The notes under the pieces were generated by a model. The model had not been told where the DNA came from and searched no databases. It worked only from the letters and a program-made list of their open reading frames with translations. From NCBI RefSeq assembly GCF_045037415.1, contig NZ_CP173438.1: a stretch of 64,000 nucleotides of DNA; one strand, written 5' to 3'. Source of the stretch: Escherichia coli (lineage in GTDB: Bacteria > Pseudomonadota > Gammaproteobacteria > Enterobacterales > Enterobacteriaceae). Made by a program: the position numbers and the translations under genes. Positions 1 to 64,000 of the stretch are shown here, piece after piece (within the stretch, counting starts at the first letter, position 1; every line of letters begins with the position of its first letter).

Positions 1-307
<307 letters not shown>

Positions 308-327
308 TTATAAAAATTGCTAAAATG

Positions 328-341
328 CTAAACCGGTTTAG
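328..341. promoter_or_regulatory. perfect 14-bp palindrome CTAAACCGGTTTAG; candidate LacI/GalR-type (ScrR) operator upstream of scrY
   Basis: Exact dyad symmetry with central CG, about 45 bp upstream of the scrY ATG; related copies at 387-400 and 1391-1420. Confidence 0.45.
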
Positions 342-386
342 GTGTTGATAATAAAGCTGACTTTTTAGCCAGAGCAATTATTTTCG

Positions 387-400
387 CTAAACCGATTTAG
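387..400. promoter_or_regulatory. near-palindrome CTAAACCGATTTAG; second candidate ScrR operator
   Basis: One-mismatch copy of the 328-341 palindrome in the scrK-scrY intergenic region. Confidence 0.4.
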
Positions 401-450
401 TAAATGTGACAGGCACGACAAATCGGGTTACAGATACAACAGCAGGATCA

Positions 451-1371
451 CTATTGTGAAGGGAGATCGTGTTGTCGGGGTAAGGCGGTCATCGCGCCTT
501 TAGCCGTGGTCGCCAGAGCACCACAAATCTGAGCTTGTGCAATGATTCGTTCAAGCTGTCTGGTATTTGTTGGTATTCCAGAATCAGCCAGACCGGCAAG
601 TAATCCAGCGACAAAAGCATCTCCTGCCCCGGTCGTATCGACGACAGAAACAGGTTTGGCGGGATAGTGGATAAACTGCCCCTGAAAATACACAAGTACG
701 CCATTTTTTCCTTGTGTAATAAGCAATAAAGTCAACGGATAACGTTGTACTAATGAATATGCGCCTTGCTGAACCTGGCTTTCGTCACTGATGAATAACA
801 ACTCTTCTTCGGACAATTTAGCGATATTCGCCAGCGAAAGCGCACGATCAAGGTATTTCCTTAACAGCGCTTCACTCTGCCAGAGATCGCTGCGGATATT
901 GGGATCAAAACTGATGTTTCCGCCAGCCTGACGTATTTTCTCCATAGCCAGAAATGCGGTACTTCGGGAAGGTTCTGCACTGAGCGCAATGGAACAAAGA
1001 TGGAGCCATTCACCCGGCCCAAATGCAGGAAGGTCATCAGGTTGTAAAAAAAGATCGGCACTTGGGCGTACCATAAAGGTAAAGTTTCTTTCTCCTTGCT
1101 CATCAAGTCCTACAGCCACAATTGAGGTGCGATGTTGAGGATCAAGAGACATATAACGTGTATCAACATTTTCTGTACTCAGTGTTTGATACATAAAGCG
1201 ACCGAAAGGATCATCGCCAACTTTGCCAATAAAGGCACTTTTCCCCCCCAGCCTTGCGATACCGACTGCAACATTAGCAGGCGCCCCACCAGGACACTGT
1301 AGTAGTCTCCCCTGGCTTTCGGGTAATAAATCAACAACCGCATCACCGAGTACCCATACTCTTGTGCTCAT
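451..1371 (-). CDS. scrK: fructokinase, PfkB/ribokinase family (ScrK-like)
   Basis: 306-aa ORF; PfkB signatures (GGAPANVAVG near N-terminus, DTTGAGDAFVAGLL near C-terminus); strong resemblance to enterobacterial ScrK over the whole length. Confidence 0.85.
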   Translation of the reverse strand: MSTRVWVLGDAVVDLLPESQGRLLQCPGGAPANVAVGIARLGGKSAFIGKVGDDPFGRFMYQTLSTENVDTRYMSLDPQHRTSIVAVGLDEQGERNFTFMVRPSADLFLQPDDLPAFGPGEWLHLCSIALSAEPSRSTAFLAMEKIRQAGGNISFDPNIRSDLWQSEALLRKYLDRALSLANIAKLSEEELLFISDESQVQQGAYSLVQRYPLTLLLITQGKNGVLVYFQGQFIHYPAKPVSVVDTTGAGDAFVAGLLAGLADSGIPTNTRQLERIIAQAQICGALATTAKGAMTALPRQHDLPSQ

Positions 1372-1390
1372 AAAGGCTCCAATATACTAA

Positions 1391-1420
1391 TTGCTAAACT
1401 AATTAAATCGGTTTAGCAAT
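1391..1420. promoter_or_regulatory. inverted repeat TTGCTAAAC-N12-GTTTAGCAA containing TAAATCGGTTTAG; candidate ScrR operator in scrK promoter region
   Basis: Dyad symmetry read from sequence, 20-50 bp upstream of the scrK ATG (1371, minus strand); shares the half-site of the 328-341 palindrome. Confidence 0.4.
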
Positions 1421-1535
1421 TAAAGCATAAACGCTGCTCAGGAGAGAACAATATTCAGCAGTGGTTACCCGGTATTTTGTAGTGGAAACGTGAATATGCC
1501 GGGATTAATCATCTACCCGGCACTGTTTATCTCAC

Positions 1536-3014
1536 TTACGCATTCGACCAGCTCTGGATCGAATCCGCATTCCCCAATTCCCCATGCATCACTTCATACG
1601 ATTTTTTCAGGATCACATCAGTATGTTTGGTTAGGTCTTTGAAAATGCCTTTATTCATCGCGTCGTAGCGTTTGGCATTGCTCTCAATCGGTATGAAGAT
1701 ATCTTTCACGCGAACCATTTTATCGACAGCCGTTGTGTAATCCGGGTATAGCCCCAGACCTACCGCCGTATTGATCGCAGCCCCCAGACTTGCACAACCG
1801 TTAATGGCGTTTCGGCGTGCCGGAAGGTTGAACACGTCGGCAAAAATCTGCATAAACAGATCGCTGTTCGAACCGCCGCCAGTAATGATCACATGCTTTG
1901 CAAAGTGATTCATTTCATGACACATATTGTCGTAATTATTCTTCAGCGTCAGCGCCACGCTTTCCAGTATCGAACGATATATCCATGCGTAATCCATGCT
2001 GGAATCAAAACCGATCATAATCCCGCGTTTGTACGGTTCCCACGGATTGGTCAGCCAGTCCAGCACCGTCATCAGACCATTACAGCCAGGCGGCACGCAA
2101 GACGCTTTTTTGTTGAGCAAATCTTCCGGTGAAAGATCCTGTGCTTTGGCATCCTGAATTAACGACTCGCCTAACATGTCGCGCAGCCAGCTCACCGTCC
2201 ACATGCCTTTGCGAATACCGTAACCTTCATACAGCAATGTTTGCGGAATAGAAGACATAATCGGCCAGTACGCCACCGGATCTTTCGGCAGTGCTTTGCC
2301 GTTCATCATCAACGCGATATAGGTGCCAAGAGAAATTACCGCCGTTTCATCATCCAGTAACCCGGCTCCCAGAGCTTCTACCGGTTTATCACTGGTGGTA
2401 CAAACAACCGGCAGCCCAGCCGGGAAATGTGTCGCCAGCGCAGCTTGTGGTGTGATATGCCCAAGAATGGTGCCCGGCATTTGCACGTCAAAAAGCATCT
2501 GGCGGGGGATATTAAACTTTTCCATTACCGTAGCATCTTCGCTCCATGCCCAGCTCTTATAATCCACCGGCCACTGACCAAAATAGTTGGCGATATTGTC
2601 TTTAAACTCGCCGGTTAAGCGATGTGTCAGATAACCCGAAAAAGAGGTGACATAGGCCACGTCAGGATTAGTGTGTTCGTAAGGGCGTGTAACGCGTGCA
2701 TCCTGCCAGCTAATCAACGGCGCGGCTGGCGTACCATCGGCTTTCAATAGCGCACGGCAGCAACGGATTGAGCCCAGGCCAATGCCGACAATATCTTCTT
2801 TATTCCCGGCAAACTGGCTCATCAAATCGTGACTGGCAAAACATAGTGATGCCCATAAATCATCGTCAGGATGTTCTGCGGTATCGGCATCTGGCGTGTG
2901 CATCGGCTGCAATAAGCCTTTGCCTTCGCAAACCACATTACCTTCCAGATCGTACATCACCACTTTTGTGCTCTGACTTCCGCCATCAATCCCTATGATG
3001 TATTTTTTCGACAT
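1536..3014 (-). CDS. ygcE: FGGY-family carbohydrate kinase
   Basis: 492-aa ORF; N-terminal GIDGGSQSTK sugar-kinase motif; length and sequence consistent with E. coli YgcE. Confidence 0.85.
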   Translation of the reverse strand: MSKKYIIGIDGGSQSTKVVMYDLEGNVVCEGKGLLQPMHTPDADTAEHPDDDLWASLCFASHDLMSQFAGNKEDIVGIGLGSIRCCRALLKADGTPAAPLISWQDARVTRPYEHTNPDVAYVTSFSGYLTHRLTGEFKDNIANYFGQWPVDYKSWAWSEDATVMEKFNIPRQMLFDVQMPGTILGHITPQAALATHFPAGLPVVCTTSDKPVEALGAGLLDDETAVISLGTYIALMMNGKALPKDPVAYWPIMSSIPQTLLYEGYGIRKGMWTVSWLRDMLGESLIQDAKAQDLSPEDLLNKKASCVPPGCNGLMTVLDWLTNPWEPYKRGIMIGFDSSMDYAWIYRSILESVALTLKNNYDNMCHEMNHFAKHVIITGGGSNSDLFMQIFADVFNLPARRNAINGCASLGAAINTAVGLGLYPDYTTAVDKMVRVKDIFIPIESNAKRYDAMNKGIFKDLTKHTDVILKKSYEVMHGELGNADSIQSWSNA

Positions 3015-3040
3015 GATTTTTCTCCTGTAATTTTCCTGGC

Positions 3041-4318
3041 TTACTTGCTGCTAGCCATTGCGGGGGCGCTATCAGCAGTACGAATTTTTTGGAACAGCAA
3101 AAAGGTAAAGATGATCACCATGCCAAGCGCCGCCATGCCCATTAGCCACATGTTGCGATAGGCTTCTGCAGCGGGCAGGGTGTCTTGCCAGTAGCCGATA
3201 ATCGGGTAAACGAAGACATCCGGCAGGAATCCAATCACCGAACAAATACCTACCGTGGTGCCCATAATGTAAGACGGTGTTCTCGCTTCGCCAGGGCAGG
3301 CCCAGTACAGCCCGCGTGAGGCGTAACAGGTGAATCCCAGTAATAAAATCAAGCCAATCCCCATCGCGACCGATTGCGGGTTAGAGTTCGTGACGAGCAG
3401 GGCTGTCAACGCCAGCAAACCGATGATGGAAAGGATTTGGACCACGCGGGTAGGGGATTTCACTTTACTGTAGGTGGTGATAATGCCGCCAAGTGGGCCG
3501 CACAGCGCGCGGAAGATTTTGTTGATCACAATCCCCATGTAGCTCGCCGCCACCAGCGACATGCCGTACATTTCGGTCAGATAGTTGGTGGAGTAACTCA
3601 GAATGGCGTAGATGGTGAAGACACCAAAAATCACCATGCTGCAATACCAGGTAGTGCTGATGCGCAAAACGGCCAGGATGTCGCTAAGCTGGAATGACTG
3701 TTTTTCTTCGTTATTGGCACTGCGTAGGTTGTTGTTATCGCTAACAAAAAACCAACACAAAATGCCCAGCAGAATGTAAACCACACTATAGATAATAATG
3801 ACCGTTTTCAGGCTGGCGCTGTCATCCGGTGCAAAGCGAGAAAAGACCCACATGGTAAACACCGCCAGCGACATTACACCGACGCCGCGCAGCCCTTCCA
3901 TCCAGCCCATAATTTTCCCTTGCTCGCTATGATCGCCCAGCAACGATGCGGCTTTAATCGACACCGACCACAGCATTAAAATCGTCGTTATCGCAAAGGC
4001 GACCTGAATACAGAGCATTACCCACAGCGGTGGATATGTTGCCATTAACAGACCCAGTAATCCGGTAATGATCATCGCGGAAGTAATCATTTTGCGATGT
4101 GAAAATTTATCGGCAATAACGCCGCTAGGGGCATAGAAAATAATGGCCGCAATACCAAAGGTACTCATTATTAAACCTATCTCGGTATTGCTGAATCCCA
4201 TAAATTTTGCCATGGGAATTTGATAAATATAACGTAAATAAGCCAGGTCGAAACTAACGCCGCCGCTAAAACTAATTATCGCGAGGGTTATCCAACGGCG
4301 ATATGAGTTGTGTTGCAT
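3041..4318 (-). CDS. yqcE: MFS transporter
   Basis: 425-aa ORF, about 12 hydrophobic segments; 26 bp upstream of ygcE, likely co-transcribed. Confidence 0.85.
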   Translation of the reverse strand: MQHNSYRRWITLAIISFSGGVSFDLAYLRYIYQIPMAKFMGFSNTEIGLIMSTFGIAAIIFYAPSGVIADKFSHRKMITSAMIITGLLGLLMATYPPLWVMLCIQVAFAITTILMLWSVSIKAASLLGDHSEQGKIMGWMEGLRGVGVMSLAVFTMWVFSRFAPDDSASLKTVIIIYSVVYILLGILCWFFVSDNNNLRSANNEEKQSFQLSDILAVLRISTTWYCSMVIFGVFTIYAILSYSTNYLTEMYGMSLVAASYMGIVINKIFRALCGPLGGIITTYSKVKSPTRVVQILSIIGLLALTALLVTNSNPQSVAMGIGLILLLGFTCYASRGLYWACPGEARTPSYIMGTTVGICSVIGFLPDVFVYPIIGYWQDTLPAAEAYRNMWLMGMAALGMVIIFTFLLFQKIRTADSAPAMASSK

Positions 4319-4496
4319 ATCGTATTCCCATTTGTAATAGACAAAAAAAAGAGAAAAGTAAGCCGCCCTTTCAGGTGGATTACTTTTCTCAGGTCTCTAG
4401 TAATTGCAATAAGAAATAACATGGAAAGCAGAGGTGTTGTGTGAGAGTAATCACGCTTCTGCTTTTTTAAATTATTTGACAATACGAACATCACAC

Positions 4497-4512
4497 TGTG
4501 ATTACGATCACA
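4497..4512. promoter_or_regulatory. CRP binding site, perfect consensus half-sites TGTGA-N6-TCACA
   Basis: TGTGATTACGATCACA read directly; lies in the divergent yqcE / ygcW promoter region, flanked by TTGACA (4476-4481) and TAAAAT (4535-4540). Confidence 0.5.
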
Positions 4513-4565
4513 TTAGCAGTTATGTCCTTATGCTAAAAATTATCTCCAGTTACCAGAGATAATGA

Positions 4566-4612
4566 GAAAGGTAACTTCCCTCTCGCGGGGGAAGTTACCT
4601 TTCTTTTTTTTT
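4566..4612 (+). terminator. intrinsic terminator / attenuator in the ygcW 5' leader
   Basis: 15-bp perfect stem GAAAGGTAACTTCCC / GGGAAGTTACCTTTC with 8-nt loop, followed by 9 consecutive T; ends 24 nt before the ygcW ATG; no plus-strand gene upstream. Confidence 0.6.
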
Positions 4613-4636
4613 GCCTTACGGAAATTGGAGCTAACT

Positions 4637-5422
4637 ATGTCAATCGAATCTCTCAATGCGTTCTCAATGGATTTTTTCTCCCTGAAAGGTAAAACAGCAA
4701 TTGTTACCGGCGGGAATAGCGGTTTAGGCCAGGCATTTGCCATGGCGTTGGCCAAAGCTGGCGCAAATGTCTTTATTCCTAGTTTCGTCAAAGATAACGG
4801 CGAAACAAAGGAAATGATTGAAAAACAGGGCGTTGAAGTTGATTTTATGCAGGTGGATATCACCGCAGAAGGCGCGCCGCAGAAGATTATCGCTGCCTGC
4901 TGTGAGCGCTTCGGTACCGTCGATATTCTGGTCAATAATGCCGGTATTTGTAAGCTGAATAAGGTGCTGGACTTTGGTCGTGCCGACTGGGACCCGATGA
5001 TTGACGTGAACCTGACCGCCGCATTCGAGTTAAGCTACGAAGCGGCAAAAATTATGATCCCGCAGAAAAGCGGTAAAATCATTAATATCTGTTCATTGTT
5101 CTCTTACTTAGGTGGTCAATGGTCACCTGCTTATTCTGCCACTAAACATGCTCTTGCCGGATTCACCAAAGCCTATTGCGATGAATTAGGCCAATATAAT
5201 ATTCAGGTGAATGGTATTGCTCCTGGTTATTATGCAACCGATATTACGCTGGCGACCCGTAGTAATCCAGAAACTAACCAGCGTGTTCTTGATCATATTC
5301 CGGCAAACCGTTGGGGTGATACTCAGGATTTAATGGGGGCAGCCGTATTCCTCGCAAGTCCGGCATCGAATTATGTCAACGGACATTTATTAGTGGTTGA
5401 TGGCGGTTATTTAGTGCGCTAA
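4637..5422 (+). CDS. ygcW: short-chain dehydrogenase/reductase (SDR), KduD-like
   Basis: 261 aa from the ATG at 4637; TGGNSGLG Rossmann motif; the upstream in-frame extension from 4562 overlaps the terminator hairpin and is rejected. Confidence 0.85.
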   Translation: MSIESLNAFSMDFFSLKGKTAIVTGGNSGLGQAFAMALAKAGANVFIPSFVKDNGETKEMIEKQGVEVDFMQVDITAEGAPQKIIAACCERFGTVDILVNNAGICKLNKVLDFGRADWDPMIDVNLTAAFELSYEAAKIMIPQKSGKIINICSLFSYLGGQWSPAYSATKHALAGFTKAYCDELGQYNIQVNGIAPGYYATDITLATRSNPETNQRVLDHIPANRWGDTQDLMGAAVFLASPASNYVNGHLLVVDGGYLVR

Positions 5423-5491
5423 TTCATAACGGTGGTTTCTGTTTTCTCTTATTAATAACTATTCCATTTTTATTATCAGGAAGGAATTATT

Positions 5492-6946
5492 ATGTCTTTA
5501 TCTCGCGTAGCGATTGTCGACCAGCTAAAGGAAATTGTTGGTGCAGATCGCGTTATTACCGATGAAACGGTATTAAAGAAAAACAGTATTGACCGTTTTC
5601 GTAAATTTCCGGATATTCATGGAATTTATACTTTGCCGATTCCGGCAGCGGTCGTAAAACTCGGTTCCACAGAACAAGTATCCCGTGTGCTGAATTTTAT
5701 GAATGCGCACAAAATTAACGGTGTGCCACGTACCGGTGCTTCCGCCACCGAAGGTGGACTGGAAACCGTTGTGGAAAACTCGGTGGTGCTCGACGGCTCC
5801 GCCATGAATCAAATCATTAATATTGATATTGAGAATATGCAGGCCACGGCGCAATGTGGCGTTCCGCTGGAGGTGCTGGAAAACGCATTGCGCGAAAAAG
5901 GTTACACCACGGGGCATTCTCCGCAGTCAAAGCCGCTGGCGCAGATGGGCGGCTTGGTGGCGACCCGCAGTATCGGGCAGTTCTCCACACTCTACGGCGC
6001 AATCGAAGATATGGTCGTTGGTCTGGAAGCGGTGCTGGCAGATGGCACCGTCACACGCATTAAAAAAGTGCCACGTCGCGCGGCTGGCCCGGACATTCGT
6101 CATATCATCATCGGCAACGAAGGTGCACTGTGCTATATCACTGAAGTCACAGTGAAAATCTTCAAATTTACGCCGGAAAACAATCTCTTCTACGGCTATA
6201 TCCTGGAAGATATGAAAACCGGCTTCAACATCCTGCGTGAAATCATGGTGGAAGGGTATCGTCCGTCGATTGCTCGTTTGTATGATGCTGAAGATGGCAC
6301 CCAACACTTCACCCATTTTGCCGACGGCAAATGCGTGCTGATCTTTATGGCTGAAGGTAACCCTCGCATTGCGAAGGCGACGGGTGAAGGGATTGCTGAA
6401 ATCGTGGCGCGCTACCCGCAGTGCCAGCGCGTGGACAGCAAGCTGATCGAAACCTGGTTTAACAACCTGAACTGGGGACCGGATAAAGTGGCTGCCGAAC
6501 GTGTGCAGATCCTCAAAACCGGCAACATGGGCTTTACCACTGAAGTGTCCGGCTGCTGGAGCTGCATTCACGAAATCTACGAAAGCGTTATTAACCGTAT
6601 TCGTACCGAGTTCCCGCACGCCGACGACATCACCATGCTGGGCGGTCACTCCTCTCATAGCTATCAGAACGGCACCAACATGTACTTCGTCTACGACTAC
6701 AACGTCGTTGACTGTAAGCCGGAAGAGGAAATCGACAAGTACCACAATCCGCTCAACAAAATCATCTGCGAAGAAACCATTCGCCTCGGCGGTTCGATGG
6801 TGCATCACCACGGTATCGGTAAACATCGCGTTCACTGGAGCAAACTGGAACACGGCAGCGCGTGGGCGTTGCTGGAAGGGCTGAAAAAGCAGTTCGATCC
6901 TAATGGCATTATGAACACGGGTACTATCTATCCGATTGAAAAATAA
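5492..6946 (+). CDS. ygcU: FAD-linked oxidase (GlcD / D-lactate dehydrogenase / alkyl-DHAP synthase family)
   Basis: 484-aa ORF with N-terminal FAD-binding PCMH-type domain pattern. Confidence 0.85.
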   Translation: MSLSRVAIVDQLKEIVGADRVITDETVLKKNSIDRFRKFPDIHGIYTLPIPAAVVKLGSTEQVSRVLNFMNAHKINGVPRTGASATEGGLETVVENSVVLDGSAMNQIINIDIENMQATAQCGVPLEVLENALREKGYTTGHSPQSKPLAQMGGLVATRSIGQFSTLYGAIEDMVVGLEAVLADGTVTRIKKVPRRAAGPDIRHIIIGNEGALCYITEVTVKIFKFTPENNLFYGYILEDMKTGFNILREIMVEGYRPSIARLYDAEDGTQHFTHFADGKCVLIFMAEGNPRIAKATGEGIAEIVARYPQCQRVDSKLIETWFNNLNWGPDKVAAERVQILKTGNMGFTTEVSGCWSCIHEIYESVINRIRTEFPHADDITMLGGHSSHSYQNGTNMYFVYDYNVVDCKPEEEIDKYHNPLNKIICEETIRLGGSMVHHHGIGKHRVHWSKLEHGSAWALLEGLKKQFDPNGIMNTGTIYPIEK

Positions 6947-7039
6947 TGTGTCAGGCAGCGTTCCGCGATGACGGTGCGTTGCCTTTTCGGCTTCTCAGGC
7001 GAGAAGCCGTTCTTATTACCGGACAATGAAGGGGTAAAG

Positions 7040-8377
7040 ATGAACACTTCACCGGTGCGAATGGATGATTTACCGCTTAACCGTTTTCACTGTCGAATTG
7101 CTGCGCTCACTTTCGGCGCACACCTGACCGACGGTTATGTTCTCGGCGTCATTGGTTATGCCATTATTCAGCTTACGCCCGCCATGCAACTGACGCCGTT
7201 TATGGCGGGAATGATCGGCGGCTCGGCGTTACTTGGTTTGTTTCTTGGCAGCCTGGTTTTGGGGTGGATCTCCGACCATATCGGGCGGCAAAAAATCTTC
7301 ACCTTCAGTTTTATGCTGATTACGCTCGCTTCGTTCTTGCAATTTTTTGCCACCACGCCAGAGCATCTTATTGGATTACGCATTTTGATCGGCATTGGTC
7401 TGGGAGGCGATTACTCAGTCGGTCACACCTTGCTGGCTGAATTTTCCCCGCGCCGCCATCGCGGTATTTTGCTGGGCGCATTCAGTGTGGTGTGGACCGT
7501 AGGCTATGTGCTGGCAAGTATTGCCGGACATCACTTTATTTCCGAAAGCCCGGAGGCCTGGCGCTGGCTGCTGGCATCAGCGGCGTTACCAGCCTTGCTG
7601 ATTACGCTGCTACGTTGGGGCACGCCGGAATCGCCACGCTGGCTACTGCGCCAGGGGCGTTTTGCAGAAGCTCACGCTATCGTTCATCGCTATTTTGGCC
7701 CGCATGTTTTACTGGGCGATGAAGTGGCAACGGCGACCCATAAACACATCAAAACCTTGTTCTCTTCGCGCTACTGGCGGCGCACAGCGTTTAACAGCGT
7801 CTTCTTTGTCTGCCTCGTAATCCCATGGTTTGTGATTTATACCTGGCTGCCAACTATCGCCCAGACTATTGGACTGGAAGATGCGCTGACTGCCAGTCTG
7901 ATGCTTAATGCGTTGTTAATTGTGGGCGCGCTGCTGGGATTAGTTCTGACGCACCTGCTGGCACATCGCAAGTTTTTGCTGGGAAGTTTTTTGCTGCTGG
8001 CGGCAACGCTGGTAGTGATGGCCTGTTTGCCTTCCGGCAGTTCATTAACGCTGCTGCTTTTTGTTCTCTTCAGCACCACCATTTCGGCAGTCAGTAATCT
8101 GGTGGGCATTTTGCCTGCGGAAAGTTTTCCTACTGACATTCGCTCGCTGGGCGTCGGTTTTGCCACCGCCATGAGTCGGTTGGGGGCGGCGGTAAGTACT
8201 GGCCTGCTGCCGTGGGTGCTGGCGCAGTGGGGAATGCAAGCCACCTTATTACTCCTGGCGGCAGTGTTGTTGGTTGGTTTTGTTGTGACCTGGCTATGGG
8301 CACCAGAAACCAAAGCACTCCCGCTGGTGGCGGCGGGAAATGTAGGAGGTGCGAATGAACATTCTGTTAGCGTTTAA
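7040..8377 (+). CDS. ygcS: MFS sugar-type transporter
   Basis: 445 aa from the ATG at 7040 (RBS GAAGGGG upstream); multiple transmembrane segments. Confidence 0.85.
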   Translation: MNTSPVRMDDLPLNRFHCRIAALTFGAHLTDGYVLGVIGYAIIQLTPAMQLTPFMAGMIGGSALLGLFLGSLVLGWISDHIGRQKIFTFSFMLITLASFLQFFATTPEHLIGLRILIGIGLGGDYSVGHTLLAEFSPRRHRGILLGAFSVVWTVGYVLASIAGHHFISESPEAWRWLLASAALPALLITLLRWGTPESPRWLLRQGRFAEAHAIVHRYFGPHVLLGDEVATATHKHIKTLFSSRYWRRTAFNSVFFVCLVIPWFVIYTWLPTIAQTIGLEDALTASLMLNALLIVGALLGLVLTHLLAHRKFLLGSFLLLAATLVVMACLPSGSSLTLLLFVLFSTTISAVSNLVGILPAESFPTDIRSLGVGFATAMSRLGAAVSTGLLPWVLAQWGMQATLLLLAAVLLVGFVVTWLWAPETKALPLVAAGNVGGANEHSVSV

Positions 8378-9134
8378 AGCCGAACCGGATGCCGGAATGC
8401 TGGCGGAAAAAGAGTGGCAGGCGGCGGCTCAGGGTAATAGCGGACCGGATGTTTCGCTTCTGCGAAGTTTACTCGGTGCTGATGAACAGGCCGCAGCTGC
8501 GCTGCTGTTGGCGCAGAGAAAAAACGGTACGCCGATGTCTTTAACCGCGTTGAGCATGGGGGATGAACGGGCGTTGCACTGGCTGCGCTATCTCATGGCT
8601 CTTGGGTTTGAGGAAGCTGTATTGCTGGAGACGGCGGCAGATCTGCGCTTTGCGCCGGAATTTGTCGCTCGCCATATTGCCGAATGGCAGCGTCAGAATC
8701 CGCTGGATCTGATAATTACCGGCTGCCAAAGCAGCGAAGGGCAGAATGGGCAAACGCCATTTTTGCTGGCGGAAATGCTGGTCTGGCCCTGCTTCACCCA
8801 GGTGGAGCGCTTTACTCTCGACGCACCGTTTATCACCCTCGAACAGCGTACTGAACATGGGGTGCGCTGTTGCCGGGTTCGCTTGCCTGCGGTGATTGCC
8901 GTGCGTCAGTGCGGTGAAGTGGCCTTGCCAGTTCCGGGAATGCGCCAGCGAATGGCTGCGGGGAAAGCAGCAATTATCCGTAAAACTGTTGCTGTCGAAT
9001 TGCCAGCGATGCAGTGTCTGCAACTGGCAAGAGCAGAGCAACGACGCGGAGCGACGCTGATTGGTGGGCAAACGGTAGCAGAAAAAGCGCAAAAGCTATG
9101 GCAGGACTATTTACGCCAAAGGATGCAGCCATGA
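8355..9134 (+). CDS. ygcR: electron transfer flavoprotein beta-subunit-like (FixA-like)
   Basis: 259 aa from the ATG at 8355, preceded by AGGAGG; stop overlaps the ygcQ start (ATGA). Confidence 0.85.
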   Translation: MNILLAFKAEPDAGMLAEKEWQAAAQGNSGPDVSLLRSLLGADEQAAAALLLAQRKNGTPMSLTALSMGDERALHWLRYLMALGFEEAVLLETAADLRFAPEFVARHIAEWQRQNPLDLIITGCQSSEGQNGQTPFLLAEMLVWPCFTQVERFTLDAPFITLEQRTEHGVRCCRVRLPAVIAVRQCGEVALPVPGMRQRMAAGKAAIIRKTVAVELPAMQCLQLARAEQRRGATLIGGQTVAEKAQKLWQDYLRQRMQP

Positions 9135-9991
9135 ATATCGTAATTGTGACAATAAATCAGGACCATGCCGCAATAGCGAGCTGGCTGGCGGCGCAGGATT
9201 TCAGCGGTTGTACCCTGGCACATTGGCAAATAGAACCACAGCCGATGGTTGCGGAACAGGTGCTGGATGCACTGGTGGAACAGTGGCAACGAACGCCTGC
9301 GGACGTTGTCCTTTTTCCTCCGGGCGCGTTTGGCGATGAACTGTCGACCCGGCTGGCCTGGCGTTTACATGGTGCAAGCATCTGCCAGGTGACTTCGTTA
9401 GATATTCCAACCGTAAGCGTGCGCAAATCCCACTGGGGAAATGCGTTGACGGCGACGCTGCAAACAGACAAACGCCCGCTATGCCTTTCGCTGGCACGTC
9501 AGGCGGGAGCAGATAAAAACGCCACGTTGCCCTCTGGGATGCAGCAACTGAACATTGTCCCAGGTGTGCTTCCCGACTGGCTGGTTAGCATAGAAAATCT
9601 GAAAAATGTTATCCGCGACCCATTAGCTGAAGCCAGACGGGTGCTGGTGGTGGGGCAGGGCGGAGAGGCAGATAACCAGGAAATCGCTATGCTGGCAGAA
9701 AAGATGGGAGCCGAAGTGGGCTACAGTCGGGCACGAGTGATGAACGGTGGCGTTGATGCCGAAAAAGTGATTGGTATTTCCGGACATCTGCTGGCACCTG
9801 AGGTGTGTATTGTTGTTGGCGCTTCCGGCGCAGCAGCGTTAATGGCGGGCGTACGCAATAGCAAGTTTGTGGTGGCGATTAATCATGACGCCAGTGCAGC
9901 GGTATTTTCACAGGCAGATGTTGGCGTAGTTGATGACTGGAAAGTGGTGCTGGAGGCACTGGTGACAAACATTCACGCAGATTGCCAATAA
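9131..9991 (+). CDS. ygcQ: electron transfer flavoprotein alpha-subunit-like (FixB-like)
   Basis: 286 aa from the ATG at 9131; translationally coupled to ygcR. Confidence 0.85.
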   Translation: MNIVIVTINQDHAAIASWLAAQDFSGCTLAHWQIEPQPMVAEQVLDALVEQWQRTPADVVLFPPGAFGDELSTRLAWRLHGASICQVTSLDIPTVSVRKSHWGNALTATLQTDKRPLCLSLARQAGADKNATLPSGMQQLNIVPGVLPDWLVSIENLKNVIRDPLAEARRVLVVGQGGEADNQEIAMLAEKMGAEVGYSRARVMNGGVDAEKVIGISGHLLAPEVCIVVGASGAAALMAGVRNSKFVVAINHDASAAVFSQADVGVVDDWKVVLEALVTNIHADCQ

Positions 9992-9994
9992 CGT

Positions 9995-10115
9995 GCTGCC
10001 GGATGATCCTGCCGATGGTTCTGGGCTGGGGACTTGTAGGCCTGATAAGACGCGTCAAGCGTCGCATCAGGCGCTGAATGTCGGATGTGGCGTGCAGCCT
10101 ACAAATCACACCAAA
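9995..10115. repeat. REP/BIME palindromic elements between convergent ygcQ and ygcP
   Basis: GCCGGATG and TAGGCCTGATAAGACGCG...CGCATCAGGC motifs typical of E. coli REP units. Confidence 0.7.
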
Positions 10116-10138
10116 TTCAACTTGTTACGATTATCCCG

Positions 10139-10714
10139 TCAAAGCAATTTTTTCGCTAACGTCCAGACCCCAGTATTCGTGGTGGAAAGCGCCACAACAC
10201 CCGCGTTAATCGCATTACGCGCATCTTCTTCATCGCACACCAGCCCGCCAGCAATCAGCGGTTGGCGGATTTTCTCCGTCACCCAGCCCAGCACTTTAGG
10301 CATGCAGCCTGGCAGGATCTCAATACAATCCGGATTCGATTGCGCAACTTGCTTATCAATGTTGTGAAACGAAATCGAATCAACAATAAACAGTCGATGA
10401 ATACAGAAAAAACCTTCCGCTCTTGCTGCTTTCAGCATTGAGGCTTTGGTACTGATAATTCCGTCCGCCTCGGTTACCAGTTTCAAAAACTGAATCACCA
10501 CTTCTTTATTTGACGCGCCTTCCAGCAAATCAACATGAATAAAAGCATATTTCCCGGCGTTCTTAATCTTTTTAACGATATTACTAATGGTGCAGATATT
10601 GCCGTACAACACGGAAATAAACTGGCATTCAGAGTCGATTGCCAGTTGCAGGCTGGCATTATCTTTAACGGCAGCAATCACCGGATTCTGGCGGAGCAGG
10701 TGTAAGAGGGGCAT
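10139..10714 (-). CDS. ygcP: GlpP-family glycerol-3-phosphate-responsive RNA antiterminator-like protein
   Basis: 191-aa ORF; family assignment by similarity to GlpP-type antiterminators. Confidence 0.8.
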   Translation of the reverse strand: MPLLHLLRQNPVIAAVKDNASLQLAIDSECQFISVLYGNICTISNIVKKIKNAGKYAFIHVDLLEGASNKEVVIQFLKLVTEADGIISTKASMLKAARAEGFFCIHRLFIVDSISFHNIDKQVAQSNPDCIEILPGCMPKVLGWVTEKIRQPLIAGGLVCDEEDARNAINAGVVALSTTNTGVWTLAKKLL

Positions 10715-10730
10715 AAATTATCCTTATTAT

Positions 10731-10991
10731 TTATCCAAAGCGGTAGGTGATGCCGAATCCGGAAGGCGGATAGCGCCACTGTTGTAGTGTTGATTCGTCG
10801 CACAGCAAACGGCAGGTGCCACACTCCAGGCAGCCGTGATAATCAACACGTAAGCCACCTTCAGGTGTGAGCGAAAAAAGACCTGCTGGACAGGCGTTAA
10901 TCAACCGTTGTGCCGTCTGGCGCTCAACGGAGTCAGTCGGAACAATGTGCGGCGCATCAGCAGCGCGCCAGAGATTACGGGCTACAGACAT
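10731..10991 (-). CDS. ygcO: ferredoxin-like protein (FixX-like)
   Basis: 86 aa from the internal ATG (MSVARN...); CLECGTC cysteine motif; overlaps the ygcN stop by 10 nt. Confidence 0.75.
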   Translation of the reverse strand: MSVARNLWRAADAPHIVPTDSVERQTAQRLINACPAGLFSLTPEGGLRVDYHGCLECGTCRLLCDESTLQQWRYPPSGFGITYRFG

Positions 10992-12253
10992 CGCAGACTC
11001 CTGATAACATCGCCCGTCAGATGCCACAGGCCGTGACGACGTAAATGACGCCAGAGCAACTGGCGCAGCGGTGGAACAGGTGTATTCCCCTGATCCCATA
11101 AATCACGGGAAATATCCTGCATTAACCCAGGCCACACCCGATACCAGCCAGGACGTTGCAAAAGCGCCGGAACATGCTGATAACGCTGTAGAACATCCCA
11201 CAGCAGGCTGCGCTCTACGTTGTGATGATAAAGCGGAAACAGATTTTGCGGCTCGCGGTGTTGGCAGGCGCTTATCAGCGTTTGTGCCGCCGCCTGCGCG
11301 CCAGTTAGCGCCATATCCATGCCGCGCACGGAAATTCCGGTATTGACGCAACTGCGCAACGCATCGCCCACCAGCAGCCAGCCGTTACCGGCGTATTGCA
11401 CCGGCATACTGCGCAGGCCACCTTCTGGCACCAGATGCGCACCATACTCCAGTAATTCCGTGTTTTTGATAAGCGGGCGCACTGCCGGATGCGTTTTAAA
11501 GCGAGTCAGCAGCTCGCTTGCCGGAACACTACTTTGCGTAAGGGAGGAGAGCGGGCAAACAATCCCTAACGAGAGCGTTTGTTGATTAGTATAAAGAAAT
11601 GCGCCGCCGGGTAAGTCATCACAGATCCCGCCGCTGAACAACAACGCTGCGCCTTCGTTATTCTCCAGATGAAAACGTTCTTCAATAGCGGATGGTTCCA
11701 GCGTCAGCACTTCTTTGATTCCCAATGCCATCGCTTCGCCAGCAGGACGAGTCACTAACCCGTGGCGTTCCGCCAGGACGCTGTTGGCACCTTCTGCCAG
11801 CACCACATAACGGGCGTGAAGAATATCGTCACCACAAATGACACCACACACCCTGCCGTTTTCTTCATACAGTGCATCTACCGTCGCACCGGGGATGCAT
11901 TCGACACCTTCTTTTTCGGCTTCGGCAACCAGCCACGGATCGAATCGTGCACGTAATACACTCCAGGATTCACCGCCGGGCTGTAAGCTGGAAAACGTCG
12001 TTGCGCCATCTGGCGTTAACAGAGAAAGACTTTCGTGAGTGATGCGTCGTTCAAGGGGCGCGGTCAGGTGAAATTGCGGGAGGAGTTCCGCGAGCGCATG
12101 GGTATATAAACGCCCGCCGGAAAGATTTTTGCTGCCGGGAATCTCCGCTCGTTCCAGTAACAAAACGGATAAACCCGCTCGCGCGCAGCGTAACGCGCAA
12201 GCGGTGCCAGCAATTCCGGCACCGATAATAATAATGTCGCAGTCGTCTTCCAT
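10982..12253 (-). CDS. ygcN: FAD-dependent oxidoreductase, ETF-quinone oxidoreductase-like (FixC-like)
   Basis: 423 aa from MEDDCDIIIIGAGIAGTACA (FAD-binding GxGxxG). Confidence 0.85.
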   Translation of the reverse strand: MEDDCDIIIIGAGIAGTACALRCARAGLSVLLLERAEIPGSKNLSGGRLYTHALAELLPQFHLTAPLERRITHESLSLLTPDGATTFSSLQPGGESWSVLRARFDPWLVAEAEKEGVECIPGATVDALYEENGRVCGVICGDDILHARYVVLAEGANSVLAERHGLVTRPAGEAMALGIKEVLTLEPSAIEERFHLENNEGAALLFSGGICDDLPGGAFLYTNQQTLSLGIVCPLSSLTQSSVPASELLTRFKTHPAVRPLIKNTELLEYGAHLVPEGGLRSMPVQYAGNGWLLVGDALRSCVNTGISVRGMDMALTGAQAAAQTLISACQHREPQNLFPLYHHNVERSLLWDVLQRYQHVPALLQRPGWYRVWPGLMQDISRDLWDQGNTPVPPLRQLLWRHLRRHGLWHLTGDVIRSLRCL

Positions 12254-12330
12254 GTCATGCCCCAGATATCCAGAACACAACACCCTAACATAGCGTTACT
12301 TAAGGGAAATTGACCGCCGACACACTCTTA

Positions 12331-12696
12331 TCATTCGCCGCGATAGATACAACCTGCGGTGCAGGTTTCTTTTACCATCACCGCACTTAACAGCGGCACA
12401 ACGGGTTTAACCTGATCCCAAATCCATTTTGCTAAAACTTCGCTGGTTGGGTTTTCCAGACCTGGAATATCATTGAGATAATGGTGATCGAGGCGCTCAT
12501 AAGTTGGTTTAAACGCCGCTTTCAGTTCAGCGAAATCGATAATCCAGCCCGTATGCGGATCGACTTCCCCGGTAATTTCCAGTCGCACCATAAAGGAATG
12601 CCCGTGCAGGCGACCACATTTATGCCCTTGTGGGACGTGCGGCAAGCGGTGAGCGGCTTCGAAGGTGAAATCTTTAAATAACGTGGTGGACATCAT
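12331..12696 (-). CDS. queD: 6-carboxy-5,6,7,8-tetrahydropterin synthase
   Basis: 121 aa from [18 protein letters not shown]...; HKCGRLHGH zinc-binding motif. Confidence 0.9.
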
Positions 12697-13011
12697 AATT
12701 TCTCTACATGACGATAAAACCGCCGTAGAGTACCGGAAAGGCTGTTTTTTCGCATTATCTAAAACGACTTTGTTGCGCAAAATCGCTGATTTATCTTATT
12801 GATGGGCAATATTCATTTGTTTTTCATTGGGTTGGTTAATCTATTTTGTTGTTAAAGACTATTGCTAAAACAGGTTAGTCGATTTGGTTATTAGTTATCG
12901 CTATCCCGTCTTTAATCCACACCGTTCACCCCGTTAACCTTACCTTCTCTTCTGTTTTATGGGCGCTGACAGGGCGCAGAAACAGCTTTGCTTACTGGAA
13001 CATAACGACGC

Positions 13012-14811
13012 ATGACGACACAGGTCCCACCTTCCGCGTTGCTTCCGTTGAACCCGGAGCAACTGGCACGCCTTCAGGCGGCCACGACCGATTTAACTCC
13101 TACCCAGCTTGCCTGGGTTTCTGGCTATTTCTGGGGCGTGCTCAACCAGCAGCCTGCTGCGCTTGCAGCGACGCCAGCGCCCGCCGCAGAAATGCCGGGT
13201 ATAACTATTATCTCCGCCTCGCAAACTGGCAATGCGCGTCGGGTTGCTGAAGCATTACGCGATGATTTATTAGCGGCAAAACTGAACGTTAAGCTGGTGA
13301 ACGCGGGCGACTATAAATTCAAACAAATCGCCAGCGAAAAACTGCTTATCGTGGTGACGTCAACGCAAGGGGAAGGGGAACCGCCGGAAGAAGCCGTCGC
13401 GCTGCATAAGTTCCTGTTCTCCAAAAAAGCGCCAAAGCTGGAAAACACCGCGTTTGCCGTGTTTAGCCTCGGCGATAGCTCTTATGAATTTTTCTGCCAG
13501 TCCGGGAAAGATTTTGACAGTAAGCTGGCGGAACTGGGCGGTGAACGCCTGCTCGACCGTGTCGATGCCGACGTTGAATACCAGGCTGCTGCCAGCGAGT
13601 GGCGCGCCCGCGTGGTTGATGCGCTTAAATCGCGTGCGCCTGTCGCGGCACCTTCGCAATCCGTCGCTACTGGCACGGTAAATGAAATCCACACCAGCCC
13701 GTATAGCAAAGACGCGCCGCTGGTGGCGAGCCTCTCTGTTAACCAGAAAATTACCGGGCGTAACTCTGAAAAAGACGTTCGTCACATTGAAATTGACTTA
13801 GGTGACTCTGACCTGCGTTACCAGCCGGGTGACGCGCTGGGCGTCTGGTATCAAAACGATCCGGCACTGGTGAAAGAACTTGTCGAACTGCTGTGGCTGA
13901 AAGGCGATGAACCTGTCACCGTCGAGGGCAAAACGTTGCCTCTGAACGAAGCGCTACAGTGGCACTTCGAACTGACCGTCAACACCGCCAACATTGTTGA
14001 GAACTATGCCACGCTTACCCGCAGCGAAACGCTGCTGCCGCTGGTGGGCGATAAAGCGAAGTTACAGCATTACGCCGCGACGACGCCGATTGTCGACATG
14101 GTGCGTTTCTCTCCGGCGCAACTGGATGCCGAAGCGCTGATTAATCTGCTGCGCCCACTGACCCCGCGCCTGTATTCCATCGCCTCCTCGCAGGCGGAAG
14201 TCGAGAACGAAGTGCACGTTACCGTTGGTGTGGTGCGTTACGACGTGGAAGGCCGCGCCCGTGCCGGTGGTGCCTCCAGCTTCCTCGCGGATCGTGTGGA
14301 AGAAGAGGGTGAAGTCCGCGTATTTATCGAACATAACGACAACTTCCGCCTGCCAACCAATCCGGAAACCCCGGTGATCATGATTGGCCCTGGCACCGGC
14401 ATCGCGCCGTTCCGTGCCTTTATGCAGCAGCGTGCCGCCGACGAAGCGCCGGGTAAAAACTGGCTATTCTTTGGCAACCCACACTTTACGGAAGATTTCC
14501 TCTACCAGGTGGAATGGCAGCGTTACGTCAAAGAAGGCGTGCTGACGCGCATCGATCTCGCCTGGTCGCGCGATCAAAAAGAAAAAATTTACGTACAAGA
14601 CAAACTGCGCGAACAGGGCGCAGAGCTGTGGCGCTGGATCAATGACGGTGCCCACATTTATGTCTGCGGCGACGCTAATCGCATGGCGAAAGACGTTGAG
14701 CAGGCACTTCTGGAAGTGATTGCCGAATTTGGTGGCATGGACACCGAAGCGGCGGATGAATTTTTAAGTGAGCTGCGCGTAGAGCGCCGTTATCAGCGAG
14801 ATGTCTACTAA
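13012..14811 (+). CDS. cysJ: sulfite reductase [NADPH] flavoprotein alpha subunit
   Basis: 599-aa ORF; flavodoxin plus FAD/NADPH-binding domains; gene order cysJ-cysI-cysH. Confidence 0.95.
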
Positions 14812-16523
14812 TGAGCGAAAAACATCCAGGGCCTTTAGTGGTCGAAGGAAAACTGACAGACGCCGAGCGCATGAAGCTTGAAAGCAACTACCTGCGCGGC
14901 ACCATTGCGGAAGATTTAAACGACGGTCTGACCGGCGGCTTTAAGGGCGATAACTTCCTGCTGATCCGCTTCCACGGCATGTATCAGCAGGATGACCGCG
15001 ACATTCGCGCCGAACGTGCTGAACAGAAGCTGGAGCCGCGCCACGCGATGCTGCTTCGCTGTCGTCTGCCGGGTGGGGTGATTACCACTAAACAGTGGCA
15101 GGCGATCGACAAATTTGCCGGTGAAAACACCATCTATGGCAGCATTCGCCTGACCAACCGCCAGACGTTTCAGTTCCACGGCATTCTGAAAAAGAACGTC
15201 AAACCGGTGCACCAGATGCTGCACTCGGTCGGTCTTGATGCGCTGGCGACCGCCAACGACATGAACCGTAACGTACTCTGCACCTCGAACCCTTACGAGT
15301 CGCAGCTGCATGCGGAAGCATATGAATGGGCGAAGAAAATTTCTGAACATCTGCTGCCTCGTACCCGCGCGTATGCGGAGATCTGGCTCGATCAGGAAAA
15401 AGTCGCCACTACTGATGAAGAGCCGATCCTTGGTCAGACCTACCTGCCGCGTAAGTTCAAAACCACGGTAGTGATCCCGCCGCAGAACGATATCGATCTG
15501 CACGCCAACGACATGAACTTCGTGGCGATCGCCGAAAACGGCAAGCTGGTGGGCTTTAACCTGCTGGTGGGCGGTGGGCTTTCCATCGAACACGGCAACA
15601 AGAAAACCTACGCCCGCACGGCGAGTGAGTTTGGCTATCTGCCGCTGGAGCATACGCTGGCGGTGGCGGAAGCCGTCGTGACAACTCAGCGTGACTGGGG
15701 TAACCGAACCGATCGTAAAAATGCCAAAACCAAATACACGCTGGAGCGCGTAGGGGTTGAGACGTTTAAAGCGGAAGTTGAACGTCGCGCGGGGATCAAA
15801 TTCGAGCCGATTCGCCCGTATGAGTTTACCGGACGCGGCGATCGTATTGGCTGGGTTAAGGGCATTGATGATAACTGGCACCTGACGCTGTTTATCGAAA
15901 ATGGTCGAATTCTTGATTATCCGGGGCGCCCGCTGAAAACCGGCTTGCTGGAGATCGCGAAGATCCACAAAGGTGATTTCCGCATTACGGCGAACCAGAA
16001 TCTGATCATCGCCGGCGTGCCGGAAAGCGAGAAAGCGAAGATCGAGAAGATCGCCAAAGAAAGCGGGTTAATGAATGCCGTCACGCCGCAGCGTGAAAAC
16101 TCAATGGCCTGCGTGTCATTCCCGACTTGCCCGCTGGCGATGGCGGAAGCGGAGCGTTTCCTGCCGTCTTTTATCGACAACATCGATAATTTAATGGCGA
16201 AACATGGTGTCAGCGATGAGCATATCGTGATGCGTGTAACAGGCTGCCCGAACGGTTGTGGTCGCGCGATGCTGGCGGAAGTGGGTCTGGTGGGGAAAGC
16301 GCCGGGTCGCTACAACCTGCATCTTGGCGGCAACCGCATTGGGACACGTATCCCACGGATGTATAAAGAAAACATCACCGAGCCGGAAATCCTGGCGTCG
16401 CTTGATGAACTGATAGGGCGCTGGGCGAAAGAGCGCGAAGCGGGTGAAGGCTTCGGCGACTTTACGGTGCGTGCGGGCATCATTCGCCCGGTGCTCGATC
16501 CGGCGCGCGATTTGTGGGATTAA
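14811..16523 (+). CDS. cysI: sulfite reductase [NADPH] hemoprotein beta subunit
   Basis: 570-aa ORF; CPNGC siroheme/Fe-S cysteine cluster; start overlaps the cysJ stop. Confidence 0.95.
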
Positions 16524-16526
16524 CCA

Positions 16527-16585
16527 TCAGCCCGGTCTTGTAGGCCTGATAAGACGTGTGAGCGTTGCATCAGGCAAGGCAAACA
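16527..16585. repeat. REP element between cysI and cysH
   Basis: TAGGCCTGATAAGACG...GCATCAGGC palindromic unit. Confidence 0.7.
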
Positions 16586-16596
16586 GTGAGGAACTT

Positions 16597-17331
16597 ATGT
16601 CCAAACTCGATCTAAACGCCCTGAACGAACTGCCAAAGGTAGACCGGATTCTGGCGCTGGCGGAAACTAACGCCCAACTGGAAAAACTGGACGCTGAAGG
16701 CCGCGTAGCCTGGGCGCTGGATAATCTGCCCGGTGAATATGTACTTTCTTCCAGCTTTGGCATTCAGGCGGCGGTGAGCCTGCATCTGGTGAATCAGATT
16801 CGCCCGGATATTCCAGTGATCCTCACCGATACCGGCTATCTGTTCCCGGAAACCTACCGCTTTATTGACGAGTTAACGGACAAACTCAAGCTCAACCTGA
16901 AAGTGTATCGTGCTACCGAAAGCGCCGCCTGGCAGGAAGCACGCTACGGCAAACTGTGGGAGCAGGGCGTTGAAGGCATTGAAAAGTACAATGACATCAA
17001 CAAAGTCGAACCGATGAACCGGGCGCTGAAAGAACTGAATGCGCAAACCTGGTTTGCTGGCCTGCGCCGTGAACAATCCGGCAGCCGCGCCAATTTACCG
17101 GTGCTGGCAATTCAGCGTGGCGTATTTAAAGTGCTGCCGATTATCGACTGGGATAACCGAACTATTTATCAGTACCTGCAAAAACATGGCCTGAAATATC
17201 ACCCATTATGGGATGAAGGATATTTATCGGTGGGCGATACCCATACAACCCGTAAATGGGAACCCGGCATGGCGGAAGAAGAAACGCGTTTCTTTGGCTT
17301 AAAAAGGGAATGTGGATTACACGAAGGGTAA
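16597..17331 (+). CDS. cysH: phosphoadenosine phosphosulfate (PAPS) reductase
   Basis: 244 aa from the ATG at 16597 ([14 protein letters not shown]...); C-terminal ECGLH motif. Confidence 0.95.
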
Positions 17332-17348
17332 ATATTGCCGGATAAATT

Positions 17349-17389
17349 AAACGCCTCTGTCAGAAATGATGGAGGCGTTTTTATTTTTT
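17349..17389 (+). terminator. intrinsic terminator downstream of cysH
   Basis: Stem AAACGCCTC / GAGGCGTTT followed by a T-rich run TTTATTTTTTG. Confidence 0.6.
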
Positions 17390-17399
17390 GCGAGCAGCA

Positions 17400-17800
17400 T
17401 TCCGGCATTTAAAGGTGAACATCGCAGGGAAAATTAACAGGTATAGAATGGCATTGGGTGCTTGAGGCTGTCTGGCGTTAAGCATTCGCAAGGTTCCAGA
17501 TGGACAAAAGCCCCAGGCGATATTTCTATCAACCTGAGGCTCGCGTTCGAACGTAGCAATTCGGATGTTAGTCTCTTCTTTGCAGGGAGGCAAGACATGC
17601 TGACAAAATATGCCCTTGTGGCAATCATCGTACTGTGTTGTACAGTACTGGGATTCACGTTGATGGTAGGCGACTCGTTGTGTGAGTTGAGTATCAGAGA
17701 ACGTGGTATGGAGTTTAAGGCAGTTCTCGCTTACGAATCGAAGAAGTAGCCACCACGCGGGGTAAAACCCCGCGTACTGAATTGTGATGGTTTGGCCTCC
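17400..17800 (+). other. hok/sok-type type I toxin-antitoxin locus (antisense Sok RNA expected on the minus strand over the hok leader; not mapped)
   Basis: Contains a Hok-family ORF with an in-frame upstream mok-like extension and a 3' GC hairpin (CGCGGGG-TAAAA-CCCCGCG, 17756-17774). Confidence 0.55.
17597..17749 (+). CDS. hokX: Hok/Gef-family membrane toxin (50 aa)
   Basis: [50 protein letters not shown]: one transmembrane helix plus conserved SLCE...AYES Hok signature; symbol assigned because the hok homologue next to cysH is, as I recall, the hokX/sokX locus. Confidence 0.65.
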
Positions 17801-17874
17801 TGCACCCCTTTTTTATACTCTGTTTCTGGTGGCATTGATTTCCTGCAGGCAAGGGAGTAATCATTTCAAACCCA

Positions 17875-18912
17875 TTAAGATGCCTTCGCCAGCTCCTTCA
17901 CCAACGGTAGCATTATCCGCATAACATCACGGCAGCGACGTTCTATTCTTCCAGGAAGTGCCTTATCAATATGCTGTTGATTATCCAGTCTTACGTCATG
18001 CCAGCTATTTCCCGCAGGGAATGCGGCTGTTTTTGCTCGTTGCTGATAACCATCCTTATTGCCAAGATTCCAGTTAGTCGCTTCCACCGAAAGTACAGCA
18101 ATACCGGCTTTGTCGAATATTTCTGCGTCATTACAACACCCGGTGCCTTTCGGATAGTTTTTATTCAAACCTGGATTTGTGGTGGCGGCAATTCCATGGC
18201 TGCGGGCAATTGCCAGCGCCCGGTCGCGCGTTAATTTCCTTACTGCTTCAGGGGTTTTTACACCGCTGTTGAAATACAATTTATCGCCAACAATTAAGTT
18301 ATCGAGATTAATCACCAGCAGCGTATTTTTCTTTTCGGTGTCACTCATCCGCTTGAGTAAATTCTCAGCGCCTAATTTTCCTTCCTCTTCGCCGCTGGTC
18401 GCCACAAATCGAATACCATACTCGGTAGGCGTATTTTTCAGGCGCTCGGCCAGTTCCAGCATGACACCTAAACCTGCGGCGTTATCATCCATTCCTTGTA
18501 ACGTCAGCCCGCCGAGATTGGCATCGGCGTCAGCATCGCTCAGCGGGGCGTAAGTATCCAGATGCGCCATAATGATGATCTGCTGCGGCGTTTTGCCTTC
18601 ATGAGCGGCAATCACCGTACTTCCCGTCACGTTATGCCAGCTCTTGCGATTATCGCGGGCGGTATAAATATACCGACTATTAAATGTCCGAATATCACTG
18701 CGATAACCCATTTGCTGAAACTGTTGGCGAATATAATCGGCAGATAACATTTCTGCAGGAGTTCCGGTCATGCGTCCCGGAAAGAAAGTAGCAATATGTC
18801 GTGCCTGGGTATTAGCAAAATCGCCAGGTTTAGGTGACGAGGCGTGTACGGGGAGAATAAAGCATACGCCGAGCGCCAGGGCAGCGGTACGGTGGCGCAA
18901 TGCGGAAAACAT
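17875..18912 (-). CDS. iap: alkaline phosphatase isozyme conversion aminopeptidase (M28 family)
   Basis: 345-aa ORF with signal peptide; position between cysH and cysD. Confidence 0.9.
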   Translation of the reverse strand: MFSALRHRTAALALGVCFILPVHASSPKPGDFANTQARHIATFFPGRMTGTPAEMLSADYIRQQFQQMGYRSDIRTFNSRYIYTARDNRKSWHNVTGSTVIAAHEGKTPQQIIIMAHLDTYAPLSDADADANLGGLTLQGMDDNAAGLGVMLELAERLKNTPTEYGIRFVATSGEEEGKLGAENLLKRMSDTEKKNTLLVINLDNLIVGDKLYFNSGVKTPEAVRKLTRDRALAIARSHGIAATTNPGLNKNYPKGTGCCNDAEIFDKAGIAVLSVEATNWNLGNKDGYQQRAKTAAFPAGNSWHDVRLDNQQHIDKALPGRIERRCRDVMRIMLPLVKELAKAS

Positions 18913-19163
18913 AGTGAGTCCTTAAATACCATGCAAATTTTTTTACCGCCATAGTATGAAACTGCCGCTGCGCTAAAACAATTTCAAATCTTCCTAAACG
19001 CCCGAAATCCGGTGCCTTAAGCACTTTTTGATATTAGCTTTGCCAAATCGTTATTCCGTTAAGGAACTACTCATTCTAATTGGTAATTTCATTCGTTCTC
19101 TTACGCTCCCTATAGTCGAAACATCTGATGGCAAGAAAATAGCGGTATTGCAAAGGAACGGTT

Positions 19164-20072
19164 ATGGATCAAAAACGACTTACCCACCTGCGGCAACTGG
19201 AGGCGGAAAGCATCCACATTATTCGCGAGGTGGCGGCAGAATTCTCAAATCCGGTGATGCTCTACTCTATCGGTAAAGATTCCAGCGTCATGCTGCATCT
19301 GGCGCGCAAGGCGTTTTATCCAGGTACGCTGCCTTTCCCGTTGCTGCATGTCGATACCGGCTGGAAATTCCGCGAGATGTATGAGTTCCGCGATCGTACG
19401 GCTAAAGCCTACGGCTGCGAGCTGCTGGTGCATAAAAACCCGGAAGGCGTAGCGATGGGGATTAATCCATTCGTTCATGGCAGCGCGAAACATACCGATA
19501 TTATGAAAACTGAAGGCCTGAAACAGGCGCTGAACAAATACGGTTTTGATGCCGCCTTCGGTGGTGCGCGCCGCGACGAAGAGAAATCCCGCGCTAAAGA
19601 GCGAATCTACTCTTTCCGTGACCGCTTCCATCGCTGGGATCCGAAAAATCAGCGCCCGGAGCTGTGGCACAACTACAACGGGCAAATTAACAAAGGCGAA
19701 AGCATCCGCGTCTTCCCGCTCTCTAACTGGACCGAGCAGGATATCTGGCAATACATCTGGCTGGAAAATATTGACATTGTTCCACTGTATCTCGCTGCGG
19801 AACGTCCGGTTCTGGAACGCGACGGTATGTTGATGATGATTGATGACAACCGTATCGACCTGCAACCGGGCGAAGTGATTAAAAAACGGATGGTGCGTTT
19901 CCGTACGCTGGGCTGCTGGCCGCTGACCGGCGCGGTGGAGTCAAACGCACAAACACTGCCGGAGATCATCGAAGAGATGCTGGTTTCCACCACCAGTGAA
20001 CGTCAGGGCCGCGTAATTGACCGCGACCAGGCGGGGTCTATGGAGCTGAAAAAACGTCAGGGGTATTTTTAA
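19164..20072 (+). CDS. cysD: sulfate adenylyltransferase subunit 2
   Basis: 302-aa ORF; PAPS-reductase-like fold; heads the cysDNC operon. Confidence 0.95.
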
Positions 20073-20073
20073 G

Positions 20074-21501
20074 ATGAACACCGCACTTGCACAACAAATC
20101 GCCAATGAAGGCGGCGTCGAAGCCTGGATGATTGCGCAACAACATAAAAGCCTGCTGCGTTTTCTGACCTGTGGTAGCGTCGATGACGGCAAAAGTACCC
20201 TGATTGGTCGCCTGCTACACGATACCCGCCAAATCTACGAAGATCAGCTCTCATCGCTGCATAACGACAGTAAGCGTCACGGCACCCAGGGCGAAAAGCT
20301 GGATCTGGCACTGCTGGTGGACGGCCTGCAAGCTGAGCGCGAACAGGGCATCACCATTGACGTGGCTTACCGCTATTTCTCTACCGAGAAGCGTAAATTT
20401 ATTATCGCCGACACCCCAGGGCACGAGCAGTACACCCGCAATATGGCGACTGGCGCATCGACATGTGAACTGGCGATCTTACTGATCGATGCCCGTAAAG
20501 GCGTGCTCGATCAAACCCGTCGTCACAGTTTTATCTCCACACTGTTGGGGATCAAACATCTGGTCGTGGCGATCAACAAAATGGATCTGGTGGATTACAG
20601 TGAAGAGACGTTCACCCGTATTCGTGAAGATTATCTGACCTTTGCCGGGCAGCTGCCGGGTAATCTGGATATCCGCTTTGTGCCGCTCTCCGCACTGGAA
20701 GGCGACAACGTGGCTTCGCAAAGTGAAAGTATGCCGTGGTACAGCGGTCCGACACTGCTCGAAGTGCTGGAAACCGTGGAGATCCAGCGAGTGGTGGATG
20801 CTCAGCCAATGCGCTTCCCGGTGCAGTACGTTAACCGTCCGAATCTCGATTTTCGTGGCTACGCCGGAACGCTGGCATCCGGTCGTGTGGAAGTCGGGCA
20901 ACGTGTCAAAGTGCTGCCCTCTGGTGTGGAATCAAACGTCGCGCGGATCGTGACCTTTGATGGCGATCGCGAAGAAGCCTTTGCCGGAGAAGCGATCACC
21001 CTGGTGCTGACGGATGAGATCGACATCAGCCGTGGCGATCTGCTGCTGGCGGCAGACGAAGTGTTACCGGCTGTGCAGAGCGCGTCGGTGGATGTGGTAT
21101 GGATGGCGGAACAGCCGCTTTCCCCGGGCCAGAGTTACGACATCAAAATTGCCGGTAAGAAGACGCGTGCTCGTGTTGATGGCATTCGTTATCAGGTTGA
21201 TATCAATAACCTTACCCAACGCGAAGTTGAAAACCTGCCGCTGAACGGCATCGGCCTGGTAGATCTCACCTTTGACGAGCCACTGGTGTTAGATCGTTAT
21301 CAGCAAAACCCGGTTACCGGTGGGCTGATTTTTATCGATCGCCTGAGTAATGTGACCGTAGGTGCCGGTATGGTGCACGAACCAGTTAGCCAGGCAACTG
21401 CTGCGCCATCTGAATTCAGTGCATTCGAACTGGAATTGAATGCCCTGGTTCGCCGCCATTTCCCGCATTGGGGTGCGCGCGATTTACTGGGAGATAAATA
21501 A
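20074..21501 (+). CDS. cysN: sulfate adenylyltransferase subunit 1 (GTPase)
   Basis: 475-aa ORF; GTP-binding motifs GSVDDGKST and DTPGH. Confidence 0.95.
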
Positions 21502-22106
21502 TGGCTCTGCATGACGAAAACGTCGTCTGGCATAGCCACCCAGTAACTCTGCAACAACGCGAACAGCACCACGGTCATCGTGGTGTTGTGCTGTGGTTTA
21601 CCGGCCTCTCTGGTTCCGGTAAATCAACCGTCGCGGGGGCGCTGGAGGAGGCGTTACATAAACTTGGCGTCAGTACGTATCTGCTGGATGGCGACAACGT
21701 TCGCCACGGATTATGCAGCGATCTCGGTTTTAGCGATGCCGACCGTAAAGAGAATATCCGTCGCGTCGGTGAAGTGGCGAATTTGATGGTTGAAGCCGGA
21801 CTGGTGGTGCTGACCGCATTTATCTCGCCACACCGCGCCGAACGCCAGATGGTTCGCGAACGCGTAGGAGAAGGGCGCTTTATCGAAGTGTTTGTCGATA
21901 CGCCGCTGGCGATTTGCGAAGCCCGCGATCCAAAAGGTTTATATAAGAAAGCGCGTGCCGGTGAACTGCGCAACTTTACGGGAATAGATTCCGTTTACGA
22001 AGCGCCTGAATCGGCAGAAATTCATCTCAATGGTGAACAATTAGTAACAAATTTGGTACAGCAATTATTAGATCTGTTGAGACAGAACGATATTATCAGA
22101 TCCTGA
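21501..22106 (+). CDS. cysC: adenylylsulfate (APS) kinase
   Basis: 201-aa ORF; P-loop GLSGSGKST. Confidence 0.95.
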
Positions 22107-22154
22107 GACACCACCGGGTTTCATGCCCGGTTCGTCAAAGTAACAGGATCAGAT

Positions 22155-22478
22155 ATGCGTAACAGCCACAACATTACATTAACAAATAACGACAGCCTTA
22201 CTGAGGTTGAAGACACCACATGGTCGCTGCCAGGCGCTGTGGTTGGTTTTTTATCGTGGCTGTGCGCGTTGGCAATTCCGATGTTGATTTATGGCTCTAA
22301 CACGCTGCTCTTTTTTATCTACACCTGGCCTTTCTTTCTGGCGCTGATGCCCGTCGCTGTAGTGGTGGGGATTGCACTGCATTCATTGATGGACGGAAAG
22401 CTACGCTACAGTATTGTTTTCACTCTGGCGACGGTTGGCATTATGTTTGGTGCACTGTTTATGTGGCTATTGGGTTAA
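22155..22478 (+). CDS. ygbE: inner membrane protein
   Basis: 107-aa ORF with three hydrophobic segments; position between cysC and ftsB. Confidence 0.8.
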   Translation: MRNSHNITLTNNDSLTEVEDTTWSLPGAVVGFLSWLCALAIPMLIYGSNTLLFFIYTWPFFLALMPVAVVVGIALHSLMDGKLRYSIVFTLATVGIMFGALFMWLLG

Positions 22479-22670
22479 TTGTTCTTTCCCGTCTATTCTG
22501 TTCATAATTCAATCCGTAACTAATAATGAGATTATTTTCTGCACGCCCTGGGTATACGTAACAATGGACAAATGTGGTACATTTGCCCGCGTTGTCGCGG
22601 TATCCCCAACAGAGGATGTAGAGTCGTCTTCGGATGCATGGGATGAAGATGCCGTTTTTCAGGGGGCAGG

Positions 22671-22982
22671 ATGGGTAAACTAACGCTGCTGTTGCTGGCT
22701 ATTCTGGTCTGGCTACAGTATTCGCTGTGGTTCGGTAAGAACGGTATACATGACTATACTCGCGTCAATAATGATGTGGCGGCACAGCAAGCTACAAACG
22801 CGAAACTTAAAGCGCGAAACGATCAGCTTTTTGCCGAAATTGACGATCTCAATGGCGGCCAGGAGGCGCTCGAAGAGCGTGCGCGTAATGAACTCAGCAT
22901 GACCAGGCCGGGCGAAACGTTTTATCGTCTGGTGCCTGACGCGTCAAAGCGCGCACAGTCTGCGGGGCAAAACAATCGATAA
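22671..22982 (+). CDS. ftsB: cell division protein FtsB
   Basis: 103-aa ORF; N-terminal transmembrane segment plus coiled coil. Confidence 0.9.
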
Positions 22983-23000
22983 ATCAGCCCGGGAATTAAC

Positions 23001-23711
23001 ATGGCAACCACTCATTTGGATGTTTGCGCCGTGGTTCCGGCGGCCGGATTTGGCCGCCGAATGCAAACGGAATGTCCTAAGCAATATCTCTCAATCGGTA
23101 ATCAAACCATTCTTGAACACTCGGTGCATGCGCTGCTGGCGCATCCCCGGGTGAAACGTGTCGTCATTGCCATAAGTCCTGGCGATAGCCGCTTTGCACA
23201 ACTTCCTCTGGCGAATCATCCACGAATCACGGTTGTTGATGGTGGTGAAGAGCGTGCCGATTCCGTGCTGGCAGGTCTGAAAGCCGCTGGCGACGCGCAG
23301 TGGGTATTGGTGCATGACGCCGCTCGTCCTTGTCTGCATCAGGATGACCTCGCGCGATTGTTGGCGTTGAGCGAAACCAGCCGCACGGGAGGGATCCTCG
23401 CTGCGCCGGTGCGCGATACGATGAAACGTGCCGAACCGGGCAAAAATGCCATTGCTCATACCGTTGATCGCAACGGCTTATGGCACGCGCTGACGCCGCA
23501 ATTTTTCCCTCGTGAGCTGTTACATGACTGCCTGACGCGCGCTCTAAATGAAGGCGCTACCATTACCGATGAGGCCTCGGCGCTGGAATATTGCGGTTTT
23601 CATCCGCAACTTGTTGAAGGCCGCGCGGATAACATCAAGGTAACGCGCCCGGAGGATTTGGCGCTGGCCGAATTTTACCTCACCCGAACCATCCATCAGG
23701 AGAATACATAA
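23001..23711 (+). CDS. ispD: 2-C-methyl-D-erythritol 4-phosphate cytidylyltransferase
   Basis: 236-aa ORF; conserved ispD-ispF pair. Confidence 0.95.
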
Positions 23712-24190
23712 TGCGAATTGGACACGGTTTTGACGTACACGCCTTTGGCGGTGAAGGCCCAATTATCATTGGTGGCGTACGCATTCCTTACGAAAAAGGG
23801 CTGCTGGCGCATTCTGATGGCGACGTGGCGCTGCATGCGTTGACCGATGCATTGCTTGGCGCGGCGGCGCTGGGAGATATAGGCAAGCTGTTCCCGGATA
23901 CCGATCCGGCATTTAAAGGTGCCGACAGCCGCGAGCTGTTGCGCGAAGCCTGGCGTCGTATTCAGGCGAAAGGTTATGCCCTCGGCAACGTCGATGTCAC
24001 TATCATCGCTCAGGCACCGAAGATGTTGCCGCACATTCCACAAATGCGCGTGTTTATTGCCGAAGATCTCGGCTGCCATATGGATGATGTTAACGTGAAA
24101 GCCACTACTACGGAAAAACTGGGATTTACCGGACGTGGGGAAGGGATTGCCTGTGAAGCGGTGGCGCTACTCATTAAGGCAACAAAATGA
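23711..24190 (+). CDS. ispF: 2-C-methyl-D-erythritol 2,4-cyclodiphosphate synthase
   Basis: 159-aa ORF; [12 protein letters not shown] metal-binding N-terminus. Confidence 0.95.
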
Positions 24191-25216
24191 TTGAGTTTGA
24201 TAATCTCACTTACCTCCACGGTAAACCGCAAGGCACCGGGCTGCTGAAAGCCAATCCGGAAGACTTTGTGGTGGTGGAAGATTTGGGCTTTGAGCCTGAT
24301 GGTGAAGGTGAGCATATTCTGGTTAGAATCCTCAAAAATGGCTGCAATACCCGTTTTGTGGCGGATGCACTGGCGAAATTCCTGAAAATTCATGCCCGTG
24401 AAGTCAGCTTCGCTGGGCAAAAAGATAAACATGCTGTTACGGAACAGTGGTTATGCGCTCGCGTGCCGGGCAAAGAGATGCCCGATCTGAGCGCCTTTCA
24501 ACTGGAAGGCTGCCAGGTGCTGGAGTATGCGCGGCACAAGCGCAAGCTGCGTTTAGGCGCGCTGAAAGGTAACGCCTTTACCCTGGTTCTGCGCGAAGTG
24601 AGCAATCGCGATGACGTTGAACAACGTCTGATCGATATTTGCGTAAAAGGTGTACCGAACTACTTCGGTGCCCAACGTTTTGGGATTGGCGGTAGCAACT
24701 TGCAGGGCGCGCTGCGCTGGGCGCAAACCAATACTCCGGTGCGCGATCGCAATAAACGGAGTTTTTGGTTGTCGGCAGCCCGCAGTGCGTTGTTTAATCA
24801 GATTGTTGCTGAGCGCCTCAAAAAAGCAGACGTTAATCAAGTTGTTGACGGCGATGCGCTACAATTAGCCGGACGTGGTAGCTGGTTTGTTGCAACCACC
24901 GAAGAACTGGCGGAATTACAGCGTCGCGTCAACGATAAAGAGCTAATGATAACCGCCGCATTGCTGGGCAGTGGCGAATGGGGAACTCAGCGTGAAGCGC
25001 TGGCATTCGAACAAGCAGCTGTCGCCGAAGAAACTGAATTACAAACTTTACTGGTGCGTGAAAAAGTTGAAGCCGCGCGCAGAGCGATGCTGCTGTATCC
25101 GCAACAATTAAGCTGGAACTGGTGGGATGACGTCACCGTAGAAATCCGTTTCTGGCTTCCGGCGGGAAGTTTTGCAACCAGCGTTGTCAGGGAACTTATC
25201 AACACAACAGGTGATT

Positions 25217-25236
<20 letters not shown>
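24187..25236 (+). CDS. truD: tRNA pseudouridine(13) synthase
   Basis: 349-aa ORF; conserved position after ispF. Confidence 0.9.
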
Positions 25237-26598
<1,362 letters not shown>

Positions 26599-26737
26599 AA
26601 CGTGAGGAAATACCTGGATTTTTCCTGGTTATTTTGCCGCAAGTCAGCGTATCGTGAACATCTTTTCCAGTGTTCAGTATGGTGCCTTGCACGGTAATTA
26701 TGTCACTGGTTATTAACCAATTTTTCCTGGGGGATAA

Positions 26738-27877
26738 ATGAGCGCGGGAAGCCCAAAATTCACCGTTCGCCGCATTGCGGCATTGTCACTGGTTTCGCTA
26801 TGGCTGGCAGGCTGTTCTGACACTTCAAATCCACCGGCACCGGTCAGCTCCGTTAATGGCAATGCGCCCGCAAATACCAATTCTGGTATGTTGATTACGC
26901 CGCCGCCGAAAATGGGGACGACGTCTACAGCGCAGCAACCGCAAATTCAGCCGGTACAGCAGCCACAAATTCAGGCTACTCAACAACCGCAAATCCAGCC
27001 TGTGCAGCCAGTAGCTCAGCAGCCGGTACAGATGGAAAACGGACGAATCGTCTACAACCGTCAGTATGGGAACATTCCGAAAGGCAGTTATAGCGGCAGT
27101 ACATACACCGTGAAAAAAGGCGACACGCTTTTCTATATCGCCTGGATTACTGGCAACGATTTCCGTGACCTTGCTCAGCGCAACAATATTCAGGCACCAT
27201 ACGCGCTGAACGTCGGTCAGACCTTACAGGTGGGTAATGCTTCCGGTACGCCAATCACAGGCGGAAATGCCATTACCCAGGCCGACGCAGCAGAGCAAGG
27301 AGTTGTGATCAAGCCTGCACAAAATTCCACCGTTGCTGTTGCGTCGCAACCGACAATTACGTATTCTGAGTCTTCGGGTGAACAGAGTGCTAACAAAATG
27401 TTGCCGAACAACAAGCCAACTGCGACCACGGTCACAGTGCCTGTAACGGTACCAACAGCAAGCACAACCGAGCCGACTGTCAGCAGTACATCAACCAGTA
27501 CGCCTATCTCCACCTGGCGCTGGCCGACTGAGGGCAAAGTGATCGAAACCTTTGGCGCTTCTGAGGGGGGCAACAAGGGGATTGATATCGCAGGCAGCAA
27601 AGGACAGGCAATTATCGCGACCGCAGATGGCCGCGTTGTTTATGCCGGTAACGCGCTGCGCGGCTACGGTAATCTGATTATCATCAAACATAATGATGAT
27701 TACCTGAGTGCCTACGCCCATAACGACACAATGCTGGTCCGGGAACAACAAGAAGTGAAGGCGGGGCAAAAAATAGCAACCATGGGTAGCACCGGAACCA
27801 GTTCAACACGCTTGCATTTTGAAATTCGTTACAAGGGGAAATCCGTAAACCCGCTGCGTTATTTGCCGCAGCGATAA
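26738..27877 (+). CDS. nlpD: murein hydrolase activator lipoprotein NlpD (LysM + M23 peptidase domain)
   Basis: 379-aa ORF; lipobox LAGCSD; Q/P-rich repeats; C-terminal M23 domain. Confidence 0.95.
27339..27367 (+). promoter_or_regulatory. candidate major rpoS promoter inside nlpD (TTGCGT-N17-TATTCT)
   Basis: Hexamers read from sequence; places a start site roughly 565 nt upstream of the rpoS ATG, matching the known long rpoS 5' UTR arrangement. Confidence 0.4.
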
Positions 27878-27939
27878 ATCGGCGGAACCAGGCTTTTGCT
27901 TGAATGTTCCGTCAAGGGATCACGGGTAGGAGCCACCTT

Positions 27940-28932
27940 ATGAGTCAGAATACGCTGAAAGTTCATGATTTAAATGAAGATGCGGAATTTGATGAGAACG
28001 GAGTTGAGGTTTTTGACGAAAAGGCCTTAGTAGAAGAGGAACCCAGTGATAACGATTTGGCCGAAGAGGAACTGTTATCGCAGGGAGCCACACAGCGTGT
28101 GCTGGACGCGACTCAGCTTTACCTTGGTGAGATTGGTTATTCACCACTGTTAACGGCCGAAGAAGAAGTTTATTTTGCGCGTCGCGCACTGCGTGGAGAT
28201 GTCGCCTCTCGCCGCCGGATGATCGAGAGTAACTTGCGTCTGGTGGTAAAAATTGCCCGCCGTTATGGCAATCGTGGTCTGGCGTTGCTGGACCTGATCG
28301 AAGAGGGCAACCTGGGGCTGATCCGCGCGGTAGAGAAGTTTGACCCGGAACGTGGTTTCCGCTTCTCAACATACGCAACCTGGTGGATTCGCCAGACGAT
28401 CGAACGGGCGATTATGAACCAAACCCGTACTATTCGTTTGCCGATTCACATCGTAAAGGAGCTGAACGTTTACCTGCGAACCGCACGTGAGTTGTCCCAT
28501 AAGCTGGACCACGAACCAAGTGCGGAAGAGATCGCAGAGCAACTGGATAAGCCAGTTGATGACGTCAGCCGTATGCTTCGTCTTAACGAGCGCATTACCT
28601 CGGTAGACACCCCGCTGGGTGGTGATTCCGAAAAAGCATTGCTGGACATCCTGGCCGATGAAAAAGAGAATGGTCCGGAAGATACCACGCAAGATGACGA
28701 TATGAAGCAGAGCATCGTCAAATGGCTGTTCGAGCTGAACGCCAAACAGCGTGAAGTGCTGGCACGTCGATTCGGTTTGCTGGGGTACGAAGCGGCAACA
28801 CTGGAAGATGTAGGTCGTGAAATTGGCCTCACCCGTGAACGTGTTCGCCAGATTCAGGTTGAAGGCCTGCGCCGTTTGCGCGAAATCCTGCAAACGCAGG
28901 GGCTGAATATCGAAGCGCTGTTCCGCGAATAA
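27940..28932 (+). CDS. rpoS: RNA polymerase sigma factor RpoS (sigma-S)
   Basis: 330 aa from the ATG at 27940 ([17 protein letters not shown]...); sigma-70 family regions 2-4; reading frame intact, codon 33 is GAG. Confidence 0.95.
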
Positions 28933-28947
28933 GTAAGCATCTGTCAG

Positions 28948-28985
28948 AAAGGCCAGTCTCAAGCGAGGCTGGCTTTTTTTCTTTT
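28948..28985 (+). terminator. rpoS intrinsic terminator
   Basis: GGCCAGTCTC-AAGC-GAGGCTGGC hairpin followed by TTTTTTTCTTTT. Confidence 0.7.
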
Positions 28986-29102
28986 GGTACATGTTGAACT
29001 GTTATCGGATACAGCGTTAAAACTTTATCTGACTGACCAGGGGACGGCACTTTTTAGATGTAGAAGACCGGATAGACGCGTCAGCATCACATTCGGCAAT
29101 CA

Positions 29103-29654
29103 TCATTTTAAGCGCGCAGTAATTGTCGCCACGCGTTCACCATATTTCACGGCTGTATCCAGATCGCCCGTAGGGATTTGCTCTGCACCCGCATCGGCTG
29201 GAGATTGCACCAGCAAACCGACCGAACCGCCCAGATTGTTTACATCTTCCCTGGTTGACGCAAGCACATTGGCAGGAGCCTGACCTAAACTCACCCACAG
29301 ACCGCCATGCTGTGAAGCCAGCGTTTGCAGATAGATCAGCGTAACTTGTTTATCGCCATTCAGGCTGGCGCTGTTGGTGAAACCCCCGAAGACTTTATCC
29401 TGCCATTTACGTGTAAACCACGCTTTGGAACTGGCATCAGCAAATTTCTTGAATTGCCATGGCGCACCGCCCATATAGGTGGGAGCACCGAAGATAATGG
29501 CATCGGCTGCGTCCAGTTTTTCCCACTCCTGCTCAGTGATATTTCCTTCGTTATCAATCGAAATTAAATCTGCATGGGCGCCTTGTGCCACTTTTTCAGC
29601 AACCAGTTTAGTGTGACCATATCCTGAATAATAAACCACAGCTATGTTTTGCAT
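29103..29654 (-). CDS. flavodoxin-like NAD(P)H:quinone oxidoreductase (WrbA family)
   Basis: 183-aa ORF; N-terminus MQNIAVVYYSGYGHTKLVAEKVAQGA closely parallels the WrbA FMN-binding loop; AT-rich surroundings. Confidence 0.75.
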   Translation of the reverse strand: MQNIAVVYYSGYGHTKLVAEKVAQGAHADLISIDNEGNITEQEWEKLDAADAIIFGAPTYMGGAPWQFKKFADASSKAWFTRKWQDKVFGGFTNSASLNGDKQVTLIYLQTLASQHGGLWVSLGQAPANVLASTREDVNNLGGSVGLLVQSPADAGAEQIPTGDLDTAVKYGERVATITARLK

Positions 29655-29878
29655 ATAAATATCCTTTTTACTAATGAATGATTTTTTGAGGCAGGTTTTA
29701 AAGATGTGGAGTATTATGCCTTGCAGATATTATTTAAACCATCAAATGATGAACATATTTTTTGAATGAGATAAACATAATATTCGAAGAAAAATGAATC
29801 TCGTAACGTAGTAATATCTAAAATAACAGTCTGTTCAGAGATGCTATAAATCAACAACACATTAATAAAGGACTACGT

Positions 29879-30922
29879 ATGCAAGGCATTAAAATATATA
29901 CAATTCTAGCCTCTTCTCTTATATCTGGTAGTGTTTTTGCTCAAACGGAAATTTCGACTTCAAATTCGTCTACAGTTAATGCAAGTTATGTTGAACCTTC
30001 AGCGGAAAAAATAATATCGCCAAGCGATAAACTCAATAACCTTTTTGAAAGAAATATGTCTCAGCCTTATATTTTACAAAAAATTGGCGAGAGAACTTAT
30101 TATGTTCAACGCTATTTTTATTCCACTACGTTTTATGTCGGAGACAAAGGGGTTTTGCTGTTTGATGCTCCGGAGGGTCGCGGTAAATATTTATTACAGG
30201 CAATTCGTGATGTGACTCCATTACCCGTAACAGCGCTGGTTTATTCTCATTACCATGTGGATCACATTGGCGATAGTCCATTTTGGAACGATGAGGCGAA
30301 GAAAGAAGGCGTGAATCTGCGTATTATTGCCAGTAAAGCCACTGCTGAAAAAATGCAATTTATGAACAGTCGCTTACCCGTCGCCACTCAGGTTTTAAGT
30401 AAAAAAGATGACCAGTTTAAATTTGAAAAGCAGACCATTGAATTACACCGATTTGTTAAAGCAGGACATACCGACGACCATTCTGTATGGTTGCTAAAAC
30501 AGGAAAAAGTAGCTCACAGCCCGGATCTCCTGAATCCTGACCAACTGCCGATGATGGGCTTCGCCGTATCGGATACGTTGGTTTACCATGACAGTAATTT
30601 GCGTCAGGTTGAAATGCTTGACTGGAAATATTTTATTGGCGGGCATGGTAATATTGGTTCACACGATGATTTTAAATTTCAACGCCAGTTTCTTAATGAT
30701 CTTCGGGATACGACAATTAAAGTCAGAAAAGAAGAAAGTTTTGGTAAATTTATGAATAAAACGGCAAATAATCATGCTGATTTTGCGCGAGCCCAGCGCG
30801 AAGCAATTATTAAAAAAGTAACTGAAGTATTACGTCCGAAATATGGCCATATGTATGGCTACGACGCATCTATGCCTGCTAATATCGAAATGGCAATAAG
30901 GTTGGTCGGTTCTTATTACTAA
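29879..30922 (+). CDS. secreted metallo-beta-lactamase-fold hydrolase
   Basis: 347-aa ORF; signal peptide (ILASSLISGSVFAQ); HYHVDH zinc-binding motif; markedly AT-rich versus flanking core genes. Confidence 0.75.
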   Translation: MQGIKIYTILASSLISGSVFAQTEISTSNSSTVNASYVEPSAEKIISPSDKLNNLFERNMSQPYILQKIGERTYYVQRYFYSTTFYVGDKGVLLFDAPEGRGKYLLQAIRDVTPLPVTALVYSHYHVDHIGDSPFWNDEAKKEGVNLRIIASKATAEKMQFMNSRLPVATQVLSKKDDQFKFEKQTIELHRFVKAGHTDDHSVWLLKQEKVAHSPDLLNPDQLPMMGFAVSDTLVYHDSNLRQVEMLDWKYFIGGHGNIGSHDDFKFQRQFLNDLRDTTIKVRKEESFGKFMNKTANNHADFARAQREAIIKKVTEVLRPKYGHMYGYDASMPANIEMAIRLVGSYY

Positions 30923-30969
30923 GATAAAATCAACTTGCAAGAGACTGTAATTATATTGCAAAGTGAAAA

Positions 30970-31002
30970 TTAACCTCGGTAGCGAGATATTACCGAGGTT
31001 AA
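30970..31002. terminator. bidirectional hairpin between convergent MBL-fold gene and ygbN
   Basis: Perfect 12-bp inverted repeat TTAACCTCGGTA / TACCGAGGTTAA with 9-nt loop. Confidence 0.5.
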
Positions 31003-31064
31003 TATTGGCATACATTACACCCTTATCAGGCACTTAAACGATACATCATATCTTATCTGGATTA

Positions 31065-32429
31065 TTAGATGACGAGCCATACGCACCAGGTAATTAAGAA
31101 TCCGGTAAAACCGAGAATGGTCGTTAACACTGTCCAGGTTTTCAGACCGTCTGCTACCGACAACCCCAGATATTTGGTCACAATCCAGAACCCTGAGTCA
31201 TTAATATGTGACGCGCCAAGCCCACCAAAGCAGGCTGCCAGCGTCACCAATACGCACTGAATTGGATTCAATCCCATCACCGCTTCTGAGAGTAACCCGC
31301 CGGTTGTCAGGATTGCTACGGTTGCTGACCCCTGCGATGCACGCAGCGCCAGTGAAATAATAAATGCGGCTGGTAACAGAGGCAGGTCAATCATTTGTAA
31401 CATGTTGGCAAGGGCTTTACCGACGCCCGATTCCACCAGCACTTTGCCAAATACCCCTCCAGCACCAGTAACCAAAATCACTACCGCCGCAGTGGGAAGG
31501 GCAGAGCCCATAATGTCGCTGGTGTGTTGTAAGCTCCAGCCGCGACGTAAAGCCAATAACCAGAATGCCAGCACCAGCGCAATCATTAGAGCTACCATTG
31601 GTGAGCCGATCAACTGTAGCGTACCAAGCAGGGGATGCGAAGGCGGCATCAGTGTTGCAGAAACCGTTCCCGCCATGATAATCGCGATAGGAATAACAAT
31701 TAGCGAGGTGACTAACGCGACGCCCGGTGGATTTATTTTATCGCTTAATTTTGTCGCGCCTTCCTCACTGGCCGGAGCCAGTTGCATCTGTTCCAGTACC
31801 TCGACCGACATCGCATATTGGCGCTTATTGATTATTTTCGCTGCAAAGTAGCCAACAATCCCTACGGGAATAGAAATCGCAATACCGATGATGGTTAGCC
31901 AGCCGATGTCTGCGTGGAGTAATCCCGCTGCGGCGACAGGGCCTGGATGCGGCGGTACCGCCACGTGAACAGTGAGCATGATCCCAGCGACAGGCAGGCC
32001 AAATTTGAGTGGTGATATTTTGGCAACCTTGGCAAAACCGTAAATGATTGGCGCAAGAATAATAAAGCCGACATCAAAGAAGACGGGAATGCCGAGGAAG
32101 AACGCTGCCAGAGTCAGCGCAGCGATAGTTCGTTTGTCACCTAACTTGCGACTGAAATAATTAGCCAGTGACTCTGCACCACCAGAGTGTTCGATCATAC
32201 GCCCCAGCATAGCGCCAAGACCAATAATAATAGTGACGGAACCAAGCACACCGCCCATCCCGGCGATCATCACTTTACCCACTTCGCCCGCCGGTATACC
32301 CGCCGCAAGTGCGACTAACAGGCTGACGAGGAGCAGAGCAACGAATGGTTGTACCTTTGCCTTGATGACCAGTAGCAACAGCATGATTACGCCAGCTAAC
32401 GCAATGCATAACAATGTAATTGTGGACAT
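31065..32429 (-). CDS. ygbN: GntP-family acid-sugar permease
   Basis: 454-aa highly hydrophobic ORF. Confidence 0.9.
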   Translation of the reverse strand: MSTITLLCIALAGVIMLLLLVIKAKVQPFVALLLVSLLVALAAGIPAGEVGKVMIAGMGGVLGSVTIIIGLGAMLGRMIEHSGGAESLANYFSRKLGDKRTIAALTLAAFFLGIPVFFDVGFIILAPIIYGFAKVAKISPLKFGLPVAGIMLTVHVAVPPHPGPVAAAGLLHADIGWLTIIGIAISIPVGIVGYFAAKIINKRQYAMSVEVLEQMQLAPASEEGATKLSDKINPPGVALVTSLIVIPIAIIMAGTVSATLMPPSHPLLGTLQLIGSPMVALMIALVLAFWLLALRRGWSLQHTSDIMGSALPTAAVVILVTGAGGVFGKVLVESGVGKALANMLQMIDLPLLPAAFIISLALRASQGSATVAILTTGGLLSEAVMGLNPIQCVLVTLAACFGGLGASHINDSGFWIVTKYLGLSVADGLKTWTVLTTILGFTGFLITWCVWLVI

Positions 32430-32517
32430 GGGAAACCCTGTCTGAAAGTTATAGTTAACCTACCCCATCCGTAGATGGGGGGATGTATGGGTACGTTGTA
32501 ATTAGGGATTGAGCGAA

Positions 32518-33294
32518 TTAGCGCCAGGCGTCAAACCAGCCAAGCCCTTCTTTGGTGAGGCCACGAGGTTTGTATTCACAACCGATCCAGCCCTGATATC
32601 CCACTTCATCGAACAGGCGGAACAGCCACGGATAGTTGATTTCTCCATCGTCCGGTTCATGTCGATCAGGTAGTCCGGCAATTTGTACGTGCGCATATTT
32701 CCCGGCGTAGTTGCGGATTAAATGTGTCAGGTTGCCATCTACTTTTTGCGCATGGAAAGTATCTAGTTGAATAAACACGTTATCTCGCGCAACCTCTTCA
32801 ACAATAGCCAGTGCCTGATACTGGCTGGAGAAGAGATAATGAGGCTTAACGCCGGGGCTGAGTGCTTCAACCAATATTCGCTTGCCGTGTGGCGCAAAGC
32901 GGTCGGCAGCGTAGCGGAGATTATCAATAAATACTGCCCGGTACCGTTCAGCATCTTCGCCAGCGGGCACGACGCCTGCCATCACATGGACTTGTTCACA
33001 ATTGAGCGCCAATGCATATTCCAGTGCCAGGTCGATGTCTGCGCGTGCTTCGTGCTCACGTCCGGGAAGGGCGGATAATCCCCATTCTCCCGCATTAATA
33101 TCTCCGGGAGCGGTATTGAACAGCGCCAGTGTCAGATGGTTTTGCACCAGTTGCTGCTGGATTTGCTGGGGGGAGTAGTCATAGGGAAACAGAAACTCCA
33201 CAGCATCGAACCCGGCTTTTCGCGCTGCGGCGAAGCGTTCAATAAAAGGCACTTCGGTGAACATCATGGATAAATTAGCTGCAAAACGAGGCAT
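32518..33294 (-). CDS. ygbM: 2-oxo-tetronate isomerase (xylose-isomerase-like TIM barrel; OtnI)
   Basis: 258-aa ORF; hydroxypyruvate-isomerase family; operon position ygbJKLMN. Confidence 0.85.
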
Positions 33295-33298
33295 TGCA

Positions 33299-33937
33299 TT
33301 AACTCCTTAATTCCGCAATTTCACCTGCGGTCAGATAACGGATCGGGCGGTCACCGAGAATAAAAATCAGCTTTGCCGTTTCCTCCAGCTCTTCCATATT
33401 GTTGGCGGCTTCTTGCAGGCTTTCACCGCAAACCACTGGGCCATGATTTGCCAGTAAAAAAGCCTGATTGTCTGCTGCCAGTTCCGCCAGATCCTGTGCG
33501 ATGCGTTTATCGCCCGGTCGGTAATAGGGCACCAGCGGGACGTTTCCCATCCGCATCACCACGTATGGTGTGAACGGACGAATAACGTTATTGCTGTCCA
33601 GCCCTTCCAGGCAGGAAAGCGCCGTCGACCACGTACTGTGCAAATGCACCACCGCTTTACAGAGCGGATTGTTGCGATACAGCGCCAGATGAAAGAGCAC
33701 CTCTTTCGAGGGGTTGTCACCACTTAACCATTCGCCATCCGCGGTGACTTTGGAAAGCCGCTGCGGATCGAGATTGCCCAGGCATGAACCTGTCGGTGTC
33801 GCCAGTAAATTCCCGTCAGGTAAAAGCAGCGACAGATTGCCAGCCGAACCGGTTGCATATCCGCGCTGAAAGAATGAACTGGCAATCCGCGTCATCTCCT
33901 CTCGCAAAGACTGCTCTACTTTTGCGAAATCGCTCAT
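33299..33937 (-). CDS. ygbL: 3-oxo-tetronate 4-phosphate decarboxylase (class II aldolase fold; OtnC)
   Basis: 212-aa ORF; class II aldolase/adducin family. Confidence 0.85.
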
Positions 33938-35196
33938 GATAAAAACTCTCTTTGGGCTCGTGAAAAAAAGGCTTCATCACCGAAGTTGCCAGATTTAAGG
34001 GCGAGTGAGACAGGCTTATCCAGTGCGTTTACCCACGGCACGCCGGGGGAAATGGTTGGGCCAATATGAAACCCTTTTATGCCCAGGCTCTGTGTGACTA
34101 CGCCGGAGGTCTCACCGCCTGCGACAATAAAGCGTGTCACGCCTTCCGCTGCTAACCGCGCCGCTAGTTGAGAAAACAGAGTTTCTACTGCCTGACTGGC
34201 TTTTTGTGCACCGTATTGCTGTTGAATTGCTGCCAATGCGTCAGTGCTGGCGGTGGCAAAAACCAGTGGAGCAAGTACACTTTCCTGGCCCAGAACCCAC
34301 TCTGCCAGCTCGTGTGCATAAGCGGCCAGAGTTTCGGTTGAGAGGCAGCGTGCCACATCAACCTCACGGGCTGGTGCAATTTGACGGTAATGTGCCACCT
34401 GGCGGTTGGTCATTTGAGAGCATGAACCGGAGAGCACTACGCCGCGCCCAGCGAGCGGACGCCCTGCTTCGCGAGCCTGGTTACCGTTTTCTTGCGCCCA
34501 CTGCCGGGCCAGGCCAATCGCCAGACCAGAACCGCCCGTTACCAGTGGGGCATCGCGCAAGGCTTCCCCCTGAATTTCCAGATGGTGTTCGGTCAGCGCA
34601 TCAAGCACCGCGTAGCGATAGCCCTCTTGCTGTAAGCGAGCCAGCTCCTGACGAACGGCTTTCACACCTTGTTCGAAAACATGTGCTGAAACGACGCCGC
34701 AGCGCCCTGTGGATTGCGCTTCAACCAGACGGGGAAGATAGCTGTCGGTCATGGGATTTACCGGGTGATGGCGCATTCCGGATTCGGCCAGCAGTTGATT
34801 CATTACGAACAAATACCCCTGATAAACCGTACGTCCGTTGACTGGCAGGGCCGGAGAGAAGACCGTAAACGGTGTGTCGAGAGCATCCATTAATGCATCG
34901 GTAACTGGGCCGATATTCCCTTTCGCCGTACTGTCGAAAGTAGAGCAGTATTTGAAATAGATCTGTTTGCAACCTTGCTGTTGCAACCAGCTCAGAGCCG
35001 CCAGCGATTGCTGTGTGGCTTCAACCACCGGACAGGAGCGCGTTTTCAGGCTGATCACCAGTGCGTCGATTGCTTCCGGCATTTTACCTGTTGGAACACC
35101 GTTAATTTGTACCGTTGGTAGACCGTTTTCCACCAGAAAACTGGCGATATCCGTCGCGCCGGTAAAATCATCAGCGATAACGCCAATCTTGATCAT
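33934..35196 (-). CDS. ygbK: 3-oxo-tetronate kinase (DUF1537 four-carbon acid-sugar kinase; OtnK)
   Basis: 420-aa ORF (true start may be internal); overlaps neighbouring genes by 4 nt. Confidence 0.8.
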   Translation of the reverse strand: MIKIGVIADDFTGATDIASFLVENGLPTVQINGVPTGKMPEAIDALVISLKTRSCPVVEATQQSLAALSWLQQQGCKQIYFKYCSTFDSTAKGNIGPVTDALMDALDTPFTVFSPALPVNGRTVYQGYLFVMNQLLAESGMRHHPVNPMTDSYLPRLVEAQSTGRCGVVSAHVFEQGVKAVRQELARLQQEGYRYAVLDALTEHHLEIQGEALRDAPLVTGGSGLAIGLARQWAQENGNQAREAGRPLAGRGVVLSGSCSQMTNRQVAHYRQIAPAREVDVARCLSTETLAAYAHELAEWVLGQESVLAPLVFATASTDALAAIQQQYGAQKASQAVETLFSQLAARLAAEGVTRFIVAGGETSGVVTQSLGIKGFHIGPTISPGVPWVNALDKPVSLALKSGNFGDEAFFSRAQREFLS

Positions 35197-36101
35197 GATT
35201 TCGCTCCCGGTAGGGTGATGCCAGAGAAAATCTTGATAACTGCGCTATCGTCTTCTTTCCCGTAACCCGCGTTACTGGCGCTGGTGAACATATTCAATGC
35301 TGTTGAGGCCAATGGCAGCGGGAAGTGCAGGGCTTTGGCGGTATCGGCAACCAGACCAAGATCCTTAACAAAAATATCGACGGCTGAATGCGGGGTGTAA
35401 TCGCCATCCACCACATGACGCATCCGGTTTTCGAACATCCATGAATTTCCGGCGGCATTGGTCACGACGTCATACATCACATCCAGCGGGATCCCCGCAC
35501 GGGCTGCAAGCGCCATCGCTTCGGCTCCGGCAGCAATATGTACGCCCGCCAACAACTGGTGGATAATTTTTACGGTCGAACCCAGTCCCGGTTCTGCTCC
35601 GATGCGATAAACTTTTCCGGCAACGGCTTCCAGCACGGGTGCCAGTCGTTCAAAGGCAATATCGCTACCGGAGGCCATGACAGTCATTTCACCGTTAGCG
35701 GCTTTTACCGCACCACCAGAAACCGGCGCATCCAGCATTTCCAGACCGAATCCAGCCAGAGCGGTAGCAATTTCTTGCGCATCAGCATTGGCGATAGTGG
35801 AAGAAACCATTACTGCCGTACCGGGTTTCAGATGTTGTGCAACGCCTTTTTCACCAAACAGCACCTGTTTAACCTGGGTCGCATTGACCACCAGCACCAG
35901 CAGAGCGTCCAGTTTTTCGGCAAACGTCGCGGCGTTATCAGAAACCCCGCAAGCACCAGCCTCTTTCAACGTAGCGCAGGCATTGCTGTTCAGGTCTGCG
36001 CCCCAGGTAGAAAGACCTGCGCGGACACATGACAGTGCTGCTCCCATTCCCATTGACCCTAAGCCAACGATACCGACATGAAACTCCGATCCCGTTTTCA
36101 T
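35193..36101 (-). CDS. ygbJ: L-threonate dehydrogenase (3-hydroxyisobutyrate dehydrogenase family; LtnD)
   Basis: 302-aa ORF; NAD-binding GLGSMGMGAA motif. Confidence 0.85.
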   Translation of the reverse strand: MKTGSEFHVGIVGLGSMGMGAALSCVRAGLSTWGADLNSNACATLKEAGACGVSDNAATFAEKLDALLVLVVNATQVKQVLFGEKGVAQHLKPGTAVMVSSTIANADAQEIATALAGFGLEMLDAPVSGGAVKAANGEMTVMASGSDIAFERLAPVLEAVAGKVYRIGAEPGLGSTVKIIHQLLAGVHIAAGAEAMALAARAGIPLDVMYDVVTNAAGNSWMFENRMRHVVDGDYTPHSAVDIFVKDLGLVADTAKALHFPLPLASTALNMFTSASNAGYGKEDDSAVIKIFSGITLPGAKS

Positions 36102-36296
36102 CTGCTCTCCTTGTTAATTTAAGTGATATTTTGTTTGATATTGTGAATATAAGCGCGGAAAGATAACGATATGGTGAGCTGATTCACAAAAATTAACATT
36201 GTGTGTTATTTTATGTGAACTAAGCGTTAGTTGCGCCGCGCACGTTTCGCAGGCAAATAGCGTAGAATGTCAGCAGGACAAAGGAAGGAGCAAAAG

Positions 36297-37064
36297 TTGA
36301 TACCCGTAGAGCGTCGCCAAATCATCCTTGAGATGGTAGCTGAAAAAGGCATTGTTAGTATTGCTGAACTAACGGACAGAATGAATGTGTCACATATGAC
36401 CATTCGTCGGGATTTACAAAAACTGGAGCAGCAGGGAGCCGTTGTGCTGGTGTCCGGGGGCGTCCAGTCTCCGGGACGCGTGGCGCATGAACCTTCTCAT
36501 CAGGTAAAAACTGCGCTGGCAATGACGCAAAAAGCGGCTATTGGCAAGCTGGCGGCAAGTCTTGTTCAGCCGGGACGTTGTATCTATCTGGATGCGGGAA
36601 CGACCACGTTAGCGATTGCACAGCATCTGATTCACATGGAGCCACTCACAGTGGTTACTAACGACTTCGTTATTGCGGACTACTTGCTCGACAACAGTAA
36701 TTGCACAATTATTCACACTGGCGGCGCAGTGTGTCGGGAAAACCGTTCCTGTGTTGGGGAAGCCGCTGCGACCATGCTGCGTAGCCTGATGATTGATCAG
36801 GCTTTTATTTCTGCATCGTCATGGAGTGTGCGGGGGATCTCTACGCCAGCAGAAGATAAAGTCACGGTGAAACGGGCGATTGCCAGTGCCAGCCGCCAGC
36901 GAGTTTTGGTCTGTGATGCGACGAAATATGGACAGGTGGCGACATGGCTGGCGTTACCATTAAGCGAGTTTGATCAGATCATTACTGACGACGGTCTGCC
37001 GGAGAGTGCCAGCCGCGCGCTGGCGAAGCTGGATCTCTCTTTGCTGGTAGCGAAAAATGAATAA
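36297..37064 (+). CDS. ygbI: DeoR-family transcriptional regulator
   Basis: 255 aa from the TTG at 36297, preceded by AAGGAAGGAG; N-terminal HTH, C-terminal sugar-phosphate-binding domain. Confidence 0.8.
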   Translation: MIPVERRQIILEMVAEKGIVSIAELTDRMNVSHMTIRRDLQKLEQQGAVVLVSGGVQSPGRVAHEPSHQVKTALAMTQKAAIGKLAASLVQPGRCIYLDAGTTTLAIAQHLIHMEPLTVVTNDFVIADYLLDNSNCTIIHTGGAVCRENRSCVGEAAATMLRSLMIDQAFISASSWSVRGISTPAEDKVTVKRAIASASRQRVLVCDATKYGQVATWLALPLSEFDQIITDDGLPESASRALAKLDLSLLVAKNE

Positions 37065-37114
37065 TGACCTGCAATAACGCCGGGTTACTCATGCTTCACA
37101 GAAGAAGCATGAGA

Positions 37115-37771
37115 CTACTTTATTTTATAAAATGACAGCCGCCCGCTTTTCGGCGATCCGGTATCTATATAAATCTGGTTAGCGAACGTCTGAATGTTAT
37201 CAAACATCATATGACCAAATATAAAGAAGTCGGCGCCGTTTATTTTTTGTAATTCGCTATTAAGTGATTTCTGCACACGATCAACAGGCCAGAGTAATTC
37301 GCTCTCCGCTATTTCTTTGCCAAACTGATACTCCTTCCCCGGATAATCTGCATGTGCGATGACATATTTTATGTTGTCGTTAGTGATTTCAATAATATGT
37401 GGAAGGAGATGGAATTTCAGCAACAGATCTATTGCCTCTTGTTGCTCTGAATCATTTAAATCGAAAAACCAGTCACCACCGCTGGCAAGCCACATATTTC
37501 CATCGCCAGTTTCGAATGCCTCAAGCGCCATCGCTTCGTGGTTGCCTTTGACGGAGATAAACCAGGGCTGGTTTAACAGGCGCAGCACGTTAAGACTCTC
37601 CGGCCCACGATCGATGTTATCGCCTACCGAAATAAGTAAGTCGGTTTCAGGACAAAAAGAGAGTTGATGTAAGCGGGATTGTAATAATTGATAGTCACCA
37701 TGAATATCACCAACGGCCCATATATGGCGATAGTGATGGGCATTGATTTTTTGATAGCGTGTAGATGGCAT
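37115..37771 (-). CDS. pphB: serine/threonine protein phosphatase 2
   Basis: 218-aa ORF; calcineurin-like motifs GDIHGD, GDNIDRG, GNHE. Confidence 0.9.
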   Translation of the reverse strand: MPSTRYQKINAHHYRHIWAVGDIHGDYQLLQSRLHQLSFCPETDLLISVGDNIDRGPESLNVLRLLNQPWFISVKGNHEAMALEAFETGDGNMWLASGGDWFFDLNDSEQQEAIDLLLKFHLLPHIIEITNDNIKYVIAHADYPGKEYQFGKEIAESELLWPVDRVQKSLNSELQKINGADFFIFGHMMFDNIQTFANQIYIDTGSPKSGRLSFYKIK

Positions 37772-37876
37772 GGTTTTACCCTGTAAAATAAGTTTTCCTA
37801 TTATACAGGGTATTTTTATTTGATTCGTCAGTTGTCGTTAATATTCCCGATAGCAAAAGGCTATCGGGAATTATTA

Positions 37877-40438
37877 TTACACCAGACTCTTCAAGCGATA
37901 AATCCATTCCAGCGCCTGACGCGGAGTCAGTGAATCCGGGTCGAGGTTTTCCAGTGCCTCGACCGCAGGCGAAGTTTCTTCCGGTACGGACAGCAAAGAC
38001 ATTTGTGTACCATCCACTTGCGTAGCAGCGGCGTTCGGCGAAATGCTTTCCAGCTCACGCAGTTTTTGCCGTGCGCGCTTAATAACCTCTTTTGGCACAC
38101 CCGCCAGAGCTGCAACCGCCAGGCCGTAGCTTTTGCTCGCCGCGCCATCCTGCACGCTATGCATAAAGGCAATGGTGTCGCCGTGCTCCAGTGCATCGAG
38201 ATGCACGTTGGCGACGCCTTCCATTTTCTCCGGTAACTGGGTCAGCTCGAAATAGTGGGTAGCAAACAGCGTCAACGCTTTGATCTTATTTGCCAGATTT
38301 TCCGCACACGCCCACGCCAGCGACAGACCATCGTAAGTGGACGTTCCACGCCCGATCTCATCCATCAACACCAGACTATATTCGGTGGCGTTATGTAAAA
38401 TATTGGCGGTTTCGGTCATCTCCACCATAAAGGTTGAACGCCCGGAAGCCAGATCATCCGCAGCACCTACGCGGGTAAAGATACGGTCAATCGGGCCAAT
38501 CTCGACTTTTTGCGCCGGTACGTAGCTGCCGATATACGCCATCAGCGCAATCAACGCGGTCTGGCGCATATAGGTACTTTTACCGCCCATGTTCGGACCG
38601 GTAATGATCAACATGCGACGCTGCGGCGACAGGTTCAGTGGGTTAGCGATAAACGGCTCATTCAGTACTTGTTCAACTACCGGATGGCGACCTTCGGTAA
38701 TACGAATGCCAGGTTTATCAATGAAGGTCGGGCAGGTATAGTTCAGGGTATAGGCCCGTTCCGCCAGGTTCACCAGCACGTCGAGTTCCGCCAGCGCGCT
38801 CGCGCTCTGTTGCAACGCTTCCAGATGCGGCAACAGCAGGTCGAACAGCTCTTCATAAAGTTGTTTTTCCAGAGCCAGTGCTTTGCCTTTTGAGGTGAGA
38901 ACTTTATCTTCGTACTCTTTTAGCTCTGGAATGATGTAGCGCTCGGCGTTTTTCAGCGTCTGGCGACGCATGTAGTTGATTGGTGCCAAATGGCTTTGCC
39001 CACGGCTGATTTGAATGTAGTAGCCGTGCACCGCATTAAAGCCAACTTTCAGCGTGTCCAGGCCGGTACGTTCACGCTCGCGGACTTCCAGACGCTCCAG
39101 ATAATCGGTCGCGCCGTCAGCCAGCGCGCGCCACTCATCCAGCTCTTCGTTATAGCCCGATGCGATAACACCACCGTCGCGTACCAGCACCGGTGGTGTG
39201 TCGATGATTGCTCGCTCCAGCAGATCGCGCAGCTCGGCAAACTCGCCCATCTTCTCACGCAGCGCTTGTACCGGTGCACTATCGACATTTTCTAACTGCG
39301 CACGCAACTCCGGCAGTTGCTGGAAAGCGTGACGCATACGGGCCAGATCGCGTGGGCGAGCGGTACGCAACGCCAGACGCGCCAGAATACGTTCCAGGTC
39401 GCCCACCTGACGCAGTACCGGCTGCAGCTCGGCGGTGAAATCCTGCAATGCGCCAATAGTTTGCTGACGCTCAAGCAACACGCGGGTATCGCGCACTGGC
39501 ATATGCAGCCAGCGTTTCAACATACGACTACCCATCGGCGTTACAGTGCAGTCGAGCACTGAAGCCAGCGTATTTTCCGCACCGCCGGCCAGGTTCTGAG
39601 TAATTTCCAGGTTACGACGCGTCGCGGCATCCATAATGATGCTGTCCTGCTGACGTTCCATAGTGATAGAACGGATATGCGGCAGGGTCGTGCGTTGGGT
39701 ATCTTTCGCATACTGCAACAGACAACCGGCAGCACAAAGTCCGCGTGGTGCGTTCTCCACACCAAAACCGACCAGATCTCGGGTGCCAAATTGCAGGTTC
39801 AATTGCTGGCGAGCGGTGTCGATTTCAAACTCCCACAGCGGGCGACGACGCAGGCCGCGGCGACCTTCAATCAGCGACATCTCGGCGAAATCTTCTGCAT
39901 ACAGTAATTCCGCTGGATTCGTACGTTGCAGTTCTGCCGCCATCGTTTCGCGGTCCGCCGGTTCGCTCAGGCGAAAACGACCGGAACTGATATCCAGCGT
40001 TGCGTAGCCGAAACCTTTACTGTCCTGCCAGATAGCCGCCAGCAGGTTGTCCTGACGTTCCTGCAACAGCGCTTCATCGCTGATGGTGCCCGGCGTAACG
40101 ATACGGACAACTTTGCGCTCGACCGGCCCTTTGCTGGTCGCCGGATCGCCAATCTGTTCACAAATAGCGACGGATTCGCCCTGATTCACCAGTTTGGCGA
40201 GGTAGTTTTCCACCGCATGGTAGGGAATCCCCGCCATCGGGATTGGCTCTCCCGCTGAAGCACCGCGTTTGGTCAGTGAAATATCCAGCAGTTGCGACGC
40301 CCGTTTTGCGTCGTCATAAAACAGTTCATAAAAGTCGCCCATCCGGTAAAACAGCAGGATCTCGGGATGCTGGGCTTTCAGCTTGAGATACTGCTGCATC
40401 ATGGGCGTATGGGCGTCGAAATTTTCTATTGTACTCAT
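37877..40438 (-). CDS. mutS: DNA mismatch repair protein MutS
   Basis: 853-aa ORF; Walker [10 protein letters not shown]; N-terminal mismatch-binding domain. Confidence 0.97.
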
Positions 40439-40683
40439 GGGGTTAAGTCCGGCTCCCTGATGTTAAATGTAGTGTGATGGTTTTTATTTTCGTTGTAATC
40501 ACATAAGGCGCACATGATACCGGAGTTAATCATTTCAGGGGAAGACGCGAAAGGTGAGTTCTTGATGTCGGTTCCGCGAAAAATGCTGCTTTGCAGCTTT
40601 TGCGTGATGACGATGAAACAAGATCGCCAAATTCGTCGGTTGAAGAAACCTCCTCCTTCAGAGCCATAGTCCCCTTTAAAATT

Positions 40684-40706
40684 AAGTTGTAATATAAATG
40701 CACCTT
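40684..40706. promoter_or_regulatory. candidate NsrR operator (11-1-11 inverted repeat) upstream of ygbA
   Basis: AAGTTGTAATA-T-AAATGCACCTT; right half close to the NsrR half-site AAATNCATCTT; ygbA is a known NsrR-regulated gene. Confidence 0.4.
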
Positions 40707-40723
40707 AAGAGTATGGAGGCAGC

Positions 40724-41068
40724 ATGTCCGGCAAGCGTATCTCTCGTGAAAAACTGACGATTAAAAAAATGATCGATCTTTATCAAGCGAAATGCCCGCA
40801 GGCGTCAGCAGAGCCGGAGCATTACGAGGCGTTGTTTGCTTACGCGCAAAAGCGGCTGGATAAATGTGTGTTCGGCGAAGAGAAACCAGCCTGTAAGCAG
40901 TGTCCGGTGCACTGTTACCAGCCTGCAAAGCGTGAAGAGATGAAACAGATTATGCGTTGGGCCGGGCCGAGAATGCTGTGGCGTCATCCGATCTTAACCG
41001 TGCGTCATCTCATCGATGACAAGCGTCCGGTGCCGGAGTTGCCAGAAAAATATCGTCCAAAGAAATAA
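40724..41068 (+). CDS. ygbA: nitrosative-stress-induced protein YgbA
   Basis: 114-aa ORF; Cys-rich (CPQ...CKQCPVHC); divergent from mutS. Confidence 0.85.
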   Translation: MSGKRISREKLTIKKMIDLYQAKCPQASAEPEHYEALFAYAQKRLDKCVFGEEKPACKQCPVHCYQPAKREEMKQIMRWAGPRMLWRHPILTVRHLIDDKRPVPELPEKYRPKK

Positions 41069-41106
41069 ATCTGCCGGAGAGCCATACTCTCCGGCAAATA
41101 CGGCGC

Positions 41107-41535
41107 TTACGCTTTGGTGGCAATCAGGATGGCTGATGCTTTGATCAATGCAATAACGCGCGAGCCAGTGGTGAGTTTCATTTCATCCTGACTTTCATTT
41201 GTTACCACTGCCACAATTTCAAAACCCGCATCCGTTTTGATATGGACAGTGGCGTTCACTGCGCCTTCGGTGATTGTCGACACGCTGCCAGCAAACTGGT
41301 TGCGAGCAGAGAATTTCAGTCCACAGTCTTCCGTTGCCAGCGTTACCCACGGGGCTTTAATCAGGGCAATCGCTTCTTTCCCTTTCGCCAGACCCAGCGC
41401 TTGCTGGCTGCTGTGAGTCACAATTGCCACCAGCTTTGCACCACCTGCCAGCGTCAGTTCTACTTCGTCATTCACCGCGCCCATTGCTACTGCGCTAACT
41501 GTTCCGGTTAATTGATTTCTTGCTGAAACTGCCAT
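41107..41535 (-). CDS. tandem Mop/TOBE-domain molybdate-binding protein (molbindin)
   Basis: 142 aa from the ATG at 41535, preceded by AAGGAGG; two repeated Mop domains (ARNQLTGTVSAV... and ARNQFAGSVSTI...); starts 44 nt after the fhlA stop on the same strand. Confidence 0.7.
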   Translation of the reverse strand: MAVSARNQLTGTVSAVAMGAVNDEVELTLAGGAKLVAIVTHSSQQALGLAKGKEAIALIKAPWVTLATEDCGLKFSARNQFAGSVSTITEGAVNATVHIKTDAGFEIVAVVTNESQDEMKLTTGSRVIALIKASAILIATKA

Positions 41536-41579
41536 ACTGCCTCCTTTCATTGAATGTTGATCGAGTATAACCACATCTG

Positions 41580-43658
41580 TTAAATCAATGCCGATTTATC
41601 AATTCCCAGTCGCTTCATTCGTGACAGCAGAGTCGTGCGTTTCAGCCCCAGACGTTGCGCAGCGCCTTTAGGCCCGGCAACCACGCCGTTTGTTTCTTTC
41701 AGCACGCGAACAATCAACTGATATTCATCTTCGCCCTCCTGGGCGACAACCGTTGCGGCAGGCGGCGTTTCAGGTTCTGGTAAAGCAATATCTGGCAATG
41801 ACAGCTGCAGCACGTTGCCGCGTGTTAGCAATACCGCGCGCTCGATGACGTTTTCCAGCTCACGCACGTTGCCCGGCCATTCCATGTTGCTCAGGATGCG
41901 CAGCGTCTCGGCAGGAATGCTGTCGATATTGCGCCCCAGACGACGGGCAATTTTGAAGGTAAAGGCTTTCGCCAGCAGCGGAATATCTTCCGGACGCTCG
42001 CGTAGTGGCGGCAGGTGGATCGGGAATACGTTCAGGCGGTAATAGAGATCGCTACGGAACTCTCGGTCGGCGACCATTTTTTTCAGATCGCGGTTAGTCG
42101 CGGCAATTAAACGTACGTCCGTCTGAATGATTTTGTTGCTGCCGAGACGTTCAAACTCCTGTTCCTGTAATACACGCAGCAACTTCGGCTGTAACTCCAG
42201 CGGCATATCGCCCACTTCATCGAGGAATAGTGAGCTTTTATCCGCCAGTTCAAAACGACCAATGCGCTGAGCGCTGGCACCGGTAAAAGCCCCGCGCTCA
42301 TGACCAAATAGATCGCTTTCCAGCAATCCGGCAGGCATCGCCGCGCAGTTCATTTTGACCATGCGGCGATTATTACGCCCACTGAGATTATGGATCGCGC
42401 GGGCAATCAGCTCTTTACCTGTACCAGTTTCACCGAGGATCAGAACGGTACTGTCACTTTGCGCCACCATTTCAACTTGTTTAAGTACGCTGTACATGGC
42501 TTCGCTGCGGCCAATAATCTCGCCAAATTCACTATCAACATTGTTGAGCTGCTCGGTCAGGGCGAGGTTTTCATCAACCAGCCGTTCTTTCAGACGATGA
42601 ATTTCCTGATAGGCGAGGGCGTTATCGACAGCGATTGCCACACGTTCGGCAATCTGGCGCAGTAAATTCAGATTGGTAGTGGTAAAGACTTTCTCTTCGC
42701 ATTGCGCCAGTTTCAGTACGCCCAGCATGGTGTCGCCAGACATCAGCGGTAACAGGCACAAGGTTTGAATCTGATTGCCCCAGGTGTTGAACAACATGCG
42801 TTCATAGGGGGCTAAATCGTCCCGCTCGTGGAGATTAATCAACAGCATCTCTTTACTTTTGAAGACGCGTTCGGTGAGGGTTCCGGCTTCATCGACTTCG
42901 CTCTGTTCGTGAGCGGGATGCTGTTTATCAAGATAGTGAGTGGAGTAGATGTTGAGTTTGTTCTTACGGTGGCTGCGTAAGACGATGCTGATATCGTCAA
43001 TGTCGAAGTAGTAGTGGATTTCTTTGGCGACTTCGCTGACCAGTTCGTCCATATCCAGGCGGGAAAGCACCGCGTTAGTGATGGCGACCAGGATGCGGAA
43101 GTTATCGCGTTCCCGGCATAACAACTCATAGTCGACATTGTTAACGACGCGGCTCTGGATTTGTTCGGTGACGACAGAAACGATCTGCGTAAATGTTTGC
43201 AGACGATTGAACTCTTTTTCGCTCCAGGGGCGATCGTCATAACGAATAAATTCACAGCCACCAAAAATATGCCCTTCCGCCGCCAGTGGCATCAGGCAAT
43301 AGTGACCAAATTTGGGGTATAGCCCACCTGTGGCCAGCTGCGGCCAGGTTTCACAAAATTCTTCGTAACTGCAATGCAGCGTATCAGGGCGCGACAAAAT
43401 GCTGCGTACCGGACCGTGTGCCAGAACAGTTTCGTCTTCATATTTAATGGGGGTGTCTTTTTCACGCGATGCGTAATAAGACGCACGTTGAGTCTGCGCT
43501 TGCCACAACACAATCGCCGCGTTGTCGGCGAGCGCAGAACGCTTTACCAGTTGCGAAAGAGCCTCACACAGCGAGGCCAGATCGGGCTGCTGCAATAGTG
43601 TCCGAGTGATGTCGAACAACCCTTGCTGTCCGAGATCACTCATCGGTGTATATGACAT
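41580..43658 (-). CDS. fhlA: formate hydrogenlyase transcriptional activator (sigma-54 dependent)
   Basis: 692 aa from the ATG at 43658; GAF domains; AAA+ sigma-54 interaction domain ([14 protein letters not shown]); C-terminal HTH. Confidence 0.95.
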   Translation of the reverse strand: MSYTPMSDLGQQGLFDITRTLLQQPDLASLCEALSQLVKRSALADNAAIVLWQAQTQRASYYASREKDTPIKYEDETVLAHGPVRSILSRPDTLHCSYEEFCETWPQLATGGLYPKFGHYCLMPLAAEGHIFGGCEFIRYDDRPWSEKEFNRLQTFTQIVSVVTEQIQSRVVNNVDYELLCRERDNFRILVAITNAVLSRLDMDELVSEVAKEIHYYFDIDDISIVLRSHRKNKLNIYSTHYLDKQHPAHEQSEVDEAGTLTERVFKSKEMLLINLHERDDLAPYERMLFNTWGNQIQTLCLLPLMSGDTMLGVLKLAQCEEKVFTTTNLNLLRQIAERVAIAVDNALAYQEIHRLKERLVDENLALTEQLNNVDSEFGEIIGRSEAMYSVLKQVEMVAQSDSTVLILGETGTGKELIARAIHNLSGRNNRRMVKMNCAAMPAGLLESDLFGHERGAFTGASAQRIGRFELADKSSLFLDEVGDMPLELQPKLLRVLQEQEFERLGSNKIIQTDVRLIAATNRDLKKMVADREFRSDLYYRLNVFPIHLPPLRERPEDIPLLAKAFTFKIARRLGRNIDSIPAETLRILSNMEWPGNVRELENVIERAVLLTRGNVLQLSLPDIALPEPETPPAATVVAQEGEDEYQLIVRVLKETNGVVAGPKGAAQRLGLKRTTLLSRMKRLGIDKSALI

Positions 43659-43731
43659 TTTGTTCTTCCAGGAAAGCACCGCAAAGCGGTGCAAAAGGTC
43701 ATTGACTAACTATAGGAGATTTAGAATTTTA

Positions 43732-44742
43732 TTAGCATATACGCGGAAGCGGTTCGGCGTGCGGTAGATCGAGGGTTCGTTTCACGCCATACAGACCGGC
43801 AAGACGAACACCTTTACGTTCTACTACTTCGCCAATCAGCGCCGCATCTTTTCCCAATGGATGGGAATGTAACGCCGCCAGCACTTGCTCTGCTGCGTTG
43901 CGTTCAACGGCGATCACCAGTTTGCCTTCGTTGGCAAAGTTAAGGGCGTCCAGTCCCAGCAGTTCGCAAACGCCGCGCACAGCAGGTTTAACCGGCAGTG
44001 CCGCTTCTGAAAGTTCAATACCACAACCGCAGGCTGCCGCGAACTCATGAACCACCGCGTTTACACCACCACGGGTGGCATCACGCAGCGCTTTCACGCC
44101 GGGAATGTCACGCAGCGTCTGAATAAGCGGCGCCAGCACCGCGCAGTCGCTGACCAGTTCTCCATCCAGCCCTAGTTGCTCACGCAGGTTAAGGATAGTC
44201 GCCCCATGGTCGCCGAGTGTACCGCTAACCAGCAATACATCGCCTGCGGTTAGCGTCTGTGCGCCCCAGTGAATATTCGCCGGAATTGCGCCCATGCCAG
44301 CGGTGTTGATAAACAGTTTATCTGCCGCGCCGCGCTGTACCACTTTGGTGTCGCCAGTAACGATGGCAATGCCTGCCGCACGGGCGGTTTCTGCCATGCT
44401 GGTCACTACGGCTTTCAGTGTCTCCATCGGCAATCCTTCTTCGAGGATAAAGCCACAGGAGAGATAGCGCGGAATTGCGCCACTGACCGCAACGTCATTG
44501 GCGGTGCCGCAAATCGCCAGCTTGCCGATATTACCGCCAGGAAAGAACAGCGGGTCAATGACGTAACTGTCGGTGGAGAACGCCAGACGGTCGCCTTCCG
44601 CTACCAGCTGTGCCAAATCAAGACGGGCCTGATCTTCCTGCTCTGCCAGCCACGGGTTGGCAAAGGCTTCCATAAACAGGCTGTTGATTAATTGCTGCAT
44701 CGCCTGGCCGCCGCTGCCGTGGGCGAGTTGGATATTATTCAC
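43732..44742 (-). CDS. hypE: hydrogenase maturation protein HypE
   Basis: 336-aa ORF; C-terminal PRIC motif. Confidence 0.95.
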   Translation of the reverse strand: MNNIQLAHGSGGQAMQQLINSLFMEAFANPWLAEQEDQARLDLAQLVAEGDRLAFSTDSYVIDPLFFPGGNIGKLAICGTANDVAVSGAIPRYLSCGFILEEGLPMETLKAVVTSMAETARAAGIAIVTGDTKVVQRGAADKLFINTAGMGAIPANIHWGAQTLTAGDVLLVSGTLGDHGATILNLREQLGLDGELVSDCAVLAPLIQTLRDIPGVKALRDATRGGVNAVVHEFAAACGCGIELSEAALPVKPAVRGVCELLGLDALNFANEGKLVIAVERNAAEQVLAALHSHPLGKDAALIGEVVERKGVRLAGLYGVKRTLDLPHAEPLPRIC

Positions 44743-45860
44743 GCTTCACTCTCCTGCTGACGATACTGATACCACGCGGCGCACGCTCCTTCGGAGGAAA
44801 CCATCAGCGCACCAAACGCGGTTTGAGGATTACAGGTGTTACCAAACAGCGGGCATTGATGCGGCTTACATTTGCCCGTCAAGACTTCGCCACAACGCGC
44901 ACGCGGGTCATCGCAGACCTGCTGCGGTGCCGGGCGGAAATGTGCTTCGGCATCGAATCGTTGATAATCCGGCGTCAGGTGCACGCCAGAAGATTCAATC
45001 ACGCCTAAGCCGCGCCATTCACTGTCGCCGTTGACACAGAACACATCAGCAATGGCCTGTTGCGCCAGCAGGTTACCGGCATCCGGTACCACCCGACGAT
45101 ACTGATTCTCTACCTTGCTGTGGGCCGCTATTTTCTGCTCCACCAGCATCACCACGCCTTGAAGTAGATCAAGGGGTTCGAAACCAGCGACCACTAGCGG
45201 ACGATGAAAATCGCTGGCGATAAAATTATAGGCATCAGTGCCGATAACCATACTGACGTGGCCCGGCGCGAGGAACGCGTCGATACCGTTATCTGGCTGT
45301 TCCAGCAAACTGCGCAGTGTCGGGATAAGCGTAATGTGCTGGCAGAAGAAGTAAAAATTCTGCACATCGCGGGCTTTCGCCTGTTGCAGAGTGATGGCGG
45401 TGGTCGGCATGGTGGTTTCAAAACCTAAGCCGAAGAATACCACTTTACGGGTTGGATTCTCCTGCGCCAGTTTCAACGCATCCATTGGCGAGTAAACGAT
45501 GCGCACATCGGCACCGCGTGCTTTTGCCTGCAACAGCGACCCCTGTTTCCCTGGTACGCGCATGGCATCGCCAAAGGTACAGAAGATGACTTCCGGATGG
45601 CTGGCAATCTCCACGCAGGTGTCGATTCTACCCATTGGCAGTACGCACACCGGGCAACCCGGACCGTGGATAAACTCAACGTTTTCCGGTAGCAACTGGT
45701 CGAGGCCGAATTTAAAAATGGCGTGGGTATGACCGCCACACACTTCCATAATCCGCAGAGGGCGTTCGGCGGTGTAAGAGAGATGTGAAGCACGTTCGCG
45801 CAGATGCTCAATTAACTGCATTACCTGTTCCGGCGCGCGATATTCATCAACAAAACGCAT
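44739..45860 (-). CDS. hypD: hydrogenase maturation Fe-S protein HypD
   Basis: 373-aa ORF; conserved CGxH and GPGCPVC motifs. Confidence 0.95.
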   Translation of the reverse strand: MRFVDEYRAPEQVMQLIEHLRERASHLSYTAERPLRIMEVCGGHTHAIFKFGLDQLLPENVEFIHGPGCPVCVLPMGRIDTCVEIASHPEVIFCTFGDAMRVPGKQGSLLQAKARGADVRIVYSPMDALKLAQENPTRKVVFFGLGFETTMPTTAITLQQAKARDVQNFYFFCQHITLIPTLRSLLEQPDNGIDAFLAPGHVSMVIGTDAYNFIASDFHRPLVVAGFEPLDLLQGVVMLVEQKIAAHSKVENQYRRVVPDAGNLLAQQAIADVFCVNGDSEWRGLGVIESSGVHLTPDYQRFDAEAHFRPAPQQVCDDPRARCGEVLTGKCKPHQCPLFGNTCNPQTAFGALMVSSEGACAAWYQYRQQESEA

Positions 45861-46132
45861 TATTTTTCCTCGCCATACAACAGCGCGCCGACATCTGGCT
45901 CAACGTCAAACATGTTTTGTAAGGCGTCGAGAGTGTCGCGTGCTTCGGCTTCATTAATTACGCTCATGGCAAAGCCAACGTGAACCAGTACCCACTGGCC
46001 CACGCGTGGCTGACCGTTTTCATCGCAGCTGCCGACTAACGTTAAATCGACATCGCGTTGAATGCCGCAGACGTCGACTTTCGCCTGGTTGCCGTCAATG
46101 GTGCGGATCTGGCCGGGAACGCCTATGCACAT
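45860..46132 (-). CDS. hypC: hydrogenase maturation chaperone HypC
   Basis: 90 aa from MCIGVPGQI (conserved Cys2). Confidence 0.9.
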
Positions 46133-46995
46133 CGCTGTGTCTCCAGCCAGTTCAGCCACTGGTCCATCCCTTCGCCGCTGGTGGCGGAAATAAGGATGAT
46201 TTCAATTTCTGGATTGACTTCACGGGCGCAGGCGATGCACTTCTCAACGTCAAAGTTGAGATACGGCAGCAAGTCAACTTTGTTGAGCAGCATCAGCGAG
46301 GCGGCGGCAAACATGTGCGGATATTTCAGCGGTTTGTCTTCACCTTCGGTAACGGAAAGCACCGCCACTTTGTGTTTTTCACCGAGATCGAAGCTGGCCG
46401 GGCAAACGAGGTTACCGACGTTTTCGATAAACAGAATACCGTTATCGTCCAGTGGCAGGCGCGGCGCGGCGTCGGCAATCATCTGTGCGTCAAGATGGCA
46501 GCCTTTACCGGTGTTCACCTGAATCGCTGGGGTGCCGGTAGCGCGAATGCGTGCGGCATCGTTCACGGTTTGCTGGTCACCTTCAATAACCGCGCACGGA
46601 ACGCTGTCTTTCAGGCGCATTAAAGTTTCCGTCAGCAGGGTGGTTTTACCGGAACCAGGGCTGGAAACCAGGTTGAGCACCAGTTGCTTGCGGGCAGCAA
46701 AGCGCGCGCGGTTGCGTTCAGCCAGACGGTTATTTTTGTCCAGCACGTCAATTTCGACTTCCAGCATCCGACGCTGGCTCATGCCCGGCGCGTGAGTGCC
46801 CGCTTCGCCATGACCGTAATGCAGATCGCCTTCTTCAGTCTGGCTGGGGGTAAATTCAGGCGCTTTAATGCCGGTGATTTTCATCTTCGGGCGTGCCGCC
46901 GGGGCAAATGGCGCGCTACGAAACGCGGAATGAGGGTTATGTTCATCACCCTCGATATAGAGGTTGCCTTCACCGCAACCGCATGTTGTACACAT
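46123..46995 (-). CDS. hypB: hydrogenase nickel-incorporation GTPase HypB
   Basis: 290-aa ORF; N-terminal CTTCGCGEG metal site; P-loop SSPGSGKTT. Confidence 0.95.
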
Positions 46996-46998
46996 CGC

Positions 46999-47349
46999 TC
47001 ACTCCTGGTCTATTTCTATCCGCCGAATCTGTAAACCGTCGTCTGCCACAATCTGTAGCATGTCACCATGACACTGTGGACAGCGGCGGACGCGCTGGGT
47101 CAGTAGCGTCACATACTGTTGGCATGTTTCACACCAGCATTCGGCCTCTTGTTCTTCGAGGTGCAGTTTACAACCTTCCGCCACGCTGCCGCGGCAAACC
47201 AGATCAAAACAAAAGGCAAGAGAGCTGGTTTCGACACAAGAAAATGCGCCAATTTTGAGCCAGACCCCAGTTACGCGTTTTGCGCCGTGTTTTGCGGCCT
47301 GCTGTTCGATCAATTCCAGTGCCCGTTGGCAGAGGGTTATTTCGTGCAT
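46999..47349 (-). CDS. hypA: hydrogenase nickel-insertion protein HypA
   Basis: 116 aa from MHEITLCQ, preceded by GGGAGG; zinc site CETC...CPQC. Confidence 0.9.
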   Translation of the reverse strand: MHEITLCQRALELIEQQAAKHGAKRVTGVWLKIGAFSCVETSSLAFCFDLVCRGSVAEGCKLHLEEQEAECWCETCQQYVTLLTQRVRRCPQCHGDMLQIVADDGLQIRRIEIDQE

Positions 47350-47380
47350 ATCGCCTCCCATTAACTATTGCCAGCTACAA

Positions 47381-47396
47381 GCAATAATTGCGCCAG
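47381..47396 (-). promoter_or_regulatory. sigma-54 promoter for hypA (-24 TGGCGC / -12 TTGCT)
   Basis: Reverse complement reads CTGGCGCAATTATTGCT with GG and GC at the canonical spacing. Confidence 0.5.
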
Positions 47397-47421
47397 TGTT
47401 GATTATCCCTGCGGTGAATAA

Positions 47422-47460
47422 TGTCGATGATGTCGAAATGACACGTCGACACGGCGACGA
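47422..47460. promoter_or_regulatory. candidate FhlA upstream activating region shared by hyp and hyc promoters
   Basis: Cluster of TGTCGA / TCGACA hexamers (TGTCGATGATGTCGAAATGACACGTCGACA) between the two divergent sigma-54 promoters. Confidence 0.35.
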
Positions 47461-47508
47461 AATTCATCTTTAGCTTAGAAATCGCTTTAATAACAATGAA
47501 TTAAAAGT

Positions 47509-47524
47509 TGGCACAGAAAATGCT
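47509..47524 (+). promoter_or_regulatory. sigma-54 promoter for hycA operon (-24 TGGCAC / -12 ATGCT)
   Basis: TGGCACAGAAAATGCT with GG/GC at canonical spacing, about 40 nt upstream of the hycA ATG. Confidence 0.5.
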
Positions 47525-47560
47525 TAAAGCTGGCATCTCTGTTAAACGGGTAACCTGACA

Positions 47561-48022
47561 ATGACTATTTGGGAAATAAGCGAGAAAGCCGATTACATCG
47601 CACAGCGGCATCGTCGCCTACAGGACCAGTGGCACATCTACTGCAATTCGCTGGTTCAGGGGATCACGTTATCGAAAGCGCGCCTGCATCACGCCATGAG
47701 CTGCGCGCCGGACAAAGAACTCTGTTTCGTCCTTTTTGAACATTTTCGCATTTACGTCACCCTGGCGGATGGCTTTAACAGCCACACCATCGAGTATTAC
47801 GTCGAAACAAAAGATGGCGAAGACAAACAGCGGATTGCGCAGGCGCAGTTGAGCATTGACGGCATGATTGATGGCAAGGTCAACATCCGCGATCGCGAAC
47901 AAGTTCTGGAACACTATCTCGAAAAAATCGCTGGCGTTTACGACAGCTTATATACCGCCATTGAAAACAATGTGCCGGTGAATTTAAGCCAACTGGTAAA
48001 GGGACAAAGCCCGGTAGCATGA
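47561..48022 (+). CDS. hycA: formate hydrogenlyase regulatory protein HycA
   Basis: 153-aa ORF; first gene of the hyc operon. Confidence 0.9.
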   Translation: MTIWEISEKADYIAQRHRRLQDQWHIYCNSLVQGITLSKARLHHAMSCAPDKELCFVLFEHFRIYVTLADGFNSHTIEYYVETKDGEDKQRIAQAQLSIDGMIDGKVNIRDREQVLEHYLEKIAGVYDSLYTAIENNVPVNLSQLVKGQSPVA

Positions 48023-48146
48023 GCTGAGGCTTTGCCCGTTTTGCAGGCGTTACGCCTGTTTGGGGATGGGCGTGTCGATGAGTGTCGAAAATGACATTTC
48101 ATCGGCATGTTTTCGTCAAAAATGACAATCACCTGAGGAATGCCTG

Positions 48147-48758
48147 GTGAATCGTTTTGTAATTGCTGACTCCACGCTCTGTATCGGCTGCCACACTTGT
48201 GAGGCTGCCTGTTCAGAGACGCATCGCCAGCACGGCCTGCAATCAATGCCGCGCCTGCGAGTGATGCTCAATGAAAAAGAATCTGCGCCGCAGCTCTGTC
48301 ACCACTGTGAAGATGCACCCTGCGCAACGGTCTGCCCGGTTAACGCCATCACTCGTGTTGATGGTGCCGTACAGCTGAATGAAAGCTTGTGCGTAAGCTG
48401 CAAACTGTGTGGCATCGCCTGCCCGTTTGGCGCAATTGAATTTTCCGGCAGCCGTCCGCTGGATATTCCGGCAAACACCAATACCCCGAAAGCGCCACCG
48501 GCACCGCCTGCTCCGGCGCGTGTCAGCACATTGCTTGACTGGGTGCCAGGTATTCGCGCGATCGCCGTCAAATGTGACCTTTGTAGCTTTGATGAACAAG
48601 GTCCGGCCTGCGTGCGGATGTGCCCGACTAAAGCCCTGCATCTGGTGGATAACACCGATATCGCCCGCGTCAGCAAACGTAAGCGTGAGCTGACTTTTAA
48701 CACGGACTTTGGCGATCTCACCTTGTTTCAGCAGGCTCAAAGTGGAGAGGCTAAATGA
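48147..48758 (+). CDS. hycB: formate hydrogenlyase 4Fe-4S ferredoxin-type subunit
   Basis: 203-aa ORF; multiple CxxCxxCxxxCP motifs. Confidence 0.95.
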   Translation: MNRFVIADSTLCIGCHTCEAACSETHRQHGLQSMPRLRVMLNEKESAPQLCHHCEDAPCATVCPVNAITRVDGAVQLNESLCVSCKLCGIACPFGAIEFSGSRPLDIPANTNTPKAPPAPPAPARVSTLLDWVPGIRAIAVKCDLCSFDEQGPACVRMCPTKALHLVDNTDIARVSKRKRELTFNTDFGDLTLFQQAQSGEAK

Positions 48759-50581
48759 GCGCAATTTCCCTGATCAATAGCGGCGTGGCGTGGTTTGTCG
48801 CCGCCGCTGTTCTGGCATTTCTCTTTTCTTTTCAAAAAGCGCTAAGTGGCTGGATAGCCGGAATTGGCGGCGCGGTGGGTAGCCTGTATACGGCAGCCGC
48901 GGGCTTCACTGTGCTGACTGGCGCGGTTGGCGTGAGCGGTGCGCTGTCGTTGGTAAGCTACGATGTGCAAATCTCTCCGCTTAACGCGATTTGGCTGATT
49001 ACGCTCGGTCTGTGCGGTCTGTTTGTCAGCCTCTACAACATTGACTGGCATCGCCACGCGCAGGTGAAGTGCAACGGCTTGCAGATCAATATGTTGATGG
49101 CTGCCGCCGTCTGTGCCGTCATCGCCAGCAACCTCGGCATGTTCGTGGTAATGGCCGAAATCATGGCCCTGTGTGCGGTGTTCCTCACCAGCAACAGCAA
49201 AGAGGGCAAACTGTGGTTTGCGCTGGGGCGTCTTGGCACTCTGCTGCTGGCGATTGCCTGCTGGCTGCTGTGGCAGCGTTACGGCACGCTGGATCTGCGC
49301 CTGCTGGATATGCGTATGCAACAGCTGCCGCTCGGTTCCGATATCTGGCTGCTCGGTGTGATTGGCTTTGGCCTGCTGGCCGGGATTATTCCGCTGCACG
49401 GCTGGGTGCCACAGGCACATGCCAACGCCTCTGCGCCAGCTGCCGCGCTGTTTTCCACGGTAGTCATGAAAATTGGCCTGCTGGGCATTTTAACTCTGTC
49501 ACTACTGGGCGGTAATGCACCGCTGTGGTGGGGGATCGCACTGCTGGTACTCGGCATGATCACCGCATTCGTCGGCGGTCTGTATGCGTTGATGGAACAT
49601 AATATCCAACGTCTGCTGGCTTACCACACCCTGGAAAATATCGGCATCATCCTGCTGGGGCTGGGCGCTGGCGTAACGGGTATCGCGCTCGAACAACCGG
49701 CGCTGATTGCCCTTGGTCTGGTTGGTGGTCTGTACCATCTGCTTAACCATAGCCTGTTCAAGAGCGTACTGTTCCTTGGTGCGGGGAGCGTCTGGTTCCG
49801 TACCGGTCATCGCGATATCGAAAAACTCGGTGGTATTGGCAAGAAAATGCCGGTTATCTCCATCGCCATGTTAGTCGGGCTGATGGCAATGGCTGCGCTG
49901 CCGCCGCTGAACGGTTTTGCCGGGGAATGGGTTATCTATCAATCCTTCTTCAAACTGAGCAATAGTGGCGCGTTTGTTGCCCGTCTTCTCGGGCCGCTGC
50001 TCGCCGTGGGGCTGGCAATTACCGGTGCGCTGGCGGTGATGTGTATGGCGAAAGTTTATGGCGTTACTTTCCTCGGCGCGCCGCGTACCAAAGAAGCCGA
50101 AAACGCCACCTGTTCGCCGCTCCTGATGAGCGTAAGCGTAGTGGCACTGGCGATTTGCTGCGTAATTGGCGGTGTTGCTGCGCCGTGGCTACTGCCGATG
50201 CTCTCTGCTGCTGTACCTCTGCCGCTGGAGCCTGCTAACACCACCGTTTCTCAACCAATGATCACGTTGTTGTTGATTGCCTGCCCGCTGCTGCCATTCA
50301 TCATTATGGCGATTTGCAAAGGCGATCGTTTGCCGTCGCGTTCCCGCGGCGCGGCCTGGGTGTGCGGCTACGATCATGAAAAATCAATGGTGATTACCGC
50401 TCACGGTTTTGCCATGCCGGTGAAACAGGCGTTTGCGCCGGTGCTGAAACTACGCAAATGGCTGAATCCGGTGTCTCTGGTGCCGGGCTGGCAGTGCGAG
50501 GGGAGTGCGTTGCTGTTCCGCCGGATGGCGCTGGTTGAACTGGCGGTGCTGGTGGTGATTATTGTTTCACGAGGAGCCTGA
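48755..50581 (+). CDS. hycC: formate hydrogenlyase membrane subunit (NuoL/M/N-like)
   Basis: 608-aa polytopic membrane ORF. Confidence 0.95.
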   Translation: MSAISLINSGVAWFVAAAVLAFLFSFQKALSGWIAGIGGAVGSLYTAAAGFTVLTGAVGVSGALSLVSYDVQISPLNAIWLITLGLCGLFVSLYNIDWHRHAQVKCNGLQINMLMAAAVCAVIASNLGMFVVMAEIMALCAVFLTSNSKEGKLWFALGRLGTLLLAIACWLLWQRYGTLDLRLLDMRMQQLPLGSDIWLLGVIGFGLLAGIIPLHGWVPQAHANASAPAAALFSTVVMKIGLLGILTLSLLGGNAPLWWGIALLVLGMITAFVGGLYALMEHNIQRLLAYHTLENIGIILLGLGAGVTGIALEQPALIALGLVGGLYHLLNHSLFKSVLFLGAGSVWFRTGHRDIEKLGGIGKKMPVISIAMLVGLMAMAALPPLNGFAGEWVIYQSFFKLSNSGAFVARLLGPLLAVGLAITGALAVMCMAKVYGVTFLGAPRTKEAENATCSPLLMSVSVVALAICCVIGGVAAPWLLPMLSAAVPLPLEPANTTVSQPMITLLLIACPLLPFIIMAICKGDRLPSRSRGAAWVCGYDHEKSMVITAHGFAMPVKQAFAPVLKLRKWLNPVSLVPGWQCEGSALLFRRMALVELAVLVVIIVSRGA

Positions 50582-50583
50582 GA

Positions 50584-51507
50584 ATGAGTGTTTTATATCC
50601 GTTAATTCAGGCGCTGGTGCTATTTGCCGTTGCGCCGCTGCTCTCCGGTATTACCCGCGTAGCACGCGCCCGTCTGCATAACCGTCGTGGGCCGGGTGTG
50701 TTGCAGGAGTATCGCGACATTATCAAACTGCTGGGCCGCCAGAGCGTTGGCCCGGATGCCTCCGGCTGGGTGTTCCGCCTGACGCCGTATGTGATGGTGG
50801 GCGTCATGCTGACTATCGCCACTGCGCTGCCGGTGGTGACCGTCGGTTCTCCGCTGCCGCAACTGGGCGATTTGATCACCTTACTGTATCTCTTCGCCAT
50901 CGCGCGTTTCTTCTTTGCCATTTCTGGTCTGGATACCGGTAGCCCGTTTACCGCTATCGGCGCGAGCCGTGAAGCGATGCTTGGCGTGTTGGTTGAACCG
51001 ATGCTGCTGCTTGGTCTGTGGGTCGCCGCACAGGTTGCCGGTTCCACCAACATCAGCAACATCACCGACACCGTTTATCACTGGCCACTGAGCCAGAGCA
51101 TCCCGCTGGTGCTGGCGCTTTGTGCCTGTGCATTCGCCACCTTTATCGAAATGGGCAAACTGCCGTTCGACCTGGCGGAAGCCGAGCAGGAGTTGCAGGA
51201 AGGTCCGCTCTCTGAGTATAGCGGCAGCGGCTTTGGCGTCATGAAATGGGGTATCAGCCTGAAACAGCTGGTGGTGTTGCAGATGTTCGTCGGGGTGTTT
51301 ATTCCGTGGGGACAAATGGAAACCTTCACCGTCGGTGGGCTGCTGCTGGCGCTGGTGATTGCCATCGTCAAACTGGTGGTTGGCGTCCTGGTTATCGCGC
51401 TGTTCGAAAACAGCATGGCCCGTCTGCGTCTTGATATTACTCCGCGCATTACCTGGGCCGGGTTTGGCTTTGCATTTTTAGCGTTCGTCTCCTTGCTGGC
51501 GGCGTGA
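50584..51507 (+). CDS. hycD: formate hydrogenlyase membrane subunit (NuoH-like)
   Basis: 307-aa polytopic membrane ORF. Confidence 0.95.
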   Translation: MSVLYPLIQALVLFAVAPLLSGITRVARARLHNRRGPGVLQEYRDIIKLLGRQSVGPDASGWVFRLTPYVMVGVMLTIATALPVVTVGSPLPQLGDLITLLYLFAIARFFFAISGLDTGSPFTAIGASREAMLGVLVEPMLLLGLWVAAQVAGSTNISNITDTVYHWPLSQSIPLVLALCACAFATFIEMGKLPFDLAEAEQELQEGPLSEYSGSGFGVMKWGISLKQLVVLQMFVGVFIPWGQMETFTVGGLLLALVIAIVKLVVGVLVIALFENSMARLRLDITPRITWAGFGFAFLAFVSLLAA

Positions 51508-51524
51508 TTAAAGAGAGTTTGAGC

Positions 51525-53234
51525 ATGTCTGAAGAAAAATTAGGTCAACATTATCTCGCCGCGCTGAATGAGGCATTTCCTGGCGTCGTGCTGGACCACG
51601 CCTGGCAGACCAAAGATCAGCTGACCGTGACCGTAAAGGTGAACTACCTGCCGGAAGTGGTGGAGTTTCTCTACTACAAGCAGGGTGGCTGGCTGTCGGT
51701 GCTGTTTGGTAACGACGAACGCAAACTGAATGGTCATTACGCCGTTTATTACGTGCTGTCGATGGAGAAGGGCACCAAGTGTTGGGTAACGGTTCGCGTT
51801 GAAGTTGACGCCAACAAACCGGAGTATCCTTCCGTGACGCCGCGCGTTCCGGCGGCGGTGTGGGGCGAGCGTGAAGTGCGCGATATGTACGGTTTGATTC
51901 CGGTTGGTCTGCCGGATGAACGCCGTCTGGTGCTGCCGGATGACTGGCCGGATGAACTTTATCCTCTGCGTAAAGACAGCATGGATTATCGTCAGCGTCC
52001 GGCACCGACTACCGATGCTGAAACCTACGAGTTCATCAACGAACTGGGCGACAAGAAAAACAACGTCGTGCCGATTGGTCCACTGCACGTCACTTCTGAC
52101 GAACCGGGTCACTTCCGTCTGTTCGTCGATGGTGAAAACATTATCGACGCCGACTACCGCCTGTTCTACGTCCATCGCGGCATGGAAAAACTGGCGGAAA
52201 CCCGTATGGGTTACAACGAAGTGACCTTCCTCTCTGACCGTGTGTGCGGGATCTGCGGCTTTGCTCACAGCACCGCCTATACCACGTCGGTGGAAAACGC
52301 GATGGGTATTCAGGTGCCAGAACGCGCGCAGATGATCCGCGCCATTCTGCTGGAGGTAGAACGCCTGCACTCGCATCTGCTCAACCTCGGCCTGGCCTGT
52401 CACTTTACCGGCTTTGACTCCGGCTTTATGCAGTTCTTCCGCGTGCGTGAAACCTCCATGAAAATGGCAGAGATCCTTACCGGTGCGCGTAAAACCTACG
52501 GCCTGAACCTGATCGGCGGGATTCGTCGCGATCTGCTGAAAGACGACATGATTCAGACCCGCCAGCTGGCGCAACAGATGCGTCGTGAAGTGCAGGAGCT
52601 GGTGGATGTGCTGCTGAGCACACCGAACATGGAACAGCGCACCGTCGGCATTGGTCGTCTGGACCCGGAAATTGCCCGCGATTTCAGTAACGTTGGCCCG
52701 ATGGTCCGCGCCAGCGGACACGCTCGCGATACCCGCGCCGATCACCCGTTTGTTGGTTATGGCCTGCTGCCAATGGAAGTCCACAGCGAGCAGGGCTGCG
52801 ACGTTATTTCCCGTCTGAAAGTGCGTATCAACGAAGTCTATACCGCGCTGAATATGATCGATTACGGTCTGGATAACCTGCCGGGCGGCCCGCTGATGGT
52901 GGAAGGCTTTACCTACATTCCGCACCGTTTCGCGCTGGGCTTTGCCGAAGCGCCGCGCGGCGACGATATCCACTGGAGCATGACCGGCGACAACCAGAAG
53001 CTGTACCGCTGGCGCTGCCGTGCCGCGACCTACGCGAACTGGCCGACCCTGCGCTACATGCTGCGTGGCAATACCGTTTCCGATGCGCCGCTGATTATCG
53101 GTAGCCTGGACCCTTGCTACTCCTGTACCGACCGCATGACCGTGGTCGATGTACGTAAGAAGAAGAGCAAAGTGGTGCCGTACAAAGAACTCGAGCGCTA
53201 CAGCATTGAGCGTAAAAACTCGCCGCTGAAATAA
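51525..53234 (+). CDS. hycE: hydrogenase 3 [NiFe] large subunit
   Basis: 569 aa from the ATG at 51525; RVCGICG N-terminal and DPCYSCTDR C-terminal Ni-Fe ligand motifs. Confidence 0.95.
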   Translation: MSEEKLGQHYLAALNEAFPGVVLDHAWQTKDQLTVTVKVNYLPEVVEFLYYKQGGWLSVLFGNDERKLNGHYAVYYVLSMEKGTKCWVTVRVEVDANKPEYPSVTPRVPAAVWGEREVRDMYGLIPVGLPDERRLVLPDDWPDELYPLRKDSMDYRQRPAPTTDAETYEFINELGDKKNNVVPIGPLHVTSDEPGHFRLFVDGENIIDADYRLFYVHRGMEKLAETRMGYNEVTFLSDRVCGICGFAHSTAYTTSVENAMGIQVPERAQMIRAILLEVERLHSHLLNLGLACHFTGFDSGFMQFFRVRETSMKMAEILTGARKTYGLNLIGGIRRDLLKDDMIQTRQLAQQMRREVQELVDVLLSTPNMEQRTVGIGRLDPEIARDFSNVGPMVRASGHARDTRADHPFVGYGLLPMEVHSEQGCDVISRLKVRINEVYTALNMIDYGLDNLPGGPLMVEGFTYIPHRFALGFAEAPRGDDIHWSMTGDNQKLYRWRCRAATYANWPTLRYMLRGNTVSDAPLIIGSLDPCYSCTDRMTVVDVRKKKSKVVPYKELERYSIERKNSPLK

Positions 53235-53243
53235 GGAATCGCC

Positions 53244-53786
53244 ATGTTTACCTTTATCAAAAAAGTCATCAAAACCGGCACGGCGACTTCGTCTTATCCG
53301 CTGGAGCCGATTGCGGTTGATAAAAACTTCCGTGGTAAGCCAGAGCAGAACCCGCAGCAGTGCATCGGCTGTGCGGCCTGCGTCAATGCCTGCCCGTCAA
53401 ACGCCTTAACGGTTGAAACTGACCTCGCCACAGGAGAGCTGGCGTGGCAGTTCAATCTTGGACGCTGCATCTTCTGTGGACGCTGCGAAGAAGTCTGCCC
53501 GACGGCGGCGATTAAGCTGTCGCAAGAATACGAACTGGCGGTGTGGAAGAAAGAAGACTTCCTGCAACAGTCCCGCTTCGCGCTGTGCAACTGCCGCGTC
53601 TGCAATCGTCCTTTCGCCGTCCAGAAAGAGATCGACTACGCCATTGCGCTGCTTAAGCACAACGGCGACAGCCGCGCGGAAAACCACCGCGAAAGCTTTG
53701 AGACTTGCCCGGAATGTAAGCGCCAGAAATGCCTGGTGCCGTCCGACCGTATTGAACTGACTCGCCATATGAAAGAGGCCATCTGA
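53244..53786 (+). CDS. hycF: formate hydrogenlyase Fe-S subunit (NuoI-like)
   Basis: 180-aa ORF; two 4Fe-4S motifs. Confidence 0.95.
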
Positions 53787-54553
53787 TGAGCAATTTATTA
53801 GGCCCCCGTGACGCCAACGGCATTCCGGTCCCGATGACGGTGGATGAATCCATCGCCAGCATGAAGGCGTCGTTACTGAAAAAAATCAAACGTTCTGCCT
53901 ACGTTTATCGCGTGGACTGCGGCGGCTGTAACGGTTGCGAAATCGAAATTTTCGCCACGCTTTCGCCGCTGTTCGATGCAGAACGCTTCGGCATTAAAGT
54001 CGTTCCGTCACCGCGTCATGCGGATATTTTACTGTTTACCGGCGCGGTCACCCGTGCAATGCGATCCCCTGCGCTGCGTGCGTGGCAGTCCGCGCCGGAC
54101 CCGAAAATCTGTATCTCTTACGGTGCCTGCGGTAACAGCGGCGGGATCTTCCACGATCTCTACTGCGTGTGGGGCGGTACGGATAAAATCGTTCCGGTAG
54201 ATGTCTACATCCCTGGCTGCCCGCCAACGCCTGCCGCCACGCTGTACGGCTTTGCGATGGCGCTCGGCCTGCTGGAGCAGAAAATCCACGCCCGTGGGCC
54301 GGGTGAGCAAGATGAGCAGCCGGCAGACATTCTACATCCTGATATGGTGCAACCGTTGCGTGTGAAAGTGGACCGTGAAGCGCGTCGTCTGGCGGGTTAT
54401 CGTTACGGTCGCCAGATTGCCGATGATTTCCTGACACAGTTAGGGCAGGGCGAAGAACAGGTTGCACGCTGGCTGGAAGCGGAAAACGATCCGCGTCTGA
54501 ACGAGATTGTCAGCCATCTGAATCATGTTGTTGAAGAGGCGCGTATCCGATGA
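53786..54553 (+). CDS. hycG: hydrogenase 3 small subunit (NuoB-like)
   Basis: 255-aa ORF; [10 protein letters not shown] and GCPP Fe-S motifs. Confidence 0.95.
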
Positions 54554-54960
54554 GTGAAAAGGTGGTGTTCAGTCAACTGAGCCGTAAATTTATTGATGAG
54601 AACGATGCCACGCCCGCCGAGGCGCAGCAGGTGGTCTATTACAGCCTGGCGATTGGTCACCACCTTGGGGTTATCGATTGCCTGGAAGCGGCACTTACCT
54701 GCCCGTGGGATGACTATCTGGCATGGATTGCCACTCTGGAGGCGGGCAGCGAAGCCCGCCGTAAAATGGAAGGCGTGCCGAAATATGGTGAGATCGTCAT
54801 CGACATTAACCATGTGCCGATGCTGGCCAACGCATTCGATAAAGCCCGGGCAGCGCAAACTTCGCAGCAGAAGGAATGGAGTACAATGCTGTTAAGTATG
54901 CTGCATGATATTCATCAGGAAAACGCCATCTATTTGATGGTGAGGAGACTGCGTGACTGA
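54550..54960 (+). CDS. hycH: formate hydrogenlyase maturation protein HycH
   Basis: 136-aa ORF overlapping hycG and hycI. Confidence 0.9.
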
Positions 54961-55420
54961 CGTTTTACTTTGTGTTGGCAATAGCATGATGGGCGATGAT
55001 GGCGCAGGCCCGCTACTGGCGGAAAAGTGCGCCGCCGCGCCGAAAGGTAACTGGGTAGTGATTGACGGCGGTAGCGCACCGGAAAACGACATTGTCGCTA
55101 TCCGCGAACTGCGCCCGACACGGCTGCTGATTGTCGACGCCACGGATATGGGGCTAAACCCTGGCGAGATCCGCATCATCGACCCGGCTGACATCGCCGA
55201 GATGTTTATGATGACTACCCATAACATGCCGCTGAACTATCTTATCGACCAGTTGAAAGAAGATATTGGCGAAGTGATTTTCCTTGGCATCCAGCCGGAT
55301 ATCGTCGGCTTTTACTACCCGATGACTCAGCCGATTAAAGATGCGGTGGAAACGGTGTATCAGCGGCTGGAAGGCTGGGAAGGAAATGGCGGCTTCGCGC
55401 AGTTAGCGGTGGAAGAATAA
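54953..55420 (+). CDS. hycI: hydrogenase 3 maturation endopeptidase
   Basis: 155-aa ORF; last gene of the hyc operon. Confidence 0.9.
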   Translation: MTDVLLCVGNSMMGDDGAGPLLAEKCAAAPKGNWVVIDGGSAPENDIVAIRELRPTRLLIVDATDMGLNPGEIRIIDPADIAEMFMMTTHNMPLNYLIDQLKEDIGEVIFLGIQPDIVGFYYPMTQPIKDAVETVYQRLEGWEGNGGFAQLAVEE

Positions 55421-55655
55421 TTCTTCATTAGGGAATTCAGGGAATTGAACATCAAAACAGGGATGTGCGCTTTTTTATTGAGCTTAGTGCTGCCTGCACA
55501 GGCCACCAGCTTTACCGAATATCTGCCAATGAGTGACAGCGAATACGCGCAAAAGCGGGCGCTGAAACCTCTCCTGACCATGCCTTATGATGCCGAGCAA
55601 ACCTGGCATTTTAGAAAAGTGGGCGTCTGACACGTTACTACAGAGAGAACAAAGA

Positions 55656-56075
55656 ATGACTGCTAATGCTGCACGCGCTGTTAAAGCAACAAGAGAACTG
55701 GTCAATGCAGTCCCCTTTCTGGGAGGCAGTGACTCAGAAGATGATTACCGTGAAGCACTGGAACTGGTCGAATATTTGATTGAAGAAGATGATACTAATC
55801 CACTTATCGACTTTCTGGCGAGCCGCATTGCAGAATATGAAAACAATAACGAAAAGTTTGCAGAGTTCGACAAAGCCGTTGCAGCAATGCCTGTTGGTGT
55901 GGCGTTACTTCGCACGCTGATTGATCAACATAATCTGACCTATGCAGATTTGAAGAACGAAATCGGCTCTAAATCCCTGGTCAGCCAGATTTTATCTGGA
56001 CAACGTTCCCTGACGATATCCCACATTAAGGCACTTTCAGCCCGATTTGGCGTTAAGCCGGAATGGTTTCTTTGA
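55656..56075 (+). CDS. XRE-family transcriptional regulator with C-terminal helix-turn-helix and acidic N-terminal domain (function unknown)
   Basis: 139 aa from the ATG at 55656 (longer ORF from 55587 lacks an RBS); C-terminal HTH LTYADLKNEIGSKSLVSQILSGQRSLTISHIKALSARFGV; acidic N-terminal half (SDSEDDYREALELVEYLIEEDD). Confidence 0.6.
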   Translation: MTANAARAVKATRELVNAVPFLGGSDSEDDYREALELVEYLIEEDDTNPLIDFLASRIAEYENNNEKFAEFDKAVAAMPVGVALLRTLIDQHNLTYADLKNEIGSKSLVSQILSGQRSLTISHIKALSARFGVKPEWFL

Positions 56076-56125
56076 CTGATGGCAGACGCTAAATCGCCTG
56101 ATGCGCTACGCCTATCGGGCTTTGA

Positions 56126-56157
56126 AAGGGCGCAGATTCTTAATTTTGCGCGCCCTT
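56126..56157. terminator. hairpin between convergent XRE gene and DUF4259-like gene
   Basis: Stem AAGGGCGC / GCGCCCTT with 16-nt loop, followed by GTTTGTCATT on the plus strand. Confidence 0.4.
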
Positions 56158-56166
56158 GTTTGTCAT

Positions 56167-56604
56167 TCAGGCTGTTGTCTTTACTACTCTTAATTTATCA
56201 GTAAGCTCAATCAGATATGCTTTTGCTTTTTCGCGTGCTCGCCCCTCGAAAAGCATTATCCACTCATGTGTGTCGTCGATTGTTTGTAAACGGCCCTGGA
56301 GTTTTTTGCTGAAAGTCGACGTGAGCTGATAACCGTCGAGTTGATCAATTTGTTTACTCGATGTGATTTTTTTCCCGGCTGCTTTTTGAATGATAAGTTC
56401 AACGAAACCGATAACATTATTATCGTAATTATCGTAGAGAAATTCTTCATCTCCCTGAAATCCGAACAAATCTTCATGCTGGCTTAAGCGTTGAACAATT
56501 GACTCGGCATCAAAGGTCGAATCATCTTGCAGTTGTTCCTCTACCCAATTAATCAAATCCAGCCCTTCGTCGCTTTCGAGAGCCTCCATTCCCCATGAAC
56601 CCAT
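56167..56604 (-). CDS. DUF4259-like hypothetical protein
   Basis: 145-aa ORF starting MGSWGMEALESDEGLDLINW (the MGxWG...D..LD N-terminus typical of DUF4259, assigned from memory); RBS AGGTAAGGA upstream. Confidence 0.6.
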   Translation of the reverse strand: MGSWGMEALESDEGLDLINWVEEQLQDDSTFDAESIVQRLSQHEDLFGFQGDEEFLYDNYDNNVIGFVELIIQKAAGKKITSSKQIDQLDGYQLTSTFSKKLQGRLQTIDDTHEWIMLFEGRAREKAKAYLIELTDKLRVVKTTA

Positions 56605-56896
56605 TTTGTATCCTTACCTGTTATTTCAGTCGAAATAGTATTATTCAATAAAGGTTCATCGCTAATCTGCGATGAACCTCAAAATACAATCATATGGATA
56701 GCTGACAAAGTGGTCGTTGTTCACGCCGTATCCGGCACGGTTGCTTCCCTTAAATCCTCCCCGTTACTGGCAATTACTTTTTTATACCACCAGAACGACT
56801 TGTCGGAAAAAAGTACCCAGATGTGGACTGGCAACGATAAAATATTCATTAGAAAACGGATTCTCTCTGCCTTACTACGATAAATACTGTCATCAC

Positions 56897-56924
56897 ATGT
56901 CATCGACACTAGTGTCGATGACAT
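56897..56924. promoter_or_regulatory. perfect 28-bp palindrome ATGTCATCGACACTAGTGTCGATGACAT; candidate FhlA-type activator site for hydN-hypF
   Basis: All 14 base pairs of the dyad verified position by position; contains the TCGACA / TGTCGA hexamers also clustered in the hyp-hyc control region; about 110 bp upstream of the hydN ATG. Confidence 0.4.
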
Positions 56925-57031
56925 CGTTTTTCCTGTAGTACAGAATTTAATTTCCTTAAATAACAGTAAATTAAAAACTGGCATGATTTGTGAATGTATC
57001 GGCGCATTAACTGTTATTGCTGGAGAATTTG

Positions 57032-57559
57032 ATGAACCGTTTCATCATTGCTGACGCGAGTAAATGTATTGGTTGCCGTACCTGTGAAGTGGCGTGCGTG
57101 GTTTCTCATCAGGAAAATCAGGACTGTGCATCGCTGACCCCGGAAACATTTTTACCGCGAATCCATGTCATTAAAGGTGTGAACATTTCCACGGCGACAG
57201 TCTGCCGTCAGTGTGAAGATGCACCGTGCGCTAACGTCTGCCCGAATGGTGCTATCAGCCGTGATAAAGGGTTTGTTCATGTCATGCAGGAACGTTGTAT
57301 TGGTTGCAAAACCTGCGTTGTGGCTTGCCCATATGGTGCGATGGAAGTGGTGGTGCGTCCGGTGATTCGCAACAGCGGCGCAGGGCTGAATGTACGGGCT
57401 GACAAAGCCGAAGCCAATAAATGCGACCTGTGCAACCATCGTGAAGACGGCCCGGCGTGTATGGCGGCTTGCCCGACCCATGCGCTGATTTGTGTCGATC
57501 GTAATAAACTTGAACAACTGAGCGCAGAAAAACGCCGCCGCACGGCGCTGATGTTCTAA
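57032..57559 (+). CDS. hydN: electron transport protein HydN (4Fe-4S ferredoxin-type)
   Basis: 175 aa from the ATG at 57032; four CxxCxxCxxxCP-type clusters. Confidence 0.95.
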
Positions 57560-57711
57560 AAATCTTACAGAACTGTTCTGGTATCAAAGGAATTCCCGGA
57601 AATATTCGTAGAATACGAAGCGGGCAGTATCGCCGACCTGTGACTGCCGGATGCGACGCTGTCGTGTCCGGCTGGGCGGGTTACGCAATTCATGATGGCG
57701 GGAATAACTCA

Positions 57712-59964
57712 ATGGCAAAAAACACATCTTGCGGTGTCCAACTGCGTATTCGTGGCAAAGTGCAGGGCGTCGGTTTTCGTCCGTTTGTCTGGCAACTGGC
57801 ACAGCAATTAAATCTTCACGGCGATGTCTGTAATGACGGCGATGGCGTAGAAGTCCGGCTGCTGGAAGAGCCGGAAACCTTTCTTGTTCAATTGCATCAG
57901 CATTGTCCGCCGCTGGCGCGTATTGATAGCGTCGAGCGTGAGCCGTTTATCTGGTCACAACTGCCCACCGAGTTCACTATCCGCCAGAGCACAGGCGGCG
58001 CTATGAATACGCAAATAGTTCCCGATGCCGCGACTTGCCCTGCTTGCCTTGCCGAAATGAATACCCCGGGCGAGCGGCGTTATCGTTATCCGTTTATCAA
58101 CTGTACCCACTGTGGCCCGCGTTTCACCATTATTCGCGCCATGCCTTACGACCGCCCGTTTACCGTGATGGCGGCGTTTCCGCTGTGTCCGGCTTGTGAC
58201 AAAGAGTACTGTGACCCGCTCGATCGTCGCTTCCACGCCCAGCCGGTGGCCTGCCCGGAGTGTGGCCCCCATCTTGAATGGGTAAGTCATGGTGAACATG
58301 CAGAACAAGAGGCGGCATTACAGGCAGCTATCGCACAGTTAAAAATGGGCAACATTGTCGCCATCAAAGGGATTGGCGGATTTCATCTTGCCTGCGATGC
58401 ACGTAACAGTAACGCGGTGGCGACACTTCGGGCGCGCAAACATCGCCCGGCGAAACCGCTGGCGGTCATGTTGCCAGTGGCTGACGGTTTACCAGACGCT
58501 GCGCGCCAGTTGCTTACCACGCCCGCCGCGCCGATTGTGCTGGTGGATAAAAAATATGTACCTGAGCTTTGTGATGATATCGCCCCTGGCCTTAACGAAG
58601 TCGGGGTAATGTTGCCTGCGAACCCGCTCCAGCATTTGCTGTTACAGGAACTGCAATGCCCGCTGGTGATGACCTCCGGCAACCTGAGCGGTAAACCACC
58701 GGCTATCAGCAACGAACAGGCGCTGGCGGATTTGCAGGGCATTGCCGACGGATTCTTGATACATAACCGCGACATCGTGCAGCGGATGGATGATTCGGTG
58801 GTGCGCGAAAGCGGCGAAATGCTGCGCCGTTCGCGGGGGTATGTGCCGGATGCGCTGGCTTTGCCTCCGGGCTTTAAAAATGTTCCGCCTGTGCTGTGTC
58901 TCGGCGCGGATCTGAAAAATACCTTCTGCCTGGTGCGCGGCGAACAAGCGGTGTTGAGTCAGCATCTGGGCGATTTAAGTGACGATGGCATCCAGATGCA
59001 GTGGCGCGAAGCGTTACGCCTGATGCAAAACATCTACGATTTCACTCCGCAATACGTTGTGCATGACGCGCATCCGGGCTATGTCTCCAGCCAGTGGGCG
59101 CGCGAAATGAATCTGCCGACGCAAACGGTGCTGCATCATCATGCTCACGCAGCGGCATGTCTGGCAGAACATCACTGGCCGCTGGATGGCGGAGATGTCA
59201 TTGCGTTGACACTCGACGGTATTGGTATGGGGGAGAACGGCGCTTTGTGGGGGGGAGAGTGCCTGCGGGTGAACTATCGTGAATGCGAGCACCTGGGCGG
59301 CTTGCCTGCAGTGGCGCTTGCTGGTGGCGATCTTGCCGCAAAGCAGCCGTGGCGAAACCTGCTGACGCAGTGCTTGCGTTTTGTGCCGGAGTGGCAGAGT
59401 TATCCCGAAACGGTAAGTGTGCAACAGCAAAACTGGAGCGTGCTGGCGCGGGCCATTGAGCGTGGAATCAATGCACCACTGGCGTCATCGTGTGGGCGGT
59501 TGTTCGATGCCGTAGCGGCGGCGCTGGGCTGTGCGCCAGCCACGTTAAGTTATGAAGGTGAAGCGGCTTGTGCTCTGGAGGCGCTGGCGACTTCGTGCCA
59601 CGGCGTGACGCATCCGGTGACGATGCCGCTGGTGGATAATCAACTGGATCTCGCCACCTTCTGGCAGCAGTGGCTGAACTGGCAGGCTCCGGTTAATCAA
59701 CGTGCGTGGGCGTTTCATGATGCGCTGGCGCAGGGGGGGGCCGCGTTGATGCGTGAGCAGGCCACGATGCGTGGTATCACTACGCTGGTATTTAGCGGCG
59801 GGGTTATTCATAACCGTTTGCTGCGTGCACGTCTGGCGCATTATCTCGCTGATTTCACATTGCTCTTTCCACAGAGTTTACCTGCGGGCGATGGCGGGTT
59901 GTCTCTGGGGCAGGGGGTTATTGCTGCGGCGCGTTGGTTAGCGGGTGAAGTCCAGAACGGATAA
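57712..59964 (+). CDS. hypF: carbamoyltransferase HypF (hydrogenase maturation)
   Basis: 750 aa from the ATG at 57712; acylphosphatase domain, two CxxC-x18-CxxC zinc fingers, YrdC and Kae1-like domains. Confidence 0.95.
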
Positions 59965-59967
59965 AGC

Positions 59968-60185
59968 GTGTTGCATTTGGACACCATTGCCGGATGCGGC
60001 GTGAACGCCTTATCCGGCCTACATATTCATCCCCGCAGGTCGGATAAGACGCGCTAGCGTCGCATCCGACATTTTGGGACAGTGCAATGCGACATAAACG
60101 TATTATGTGATCAACACATGCGTTCCCTGTAGGTCGGATAAGACGCGTCAGCGCCGCATCCGACATTTGGGGCACTGTAGCTCGC
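59968..60185. repeat. cluster of REP/BIME elements between convergent hypF and norW
   Basis: At least three units carrying GCCGGATGCGGCGTGAACGCCTTATCCGGCCTACA and GTAGGTCGGATAAGACGCG...CGCATCCGACA motifs. Confidence 0.8.
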
Positions 60186-61319
60186 CTACATCGACAACGT
60201 TTTCAACAATCCAAATGCCTCTTTCATCCGATCCTCACTGACCACAAAGGCGCGAAGCTGGTCAGCATCGTCAACACCGCGCGCCACCATTCCCTGGCGT
60301 TCGGTATTAATTTGCCAGCGTAAATCCTGACGCTGGGGTTCGCCTGCCAGATGCAGCGGTAATTCCGGCGTTTTGATTTTCACCAGCATCGCCGGGAGTT
60401 TCAGCGGCGTGTTATTGCCGAGAAGATTTTTTGCCAGCACCATCGCGCTAAGTTGAATCGGCTGGAGGAACGGCAATACCTGACCGTTAATTTCCGCGCA
60501 ATCGCCCAGCGCATAAATATCGGCATTACTGGTTTGCAGATAACTATCGACGCAAACGCCGCGATTAATCGTCAGCCCGGCGCGTCGTGCCAGGGCGGTT
60601 TCCGGGCGCAGTCCGGTGGCGGCAATTACCGCATCCACTTCGATGCAGCGCTGGCGGTCCAGCGTTGCCAGAATGCCAGAATCTGTTTTTTCCAGTCCTT
60701 GCAACTGAGATTTTAACAGCAGATGAACGCCCATCTCCGTCAACCGATGCTGCAAGCGGCTGCTGACTTCCGGTGGCATTAACGACGCCAGAATACTGGC
60801 AGCGTTGTCGATTAGCGTGACCGCTTTGCCTGCCCGACAAAAATCCATCGCCAGTTCGCTACCAATCAAACCACCGCCAACAATCAACACGCGTCGGGCA
60901 TCCCGCAGTTGTGTTTCACAGGCGCGATACTCTTGCTGACTATTTAACGTCAGCATTAACTCACGCCCGGGCACTGGCGGGACAAAGGCGCTGGCACCGG
61001 TTGCCAGCACTAACTTGTCGTATTGCCACTGATTATTCTGACTTTTCACCACATGGGCTTCGGCATCGATATCCGTTACCCAGGTGTGCGGAAACAGGCG
61101 CAGATTAAACTGCTCGGCAAATTCACCTGCCGTCTGGCGGGTAAGGTCGTCGGCACGTTGCCCCTGACTGATAACATGGCTGAGGTCAGGTTTGTTGTAC
61201 TCATCCATGCTGTCGGCGGCAATCAGGGTTAATGGAATACAGGCGTCCTGTTTGCGAATATTTTTCACCAGTTGGCGGGCGGCGAAGCCCGAACCAATGA
61301 TCACAATGCCGTTGCTCAT
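60186..61319 (-). CDS. norW: NADH:flavorubredoxin reductase
   Basis: 377-aa ORF; FAD/NAD(P)-binding GSGFAA and GGGLIG motifs; overlaps the norV stop. Confidence 0.95.
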
Positions 61320-62755
61320 TTTGCCTCCGATGCCAGTTCGTCAAAGACATCTTTGCCGAGAGAGCATTCCGGGCACAGGAAGTTATCCGGGACTTCACTC
61401 CACGGCGTTCCTGGCGCAACGTCCTGCATTGGCTCGCCTTTTGCCGGATCGTAAATCCACTGGCAGACGCTGCATTGCATCCGTGGGCCGAGGTCAGCCG
61501 TCGTGGCGGCAGAGGTTTCTTCTTTAACCACCGTATTCACCGTGCTCTGTGGCAGCGGCGCGAGCGCCCACTGACGGGCGATTTCGCGACCGTGTTCACG
61601 ACATAACTCCAGAGCGTCCTGGTCTGGTCGCCATTTGGCTTTCAGGCTAAGCGACATTTCGAAACCCGCATCCTGCAGGCGCGTGGAAAGACGATCCACC
61701 GCACCGCCACTCCAGCCGTGAGAGCCGAAAGCGCTGGCGCGTTTGTTACGGAAGCGTAATCCGGTCATCTCCTCCACCAGCCCGGCGATTTTCGGCATCA
61801 TCACATTATTCATCGTAGAAGTGCCGACCAGTACGCCTTTTGAGCGGAAGACATTGGTCAGGATTTCGTTTTTATCGCTTCGGGCGACGTTGAAAATTTT
61901 CACCGCCACGCGTGGGTCGGTTTCCGCAATCCCCTGGGCGATAGCGTCAGCCATCATGCGGGTGTTATTCGACATGGTGTCGTAGAAAATGGTGATTCTG
62001 TCTTCCTGATAATCCGCCGCCCATTTCAGGTACAGCTCGACAATTTGCGTCGGGTTATCGCGCCATACCACGCCGTGAGAGGTCGCTATCATATCGACTG
62101 GCAAGTTAAAGCCCAGGATCTCGGTAATTTTCGGCGTTACCAGGCGGCTGAACGGCGTCAGGATATTGGCGTAGTAACGCTGGCACTGCTCGAAAAGCTC
62201 AGTCTGATCCACTTCATCGTTGAACAGATGCTCGTCGCAGTAGTGCTGACCGAAAGCATCGTTACTGAACAGCACCGCGTCGCCTGTCAGGTAAGTCATC
62301 ATGCTGTCCGGCCAGTGCAGCATTGGCGTTTCGACAAAAATGAGTTGTTTGCCGTTGCCGATATCCAGTGTGTCGCCAGTTTTCACTACATTAAAATTCC
62401 ACTCCGGATGATGGTGATGACCATTTATCGAGTCGATAGCGTTGGCTGTACAGTAGATCGGCGTATCGGGAATTTGCGCCATCAGTTCGGTCAGCGCTCC
62501 GGCGTGGTCTTCTTCTGCATGATTAATCACGATGTAATCGATATCCGCCAGATCGATTTCATTACGCAGGTTCTGCACAAATTCGCGGCTGAATTTATGG
62601 TCGACGGTGTCGATCAGCACGTTTTTTTCTTCGCGGATGAGGTAGCTGTTGTAGCTGCTGCCGCGCAGCGTTTTATATTCTGTACCGTGAAAATCACGCA
62701 CTTCCCAGTCACGTTGACCAACCCAATGAATGTTATTTTTCACCACAATAGACAT
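61316..62755 (-). CDS. norV: anaerobic nitric oxide reductase flavorubredoxin
   Basis: 479-aa ORF; metallo-beta-lactamase-like di-iron domain, flavodoxin domain and C-terminal rubredoxin CxxC pairs. Confidence 0.95.
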
Positions 62756-62802
62756 AGCAACCTCAATTTATTCAGCGTGTTCTAAAAAGATGTCTTGCTG
62801 AT

Positions 62803-62818
62803 TGCAGATTGCGTGCCA
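62803..62818 (-). promoter_or_regulatory. sigma-54 promoter of norVW (-24 TGGCAC / -12 CTGCA)
   Basis: Reverse complement reads CTGGCACGCAATCTGCAA with canonical GG/GC spacing. Confidence 0.6.
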
Positions 62819-62873
62819 GTTTTTTATCTAATTGTTTTTACTCTATAAATAAAATTATGCTCATTAATGAGTA

Positions 62874-62929
62874 GTCAAAATGACTATCAATCAAATGGTC
62901 GATATGACAATATCTATAGTCAAATTGAC
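62874..62929. promoter_or_regulatory. three NorR enhancer sites (GT-N7-AC)
   Basis: GTCAAAATGAC (62874-62884), GTCGATATGAC (62898-62908), GTCAAATTGAC (62919-62929), upstream of the sigma-54 promoter. Confidence 0.6.
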
Positions 62930-62941
62930 AGTGAGGCAAAG

Positions 62942-64000
62942 ATGAGTTTTTCCGTTGATGTGCTGGCGAATATCGCCATCGAATTGCAGCGTGGGATTGG
63001 TCATCAGGATCGTTTTCAGCGCCTGATCACTACGCTGCGTCAGGTGCTGGAGTGCGATGCGTCTGCGTTGCTACGTTACGACTCGCGGCAGTTTATTCCG
63101 CTTGCCATCGACGGGCTGGCGAAGGATGTACTCGGTAGACGCTTTGCGCTGGAAGGGCATCCACGGCTGGAAGCGATTGCCCGCGCGGGTGATGTGGTGC
63201 GCTTTCCCGCAGACAGCGAATTGCCCGATCCTTATGACGGTCTGATTCCAGGGCAGGAGAGTCTGAAGGTTCACGCCTGCGTTGGTTTGCCGTTGTTTGC
63301 CGGGCAAAACCTGATCGGTGCCTTGACGCTCGACGGGATGCAGCCCGATCAGTTCGATGTTTTCAGCGACGAAGAGTTACGCCTGATTGCTGCGCTGGCG
63401 GCGGGAGCGTTAAGCAATGCGTTACTGATTGAACAACTGGAAAGCCAGAATATGCTGCCAGGCGATGCCGCGCCGTTTGAAGCGGTGAAACAGACGCAGA
63501 TGATTGGTTTGTCCCCAGGCATGACGCAATTGAAAAAAGAGATTGAGATTGTGGCGGCATCCGATCTCAACGTTTTAATTAGCGGTGAGACGGGAACCGG
63601 TAAGGAGCTGGTGGCGAAAGCGATTCATGAAGCCTCGCCACGGGCGGTGAATCCGCTGGTCTATCTCAACTGTGCCGCACTGCCGGAAAGTGTGGCGGAA
63701 AGTGAGTTGTTCGGGCATGTGAAAGGGGCGTTTACTGGTGCTATCAGTAACCGCAGCGGGAAGTTTGAAATGGCGGATAACGGCACGCTGTTTCTCGATG
63801 AGATCGGCGAGTTGTCGTTGGCATTGCAGGCCAAGCTGCTGAGGGTGTTGCAGTATGGCGATATTCAACGCGTTGGCGATGACCGCAGTTTGCGGGTCGA
63901 TGTGCGCGTGCTGGCGGCGACTAACCGTGACTTACGCGAAGAGGTACTGGCAGGGCGATTTCGCGCTGACTTGTTCCACCGCCTGAGCGTGTTTCCACTT
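62942..64000 (+). CDS. norR: anaerobic nitric oxide reductase transcriptional activator NorR (5' part; runs off window end)
   Basis: ATG at 62942; GAF domain then AAA+ sigma-54 interaction domain ([14 protein letters not shown]); truncated by window edge. Confidence 0.9.

Follow-up and report, generated by a model that had tools for sequence, protein, structure and literature searches.

The window, a 64 000-nucleotide stretch of the E. coli chromosome with 100% identity to several complete genomes, contains two divergent operons and a third that converges on one of them. An earlier note, made from the letters alone, had mapped the genes ygcE-yqcE, ygcWUSRQ and ygcNOP correctly, in agreement with RefSeq, and its family calls (FGGY kinase, two MFS transporters, SDR, ETF beta and alpha, FixC-like, FixX-like and GlpP-like proteins) hold in profile searches. 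On the minus strand lie yqcE, an MFS transporter of 425 aa (3041–4318; ORF, RefSeq and family profiles), and, as second gene of its operon, ygcE, an FGGY-family kinase of 492 aa (1536–3014; ORF and RefSeq). The plus strand carries ygcW, an SDR oxidoreductase of 261 aa resembling KduD and gluconate-5-dehydrogenase (4637–5422; NCBIfam), ygcU, an FAD-linked flavoenzyme of 484 aa (5492–6946; profile and fold matches), ygcS, a second MFS transporter (6968–8377, alternative start 7040; ORF, RefSeq and family profiles), and ygcR and ygcQ, divergent ETF beta (259 aa, 8355–9134; NCBIfam and PDB) and short ETF alpha (286 aa, 9131–9991; alignment to human ETF alpha) subunits. Back on the minus strand are ygcN, a FixC-like FAD-dependent oxidoreductase of the ETF-quinone oxidoreductase type (423 aa, 10982–12253; NCBIfam), ygcO, a FixX-like ferredoxin (86 aa, 10731–10991; NCBIfam FixX), and lastly ygcP, a GlpP-family putative RNA-binding antiterminator (191 aa, 10139–10714; Pfam). 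Of 5426 genomes, 5047 carry at least 80% of window positions 1–14000, and the cluster is kept in >90% of complete E. coli genomes. A literature search for a functional study of the ygc cluster found none, and no substrate assignment turned up, as the earlier note had supposed.

Both divergent operons begin with an RNA element in which an antiterminator hairpin overlaps a strong terminator. The yqcE-ygcE element (4343–4404, minus strand) was recognized by fold (z-score −3.8), regex match, covariance model (60.3 bits, E 8e-12) and covariation, and stops 25 nt short of the ATG at 4318. Its antiterminator pairs a 5′ arm ATTACT (4404–4399) with a 3′ arm AGTAAT (4384–4379) around the purine-rich loop AGAGACCUGAGAAA, and its terminator hairpin (4390–4351) runs into a U8 tract (4350–4343). 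The ygcWUSRQ element (4549–4612, plus strand), detected by terminator scan, fold (z-score −6.3), covariance model (65.7 bits, E 3e-13) and covariation, leaves a gap of 24 nt to the ATG at 4637; here the arms GTTACC (4549–4554) and GGTAAC (4570–4575) enclose the loop AGAGAUAAUGAGAAA (4555–4569), and a perfect 19-bp terminator hairpin (4564–4605) leads into a U9 tract that reaches 4612. These two are the only such elements in the window, none being found upstream of ygcN by fold scan and covariance-model search, and the ygcW element has no family match in Rfam. Compensatory changes occur in 7 of 16 pairs of the terminator helix, while the antiterminator helix shows 28 double-sided changes compared with 12 ± 2.4 in shuffles, none of 500 shuffles reaching 28. 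The element is kept from Actinomycetota through Bacillota to enterics and travels with ygcP (both in 50 loci, ygcP only in 2, element only in 5, neither in 24; Fisher p 1.4e-13). YgcP itself matches Pfam G3P_antiterm over its full length (1–173 of 173, E 1.6e-62) and PDB 3kts (E 1.2e-27). The GlpP-like regulator of the earlier note is borne out and now has a matching RNA target.

The spacer between the operons also holds two symmetric CRP-like sites, each about 44 nt from its leader element. Site 1, TGTGAGAGTAATCACG (4440–4455, unstranded), has conserved half-sites; from its centre it is ~41.5 nt downstream to the transcription start inferred for yqcE, and 44 nt separate the site from the RNA element. 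Site 2, TGTGATTACGATCACA (4497–4512, unstranded), has perfect consensus half-sites conserved across enterics, is centred ~41.5 nt ahead of the transcription start inferred for ygcW, and is the sole TGTGA-N6-TCACA match in the 64 kb window, against an expectation of 0.03. Half-sites are kept, with a variable spacer, in 30+ enteric genera and species. With the same leader element and a CRP site on each of the two divergent operons, the proposal that they form one co-regulated catabolic module is upheld. Genomic SELEX has placed RpoD promoters and an H-NS site in the same spacer (PMC3946193), and the operons may therefore be silent under laboratory conditions.

The closest regulatory parallel is the GlpP-dependent glpD leader system of B. 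subtilis (PMC9604022), whose 5′ UTR, when folded, matches the ygc leaders in architecture. The glpD, glpFK and glpTQ leaders share with ygc a G3P_antiterm regulator, an intrinsic terminator directly after the promoter, an upstream short stem with a purine-rich GAGA loop that overlaps the 5′ strand of the terminator, and a set of targets comprising a transporter, an FGGY kinase and a flavoprotein. Catabolite control is added in both, by CcpA in B. subtilis and CRP sites in ygc. The stems and loops differ, however (GUUAC/GUAAC and GAGAAAAGUAAC in ygc, GGUC/GACC and GAGAGACC in B. subtilis), as do the enzymes (SDR plus AGPS-like flavoenzyme with ETF, versus GlpD) and the effector, which is G3P in B. 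subtilis and presumably a G3P analogue in ygc. The literature searched gave no description of GlpP-type leader control in Proteobacteria.

YgcU had been labelled a GlcD/LdhD-type oxidase, yet alkyl-DHAP synthase (AGPS/ADPS), the peroxisomal ether-lipid enzyme, is closer by both profile and fold. AGPS is the closest solved relative (profile E 9e-57, versus 2e-36 for glycolate oxidase) and ranks top in Foldseek, whereas YgcU scores 144 bits against GlcD at a cut-off of 568. The domains are FAD_binding_4/FAD-oxidase_C, with a VAO-type FAD domain in common with AGPS, and overall identity to AGPS is 26-27%. In HMMER alignments, and with an AlphaFold model of poor quality (pLDDT 68), AGPS residues R419, T568, Y578 and HHH615-617 align with R262, S388, Y398 and H438-440, and the positions of the GlcD/LDHD-type H...H and EH motifs hold the AGPS-type Tyr398 and HHH loop. 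The Arg, Tyr and HHH loop, whose roles in AGPS catalysis have been described (PMC3509576), are invariant across the YgcU family, which retains 64-85% identity across five phyla; E. coli records include truncated variants. Because the alignment begins at AGPS residue 182, YgcU lacks the ~180-residue N-terminal domain with its lipid-gating helix. In further contrast to AGPS, its gene shares a catabolic operon setting with kinase, SDR and ETF genes, and it may carry out net redox chemistry. The AGPS reaction is redox-neutral. With YgcU resembling AGPS and not the GlcD/LdhD type, a reaction other than dehydrogenation becomes conceivable at C1 of a DHAP-like substrate.

YgcW scores 349.9 bits against NCBIfam PRK06935 (cut-off 369), and its homologues, at 63-86% identity across phyla, always adjoin ygcU; its nearest families, KduD and gluconate 5-dehydrogenase, yield terminal 1-hydroxy-2-ketones. 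YgcE matches XylB, LsrK, GntK and GlpK in NCBIfam, all far under cut-off; among solved structures it comes closest to AI-2 kinase and glycerol kinases, and it belongs to the glycerol/pentulose kinase family. YqcE is weakly similar to the anion:cation symporter (ACS) family, and the matches of YgcS include TIGR00898, a family of organic cation transporters (135.8 bits), besides aromatic-acid:H+ symporters and sugar porters.

Among the ETF genes, the translational coupling of ygcR and ygcQ suggested earlier is seen as an ATGA overlap, and the ygcR start, with an AGGAGG ribosome-binding site, overlaps the ygcS end. YgcR matches ETF beta (NCBIfam E 1e-10; PDB 1efp_B E 1.6e-10), and the C-terminal FAD domain of YgcQ matches human ETF alpha (E 1e-22). 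YgcQ has 286 aa compared with ~320 for ETF alpha homologues at other loci, and identity between E. coli and Klebsiella is merely 57%. YgcO matches FixX (E 1e-23) with its Cys motif CPAG...C-x2-C-x2-C-x3-C intact, and YgcN reaches 384.7 bits with PRK10015 and 365.7 bits with FixC, both under cut-off. The set of ETF beta, ETF alpha, FixC-type flavoprotein and FixX-type ferredoxin recalls the cai-linked FixABCX and YdiQRST of E. coli, but in ygc it is split over two convergent operons, is very divergent (all NCBIfam scores under cut-offs) and accompanies a VAO-type flavoenzyme instead of an acyl-CoA dehydrogenase.

To separate core from accessory genes we surveyed 83 loci from at least five phyla, 58 of them well flanked (at least 5 kb either side of ygcU). 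The conserved core is YgcW, YgcU and YgcE, usually with YgcP: YgcW is found in 55 of the 58 by ORF filter and in all by BLAST, linked ygcE homologues in 57, and YgcP in 48-51. ETF occurs in 42 of 58 and FixC in 28, every one enteric; FixCX is restricted to Enterobacterales, and ygcN was seen only in enteric loci that also have ETF. The other 16 loci, 8 enterics among them, keep W, U and E without ETF. The transporter yqcE is present in all 36 well-flanked enteric loci, with homologues of 27-32% identity in a few Bacillota and Actinomycetota loci. Constraint within E. coli follows the same division, dN/dS being 0.01-0.06 for E, yqcE, W, U, S and P versus 0.08-0.24 for R, Q, O and N (YgcR 0.09-0.24, YgcQ 0.11-0.20), 4-10x the core. 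ETF coupling, on which the earlier note had centred the module, is thus not its defining trait. The note's placement of ETF directly after ygcU fails in E. coli, where ygcS intervenes, but describes the ygcU homologues of most loci, which makes a YgcU-ETF partnership plausible.

We tentatively favour, at a little under even confidence, a single catabolite- and antitermination-controlled regulon for a small polar compound with a glycerol-like terminal diol, in which YgcU processes a C1-substituted DHAP analogue. The compound would enter through YqcE and/or YgcS, with BCCT or OpuC-type carriers taking this role in other phyla. YgcW would oxidize the secondary alcohol beside a terminal CH2OH and YgcE phosphorylate that CH2OH, in either order, to give a DHAP-like ketose phosphate bearing a substituent X at C1. 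There the soluble YgcU could act by enolization and a flavin-N5 adduct, with loss of X to leave DHAP or a 2-oxoaldehyde phosphate; where its flavin is left reduced, YgcRQ and YgcNO would link it to the quinone pool. Chemistry of the DHAP/G3P kind is favoured by the AGPS likeness of YgcU, the ketone-forming families nearest YgcW, the kinase family of YgcE and the G3P_antiterm regulator. Once bound to the phosphorylated intermediate, YgcP would attach to the purine-rich antiterminator loop of both leaders, suppressing the strong terminators ahead of ygcW and yqcE, with the two CRP sites providing catabolite control. The phosphorylated polyol or acid sugar proposed earlier does not predict what is found outside enterics, where most Bacillota loci carry transporters of the quaternary-amine type (BCCT or OpuC-type) and genes for BCCT transporters and MttB methyltransferases likewise follow the leader element (Bacillota). 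The likeness of YgcS to organic cation transporters may point to the same substrate class, although E. coli has MFS carriers rather than BCCT, and this quaternary-amine clue may therefore not transfer. Against the model, to our knowledge no candidate compound is known to support growth of E. coli, alcohol oxidation could be served equally by the conserved Tyr, His and Arg of YgcU, and decay of the ETF/FixCX genes may be under way in Escherichia.

ETF right after ygcU in ~70% of loci better suits a true dehydrogenase, and the leading alternative, a sharpened form of the earlier note's reading that we consider rather unlikely, is that YgcU is an ETF-dependent analogue of GlpD acting on a C3/C4 polyol or hydroxy acid phosphorylated by YgcE, with obligatory electron flow from YgcRQ through YgcNO to quinone and YgcW attending to a second hydroxyl. 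In 42 of 58 loci ETF beta and alpha lie directly 3′ of the ygcU homologue, as in Acetobacterium woodii LctBCD; the solved relatives include LctD and LctC, E. coli has the complete FixC, FixX and ETF set, and the B. subtilis glp regulon offers a parallel layout of transporter, FGGY kinase, flavoprotein dehydrogenase and GlpP. Both LctBCD and the D-2-hydroxyglutarate dehydrogenase/ETF/ETF-QO system resemble ygc in a VAO/GlcD-superfamily flavoenzyme gene beside a dedicated ETF pair, presumed electron donation to ETF and a downstream ETF-oxidizing partner. YgcU differs, however, in lacking the GlcD-type EH motif and second metal-binding His, YgcQ is without a ferredoxin domain, and ETF is missing from many ygc-orthologous loci. 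The 16 loci without ETF, the relaxed constraint on ETF/FixCX, the sub-cut-off GlcD score and the AGPS-type residues at GlcD/LDHD motif positions likewise count against a dehydrogenase, as does the presence of two oxidoreductases for a C3 skeleton with one secondary alcohol.

It is improbable that the cluster is cryptic or partly decayed in Escherichia, its core serving a rare substrate with ETF/FixCX dispensable and H-NS silencing. The raised dN/dS of R, Q, O and N, the short and divergent YgcQ, the reported H-NS binding and the truncated YgcU variants would fit, but dN/dS of these genes is still well under 1, reading frames, overlaps, ribosome-binding site and FixX Cys motif are all intact, >90% of complete genomes retain the cluster, and leader elements and CRP sites are strictly conserved. 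Least probable is a reductive module in which YgcNO/YgcRQ pass quinol- or NADH-derived electrons to YgcU for anaerobic C1-X cleavage, for example releasing amine or sulfite and an acetol-phosphate-type product: the E. coli paralogues adjoin reductive pathways, this electron direction has been proposed for FixABCX with carnitine, YgcN and YgcO are closest to FixC, FixX and the YdiS-type paralogue, ETF-bearing loci are concentrated in anaerobes (Desulfobacterota, Clostridia, Syntrophomonadaceae) and the cai system likewise has quaternary-amine transporters, yet the locus shows no sign of a low-potential donor, YgcQ and YgcR are nearest, if marginally, to canonical non-bifurcating ETFs, a kinase that spends ATP points to carbon assimilation and not to an electron sink, and the core is kept without ETF in aerobes.

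In the favoured regulon, the ETF genes are an optional add-on that evolves fast, and two RNA antitermination switches not described before appear to turn the operons on together with CRP.

The cluster consists of ten genes, each placed by its open reading frame and by the RefSeq annotation of an identical region: ygcE (1536–3014) and yqcE (3041–4318) on the minus strand, ygcW (4637–5422), ygcU (5492–6946), ygcS (6968–8377), ygcR (8355–9134) and ygcQ (9131–9991) on the plus strand, and ygcP (10139–10714), ygcO (10731–10991) and ygcN (10982–12253) again on the minus strand. Positions 1–14000 of the window are E. coli chromosome, matching several complete genomes at 100% identity; of 5426 complete genomes, 5047 carry at least 80% of this region. 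The gene content named in the earlier note matches the annotation exactly, and searches against NCBIfam, Pfam and PDB sequences bear out its families: an FGGY kinase (YgcE), two MFS transporters, an SDR dehydrogenase (YgcW), a divergent electron-transfer flavoprotein (ETF) beta/alpha pair (YgcR and YgcQ), FixC- and FixX-like proteins (YgcN and YgcO) and a full-length G3P_antiterm protein (YgcP), with YgcU a FAD_binding_4 and FAD-oxidase_C flavoenzyme. The ATGA overlap expected for translational coupling of ygcR and ygcQ is present; ygcS and ygcR also overlap, and ygcR has an AGGAGG site. The ETF genes do not directly follow ygcU in E. coli, as had been stated, because ygcS intervenes. The RefSeq start of ygcS (6968, 469 aa) makes the protein 24 residues longer than does an in-frame ATG at 7040 (MNTSPV...).

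Between queE and ygcE the source strain carries a gene for an aminoimidazole riboside/fructokinase-like kinase (451–1371) and a sucrose PTS–hydrolase–porin–LacI island (positions 1–7400 of the ygcU-bearing locus L001), while queD and cysJIH lie on the other flank. A REP/BIME-like palindrome (GCCTGATAAGACGCGTCAAGCGTCGCATCAGGC...) occupies 10039–10122 between the convergent ygcQ and ygcP; its Rfam match to naRNA4, at 39.3 bits, stays below the gathering score of 59.5. The substrate had been described as unassigned, and this holds: searches by gene names, by AGPS (alkyl-DHAP synthase) with BCCT and FGGY, and by betaine-lipid catabolism returned no functional study of the cluster. The ygc genes are mentioned in tables only, as RpoD and H-NS SELEX hits in the ygcW/yqcE spacer, in an ASKA overexpression screen and in a list of differentially expressed genes.

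To define the conserved unit, we surveyed 80 loci from Enterobacterales, Desulfobacterota, SAR324, Bacillota and Actinomycetota, taking one genome per species, calling ORFs, matching these to the E. coli proteins and clustering the remainder; core counts derive from the 58 loci in which ygcU is flanked by 5 kb or more on both sides. YgcU homologues in Sporomusa, Alkalihalobacillus, Desulfobacula and Photobacterium are 71–73% identical to the E. coli protein. YgcW homologues (63–86% identity) occur in 55 of the 58 loci by ORF filter and in all 58 by BLAST; the ORF-filter clustering under-calls YgcW and YgcP in high-GC actinomycete loci, and the BLAST-based calls are preferred. YgcE homologues are present in 57/58, at 42–59% identity outside close relatives, and YgcP homologues in 48–51. 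The ETF pair is found in 42 loci, almost always directly after ygcU and only 25–38% identical to YgcRQ, and FixC/FixX in 28, all of them Enterobacterales with ETF. Selective constraint divides the genes likewise: within Escherichia, Citrobacter and Klebsiella, dN/dS is 0.01–0.06 for ygcE, yqcE, ygcW, ygcU, ygcS and ygcP and 0.08–0.24 for ygcR, ygcQ, ygcO and ygcN, and YgcQ keeps only 57% identity between E. coli and Klebsiella, compared to 94% for YgcU. Locus counts and dN/dS therefore define YgcW, YgcU and YgcE with YgcP as the evolutionary unit, and we regard these four as the core and ETF as accessory with considerable confidence. The electron-transfer genes are optional accessories under weak constraint. 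ETF coupling, emphasised in the earlier note, thus stands as a frequent association close to ygcU but not as a general property, given the 16 loci without ETF, the restriction of FixC/FixX to 28 loci and the weak constraint.

Several observations accompany the survey. ETF is absent in Halobacillus, Virgibacillus, Thalassobacillus, Saccharopolyspora, SAR324, Erwinia, Pantoea and Serratia proteamaculans. In the ETF-less enterics and SAR324, a Fae-like gene (167 aa) and an aldo-keto reductase resembling L-glyceraldehyde-3-phosphate/methylglyoxal reductases adjoin the transporter gene instead (five Erwinia/Serratia loci and one from SAR324); this pair may represent a different accessory module and may hint at an aldehyde product. 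A second, GlcD-like flavoenzyme (about 480–510 aa, with an EHG motif) follows the ETF pair in six Clostridia/Bacillota and nine Desulfobacterota loci; it has no counterpart in E. coli, and in Clostridia it is sometimes followed by a second ETF pair. YgcQ, at 286 aa, is about 35 residues shorter than the median ETF alpha homologue of other loci (~320 aa). The E. coli-type YgcE is nearer to Bacillota kinases (54–59% identity) than to those of Serratia, Erwinia and Rahnella (42–49%; surveyed loci L028–L044), whereas YgcU and YgcW follow the expected phylogeny, which points to replacement or transfer of the kinase inside Enterobacterales. Two contigs, labelled as a Planctomycetota MAG (JADFMM010000147.1) and a Proteobacteria MAG, carry ygcU 99% and 92% identical to E. 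coli in enteric gene order, and are probably enteric contamination or mis-binning.

YgcU had been classed as GlcD/LdhD-type, an assignment that our comparisons revise. Its closest solved relatives are the mammalian and Dictyostelium alkyl-DHAP synthases, with an AGPS E-value of 2e-40 for the single sequence and 9e-57 for the family profile, compared to profile E-values of 2e-36 for glycolate oxidase and 2e-26 for LctD. Foldseek likewise ranked AGPS first (1.5e-27) and D-lactate dehydrogenases next (~1e-24), using an AlphaFold model from a 14-sequence alignment that is poor (pLDDT 68, active-site loops below 50) and served for coarse fold ranking only. YgcU scores below the GlcD cut-offs (TIGR00387, 144.5 bits against 567.9; PRK11230, 65.7 against 897); the PF01565 and PF02913 domains are precomputed on P0001, the representative of its 99%-identical cluster. 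The GlcD-like neighbour protein in other phyla carries GHVGGNHLH and TEHGVGK, conforming to the family motifs GH..G(D/G)GN.H and EHG.G. YgcU instead has GGHSSHSY.NGTNMY and VHHHGIGK, in which, by motif position only and not by structure, the second His is replaced by Tyr398 and the Glu by His439, so that the metal/substrate motifs are not those of GlcD. By contrast, a HMMER alignment to AGPS (PDB 4bby) pairs Arg419, Thr568, Tyr578 and His615–617 (guinea-pig numbering) with YgcU R262, S388, Y398 and H438–440, all invariant in 14 family sequences from several phyla. In AGPS the Arg and Tyr are catalytic; the Tyr takes the proton from C1 of the DHAP moiety, after which the carbanion forms a flavin N5 adduct, the C1 substituent leaves and a nucleophile adds (PMC3509576). 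The alignment spans AGPS residues 182–652 and YgcU 26–474; because it starts at residue 182, YgcU lacks the N-terminal gating domain (the first ~180 residues), an extra, AGPS-specific element (PMC3509576). As this lipid-gating domain is one of the defining features of AGPS, we name YgcU, on sequence grounds, an AGPS-like soluble flavoenzyme and not AGPS. The relationship suggests that the substrate contains a phosphorylated, DHAP-like C3 unit, but does not prove AGPS chemistry.

A leader element, in which an antiterminator hairpin overlaps a terminator, lies upstream of ygcW (4549–4612, plus strand) and of yqcE (4343–4404, minus strand), and a covariance model built from 54 copies finds only these two in the 64-kb window. 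A terminator scan located in the ygcW leader a perfect 19-bp hairpin followed by nine T at 4564–4612, ending 24 nt before the start codon (fold z-score −6.3), and a similar hairpin and U-run occupy 4343–4390 on the opposite strand in the yqcE leader (−3.8); common to both is GAGAAA(A/G)GUAA...UUAC(U/C)UUUCU. Pattern scanning of all loci returned 98 copies from Enterobacterales, Bacilli, Clostridia and Syntrophomonadaceae, always just upstream of ygcW, yqcE, ygcU, BCCT-transporter or MttB genes, and the covariance model added copies in Sporomusa, Virgibacillus, Prauserella and Saccharopolyspora. An Rfam scan of the elements assigned no family, its sole matches being the sub-threshold REP-like naRNA4 and a spurious snoRNA. 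Upstream of ygcN, heading ygcNOP, there is no such element (fold z-score −0.7, no covariance-model match).

Covariation supports both alternative helices. In the terminator helix, 7 of 16 pairs show compensatory changes. The antiterminator 5′ arm, RTTACY (4549–4554 on the plus strand, 4404–4399 on the minus), complements RGTAAY within the terminator 5′ strand, and the two arms enclose a purine-rich loop, AGAG-N4–5-GAGAAA. Paired variants include GUUACC/GGUAAC, AUUACU/AGUAAU, GUCGC/GCGAC and CUACC/GGUAG; double-sided changes number 28, where column shuffles give 12 ± 2.4 and none of 500 reaches that count, and pairing is 86% against 17–60% when the partner columns are slid. The element is accordingly predicted to be a classical antiterminator/terminator switch. 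The candidate regulator is YgcP, matched by PF04309 (G3P_antiterm) over positions 1–173 of 173 (E 1.6e-62) and by PDB 3kts (E 1.2e-27). Across 81 loci, element and ygcP homologue occur together in 50, ygcP alone in 2, the element alone in 5 and neither in 24 (Fisher p 1.4e-13), several of the exceptions being ORF-filter or contig-end artefacts. We infer that YgcP binds the leader RNA and would thereby control both divergent operons. The layout is that of the B. subtilis glpD 5′UTR, where GGUC-CUGAGAUGAGGAGA-GACC runs into the terminator and whose GlpP- and G3P-dependence is experimental (PMC9604022), and the likeness to GlpP/glp extends to all features testable in silico. The literature searched gave no description of GlpP-type antitermination in Proteobacteria.

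The 318-bp ygcW/yqcE spacer additionally contains two CRP-type sites, at 4440–4455 (TGTGAGAGTAATCACG) and 4497–4512 (TGTGATTACGATCACA). The second is the sole perfect TGTGA-N6-TCACA of the window (expected number 0.03), and both half-site pairs are kept in more than 30 enteric species with variable spacers. Each site is centred ~44 nt from its own RNA element, a distance that would place the start of a class II promoter 2–3 nt before the element. The kinase/transporter operon and the SDR–flavoenzyme–ETF operon hence carry matching control signals, a predicted RNA switch and a CRP-type site, in agreement with the co-regulation that the earlier note had proposed to check, and very probably they form a single CRP- and YgcP-controlled regulon. 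A further hairpin on the plus strand at 4428–4468 (GCAGAGG...CCTCTGC-like, with six T) encloses the first CRP site and is kept in Escherichia and Citrobacter loci; it might insulate the promoters or modulate CRP or H-NS binding.

Clues to the substrate come from genes under the same element in other phyla. In Bacillota it precedes BCCT-family transporter genes (four loci) and an MttB-family methyltransferase gene (one locus, L070), and these are therefore regulon members and not chance neighbours. BCCT carriers are found in 11 of 16 well-flanked Bacillota loci and also in SAR324, OpuC/OsmF-type ABC systems in Syntrophomonadaceae and Virgibacillus, and MttB with corrinoid and pterin-binding proteins in Desulfobacula. 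Three Syntrophomonadaceae/Bacillota MAG loci have a divergent operon for MttB, a PanB-like protein, an OpuC-type ABC transporter and a proline-racemase-family protein, which in L070 stands under the leader element (13969–14021, minus strand). BCCT, OpuC/OsmF and MttB families act on quaternary-ammonium or related osmolytes. The E. coli carriers are MFS proteins, but YgcS also matches the organic cation transporter family at a substantial 135.8 bits. Under the bolder and rather unlikely proposal given further below, the association with BCCT, OpuC and MttB would suggest a glycerol conjugate bearing a quaternary ammonium group, for example a deacylated betaine lipid, a compound like glycerophosphocholine or 3-(trimethylammonio)propane-1,2-diol. 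Glycerophosphocholine itself was set aside: it would be feasible on chemical grounds, but with GlpQ and UgpQ E. coli is already equipped with hydrolases for it. We considered 2,3-dihydroxypropane-1-sulfonate because sulfite would leave readily, sulfate reducers are among the carriers of the locus and cysJIH adjoins it; it is not favoured, since the cysJIH adjacency is confined to Escherichia/Citrobacter/Klebsiella-type loci and the co-regulated transporters elsewhere are of cationic or zwitterionic type.

The two remaining core enzymes belong to families with characteristic chemistry. KduD and gluconate 5-dehydrogenase, the families nearest to YgcW, oxidise the carbon beside a terminal CH2OH, and FGGY kinases phosphorylate a terminal CH2OH. 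YgcW falls just below the KduD cut-offs (PRK06935, 349.9 against 369; TIGR01832, 276 against 338.9), and YgcE reaches none of the FGGY equivalog cut-offs (XylB, LsrK, GntK, GlpK, AraB, FucK, RhaB), its best score being XylB at 142 bits against 380. From this family knowledge we infer that YgcW and YgcE would together convert R-CHOH-CH2OH to R-CO-CH2-O-P; with R = X-CH2-, the product would be a C1-substituted DHAP, the type of substrate used by AGPS. That the intermediate is DHAP- or G3P-like is slightly better than an even proposition, while a quaternary-amine-type X is a speculative suggestion.

Our best model as a whole, which we hold with a little less than even confidence, is that after uptake of the substrate YgcW and YgcE make a 1-substituted DHAP analogue, which YgcU would enolise, form a flavin adduct with and relieve of X, while YgcP would sense the phosphorylated intermediate. 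Water might then add to the iminium intermediate to give DHAP, a redox-neutral outcome that fits the ETF-less loci. Alternatively, the iminium may collapse to an oxo-aldehyde and reduced flavin, for which nitroalkane oxidase offers a precedent (mentioned in PMC3509576); this route would need ETF with FixCX, or an aldo-keto reductase, downstream. Cleavage at C1 of the AGPS type is in itself tentative.

Residues 63–275 of YgcQ can be aligned with human ETF alpha (E 1e-22), a stretch that takes in the FAD-domain segments SRA..V and VG.SG, YgcR matches 1efp_B (E 1.6e-10), and YgcN scores 365.7 bits against FixC (cut-off 610). YgcO matches FixX (E 1e-23) with its cysteine motif CPAG...CLECGTCRLLC intact. 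The NCBIfam scores of YgcQ and YgcR are all far below cut-offs. The E. coli ETF and FixCX proteins are divergent paralogues of FixABCX and YdiQRST, with every score under its curated cut-off. The reading of the earlier note, that YgcU is a true ETF-dependent dehydrogenase analogous to GlpD, agrees with the usual position of the ETF pair behind ygcU but less well with the ETF-less loci and the AGPS-like active-site residues, and we consider it unlikely though the strongest of the rivals. A second, which does not exclude our model, is that the electron module is decaying and the cluster cryptic in Escherichia; the higher dN/dS of the four electron-transfer genes is in keeping with this, and we give it a low probability. 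Electron flow in the reductive direction, of the kind suggested for FixABCX with carnitine, is improbable. By bit score, YgcQ lies only marginally nearer to canonical, AMP-binding ETFs (84 bits) than to the bifurcating type with a second FAD, LctC (79) and CarE (56).

The cluster is a real, widely conserved orphan catabolic regulon: ten E. coli genes, in more than 90% of complete genomes, without an assigned substrate. What is new here is the three-enzyme core, an AGPS-like YgcU, the conserved antitermination switch with CRP sites, and the link to quaternary-amine transport outside enterics. The question is thereby reduced to three strictly conserved enzymes and one likely class of intermediate, C1-substituted analogues of DHAP or G3P. 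There is also a regulatory handle, as a reporter for YgcP-dependent antitermination could allow libraries of compounds to be searched for the inducer. A bolder proposal, which we put forward as rather unlikely, is that YgcW, YgcE and YgcU form a hitherto unrecognised pathway across several phyla in which the head-group steps of ether-lipid synthesis run in reverse (kinase, 2-dehydrogenase, AGPS-type flavoenzyme), stripping a C1-linked group from a glycerol derivative and freeing DHAP under GlpP-type antitermination by YgcP. If true, it would be the first catabolic role of an AGPS-like enzyme, and YgcP with its RNA switch the first GlpP-type antitermination system in Proteobacteria. To our knowledge, BglG was previously the only case of protein-mediated catabolic antitermination in E. 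coli, and YgcP would be the second. Assigning the substrate would annotate thousands of genomes, because the same enzymes are 65–85% identical in sulfate reducers, clostridia, halophilic bacilli and actinomycetes. If YgcU cleaves bonds by AGPS-type covalent flavin chemistry, it would represent a new enzymatic use of a rare mechanism, and the cluster may reveal a new route by which quaternary-amine osmolytes or the head groups of lipids are turned over in gut and marine systems.

Follow-up and report, generated by a model that had tools for sequence, protein, structure and literature searches.

Mirror-image leader terminators between ygcW and yqcE of Escherichia coli are likely targets of the GlpP-like antiterminator YgcP

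Upstream of Escherichia coli ygcW lies a hairpin that works as a leader terminator, and the divergently transcribed yqcE is preceded by its mirror-image twin. Comparison of sequences makes the leaders of both genes likely targets of the GlpP-like antiterminator YgcP, and we put the probability of the whole explanation, YgcP antitermination at two CRP-driven leaders, at about 0.72. On each side, a leader RNA would be made from a class II promoter that depends on cAMP-CRP and has an extended -10 element. By default this RNA would be cut short by a strong intrinsic terminator 24 nt ahead of the start codon, giving rise to the short RNAs observed in LB and in glucose medium. Alternatively, the first 30 or so nucleotides of the leader could form a small hairpin with a 6-7 bp stem. 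YgcP loaded with its effector, probably a phosphorylated product of the YgcE kinase, is predicted to bind and stabilise this antiterminator hairpin; the terminator would then be blocked and transcription would read through into the putative units ygcW-ygcU-ygcS-ygcR-ygcQ and yqcE-ygcE. Expression would thus need both cAMP-CRP, available when no preferred carbon source is present, and a specific inducer. The YgcP-dependent antitermination that we infer is well supported, as set out below. The leader mechanism appears to be undescribed in E. coli: as an earlier sequence-only reading of the region had supposed, our literature search returned no paper describing it for this cluster.

The window, by which we mean the whole stretch of E. 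coli DNA analysed (64,000 nucleotides, contig NZ_CP173438.1), contains ygcW (4637-5422, plus strand), encoding an SDR-family oxidoreductase, as the first gene after the plus-strand leader. The first gene after the minus-strand leader is yqcE (3041-4318, minus strand), which encodes an MFS transporter and is followed by ygcE (1536-3014), the gene of an FGGY-family kinase. The region between ygcW and yqcE is an inverted duplication composed of two mirror-image regulatory modules. When one half is compared with the other, the two align collinearly through the CRP site, the -10 element, the motif, the terminator and the Shine-Dalgarno sequence. The order in each module is CRP site, extended -10, transcript start and a hairpin of 6-7 bp that overlaps the 5' arm of the terminator. 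These elements are kept in 15 aligned Enterobacterales sequences, whereas the spacer between the modules is not conserved. The intergenic region is found at an identity of at least 95% in 5045 of 5426 complete E. coli genomes, and K-12 differs from it at five positions, none of which falls in a leader or a CRP site. The hairpin and the CRP site picked out by the sequence-only reading are among the elements kept across the aligned Enterobacterales. That reading recognised one leader and one CRP site; these are real, but there are two of each, and the second hairpin, with its U8 tract on the minus strand before yqcE, had been missed.

The ygcW hairpin, as first described, has fully complementary 15-nt arms, GAAAGGTAACTTCCC (4566-4580) and GGGAAGTTACCTTTC (4589-4603). 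This perfect stem of 15 bp can be extended to 19 pairs (4564-4605), the last of which reach into the T9 run at 4604-4612, and the intrinsic terminator as a whole spans 4564-4612 on the plus strand. The ygcW ATG at 4637 follows after a gap of 24 nt, also as noted before. Folding of 4540-4640 yields -42.3 kcal/mol (z = -7.0, with none of 200 shuffles as good), and folding of the leader itself, 4544-4612, yields -31.2 kcal/mol (z = -6.5). In a scan of 3900-5000, nine terminator-like sites were found against 1.1 expected. The terminator helix is 90% paired in the leader alignment, with seven compensatory pairs.

According to published K-12 data, this hairpin terminates transcription in vivo. The ygcW leader RNA, taken from its 5' end to the end of U9 (4544-4612, plus strand), is the published short RNA ecr2774, of 73 nt (Romero 2014, Table S5), whose coordinates in U00096.2, 2898315-2898388, correspond to 4544-4617 of the window. 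A Term-seq 3' end lies at window 4599, 38 nt upstream of the ATG, and is classed as Rho 'No' with an intrinsic-terminator score of 15.8 (Adams 2021). A short transcript ending near 4612, as the sequence-only reading asked for, is on record, and its 5' end at around 4544 falls within the interval, 4480 to 4565, in which that reading required a transcription start. The first gene upstream of the hairpin is yqcE, transcribed from the minus strand; together with the 73-nt RNA running from 4544 to about 4617 and its Rho-independent 3' end, this bears out the placement of the hairpin in the 5' leader of ygcW rather than at the end of a gene.

On the minus strand, the yqcE leader RNA, from its 5' end to the end of U8 (4343-4405), is the published short RNA ecr2775, of 63 nt. 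It is given at 2898527-2898590, window 4405 down to 4342 (Romero 2014, Fig. 7 and Table S5), and was validated by northern blot. Its intrinsic terminator (4343-4390, minus strand) has arms at 4390-4380 and 4361-4351, an upper stem CC.ACC/GGG.CGG and a U8 tract at 4350-4343 which, like the U-tract of its twin, ends 24 nt before the ATG, here at 4318. Its folding energy is -22.3 kcal/mol (z = -4.0). The Term-seq 3' end of this leader is at window 4354, 36 nt upstream of the ATG (Rho 'No', score 11.4). As a point against the proposal, neither leader has its Term-seq 3' end in the U-tract: both ends fall within the 3' arm, by 4-5 nt.

Both short RNAs have been catalogued as novel sRNAs, one of them has been seen by northern blot, and Term-seq gives the ygcW leader a high read count, 40640. 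They might accordingly be viewed as free-standing trans-acting sRNAs that lie upstream of ygcW and yqcE by chance. We find this scarcely credible, since each comes to an end 24 nt ahead of a start codon that is on its own strand, no promoter intervenes, and the copies in other phyla are always directly 5' of ygc-type genes. A secondary action in trans of what are terminated leaders may nonetheless occur. On the present explanation ecr2774 and ecr2775, along with two orphan Term-seq 3' ends, can be reread as terminated leaders.

CRP site 1 (TGTGATTACGATCACA, 4497-4512, centre 4504.5) serves the ygcW promoter. Its perfect core, TGTGA-TTACGA-TCACA, can be read directly from the DNA, as it was by the sequence-only reading, and no other perfect TGTGA-N6-TCACA occurs in the 64-kb window, where 0.03 would be expected by chance. 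The site was previously known and is not new: it was earlier predicted by PhyloScan, is bound in CRP ChIP-seq of ETEC and has a Kd of 1.7 nM in in vitro Footprint-seq. The suggested CRP control of the ygcW leader would act through a site bound in vivo and in vitro. CRP site 2 (TGTGAGAGTAATCACG, 4440-4455, centre 4447.5) matches nine of the ten core positions and is predicted to serve the yqcE promoter; the two sites line up when the intergenic halves are compared, and the yqcE-ygcE unit is listed as 'Crp activation' in a transcriptome study. Among the 15 aligned sequences, site 1 is conserved and GTGAGA...TCAC of site 2 is invariant.

From both CRP centres the distance to the first base of the -10 hexamer is 29.5 bp, and the centres lie at about -39.5 to -42.5 relative to the RNA 5' ends. 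On this geometry, the probable extended -10 element of ygcW (4531-4539, plus strand) comprises TG (4531-4532), c and TAAAAA (4534-4539). TGnTA is kept across the aligned genera, and the RNA-seq 5' end (around 4544) is just downstream. The putative yqcE counterpart, TGtTATTTC (4413-4421, minus strand), sits within an invariant CATGnTA in the 15 aligned sequences, with the RNA 5' end at 4405 lying 8 nt downstream. The sequence-only reading had placed TAAAAT at 4535-4540, a slip of one base: 4533-4540 reads cTAAAAAt, making 4535-4540 AAAAAT. It had also pointed to TTGACA at 4476-4481, which is indeed present, but we rejected it as a -35 box, as the distance from it to the downstream -10 is 52 bp and it falls in the sole stretch of the intergenic region that is not conserved.

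The ygcW promoter is of the class II CRP type with an extended -10: the site is near -41.5, overlapping the -35 region, and CRP is bound, the binding data being those for site 1. Promoters of the galP1-like class II extended -10 kind have the same 29.5-bp spacing and TGn and likewise no usable -35. Unlike them, the present promoters form a back-to-back pair with CRP centres 57 bp apart, each followed by what would be a conditional terminator, and their CRP activation has been measured indirectly only. A stop of the transcripts 24 nt ahead of the genes would explain why so little gene expression is detected from a CRP site that ranks among the strongest uncharacterised ones of E. coli.

The fold proposed to compete with the ygcW terminator pairs AGUUACC (4548-4554) with GGUAACU (4570-4576) on the plus strand and encloses a 15-nt loop, AGAGAUAAUGAGAAA (4555-4569), in which two GAG triplets are 8 nt apart. 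Its proposed yqcE equivalent pairs AUUACU (4404-4399) with AGUAAU (4384-4379) on the minus strand around the loop AGAGACCUGAGAAA (4398-4385). The loop has the form AGAGA-N-UGAGAAA, and the 3' strand of the hairpin is the middle of the terminator 5' arm. An antiterminator overlapping the terminator and mutually exclusive with it can thus be formed, by 4548-4554 and 4570-4576 in the ygcW leader. The sequence-only reading had envisaged such an alternative fold alongside a stable terminator; it exists, and it covaries. Both antiterminators are the minimum-energy folds of the nascent RNA, that of ygcW (4544-4582) at -6.7 kcal/mol with 83% of the ensemble and that of yqcE at a weak -1.4 kcal/mol. 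Taken alone, the hairpins are no better than shuffles (z = -0.7 and +0.1), a weakness which is compatible with the need for a protein but is not evidence of one.

In some 77 distinct leaders the antiterminator helix reaches 93.6-94.1% pairing; sliding the partner strand lowers this to 16-57%. Four of the seven pairs of the helix show compensatory changes; these trace to a handful of lineage events, and for that reason shuffle statistics overstate their independence. Compensatory changes also separate the yqcE antiterminator from that of ygcW, G-C being replaced by A-U and C-G by U-A. The C of GUAAC has a mismatch in the terminator of 32 out of 49 leaders, yet pairs in the antiterminator of 47 of the 49.

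The terminators could instead be constitutive attenuators or insulators that damp the divergent CRP promoters, with read-through either unregulated or dependent on NusA/NusG, RNA chaperones or temperature. The short RNAs are, after all, abundant under standard conditions, published reports contain no condition giving read-through, and the antiterminator hairpins are thermodynamically weak. We nevertheless think this unlikely, since it leaves unexplained why the 5' strand of the antiterminator, which lies outside the terminator, is conserved and covaries, why the GAG loop is invariant and why the motif is limited to loci with YgcP and the core genes. Leader-peptide attenuation was considered and rejected: the only AUG in the ygcW leader (4562) is in frame with ygcW with no stop before it and becomes AAG, ACG or AGG in other genera, while no AUG occurs in the yqcE leader. 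A REP or mobile-element origin of the hairpins was also rejected, the only REP-like match being elsewhere, at 10039-10122.

The cluster does encode a GlpP-like protein, as the sequence-only reading had stated. The proposed trans-acting antiterminator is the product of ygcP (10139-10714, minus strand), residues 12-184 of which match the G3P_antiterm family in Pfam (PF04309) over its full length, model positions 1-173 of 173, with E = 1.6e-62; PDB entries 3kts and 1vkf are relatives. The gene is 5.5 kb from the leaders and downstream of neither. In K-12 the protein is annotated as a 'putative anti-terminator regulatory protein', and the literature on ygcP, the ygc genes and PF04309 yielded no functional study and no expression data for a ygcP mutant. 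The present proposal gives a protein annotated only as a 'putative anti-terminator' probable RNA targets.

The covariance model of the ygc leaders, R1, matches the ygcW leader at 4546-4612 (80.8 bits) and the yqcE leader at 4343-4407 (73.6 bits). These are its only two copies within the 64-kb window, with none, for example, upstream of ygcN. With the same model, copies were found beside genes homologous to ygcP in Enterobacterales, Vibrionaceae, Bacilli, Negativicutes, Actinobacteria and Spirochaetes. Without exception these copies are 5' of ygcW-, ygcU-, ygcE-type or transporter genes; the actinobacterial variants lack the first GAG. Matches with an E-value of 0.001 or below coincide, in four phyla, with loci holding the core of YgcP, YgcW, YgcU and YgcE. 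An initial regex scan missed the divergent second copy in Serratia, Pantoea and Vibrio as well as all the actinobacterial copies, which the covariance model recovered. Low-scoring matches require inspection by eye: one of 30 bits in a Lysinibacillus locus (L089, 10075-10132) was rejected as an ordinary glpK gene-end terminator with a GAGAAA/UUUCUC base. Most of the related loci were gathered via YgcP and co-occurrence is to that extent built in; an unbiased, motif-first scan of metagenomes gave five loci, four of which encode a ygcP homologue, the contig of the fifth ending too early to tell.

Neither leader matched any Rfam 15 family at an E-value of 1 or below. The element might on that account be an uncatalogued class of riboswitch, the 5' hairpin itself binding a metabolite and YgcP being merely a co-inherited enzyme or a regulator of other things. 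Two mutually exclusive folds that are conserved and covary would be expected of a riboswitch too, as would a motif that follows a specific catabolic gene set across phyla. Even so, we judge this protein-independent switch very unlikely. The candidate aptamer is just a stem of 6-7 bp and a loop of 14-15 nt, with no sign of a structured ligand pocket, and its conserved part is a single-stranded purine-rich loop of the kind typical of protein recognition. The same layout is found in Bacillus glp leaders, whose induction requires GlpP according to the literature, and a PF04309 gene is present in every locus long enough to judge, those of the motif-first scan included.

Comparison with the Bacillus GlpP system, in which the glpD, glpFK and glpTQ leaders respond to glycerol-3-phosphate, further favours recognition by YgcP, whose family, PF04309, is also that of GlpP. 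The B. subtilis glpD leader has been described as GlpP-controlled (PMC9604022, from which its sequence was taken, and PMC10573289). Four leaders, those of B. subtilis glpD, P. megaterium glpD and glpF and Lysinibacillus glpD, show the layout of the ygc leaders, namely a promoter-proximal hairpin with a stem of 4-5 bp and a purine-rich loop of 12-14 nt with GAG triplets 8 nt apart, its 3' strand falling inside the 5' arm of an intrinsic terminator that closely precedes the first gene. In both systems the regulator gene is outside the regulated transcripts. The glpP locus of Listeria monocytogenes had no adjacent glp genes and offered no usable leader. For the canonical glp leaders, too, no matching Rfam family was found.

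The two systems also differ. The stems are UUACY/RGUAA in ygc but GGUC/GACC in Bacillus glp leaders, and R1 scores canonical glp leaders at 9-15 bits (E of about 0.3-4), which is not significant. The ygc leaders lack the conserved 5' AAGUUAAUA of the Bacillus glp leaders, and they are set apart by class II CRP-dependent promoters and by the presence of two divergent leaders in one intergenic region. Finally, the ygc targets encode an SDR, an FAD oxidase, an FGGY kinase, ETF proteins and MFS transporters; they are not glpF, glpK or glpD. Because the regulated genes are not glp genes, the effector of YgcP is probably not glycerol-3-phosphate. The leader offers a direct experimental handle on a ten-gene cluster without assigned function.

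More broadly, the leaders document a conserved RNA element that Rfam lacks, and they bear on a regulator family investigated so far almost exclusively in B. subtilis. We see about an even chance that they are the founding members of an uncatalogued, multi-phylum class of cis-regulatory RNA, in which the GAG-N5-GAG(A) loop would be the recognition element of PF04309 proteins in general, and in which the YgcP subtype would move horizontally with kinase, SDR and FAD-oxidase genes and sense a phosphorylated metabolite. E. coli would in that case possess a second RNA-binding antiterminator that responds to a ligand, by a mechanism unrelated to that of BglG, and the leader could be used as it stands to report on the substrate of the orphan ygc pathway.

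The classical E. coli protein that stabilises an antiterminator hairpin is BglG. With their RAT elements, BglG, SacY and LicT (E. coli bgl, B. subtilis sac and lic) follow the same logic as that proposed here, a short antiterminator hairpin overlapping the leader terminator of a catabolic operon. Their fold is unrelated, however, and their RNA motif different: PF04309 is the sole family that a Pfam scan finds in YgcP, which thus has neither CAT nor PRD domains. Control by PTS phosphorylation is not expected either, because no PTS gene is annotated in the cluster. TRAP and HutP (for HutP, PMC2425495) are proteins that recognise NAG or GAG triplets repeated in leader RNAs. As a lead, their targets resemble the ygc leaders in having purine-rich segments where GAG triplets recur at a constant distance, beside a terminator or overlapping one, but the proteins are of other families and stoichiometries, and the ygc leaders carry only two triplets, within a hairpin loop.

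The divergent genes ygcW and yqcE of E. coli are separated by an intergenic region (approximately 4300-4660) that is 100% identical in several strains and, in an indel-free alignment of 325 positions (4316-4640), shows five differences from that of K-12 MG1655. Each read towards its own gene, the two halves of this region align collinearly over about 150 nt and present the same order of elements: CRP site, extended -10, a common motif (UUACYAGAGA-N2-3-UGAGAAARGUAAY), terminator and Shine-Dalgarno sequence. The ygcW half contains CRP site 1 at 4497-4512 (TGTGATTACGATCACA) and the extended -10 at 4531-4539 (plus strand, TGcTAAAAA); the yqcE half contains CRP site 2 at 4440-4455 (TGTGAGAGTAATCACG) and the extended -10 at 4421-4413 (minus strand, TGtTATTTC). 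In both, the distance from the CRP centre to the first base of the -10 hexamer downstream is exactly 29.5 bp, which is class II geometry. In an alignment of 15 Enterobacterales sequences, conservation extends to the two leaders, the two CRP sites and the two TGnTA elements, but not to the spacer containing TTGACA (4476-4481). This TTGACA had been listed, in a sequence-only reading of this DNA, as flanking the CRP core along with TAAAAT at 4535-4540. It is indeed present but, given its unconserved spacer amid conserved elements and its distance of 52 bp from the -10, it is a chance match; positions 4535-4540 actually read AAAAAT (local text cTAAAAAt, 4533-4540). Other claims of that reading fared better. 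The CRP core TGTGA-N6-TCACA lies where it was reported and is the sole perfect one in 64 kb (0.03 expected), the hairpin in front of ygcW proves to extend to 19 pairs, and direct reading of the sequence located the remaining listed features at their stated coordinates.

CRP site 1 was predicted phylogenetically in 2007 (PMC1794230), recovered by CRP ChIP-seq in ETEC (PMC4287617) and found by Footprint-seq to have a Kd of 1.7 nM (PMC12871828), and the yqcE-ygcE unit is classed as CRP-activated (PMC8085971). Published ChIP and footprint lists name only this site and not the near-consensus CRP site 2, which occupies the class II position for the yqcE promoter.

The yqcE half also contains a mirror-image terminator on the minus strand that had escaped the earlier reading, with arms 4390-4380 and 4361-4351 and a U8 tract (4350-4343) ending, like its ygcW counterpart, 24 nt before the start codon. 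Both leaders have already been seen as RNA. Romero et al. 2014 (PMC4681348) catalogued ecr2774 (73 nt) and ecr2775 (63 nt) here as 'novel sRNAs', the second confirmed by northern blot. With U00096.2 coordinates converted via gene starts and the indel-free K-12 alignment, ecr2774 spans 4544 to 4617 (plus strand) and ecr2775 spans 4405 to 4342 (minus strand), the latter matching the yqcE leader terminator with its conserved motif (4343-4407). Their 5' ends lie 2-6 nt ahead of the motif and their 3' ends at the U-tract. Similarly, the Term-seq data of Adams et al. 2021 (PMC7815308, supplementary file 3; LB, OD 0.4) place one 3' end 38 nt ahead of the ygcW ATG, with 40640 reads, and another 36 nt ahead of that of yqcE, with 1557 reads; both have Rho dependence 'No' and no annotated regulatory element, and their intrinsic-terminator scores are 15.8 and 11.4, respectively (threshold 3). 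The short transcript ending near 4612 that had been suggested as a check is therefore found in published data, and likewise for the second leader. Oddly, the Term-seq ends, at 4599 and 4354, fall 4-5 nt inside the terminator 3' arms rather than at the U-tracts; the RNA-seq ends of the two short RNAs, unlike these, are at or just beyond the U-tracts.

The minimum-energy fold of the nascent RNA is, in each leader, a smaller hairpin. The ygcW hairpin (plus strand, -6.7 kcal/mol) has a stem of AGUUACC (4548-4554) and GGUAACU (4570-4576) closing the loop AGAGAUAAUGAGAAA; that of yqcE (minus strand, -1.4 kcal/mol) joins AUUACU (4404-4399) to AGUAAU (4384-4379), with AGAGACCUGAGAAA as its loop. GAG triplets in these loops are 8 and 7 nt apart, respectively. 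Since the 3' strand of this antiterminator forms the middle of the terminator 5' arm in both leaders, the two structures are mutually exclusive. The terminators are much the stronger (-31.2 kcal/mol, z = -6.5, for ygcW and -22.3 kcal/mol for yqcE), so that termination is the default and read-through would require a stabilising factor.

The existence of this alternative fold, raised earlier as a matter to be checked, is supported by covariation. The antiterminator helix is 93.6% paired in 49 leaders and 94.1% in 77, against 16-57% in controls with the 3' partner slid by 1-3 columns; the terminator helix is 90% paired with seven pairs changed on both sides. In the alignment of 77 distinct leaders, compensatory changes affect four of seven antiterminator pairs (G-C to A-U in 17 leaders, U-A to C-G in 11, A-U to G-C in four actinobacterial leaders and, at another pair, in three); they trace to approximately five lineage events and, the leaders being related sequences, shuffle counts are not probabilities. 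The two folds treat the C of GUAAC differently: as part of the terminator it is mismatched in 32 of 49 leaders, as part of the antiterminator it finds a partner in 47 of the 49, which places the constraint on it in the antiterminator fold. Constitutive attenuation, the rival view in which both terminators simply act unregulated, would leave both the conservation and the covariation of the antiterminator 5' strand unexplained. Control by a leader peptide is excluded, the only AUG of the ygcW leader (4562) being unconserved. A mechanical ORF list uses this in-frame ATG, in the leader loop, to lengthen ygcW by 25 codons (4562-4636), a start we reject because other genera have AAG, ACG or AGG at this position.

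Some further features of the leaders may be mentioned. Actinobacterial examples (loci L051, L053, L057, L062 and L064), located some 80-430 nt 3' of the glpP homologue, retain the helix by means of double compensatory changes (GGUUGCU/AGCAACC) and have loops (AAAACCUAGAGAAC) without the first GAG; the second AGAGAA of the loop is the sole one found in every lineage. In the minimum-energy fold of 4540-4640 the weakly conserved UCUCCA (4543-4548), at the 5' extreme of the ygcW leader, is base-paired to UGGAG (4626-4630) of the Shine-Dalgarno region, a pairing that could mask translation of read-through transcripts.

The candidate for a stabilising factor is YgcP (gene at 10139-10714, minus strand), a full-length PF04309 (G3P_antiterm) protein. 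Close homologues occur in many Enterobacterales; Vibrio and Firmicutes (Clostridium, Sporomusa, Vallitalea, Thalassobacillus and others) have homologues that are 55-63% identical. Scanning of representative genomes gave 80 loci, which were searched for the motif by regular expression and then with R1, a covariance model derived from 49 distinct leaders. In the window R1 detects two full-length copies and no more. The ygcP homologue has one or two copies next to it in Escherichia, Citrobacter, Klebsiella, Enterobacter, Pluralibacter, Cedecea, Serratia, Rahnella, Budvicia, Limnobaculum, Pantoea, Erwinia and Izhakiella, in Vibrio, Photobacterium, Sporomusa, Thalassobacillus, Halobacillus, Gracilibacillus, Salibacterium and Salsuginibacillus, and in several Actinobacteria and two spirochaete MAGs. 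The first gene 3' of each copy always encodes a YgcW-like SDR, a YqcE-like or other transporter, a YgcE-like FGGY kinase or a YgcU-like FAD oxidase. R1 matches (E-value <= 0.001) coincide with loci holding a YgcP, YgcW, YgcU and YgcE core, and at that threshold 29 loci with a PF04309 gene but no core have none; the core loci that R1 misses are those of two Listeria species, caught by the regular expression. In a motif-first scan of metagenome contigs, four of five loci encode a ygcP homologue and the fifth contig stops short of its expected position. A protein-free riboswitch is thus unlikely: a PF04309 gene always accompanies the motif, and what is conserved in the motif is a small hairpin whose purine-rich loop is single-stranded. 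Equally, were ecr2774 and ecr2775 independent sRNAs, it would be unexplained why such leaders stand immediately 5' of ygc-type genes in all phyla, although the terminated leaders may have a secondary role in trans.

The core (loci L002-L064) spans Proteobacteria, Firmicutes, Actinobacteria and Spirochaetes, its proteins outside Enterobacterales being 47-80% identical to those of E. coli, whereas the ETF genes ygcQ, ygcR, ygcN and ygcO are nearly confined to Enterobacterales (the sole outside match is a weak ygcR/ygcQ in Sporomusa). This points to a compact catabolic module that has spread horizontally together with its riboregulator. Serratia microhaemolytica encodes a ygcP homologue (70% identity) whose locus has, within 18 kb, neither ygcW, ygcU and ygcE homologues nor a leader motif; this regulator may be an orphan or have targets elsewhere.

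The B. subtilis glpD 5' UTR (sequence from a supplement of PMC9604022) is described in PMC9604022 and PMC10573289 as a GlpP-controlled conditional terminator. Together with leaders from canonical glpP-glpF-glpK-glpD loci of Priestia megaterium and Lysinibacillus, it allows comparison with known GlpP targets. Four of five canonical leaders have the ygc layout: stems of 4-5 bp (GGUC/GACC, UGGUU/GACCA or GGUU/GACC), purine-rich loops of 12-14 nt with GAG triplets 8 nt apart (CUGAGAUGAGGAGA, GGAGAAUCGGAGA, GGAGAAUAGGAGA, UGAGUAACUGAGA) and a hairpin 3' strand within the terminator 5' arm. The fifth, the Lysinibacillus glpF leader, keeps the stem, but its loop (UUAGGAAAAGGAAC), though purine-rich, is devoid of GAG triplets. 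In PF04309 loci further afield, from Clostridia and Lachnospiraceae, the design recurs with still other stem sequences. The ygc model barely detects the canonical leaders (9-15 bits), so that by sequence the ygc leaders are a distinct subtype; neither type is represented by a family in Rfam 15. One Lysinibacillus locus (L089) also has PyrR binding-site RNA (RF00515) matches at 12010-12122 and 12136-12329, upstream of and into the start of an MFS transporter gene, which bear no relation to the ygc leaders.

We consider it probable (about 0.7) that YgcP acts at both the ygcW and yqcE leaders. Two cAMP-CRP class II promoters would become active once preferred carbon sources are missing, and their transcripts would end at the leader terminators unless effector-loaded YgcP clamps the 5' hairpin, a protein step that we infer. 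Read-through would then reach the presumed operons, ygcW-ygcU-ygcS-ygcR-ygcQ in one direction and yqcE-ygcE in the opposite one. The effector is plausibly a product of the YgcE kinase, in analogy to glycerol-3-phosphate and GlpK. CRP site 1, both short RNAs, both 3' ends, the annotation of YgcP as a putative antiterminator and GlpP-type antitermination in Bacillus were previously known. Their union in one mechanism is new, as are the second leader and the CRP site that goes with it, the covarying antiterminator fold, the occurrence of the motif together with the gene core in several phyla and the architecture common to ygc leaders and canonical GlpP targets; our literature search found no paper describing any of these, in line with the earlier impression that the mechanism was undescribed for this cluster. 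The main value is practical: the function and inducer of an orphan E. coli gene cluster become directly testable.

Two other elements lie nearby. On the minus strand between the convergent ygcQ and ygcP, 10039-10122 matches Rfam naRNA4 weakly (39.3 bits, below the gathering score of 59.5) and looks like a REP-type element. In the ygcU-ygcS spacer, a GC-rich 9-bp hairpin (6988-7009, plus strand; CGGCTTCTC-AGGC-GAGAAGCCG, then TTCTTATT) could be an internal attenuator or processing site in the putative operon.

Follow-up and report, generated by a model that had tools for sequence, protein, structure and literature searches.

A probable chromosomal hokX/sokX toxin-antitoxin locus in a CRISPR-I-E-free cysH-iap interval of Escherichia coli

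Introduction

In the stretch of Escherichia coli DNA analysed here (64,000 nucleotides, hereafter the window), the genes cysH and iap are separated by only 543 bp (positions 17332-17874). The corresponding interval of K-12 MG1655 measures 9,959 bp and contains a CRISPR array, cas2-cas3 and, adjoining cysH, sokX, as a sequence-only reading of this DNA had stated. That reading had also described a hok/sok-type locus as lying in the window where K-12 carries its type I-E CRISPR-Cas system.

In the hok/sok system of plasmid R1, the full-length hok mRNA is inert until it is activated by 3' trimming, Sok blocks translation of the upstream frame, and loss of Sok allows Hok to depolarise the membrane. 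In R1 the upstream frame, mok, is uninterrupted, spans about 70 codons and overlaps hok.

The cas-less cysH-hok/sok-iap arrangement is already known, the locus having been published and its gene named hokX, and PMC3903273, PMC7232551 and PMC12736100 describe the same locus. Almendros et al. 2014 (PMC3903273) sort the CRISPR-I locus into nine arrangements and derive the cas-less arrangement B by deletion; to judge by their text, as in that arrangement, cysH, hok/sok and iap are contiguous in the window, without leader, cas genes or repeats. According to PMC12736100, hok and sokX adjoin cysH in 90% of uropathogenic strains and CRISPR-Cas components are absent here in 54% of them. The known hokX/sokX, designated hok-5 in AIEC NRG857c and 'hok sok' of the CRISPR-I locus by Almendros 2014, has the same position adjoining cysH and is the same gene as that of the window, and the cas-less cysH-hok-iap order of NRG857c and of uropathogenic strains, as given in these three papers, is likewise the same.

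Results

The cysH-iap interval and its flanks

The complete genome of E. coli AVS0971, which has 9 mismatches to the window over 64,000 positions, was used as the reference annotation. On the basis of open reading frames and this annotation, with alignment used in addition for iap, cysH (PAPS reductase) was placed at 16597-17331 on the plus strand and iap at 17875-18912 on the minus strand, in agreement with the gene ends and the distance of about 540 bp previously read from the sequence. The RefSeq order in AVS0971 is cysJ-cysI-cysH, 'Hok/Gef family protein' (17597-17749), iap and cysDNC. Three elements were recognised in the interval: the cysH terminator, an entire hok/sok-type locus and a 48-nt junction. 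The terminator, which had been correctly recognised in the sequence-only reading, is an intrinsic one on the plus strand (17349-17390), consisting of a hairpin with a 14-bp stem and a 4-nt loop (17349-17380) followed by a T-run. This T-run (17381-17390) holds 2 T more in the window than in seven other aligned alleles. An Rfam match to Spot 42, far under its gathering score, was simply the cysH terminator and was rejected. A REP-like palindrome was observed at 16544-16576, between cysI and cysH; a sub-threshold match to naRNA4 (21.9 bits, gathering score 59.5) corresponded to this palindrome and was also set aside.

Comparison with K-12 and cas-positive loci

Comparison with K-12 MG1655 established that the short interval is not shared by K-12. 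Positions 17000-17599 align with K-12 from cysH through sokX, the last aligned base being the G of the hok ATG (17599), and homology with both K-12 and cas-positive genomes restarts at 17864, 11 nt beyond the iap stop codon. K-12, which carries the cas-E2 variant and a sokX remnant, has the same flanks and retains the hok leader as far as the hok ATG, along with sokX and its putative promoter, but lacks the hok coding sequence and 3' UTR (window 17600-17815) as well as the 48-nt junction, and has 9.7 kb of cas3-cas2 and array instead. In the cas-E1 arrangement of O157:H7 Sakai and most non-B2 strains, cysH, its terminator and the complete hok/sok unit as far as the T-run are the same as in the window. 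Beyond the hok terminator, Sakai continues with cas3-cas2 and an array, whereas the window has only 48 nt there.

Of 5426 complete E. coli genomes, 4220 (78%) have the hok segment 17600-17815, mostly directly beside cas3. Most matches stopped 216 nt into the 264-nt query, at the T-run of the hok transcript, with cas3 coming next; O157:H7 Sakai, ET474 and 2017-02-2CC all have hok directly beside cas3. As the segment is found in 78% of genomes, and as the same Hok accession occurs in cas-less and cas-positive strains, hok/sok is a normal resident of the cysH side rather than a substitute for CRISPR-Cas at its site. The earlier statement that hok/sok lies where K-12 has CRISPR-Cas thus stands for the CRISPR-free state of the interval but not for any replacement of one element by the other, hok usually being found beside cas3. 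K-12 belongs to the minority that lost the hok coding sequence and 3' UTR, as a separate event. The window is distinguished only by 17816-17863.

The cas-less arrangement, scored as at least 80% of window 17000-19200 recovered in one piece, was found in 1172 of the 5426 complete E. coli genomes, bearing out the suggestion that a CRISPR-Cas-free configuration with an intact hok is seen in other E. coli lineages. Among them are CFT073, ATCC 25922 and an O25b:H4-ST131 strain, which are members of phylogroup B2.

Other configurations were also encountered at this site. In ET474 (locus L004, 12214-14910), cas3 faces the other way from casA-cas2 and runs towards hok, with its stop codon overlapping the hok T-run. 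In E. coli SCPM-O-B-8794 (locus L014, 8034-8499), a 5' fragment of cas3 is joined to about eight residual I-E repeats by iap and the other cas genes are missing, which is a different partial loss. A 3.3-kb contig of a metagenome-assembled genome labelled Bacillota bacterium (JAEWTL010000007.1, locus L019) is 98.8% identical to K-12 cas3 and carries the sokX junction in its K-12 form; contamination of that assembly by E. coli K-12 is almost certainly the explanation.

The 48-nt junction

Genome comparison showed the junction DNA (17816-17863) to be specific to the CRISPR-free allele, with borders at 17815/17816 and 17863/17864. Diverse cas-less E. coli, with flanks of 95.7-100% identity, have it unchanged, and it was found in 1120 of 5426 genomes, in 1119 of these at an identity of at least 99%. 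When the junction was compared (blastn-short, E<=10) with the cas-positive loci of Sakai, ET474, 2017-02-2CC, K-12, SCPM-O-B-8794, MOD1-EC7003 and P. vendiensis, only chance 8-14-mers were returned. It bears a weak resemblance (21/27) to the last spacer of an IS-interrupted locus (L005), and is conserved in species without that spacer. The possibility of an iap terminator within the junction was rejected, its minus-strand fold being less stable than those of shuffled sequences (z=+1.88).

A cross-species scan was carried out on one genome per species, with the 5' end of the hok mRNA as the query. E. whittamii has the same cas-less arrangement, with a junction identical at 43/48 positions, and Escherichia sp. 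E1V33 has the cas-less arrangement with a more diverged junction. In Pseudocitrobacter faecalis, cysH, hok and iap follow one another without the junction filler, and Escherichia sp. MOD1-EC7003 and P. vendiensis have the hok-cas3 arrangement. An exact 22-mer of the junction gave 0 matches with one genome per species because of substitutions inside the 22-mer in E. whittamii and E1V33. Since two further Escherichia species have a homologous junction, with substitutions, the empty allele seems to be old; from these comparisons, both the empty and the occupied alleles appear to be old and to cross species boundaries. In P. faecalis (locus L013, 1290-3627), the window is matched at 94% identity by the hok mRNA and at 92% by cysH, but at only 75% by the adjacent iap, reflecting either fast evolution of iap or exchange of a cysH-hok segment between genera.

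The competing explanation that survives best is that the junction is the scar of a recent deletion in B2, in which a cas-E1-type locus (O157:H7-like) lost everything from the hok terminator to iap. Deletion of the region between IG6 and IG3, leading from arrangement A to arrangement B, is proposed in PMC3903273, and it would fit the position of both borders, which fall where the CRISPR-Cas module of cas-positive genomes ends, as well as the occurrence of I-E systems at the same site in other Escherichia species and in Pseudocitrobacter. However, the 48 nt match nothing in the cas-positive loci listed above. The junction is also confined to about as many genomes as the cas-less arrangement itself (1120 vs 1172), and its homologues in E. 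whittamii (43/48) and E1V33 imply that the allele either predates B2 or crossed species. On this comparison, simple deletion from the cas-E1 arrangement is not an obvious origin for the empty allele, and a recent B2 deletion is considered unlikely, while still deserving more weight than the other alternatives considered below.

The hok gene and its RNAs

The toxin gene, hok (hokX), occupies 17597-17749 on the plus strand and encodes 50 amino acids. Its product matched Pfam PF01848 (HOK_GEF) with E=6.3e-10 over model positions 1-42 of 42, and is annotated in AVS0971 as 'Hok/Gef family protein' (WP_000956458.1), so that the Hok-family toxin ORF previously noted in the interval could be confirmed. 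The NCBIfam HokA and Hok models also matched, but under their curated cut-offs. WP_000956458.1 is one identical accession in cas-less and cas-positive strains. Across 13 Hok homologues from 12 genomes of Escherichia species and Pseudocitrobacter, 57 nucleotide differences were counted against 9 amino-acid differences; as the protein is nearly invariant while synonymous sites vary, the alignment gives a clear indication of purifying selection on Hok.

The hok mRNA is predicted to comprise about 359 nt on the plus strand (17456-17814), from a conserved 5' end, GGGUGCUUGAGG, to a T-run at 17809-17814, as judged from the start of the Rfam match, the fold and the end of homology. Rfam family RF01794 (sok) matched 17456-17612 at 104 bits (gathering score 59), and homology of the hok unit with cas-positive genomes stops at 17813-17815. 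The predicted fold of the mRNA (359-360 nt) has an energy of -132.6 kcal/mol (z=-4.05) and a helix closing the 5' end onto the 3' end, in which a tac-like element (17456-17469, plus strand) pairs with an fbi-like fold-back element, GGCCUCCUGCACCC (17794-17807, plus strand). This pairing was predicted in the MFE, centroid and five-allele consensus folds; its two variable pairs among the five alleles change from G-C to G-U only, and covariation support is weak. In a second long-range helix, between 17556-17564 and 17777-17785, the same five-allele consensus contains one compensatory change from G-C to A-U. A putative hok promoter was read by eye, with a -10 element, TAGAAT (17444-17449, plus strand), located 7 nt before the mRNA 5' end and a weak or unclear -35 element.

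The 3' UTR of hok contains a GC hairpin with a 9-bp stem, CGCGGGGUAAAACCCCGCG (17753-17779, plus strand), identified by folding the 3' region of the mRNA. A GC hairpin had been counted as an item of its own in the earlier description of the interval. It is indeed present at 17753-17779, but belongs to the 3' region of the hok mRNA and is no separate feature. In both interrupted loci examined (L003 and L005), this hairpin is the insertion site of IS421, the break falling at 17770. IS421, which is IS186-like, is inserted at GGGG(N5-6)CCCC with duplication of about 12 bp (17759-17770), at about 14771 in L003 and at about 12172 and 13510 in L005. These insertions agree with the GC-rich IS186 hot spots at the IG2-IG3 boundary reported by Almendros 2014 (PMC3903273). 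The hok locus of E. coli B and of some sampled strains (L003, L005) is thus IS-interrupted at the GC hairpin, whereas that of the window is uninterrupted; they otherwise differ in nothing substantive.

The Sok antisense RNA, a homologue of sokX, was mapped to 17500-17557 on the minus strand (58 nt) by aligning the K-12 sokX annotation and by folding, its predicted structure being a hairpin preceded by a single-stranded 5' tail of 11 nt and followed by UUUU (z=-3.0). A putative sok promoter on the minus strand (17565-17593), also found by eye, comprises a -35 element, TTGCCT (17588-17593), a 17-nt spacer and a -10 element, TAACAT (17565-17570), both written as reverse complements; it matches the consensus at 8/12 positions, under the scan threshold. 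A consensus promoter scan listed neither the hok nor the sok promoter, both of which we infer from reading the sequence. Two plus-strand matches that the scan did report, one inside hok and one at 17792-17819, were judged not meaningful. For strain EDL933, RNA-seq and ribosome profiling list reads over sok_15/sokX. Among the 17 loci aligned, there was no case of sok having been removed while hok stayed.

The upstream reading frame

Upstream of hok, a mok-like frame is present in two halves, both identified by ORF reading on the plus strand: an 18-codon ORF (17500-17556), which coincides with the Sok-complementary stretch, and a 12-codon ORF (17565-17603), the TGA of which overlaps the hok ATG. 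The ATG of the 12-codon ORF is invariant in 8 alleles, and translational coupling from this ORF to hok is possible. The stop after 18 codons is written as CGT-AGC in the window, Sakai and E. whittamii, and as CCTAAGC in ET474, E1V33 and P. faecalis. A fused frame (CCCAAAC), reading to the TGA on the hok ATG, was found only in VCSW7, strain 744 and K-12 among the alleles sampled. The fused frame has 34 codons in VCSW7 and strain 744 and 48 codons in K-12, from which hok is deleted; fused frames end on the hok ATG or continue past it. A 95-aa ORF starting at TTG 17462, which would extend Hok in frame at its N-terminus, was also considered as mok and rejected, as it has no canonical start codon inside the Sok target.

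This interruption bears on a second alternative, namely that the hok ORF is intact but translationally silent, the locus being a harmless remnant that no longer kills. The window frame running from 17500 does stop, at TAG 17554-17556, where those of VCSW7, strain 744 and K-12 continue to the TGA on the hok ATG, and the hok promoter looks weak. Chromosomal hok genes are, moreover, not always functional, the five hok loci of K-12 having been reported inactive (Pedersen and Gerdes 1999, as cited in PMC7232551). The split 18-codon state is, however, that of the majority, and is also found in E. whittamii, Escherichia sp. E1V33, MOD1-EC7003 and Pseudocitrobacter. The low ratio of amino-acid to nucleotide differences among the 13 Hok homologues, the 94% identity of the whole mRNA between genera in comparison with 75% for the neighbouring iap, and the overlap of the 12-codon ORF with the hok ATG also speak against this alternative. 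Because the split frame is the commoner state and is common to several species, we take it to be the normal design, in which coupling may differ from that of R1 or may not work at all. A silent relic is accordingly regarded as rather improbable, somewhat more so than the recent deletion.

Search for CRISPR repeats and cas genes

The sequence-only reading had found no repeat array and no cas-like ORF in the interval, and both repeat searches and family searches agreed. A repeat search for a direct-repeat array (29-nt repeats, 32-nt spacers) found none in the interval, and cas3, cse1-cas6e, cas1 and cas2 were absent both from the 543 bp and from the annotation of the same region in the near-identical genome. 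The four other small ORFs tested had no family match in NCBIfam. With up to 3 mismatches allowed, the I-E repeat consensus had 0 matches in the whole 64-kb window, while 16 repeats were found in a cas-positive locus used as the positive control. Degenerate repeats were also sought within 17332-17874, as their presence would have spoken against a CRISPR-free interval. When the K-12 consensus and two variants of the terminal repeat were used for scans with and without gaps, nothing rose above chance; the best gapped match in the interval scored 10 against a null of 9.25 +/- 1.13, a score reached by 37% of equal-sized chunks of the window. A degenerate orphan repeat or leader remnant hidden in the interval is therefore highly improbable. 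Although the 3' half of the I-E repeat (CCAGCGGGGATAAACC) has a look-alike in the hok 3' hairpin CCACGCGGGGTAAAACC and the junction contains the palindrome CCTGCAGG, 37% of the window chunks match as well as the interval does, the search allowing up to 3 mismatches found nothing while its positive control worked, and the hairpin is a piece of the hok mRNA that cas-positive genomes have just as well.

The queE-ygcE site, which is the second I-E array site of K-12 (PMC12736100 and PMC3903273), was also considered. A carbohydrate porin and a kinase lie beside ygcE at the left end of the window (1-1371). In AVS0971 (locus L023, 8368-14846), the region from queE to ygcE holds a sucrose-type regulon consisting of a LacI-family regulator, sucrose-6-phosphate hydrolase, PTS IIBC, carbohydrate porin and kinase; PMC12736100 reports sucrose genes at the ygcE-queE site in 47% of uropathogenic strains. 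No I-E repeat was found in the queE-ygcE region, as covered by the left end of the window and by AVS0971. No cas-F genes were found in the clpA-serW-infA region of AVS0971, a result that applies to the window strain only via the near-identity of the two genomes. The same region of AVS0971, outside the window (locus L022, 38343-38685), contains an orphan I-F mini-array with one perfect 28-nt repeat, a truncated repeat and a single 32-nt spacer. As I-E is missing from both sites and the nearest genome is without cas-F, the window strain is probably without active CRISPR immunity.

Discussion

The interval is very likely to represent a chromosomal hokX/sokX type I toxin-antitoxin locus in a CRISPR-I-E-free, B2-typical cysH-iap haplotype. 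This explanation draws together the observed gene content, the family matches, the predicted folds and the borders and distribution of the haplotype. The CRISPR-Cas module, which in most E. coli lies between the hok terminator and iap, is absent, and the 48-nt junction appears in its stead.

The working model for hokX/sokX is taken from hok/sok (parB) of plasmid R1, which the locus resembles in its Hok/Gef toxin, the tail and terminator hairpin of Sok, the RF01794 leader and the predicted tac/fbi-like fold-back; it differs in being chromosomal and in having its upstream frame split into 18 + 12 codons. By this analogy, a weak promoter would give rise to a stable hok mRNA of about 359 nt, pairing of its 5' end (17456-17469) with its 3' end (17794-17807) would keep it translationally inert, and slow trimming at the 3' end would open the leader. 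A stronger antisense promoter would supply the short Sok RNA (17557 to 17500), which would pair with the leader over the 18-codon ORF, so blocking the upstream translation that hok needs, and the duplex would be cleaved by RNase III. Should the supply of Sok stop, Hok, a membrane-depolarising peptide of 50 amino acids, would be made. We infer the promoters, transcript ends, RNA processing and translational coupling of this scheme, and the toxicity of Hok and its neutralisation by Sok in the window strain would likewise follow from the analogy with R1. What post-segregational killing could achieve from a chromosome is not obvious.

A more speculative proposal concerns the history of the site. 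The cas-less allele might be an ancient empty-site haplotype that is spread across Escherichia species and did not arise by deletion from cas-E1, with hok/sok constraining the borders of the island and acting as a selfish anchor that shapes immune-island turnover. The borders lie at the end of the hok transcript in the cas-less allele and right after the hok ATG in K-12. We consider this proposal doubtful as a whole, giving it less credence than either a recent deletion or a silent hok; if true, it would mean that a toxin-antitoxin module shapes the turnover of a neighbouring CRISPR-Cas island.

To the known locus, the present analysis makes two modest additions, namely the private 48-nt junction that crosses species and the polymorphism of the mok-like frame. 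Beyond correct annotation the importance of the finding is small, since the arrangement is an ordinary one, found in about one in five sequenced E. coli genomes. It places the strain among these roughly 20%, of B2 type, that are without type I-E at cysH-iap, and it provides a clean natural case of an uninterrupted chromosomal hok/sok that is usable for testing chromosomal hok function.

Follow-up and report, generated by a model that had tools for sequence, protein, structure and literature searches.

Does the short open reading frame (ORF) that lies downstream of cysH in this Escherichia coli chromosome belong to an intact toxin-antitoxin module of the hok/sok type, and if it does, how would its toxin be controlled and translated? 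The stretch of DNA analysed here, 64,000 nucleotides in length and referred to below as the window, is part of an E. coli chromosome with the neighbourhood cysJIH, hok, iap, cysDNC. The gene cysI occupies positions 14811-16523, cysH ends at 17331, and a gap of 265 nt separates cysH from an ORF of 50 amino acids that runs from the ATG at 17597 to the TAG at 17749; iap follows on the minus strand (17875-18912) and cysD begins at 19164. No CRISPR I-E repeats were found in the window in a search that allowed up to 3 mismatches, and there is no CRISPR-Cas I-E between hok and iap. A first-pass annotation of this DNA had proposed an intact Hok-family toxin gene at 17597-17749, an in-frame mok-like extension upstream of it, a short antisense Sok RNA, and a hairpin at 17756-17774 that could serve as the fold-back element of the mRNA. 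The ORF, the open upstream frame and the 3' hairpin are all present in the sequence at these positions.

The gene call itself was borne out by the Pfam, RefSeq and alignment data. The peptide matched the Pfam profile HOK_GEF (PF01848) from end to end (profile positions 1-42 of 42, E value 5.7e-10, 39.1 bits against a cut-off of 22), which establishes it as a member of the Hok family, and matches to the NCBIfam HokA and Hok-family models fell below their curated cut-offs. Peptide identity was 78% with HokE of K-12, 48% with HokA and 38% with HokC, and aligning these three proteins with it leaves the residues C14, L28, C29 and E30 unchanged throughout. The peptide has the layout of a Hok protein, with a hydrophobic N-terminal helix carrying Cys14, and a periplasmic part with an L-C-E motif containing Cys29 and an editable tyrosine at position 46. 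RefSeq holds the same protein sequence as WP_000956458.1, a 'Hok/Gef family protein' annotated in strains SK1144, T2 and CFT073, and over the 551 nt spanning the ORF the window agrees at 100% with E. coli chromosomes, for example that of SK1144.

The locus adjoins cysH and, in comparisons with K-12, BL21 and CFT073, is collinear with sokX of K-12 and with hokX of E. coli B, so that its orthology with hokX/sokX is clear. The copy in CFT073 is C_RS15775; an 'unnamed gene C_RS16930' whose transcript was reported as edited (PMC13017025) was considered as a candidate for hokX and rejected. The locus is therefore the already named, annotated and described hokX/sokX type I toxin-antitoxin module, in a common intact form. 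In the B2 strain NRG857c (AIEC) the intergenic region between cysH and iap contains an intact hok ('hok-5'), described as the homologue of hokX of E. coli B, where the gene is inactivated by an insertion element (PMC7232551), and hok and sokX were both found adjoining cysH in 90% of 237 uropathogenic isolates (PMC12736100).

In order to see how common the intact form is, the CDS together with its 3' UTR (17597-17815) was used to query 5,426 complete E. coli genomes. At least the part of the locus adjoining cysH was matched in 5,425 of them, the hok CDS was found in 4,220, and the CDS was contiguous through the 3' element in 3,417 (63%). The intact state is thus that of the majority and no exception, and the suggestion of the first-pass annotation that an intact chromosomal copy is unusual was overstated, all the more as such copies have already been annotated and discussed (PMC7232551, PMC12736100). 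About 800 genomes gave partial coverage only, and most of those sampled break at position 17770, while approximately 1,200 of the 5,426 have the state seen in K-12. Taken over all complete genomes, the locus is truncated, disrupted by an insertion sequence (IS), or has its CDS separated from the 3' element fbi in approximately 37%, and is therefore dispensable. No plasmid-borne match occurred in the E. coli genome set. A plasmid collection searched at >60% identity returned a handful of records, most of them chromosome-sized or with a hokE copy (76-80%); on genuine plasmids, Hok homologues stay below 60% identity.

For comparative analysis, 56 related loci were retrieved from many Enterobacteriaceae, among them members of Escherichia, Pseudocitrobacter, Kluyvera, Klebsiella, Citrobacter, Enterobacter, Kosakonia, Trabulsiella and Yokenella, and the 50 distinct full-length ones were aligned with the window to give a set of 51 loci. 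The median dN/dS of the peptide against the window was approximately 0.14 (49 comparisons), and on this comparison of sequences the 50-aa peptide is under purifying selection. Conservation across the 51 loci, the low dN/dS and a match of the leader to an Rfam model together mean that the ORF is real, far beyond what chance would produce. The hok Shine-Dalgarno sequence GGGAGG (17585-17590), 6 nt 5' of the ATG, is near-invariant, and its complement forms part of the -35 region of the Sok promoter. The same holds for GGAGGCAA, within which GGCAA does not vary and the two bases preceding it vary in no more than 10% of the 51 loci.

The approximate extent of the sense transcript can be estimated, above all at its 5' end. 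A -10 box, TAGAAT, lies at 17444-17449, and the pattern TAnnAT is fixed 6 nt 5' of GGGUGC[U/C]UGA in all 29 loci inspected, while the sequence farther upstream, including any -35 element, follows the local context. Because this spacing is conserved, the 5' end of the mRNA is placed at approximately 17456 (G17456, 6 nt downstream of the box), the same position at which the match to Rfam RF01794 starts. A run of six T residues (17809-17814) follows fbi, and homology with strain T2 ends near 17815, so the full-length hok mRNA would extend over 17456-17814 with a length of approximately 355-360 nt. The RF01794 match covers the whole model (1-157 of 157) at 104.3 bits against a gathering score of 59 and lies on the plus strand. 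It had been considered as evidence for the antisense RNA and was rejected as such, since the consensus of this 'sok' model is the hok leader with its tac/ucb stem.

A scan with consensus promoter and terminator patterns missed both real promoters, that of hok lacking a good -35 element and that of Sok agreeing with the consensus at 8 of 12 positions. The same scan flagged promoter- or terminator-type sites at 17600-17628, inside the CDS, and at 17792-17819, over fbi. Its sole terminator call was the cysH terminator at 17349-17380, which also accounts for a weak match to Spot 42.

The minimum-free-energy fold of 17456-17810 (-132.6 kcal/mol, z -4.2) brings the two ends of the predicted transcript together. 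At the 5' end the element tac, GGGUGCUUGAGGCU (17456-17469), is invariant or nearly so in the 51 loci; at the 3' end lies the complementary fbi, GGCCUC-CU-GCACCC (17794-17807). GGGUGC at 17456-17461 pairs with GCACCC at 17802-17807 and GAGGCU at 17464-17469 pairs with GGCCUC at 17794-17799, that is, mRNA nucleotides 1-6 with 347-352 and 9-14 with 339-344, and these two closing helices can form in 100% and 81% of cases across the alignment. In the closed fold the ucb or anti-SD box, AAGCCCCAGG (17508-17517), pairs with CCUGAGGCU (96% of cells paired), which involves the mok-type Shine-Dalgarno sequence GAGG at 17536-17539, an element whose position matches the mok Shine-Dalgarno GAGG of plasmid R1 (PMC9841398). 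When the 3' end was cut back in silico to 17776-17790, GAGGCU switched to pairing with dcb, AGUCUC (17570-17575), and tac paired locally; in this open fold ucb pairs with tac (95% of cells). A hairpin at 17543-17568 is also present in the fold of the truncated mRNA, and a nascent transcript of 65 nt folds into the tac/ucb stem.

These alternative pairings of the leader (ucb/SD when closed, tac/ucb with SD/dcb when open) are conserved well beyond what the slid controls show. In the set of 51, pairing is retained at 92.5% in the closed structure (controls 36-48%) and at 92.3% in the open one (controls 33-53%), the latter with 17 pairs changed on both sides. The helix of the 17543-17568 hairpin and SD/dcb together have compensatory changes at 6 of their 15 pairs, among them an A-U to G-C change in SD/dcb in 7 loci. 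As modelled, the folds are those of the closed state, the open state and the metastable 5' hairpin of the R1 hok mRNA (as in PMC9841398). The region of the hok Shine-Dalgarno is additionally predicted to pair with 17727-17734 near the end of the CDS (93% of cells paired against 35-60% slid); the pairing is conserved, and as its columns are almost invariant, covariation is uninformative on this point.

The hairpin at 17756-17774, formed by CGCGGGG-TAAAA-CCCCGCG, belongs to a conserved stem-loop at 17755-17775 that is paired in 90% of cells over the 51 loci, 15 of which have swapped C-G for U-A, and that is also a hotspot for insertion of IS186/IS421, as the breaks in homology reveal. All of its pairs are internal, and the 5' end of the mRNA has its partner elsewhere, at 17794-17807. 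The fold-back role given to it earlier therefore passes to fbi, and the hairpin itself corresponds to the terminal stem-loop that in R1 protects the processed mRNA against 3' exonucleases (PMC9841398). By this likeness the hok mRNA would be processed at its 3' end, and 17755-17775 would be the terminal hairpin of the processed form.

On the opposite strand, the annotated antisense RNA sokX of K-12 (b4701, 59 nt, NC_000913.3 2887353-2887411) maps to 17557→17500 (-), inside the range in which the first-pass annotation had suggested looking for a Sok RNA. The SokX homologue of the window (17500-17557, minus strand) is 58 nt long; in its predicted fold (-23.7 kcal/mol, z -4.05) an unpaired 5' tail is followed by a hairpin and a terminal UUUU. 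The leader hairpin at 17543-17568 is the likely Sok target, its 5' arm and loop being the complement of this 5' tail. A promoter for it could be read from the sequence at 17565-17593 (-): a -35 box TTGCCT (17593→17588), a spacer of 17 nt and a -10 box TAACAT (17570→17565). K-12 has the identical promoter in front of its annotated sokX, and throughout the family the -10 box is limited to TAACAT, TACCAT or TACTAT. At the level of sequence the window thus encodes, in cis, an antisense Sok that is complementary to the hok leader and has a promoter of its own. SokX is probably expressed in the strain from which the window comes; ribosome profiling libraries of MG1655 contain reads within the boundaries of sokX (PMC7580957).

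Because the canonical mok start codon is absent, it is above all the way in which translation of hok starts that has to be inferred. In R1 the mok AUG sits 7 nt past GAGG, and mutations of this start codon abolish toxicity (PMC9841398). In the window the GAGG at 17536-17539 is present and covered by Sok, and the canonical start position (17547-17549) reads UCG; no ATG, GTG or TTG lies 4-11 nt past GAGG. Near-cognate starts in the same interval were examined and none is usable, the sole ACG (17551) being followed directly by UAG. An AUG at the canonical position occurs in just 8 of the 51 loci, from Klebsiella, Kluyvera and Enterobacter. Among the K-12 genes, mokC is annotated as an in-frame extension of hokC, and no mok is annotated for hokE, which is nevertheless an accepted member of the family.

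The mok-like extension first proposed for this locus was of the mokC kind, namely a 95-aa in-frame product starting at TTG 17462, with the 17756-17774 hairpin as fold-back element. The hok frame is indeed open back to this TTG, and the in-frame arrangement of mokC is a true precedent. The TTG lies at mRNA positions +7 to +9, however, inside the invariant tac stem, where there is no room for an upstream ribosome-binding site. The upstream frame is open to the 5' end in 13 of the 51 loci and closed by TGA in the other 38; in most lineages of E. coli an indel of 1 nt near 17555 produces an in-frame TGA at mRNA +80. Together with the reassignment of the hairpin, these results make this version of the locus highly improbable.

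Another candidate for mok is a leader ORF of 12 codons (AUG UUA GUC ... UGC UGA; 17565-17603, plus strand), which ends 4 nt past the hok AUG in an AUGCUGA overlap. Its AUG is the only conserved upstream AUG, and in 44 of the 51 loci the AUG is present and its ORF reaches the hok start, where it is either terminated by UGA or, at loci of the hokE type, in frame with hok; a spacer between Shine-Dalgarno and AUG of 6 or 9 nt (hokE type) puts the upstream AUG in frame and gives a product of 61-62 aa. The toxin-antitoxin mechanism would then be unchanged except that ribosomes translating from AUG 17565 to the UGA at 17601-17603 open the hok ribosome-binding site and re-initiate at 17597. The stop-start overlap is the classical layout of translational coupling, and ribosome profiling of EHEC gave coverage of the leader (sok_15/sokX, ribosomal coverage value 0.63, low counts; PMC5331693), but ribosome profiling signal on structured RNAs of this sort has been attributed to contamination (PMC7580957). 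The conservation of AUG 17565 needs no coding explanation: read on the other strand, the AUG belongs to the Sok -10 box, and Klebsiella-type loci retain a -10 box (TACTAT) and lose the AUG. There is moreover no Shine-Dalgarno at a usable distance, GAGG being 25 nt upstream, the AUG is outside the region covered by Sok, and chance alone would leave a frame of 11-12 codons open approximately 60% of the time. As a test of selection, the conservation of this ORF has no statistical power, given the few independent spacer classes and the constraints imposed by the Sok promoter and the hok Shine-Dalgarno. Faced with the same difficulty of telling whether such an ORF is mok, a recent survey likewise left Mok ORFs uncalled (bioRxiv 10.1101/2025.08.07.668861).

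On this evidence we regard the leader ORF in the role of mok as possible but rather doubtful. Somewhat more tentative still is the generalization that the hokE/hokX subfamily, in which the canonical mok start is generally missing, couples hok to the 12-codon leader ORF at 17565-17603. If it were true, the coupling would be a variant of that in the textbook hok/mok/sok system, and SokX would silence hok by some means other than covering a mok ribosome-binding site, perhaps solely through decay set off by the duplex.

The missing mok start also raises the question of whether the module is a translationally crippled relic, transcribed as before but, with the mok AUG replaced by UCG, no longer making a meaningful level of Hok and without toxin-antitoxin activity in E. 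coli. Such a locus would be kept because it is linked to cysH, or because its leader and Sok RNAs, or else the terminator region, serve some other purpose. The rarity of the canonical AUG across the family and its absence from the window, the loss of R1 toxicity upon mutation of the mok start codon described above, the retention by K-12 of sokX and the leader without any hok, and the large fraction of genomes that have lost the CDS or had fbi separated from it would all fit. Furthermore, the chromosomal loci hokA, hokB and hokC gave no post-segregational killing in earlier tests (summarised in bioRxiv 10.1101/2025.08.07.668861). The dN/dS of approximately 0.14 argues against a relic, the more so as it is found across genera that likewise lack the canonical AUG, and so does the fact that all of the regulatory pairings are kept, with compensatory changes.

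A further argument comes from codon 46. The tyrosine codon UAC at 17732-17734 stands in the motif UACG, a TadA A-to-I editing site at A17733 that turns Y46 into cysteine. Published RNA-seq data show that hokX mRNA is transcribed in UPEC isolates and that editing of WP_000956458.1 (c.137A>G, p.Y46C) reaches 14.8% in one isolate and 23.6% in another (PMC13017025 supplement); the context of the edited site is identical to the window over 21 nt. Codon 46 is UAC in 49 of the 51 loci and a hard-coded UGC in the remaining two, and GUUCUCGCUUACGAA, which surrounds Tyr46, holds the TadA motif and is predicted to pair with the hok ribosome-binding site, is almost invariant. RNA editing supplies Cys46 in HokC, HokD and HokE as well (PMC12214031). 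That a site supplying Cys46 is both conserved and in use speaks against a relic, and so does a survey in which 42 out of 45 Hok homologues proved toxic (bioRxiv 10.1101/2025.08.07.668861); together with the low dN/dS, that survey lends indirect support to membrane damage and killing by the 50-aa Hok, which may thus be toxic too. We found neither an experiment on HokX toxicity nor SokX expression data or experiments in a strain with an intact hok in the literature searched. On balance a crippled relic appears unlikely.

The reading that we consider probable is that the locus is an intact chromosomal hokX/sokX module, the closest paralogue of hokE/sokE, built like hok/sok of R1 and working as follows. 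A weak promoter (-10 box at 17444-17449) would give rise to a stable mRNA of approximately 355 nt in which the pairing of tac (17456-17469) with fbi (17794-17807) keeps the leader closed, the GAGG at 17536-17539 is masked by ucb, and the hok ribosome-binding site by the 3' end of the CDS. Slow trimming from the 3' end to the stem-loop at 17755-17775 would remove fbi and allow refolding into tac/ucb and SD/dcb. The short and unstable SokX (17557→17500, promoter 17593→17565) would then pair with 17500-17557 of the refolded mRNA, blocking its expression and leading to its decay, and upon loss of Sok the 50-aa membrane peptide Hok would be produced. Editing of codon 46 by TadA (Tyr to Cys) may yield a more toxic peptide, by analogy with HokB, in which toxicity requires disulfide formation involving cysteines 29 and 46.

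As a discovery the locus carries little weight: the finding is an ordinary one because hokX/sokX is already annotated and described, with the locus named, its intact form reported from B2 and UPEC strains, and both mRNA and editing seen by RNA-seq. What the analysis adds is a full coordinate map of the regulatory RNA elements of the locus, the correction that the Rfam 'sok' model marks the hok leader on the sense strand, and the recognition that hokX of E. coli shares with hokE the absence of a canonical mok start, which raises the question of how, and whether, such conserved chromosomal toxins are translated.

Comparison with known systems places the window most closely beside the other hokX/sokX copies. 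In K-12 the leader and sokX align base for base with the window, and the position directly 3' of cysH is shared, but the homology ends exactly after the hok ATG (...gacatg|tgtatatcac...), where the promoter or upstream region of cas3 begins, whereas the window is intact. BL21(DE3), an E. coli B strain, has the hok CDS with an IS421 element (IS186 family) directly after the 3' hairpin, and many of the approximately 800 genomes with partial coverage likewise have IS186/IS421 at this place; the window has no IS there. Next comes hokE/sokE of K-12, the closest paralogue, which has the layout of tac, ucb, SD, dcb, 3' hairpin and fbi in common with the window, and which like it has no canonical mok AUG and has the UACG editing context at Tyr46 (PMC12214031). 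It differs in that loci of the hokE type have a LexA-box-like sequence, CTGTATAAATAAACAG, upstream of the promoter, which the window lacks, in a spacer between Shine-Dalgarno and AUG that is 4 nt longer and brings the upstream AUG into frame with hok, and in its genomic site between ybdK and entD.

All of the RNA elements of the R1 hok/mok/sok system can be placed in the window: the closure by tac and fbi, the ucb/SD pairing, the refolding after 3' truncation, the protective terminal stem-loop, and a cis-antisense Sok whose promoter lies in the region of dcb and the hok Shine-Dalgarno (PMC9841398). The window lacks the start codon that R1 mok has 7 nt past GAGG, and its locus is part of the chromosomal core genome rather than of a plasmid, so that post-segregational killing of plasmid-free cells does not apply to it. 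The K-12 locus hokC(gef)/mokC/sokC, also of the Hok family, stands farther away, with 38% protein identity. There MokC is an N-terminal extension of HokC by 19 codons in frame, and the mokC ATG is overlapped by the 5' end of SokC. This is the arrangement that the first-pass annotation had envisaged for the present locus, which has no start codon approximately 57 nt upstream of hok, the corresponding triplet at 17540 being CTC.

The codon for Tyr46 of the hokX-type protein (17732-17734, plus strand) lies within a UACG motif, and it was compared across 51 loci, the window together with 50 related hok loci from Enterobacteriaceae. The UACG around this codon, whose edited base is 17733, was unchanged in 49 of the 51, while the remaining two (L037 and L055) have a hard-coded cysteine at position 46 instead. 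A-to-I editing of 15-24% has been reported at the Tyr46 codon of the same gene in UPEC isolates (PMC13017025).

The leader of the gene was matched by Rfam model RF01794, named 'sok antitoxin (CssrC)', at 17456-17612 on the plus strand, which is the sense strand of hok. The RF01794 consensus is the leader of the hok mRNA, and where RF01794-type matches have been annotated as 'sok', as with sok_15/sokX in PMC5331693, the label denotes the leader of the toxin and not the antitoxin. Farther upstream, a strong intrinsic terminator of cysH, consisting of a stem of 14 pairs and then a T-run, lies 18 nt past the cysH stop (17349-17390); it explains why Rfam gives a weak Spot 42-like match over 17289-17384. 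The cysI-cysH intergenic region contains a weak naRNA4/REP-like palindrome (16544-16576, minus strand), which at 21.9 bits is far under the gathering score.

A LexA-box-like palindrome (e.g. CTGTATAAATAAACAG) is present just 5' of the -10 box in loci of the hokE type and in several further related loci. It lies 25-45 nt ahead of the mRNA 5' end in L027, L028, L040 and L045, and also in L025, L032, L041, L050 and L055; none was found in the promoter region of the window's hokX. This distribution of promoter sequences suggests that some hok paralogues are under SOS control, but not the hokX of the window.

At the start of the window, positions 1-1371, adjoining ygcE, hold genes for a carbohydrate porin and for an aminoimidazole riboside kinase, according to the annotation of the matching region of E. 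coli strain SK1144. This sugar-utilisation set is reported to fill the ygcE-queE CRISPR region in about half of UPEC strains (PMC12736100).

Only about 60 nt (17815-17875) separate the 3' end of hok from the iap stop, and CRISPR-Cas I-E is absent from this interval; a search allowing up to 3 mismatches found no I-E repeat in the whole 64-kb window. E. whittamii and further Escherichia loci (L005, L010 and L014) share this cas-less junction sequence. In K-12, cas3 adjoins the hok ATG, and in strain T2 cas3 directly follows fbi on the opposite strand.

A GGGG-N5-CCCC hairpin 3' of hok (17755-17775, with the break at 17770/17771) is a recurrent target of IS186/IS421, and homology ends exactly at 17770 in most of those sampled from about 800 partially covered E. 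coli genomes. Insertion at this hairpin separates fbi from the hok mRNA. BL21 has IS421 at the hokX 3' hairpin, and in K-12 hokE, IS186B lies 19 nt past the stop, within the equivalent hairpin.

Follow-up and report, generated by a model that had tools for sequence, protein, structure and literature searches.

Within the 64,000-nucleotide stretch of Escherichia coli DNA analysed here (the window), the gene order pcm-nlpD-rpoS is preserved, with rpoS directly downstream of nlpD, as in all E. coli and as expected from enterobacterial synteny. The rpoS gene is accompanied by its upstream control region, most of which overlaps nlpD, and by a terminator. The features on which the analysis is based are the following.

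26738..27877, plus strand: nlpD, an open reading frame within which lie the promoter of rpoS and the greater part of the rpoS leader; annotated in both JJ1887 and MG1655 as murein hydrolase activator NlpD.
27339..27373, plus strand: main rpoS promoter inside nlpD, read from the sequence, with hexamers at 27339-27367 (TTGCGT, 17 nt, TATTCT).
27821..27843 (about -119 to -97), plus strand: upstream arm of the predicted self-inhibitory hairpin, also the DsrA-pairing segment, GAAATTCGTTACAAGGGGAAATC; from reading and folding.
27928..27932, plus strand: AGGAG, the Shine-Dalgarno sequence, 7 nt before the rpoS ATG, read from the sequence and the same in MG1655.
27940..28932, plus strand: coding sequence of rpoS (sigma-S), 330 codons and the stop codon TAA; translated without internal stop.
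28036..28038, plus strand: rpoS codon 33, GAG (Glu), where K-12 strains vary between TAG and CAG; read directly.
28946..28985, plus strand: strong intrinsic terminator, 14 nt past the rpoS stop, with a 15-bp stem, a 4-nt loop and a T-run.

The rpoS ATG is located at 27940, which places codon 33, 96 nt further on, at 28036-28038. The window reads GTA GAA GAG GAA around this position. As the codon was read directly from a conserved gene, chance is of no concern for the observation. Translation of 27940-28932 meets its first stop at codon 331 (TAA), without frameshift. Direct reading and translation therefore bear out the initial annotation, which had reported GAG at codon 33 in an intact frame of 330 aa. 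A stop or frameshift elsewhere in the gene would have undermined that claim; both were looked for throughout 27940-28932 and none was found.

The product was identified as RpoS by two equivalog profiles. NF004207 (NCBIfam) gave 604.6 bits against a cut-off of 394 and aligned over profile positions 1-329 of 329, and TIGR02394 gave 480.7 bits against a cut-off of 378.7. Pfam assigned Sigma70_r1_2 to residues 56-88, r2 to 94-163, r3 to 174-248 and r4 to 262-315. This is the architecture of a group 2 sigma factor of about 330 aa, with neither a long region 1.1 nor a non-conserved insert. Residue 33 is carried by an acidic N-terminal segment, the first 55 residues containing 17 Asp or Glu versus 3 Lys or Arg. 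Residue 173 is a Lys, which we take to be a determinant for both RssB recognition and C(-13) promoter selectivity. The whole protein is identical to RefSeq WP_000081550.1. It is also identical to the RpoS chains of PDB entries 6kj6 and 5ipl and of other E. coli holoenzyme structures, except for E33Q, the structures having Q33.

The transcription start site of rpoS presumably lies 567 nt upstream of the ATG, as deduced from the published 567-nt leader. The promoter region is identical to that of MG1655 (alignment columns 21-198). A consensus promoter scan did not flag this promoter inside nlpD because its -35 hexamer, TTGCGT, matches the consensus at 3 of 6 bases. The lone match of the scan, at 28643-28671 inside rpoS, was discounted, one match having been found versus 4.1 expected by chance. 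In the predicted fold of 27790-27960, the GAAATTCGTTACAAGGGGAAATC segment pairs with the Shine-Dalgarno and start-codon region (MFE of -51.1 kcal/mol), a fold that is only modestly better than that of shuffled sequence (z = -1.76). The assignment of the hairpin is thus drawn mainly from the match to the characterised leader of K-12 and from established knowledge. We likewise take the segment at 27821-27843 to be the DsrA-complementary site, the role of the sRNA being assumed from established knowledge. Over the 706 nt upstream of the rpoS ATG, five differences from MG1655 were counted (99.3% identity). Each of them lies either where the leader overlaps the nlpD coding sequence or ahead of the promoter. 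The promoter hexamers, the GAAATTCGTTACAAGGGGAAATC segment, the Shine-Dalgarno sequence and the final ~160 nt of the leader all match MG1655. A search of the whole window with Rfam at the gathering threshold retrieved no rpoS-leader family, the sole match being an unrelated sok RNA.

The genomic background of the window was examined with a 24-kb query centred on rpoS, which matched many ST131 (O25b:H4) genomes with essentially full identity. A base-by-base comparison over 64 kb with the ST131 uropathogen JJ1887 (NZ_CP014316.1) revealed 4 SNPs, at positions 38639, 47391, 52026 and 56406, and no indels. The SNP at 38639 is synonymous and lies in mutS codon 600 (Pro600, CCA versus CCG); a 41-mer around it had no match in the 5,426 RefSeq complete E. 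coli genomes. The window is ST131-like, of phylogroup B2, and does not have the genomic background of K-12. The initial annotation had read codon 33 against the K-12 laboratory lineages. Its facts about the codon hold, but their application to this strain does not: in an ST131-like B2 strain GAG is the expected natural state and not a notable 'unmutated' K-12 allele.

The rpoS allele of the window was then compared with those of MG1655, W3110 and natural isolates. MG1655 rpoS (b2741, NP_417221.1) differs at 8 nt (985/993 identical). Seven of these differences are silent and G97C (E33Q) is the sole non-synonymous one, so that MG1655 has an intact gene with Gln33 (CAG) whereas the window has Glu33 (GAG). 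Both genomes share the length of rpoS, its order with nlpD, pcm and surE, and the final ~160 nt of the leader. W3110 rpoS also differs from the window at 8 nt, and is annotated as a pseudogene with an internal stop. This rpoS(Am) allele has TAG at codon 33, in contrast to the sense codon and full-length product of the window. Variation of codon 33 in K-12, amber codon included, had been part of the initial annotation and is confirmed by the CAG of MG1655, the TAG of W3110 and PMC2700278. With reference to Atlung 2002 and to Subbarayan & Sarkar 2004, PMC2700278 describes K-12 stocks as having TAG, CAG, TAT or GAG at this codon, and GAG as common in natural non-K-12 isolates.

Among the ST131 strains, JJ1887, whose genome is the nearest to the window, has an intact rpoS gene 100% identical to that of the window at the DNA level, with the same nlpD-rpoS synteny, leader and terminator, and the DNA of rpoS is likewise 100% identical in many other ST131 genomes. 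Seven further natural or clinical alleles were chosen among 60 genomes sampled at even spacing across the whole ranking: Nissle, O157:H7 Z1825, ST540, E2855, ST2747, AR437 and CFSAN061770. All are annotated as WP_000081550.1, are intact, have GAG at codon 33 and are separated from the window by 5-28 nt, every difference being silent. In CFSAN061770 there are 28 such differences, and the protein is identical to that of the window although the DNA is 97.2% identical. The amino-acid sequence of RpoS from Nissle 1917 and O157:H7 is the same as in the window (330 aa, E33). JJ1886 (NC_022648.1), the ST131 reference, has the same allele as the window at 992/993 nt, with GAG at codon 33. However, a TCG to TAG change (S47*, window 28078-28080) makes its gene a RefSeq pseudogene, whereas the window has Ser47 and an intact frame. 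Altogether, 12 full-length alleles yielded 43 polymorphic sites. Synonymous changes account for 41 of these, leaving codon 33 in K-12 and the JJ1886 nonsense mutation at codon 47. As judged from these sequences, the pattern is one of strong purifying selection on a single canonical protein, with occasional loss-of-function lesions. An example of a natural loss-of-function allele within the evenly spaced sample of 60 genomes is provided by the pig isolate ZLWT (NZ_CP066144.1), whose rpoS is 992 nt long and frameshifted by a 1-nt deletion, codon 33 being GAG.

The frequency of each codon 33 in the species was determined by Megablast, using 41-nt queries with the first base of the codon at their centre. 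A match guarantees the exact codon because an exact 28-mer is needed and each 28-mer of a 41-mer spans the central 15 bases. GAG was present in at least 5,052 of the 5,426 complete E. coli genomes (93%), CAG in 175 (3.2%) and TAG in 121 (2.2%), counts that quantify a point already published. The GAG total is the sum of 4,849 and 203 genomes: the three codon queries left 281 genomes unaccounted for, and a fourth query recovered 203 of them, which had been missed at first because a silent GTA-to-GTT change at codon 31 breaks the exact seed. Seventy-eight of the 5,426 genomes were unclassified at codon 33, including 12 without an rpoS match and 14 with a partial match only. Of the CAG records, the 40 listed come mostly from MG1655 or other laboratory strains derived from K-12. 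Similarly, the 40 TAG records listed are mostly K-12 laboratory strains (W3110, J53, HMS174, S17-1, NEB Turbo), and O16:H48 'mouse gut' isolates are also among them. Finally, DNA 100% identical to the window rpoS occupied the first 6 of the 60 rows of the evenly spaced sample. Roughly 450-540 complete genomes would thus have exactly this nucleotide allele, which is consistent with the heavy sequencing of ST131.

With high confidence, we conclude that the rpoS of the window is the normal, functional chromosomal gene of an ST131-like B2 E. coli, encoding the canonical 330-aa sigma-S with Glu33. Glu33 is the natural state of the species and, judging from its distribution within E. coli, most likely the ancestral one. 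The TAG and CAG variants are derived alleles of the K-12 laboratory lineage and are not relevant to the window strain. As far as the sequence can tell, there is no argument against a functional rpoS gene. The alignments place the window rpoS in the E33 form of natural isolates, and the earlier description of a wild-type allele stands, the gene being intact and its product identical to the species-wide WP_000081550.1. A wild-type general stress response of the strain would be a prediction from this allele.

By analogy with K-12, rpoS would be transcribed mainly from the promoter inside nlpD, giving a leader of ~567 nt. This leader is expected to fold back onto the ribosome-binding site and to be opened by the Hfq-dependent sRNAs DsrA, RprA and ArcZ. 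The K173 determinant being present, RssB would deliver sigma-S to ClpXP. Sigma-S would then compete with sigma-70 for core RNA polymerase and direct the general stress and stationary-phase regulon. The level and activity of RpoS are also set by RssB, anti-adaptors, Hfq, sRNAs and Crl, which are encoded outside the window.

An intact frame could coexist with an attenuated or altered RpoS function, brought about by regulators encoded elsewhere or by the few cis differences in the leader, in which case a wild-type stress response would no longer be predicted by the allele. RpoS output is heavily dependent on trans factors, and five nucleotides differ from MG1655 within the 706 nt upstream of rpoS. 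In addition, isolates often carry mutations in the rpoS pathway (PMC2700278), and UPEC and ST131 strains possess an extra anti-adaptor, IraL, of which JJ1886 has two copies (PMC4045071). However, the five upstream differences leave the promoter hexamers, the Shine-Dalgarno sequence, the sRNA-pairing segment and the final 160 nt of the leader untouched. Moreover, the whole region is identical to that of JJ1887 and many other ST131 clinical isolates, so that it holds nothing private to the window strain. We therefore consider an altered function quite improbable. It is also unlikely, in our view, that residue 33 acts as a tuning site, Glu33 giving a lower basal (exponential-phase) output of the RpoS regulon than the Gln33 of MG1655. 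This proposal originates from PMC6892915, in which eight strains were grouped by residue 33: in exponential phase the activity of the RpoS i-modulon was lower in E33 strains (BL21(DE3), HS, Crooks) than in Q33 K-12 strains (MG1655, BW25113), and residue 33 was suggested as the cause. The strongly acidic N-terminal segment around residue 33 is in line with this suggestion. However, the comparison in PMC6892915 is confounded by strain background, as it was made between different genomes with no isogenic swap. The holoenzyme structures carry Q33, and residue 33 lies ahead of region 1.2 (from residue 56), the first sigma domain to be recognised; the sequence indicates no role for residue 33. In K-12 amber strains, a sigma-S truncated at the N-terminus by initiation near codon 54 retains activity. 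Given the i-modulon data, a 'wild-type' rpoS is best understood as the natural allele, which need not have the same output as that of MG1655. If tuning by residue 33 were real, much of the RpoS physiology of K-12 would rest on measurements of a slightly atypical protein.

The numbering of codon 33 itself would be shifted if the true product were 342 aa long and started at ATG 27904, the in-frame upstream codon to which the mechanical list of open reading frames extended rpoS. This start was rejected as extremely unlikely. There is no Shine-Dalgarno sequence before ATG 27904, whereas AGGAG stands 7 nt ahead of 27940. The alignment of the NCBIfam RpoS profile begins at residue 1 of the 330-aa form, which is also the form of the PDB constructs and the RefSeq annotation of RpoS in every genome inspected, including the identical sequence of JJ1887.

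The functional 330-aa sigma-S with Glu33 is a textbook gene in its commonest natural form, and as such is already known. The odd ones out are MG1655 (Q33) and W3110 (amber), not the window strain, whose master stress regulator is none of the frequent loss-of-function alleles. An intact rpoS is a useful background for the stress, biofilm and virulence phenotypes of an ST131-type isolate.

Within the coding sequence, codon 54 is an in-frame internal GTG (28099-28101) preceded by GGAGCCAC at 28084-28091, as in the main Shine-Dalgarno region. The GTG54 codon with a preceding GGAG is common to W3110 and the window. We take GTG54 to be a secondary start, by which K-12 strains with an amber codon 33 make an active, N-terminally truncated sigma-S. 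The site is conserved in the window, though not needed there.

Three structural differences distinguish the window from MG1655. They involve the following features.

17456-17612, plus strand: sok RNA (Rfam RF01794, 104 bits, full-length model).
~17597-17749, plus strand: hok coding sequence, in the cysH-iap interval (17331-17875).
29103-29654, minus strand: flavodoxin-family protein, in the 2-kb insert between rpoS and ygbN (28990-31040).
29879-30922, plus strand: MBL-fold metallo-hydrolase, in the same insert.
55445-55630, plus strand: hypothetical protein, in the hycI-hydN interval.
55656-56075, plus strand: HTH-domain protein, in the hycI-hydN interval.
56167-56604, minus strand: hypothetical protein, in the hycI-hydN interval.

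In MG1655, ygbN directly follows rpoS, whereas in the window the two genes are separated by the 2-kb insert. This two-gene insert is found in 1,042 of the 5,426 complete E. coli genomes, Nissle and ST131 among them, and is absent from MG1655; it belongs to the known polymorphic mutS-rpoS region. The cysH-iap interval of the window holds the hok/sok toxin-antitoxin locus alone. In contrast, MG1655 has cas3, casABCDE, cas1 and cas2 at this place, with only a sokX remnant. The window strain is therefore without type I-E CRISPR-Cas in this interval. Finally, between hycI and hydN (~55420-57017) the three small open reading frames stand where MG1655 has the cryptic beta-glucoside operon ascGFB, and those at 55445-55630 and 55656-56075 might form a toxin-antitoxin pair.
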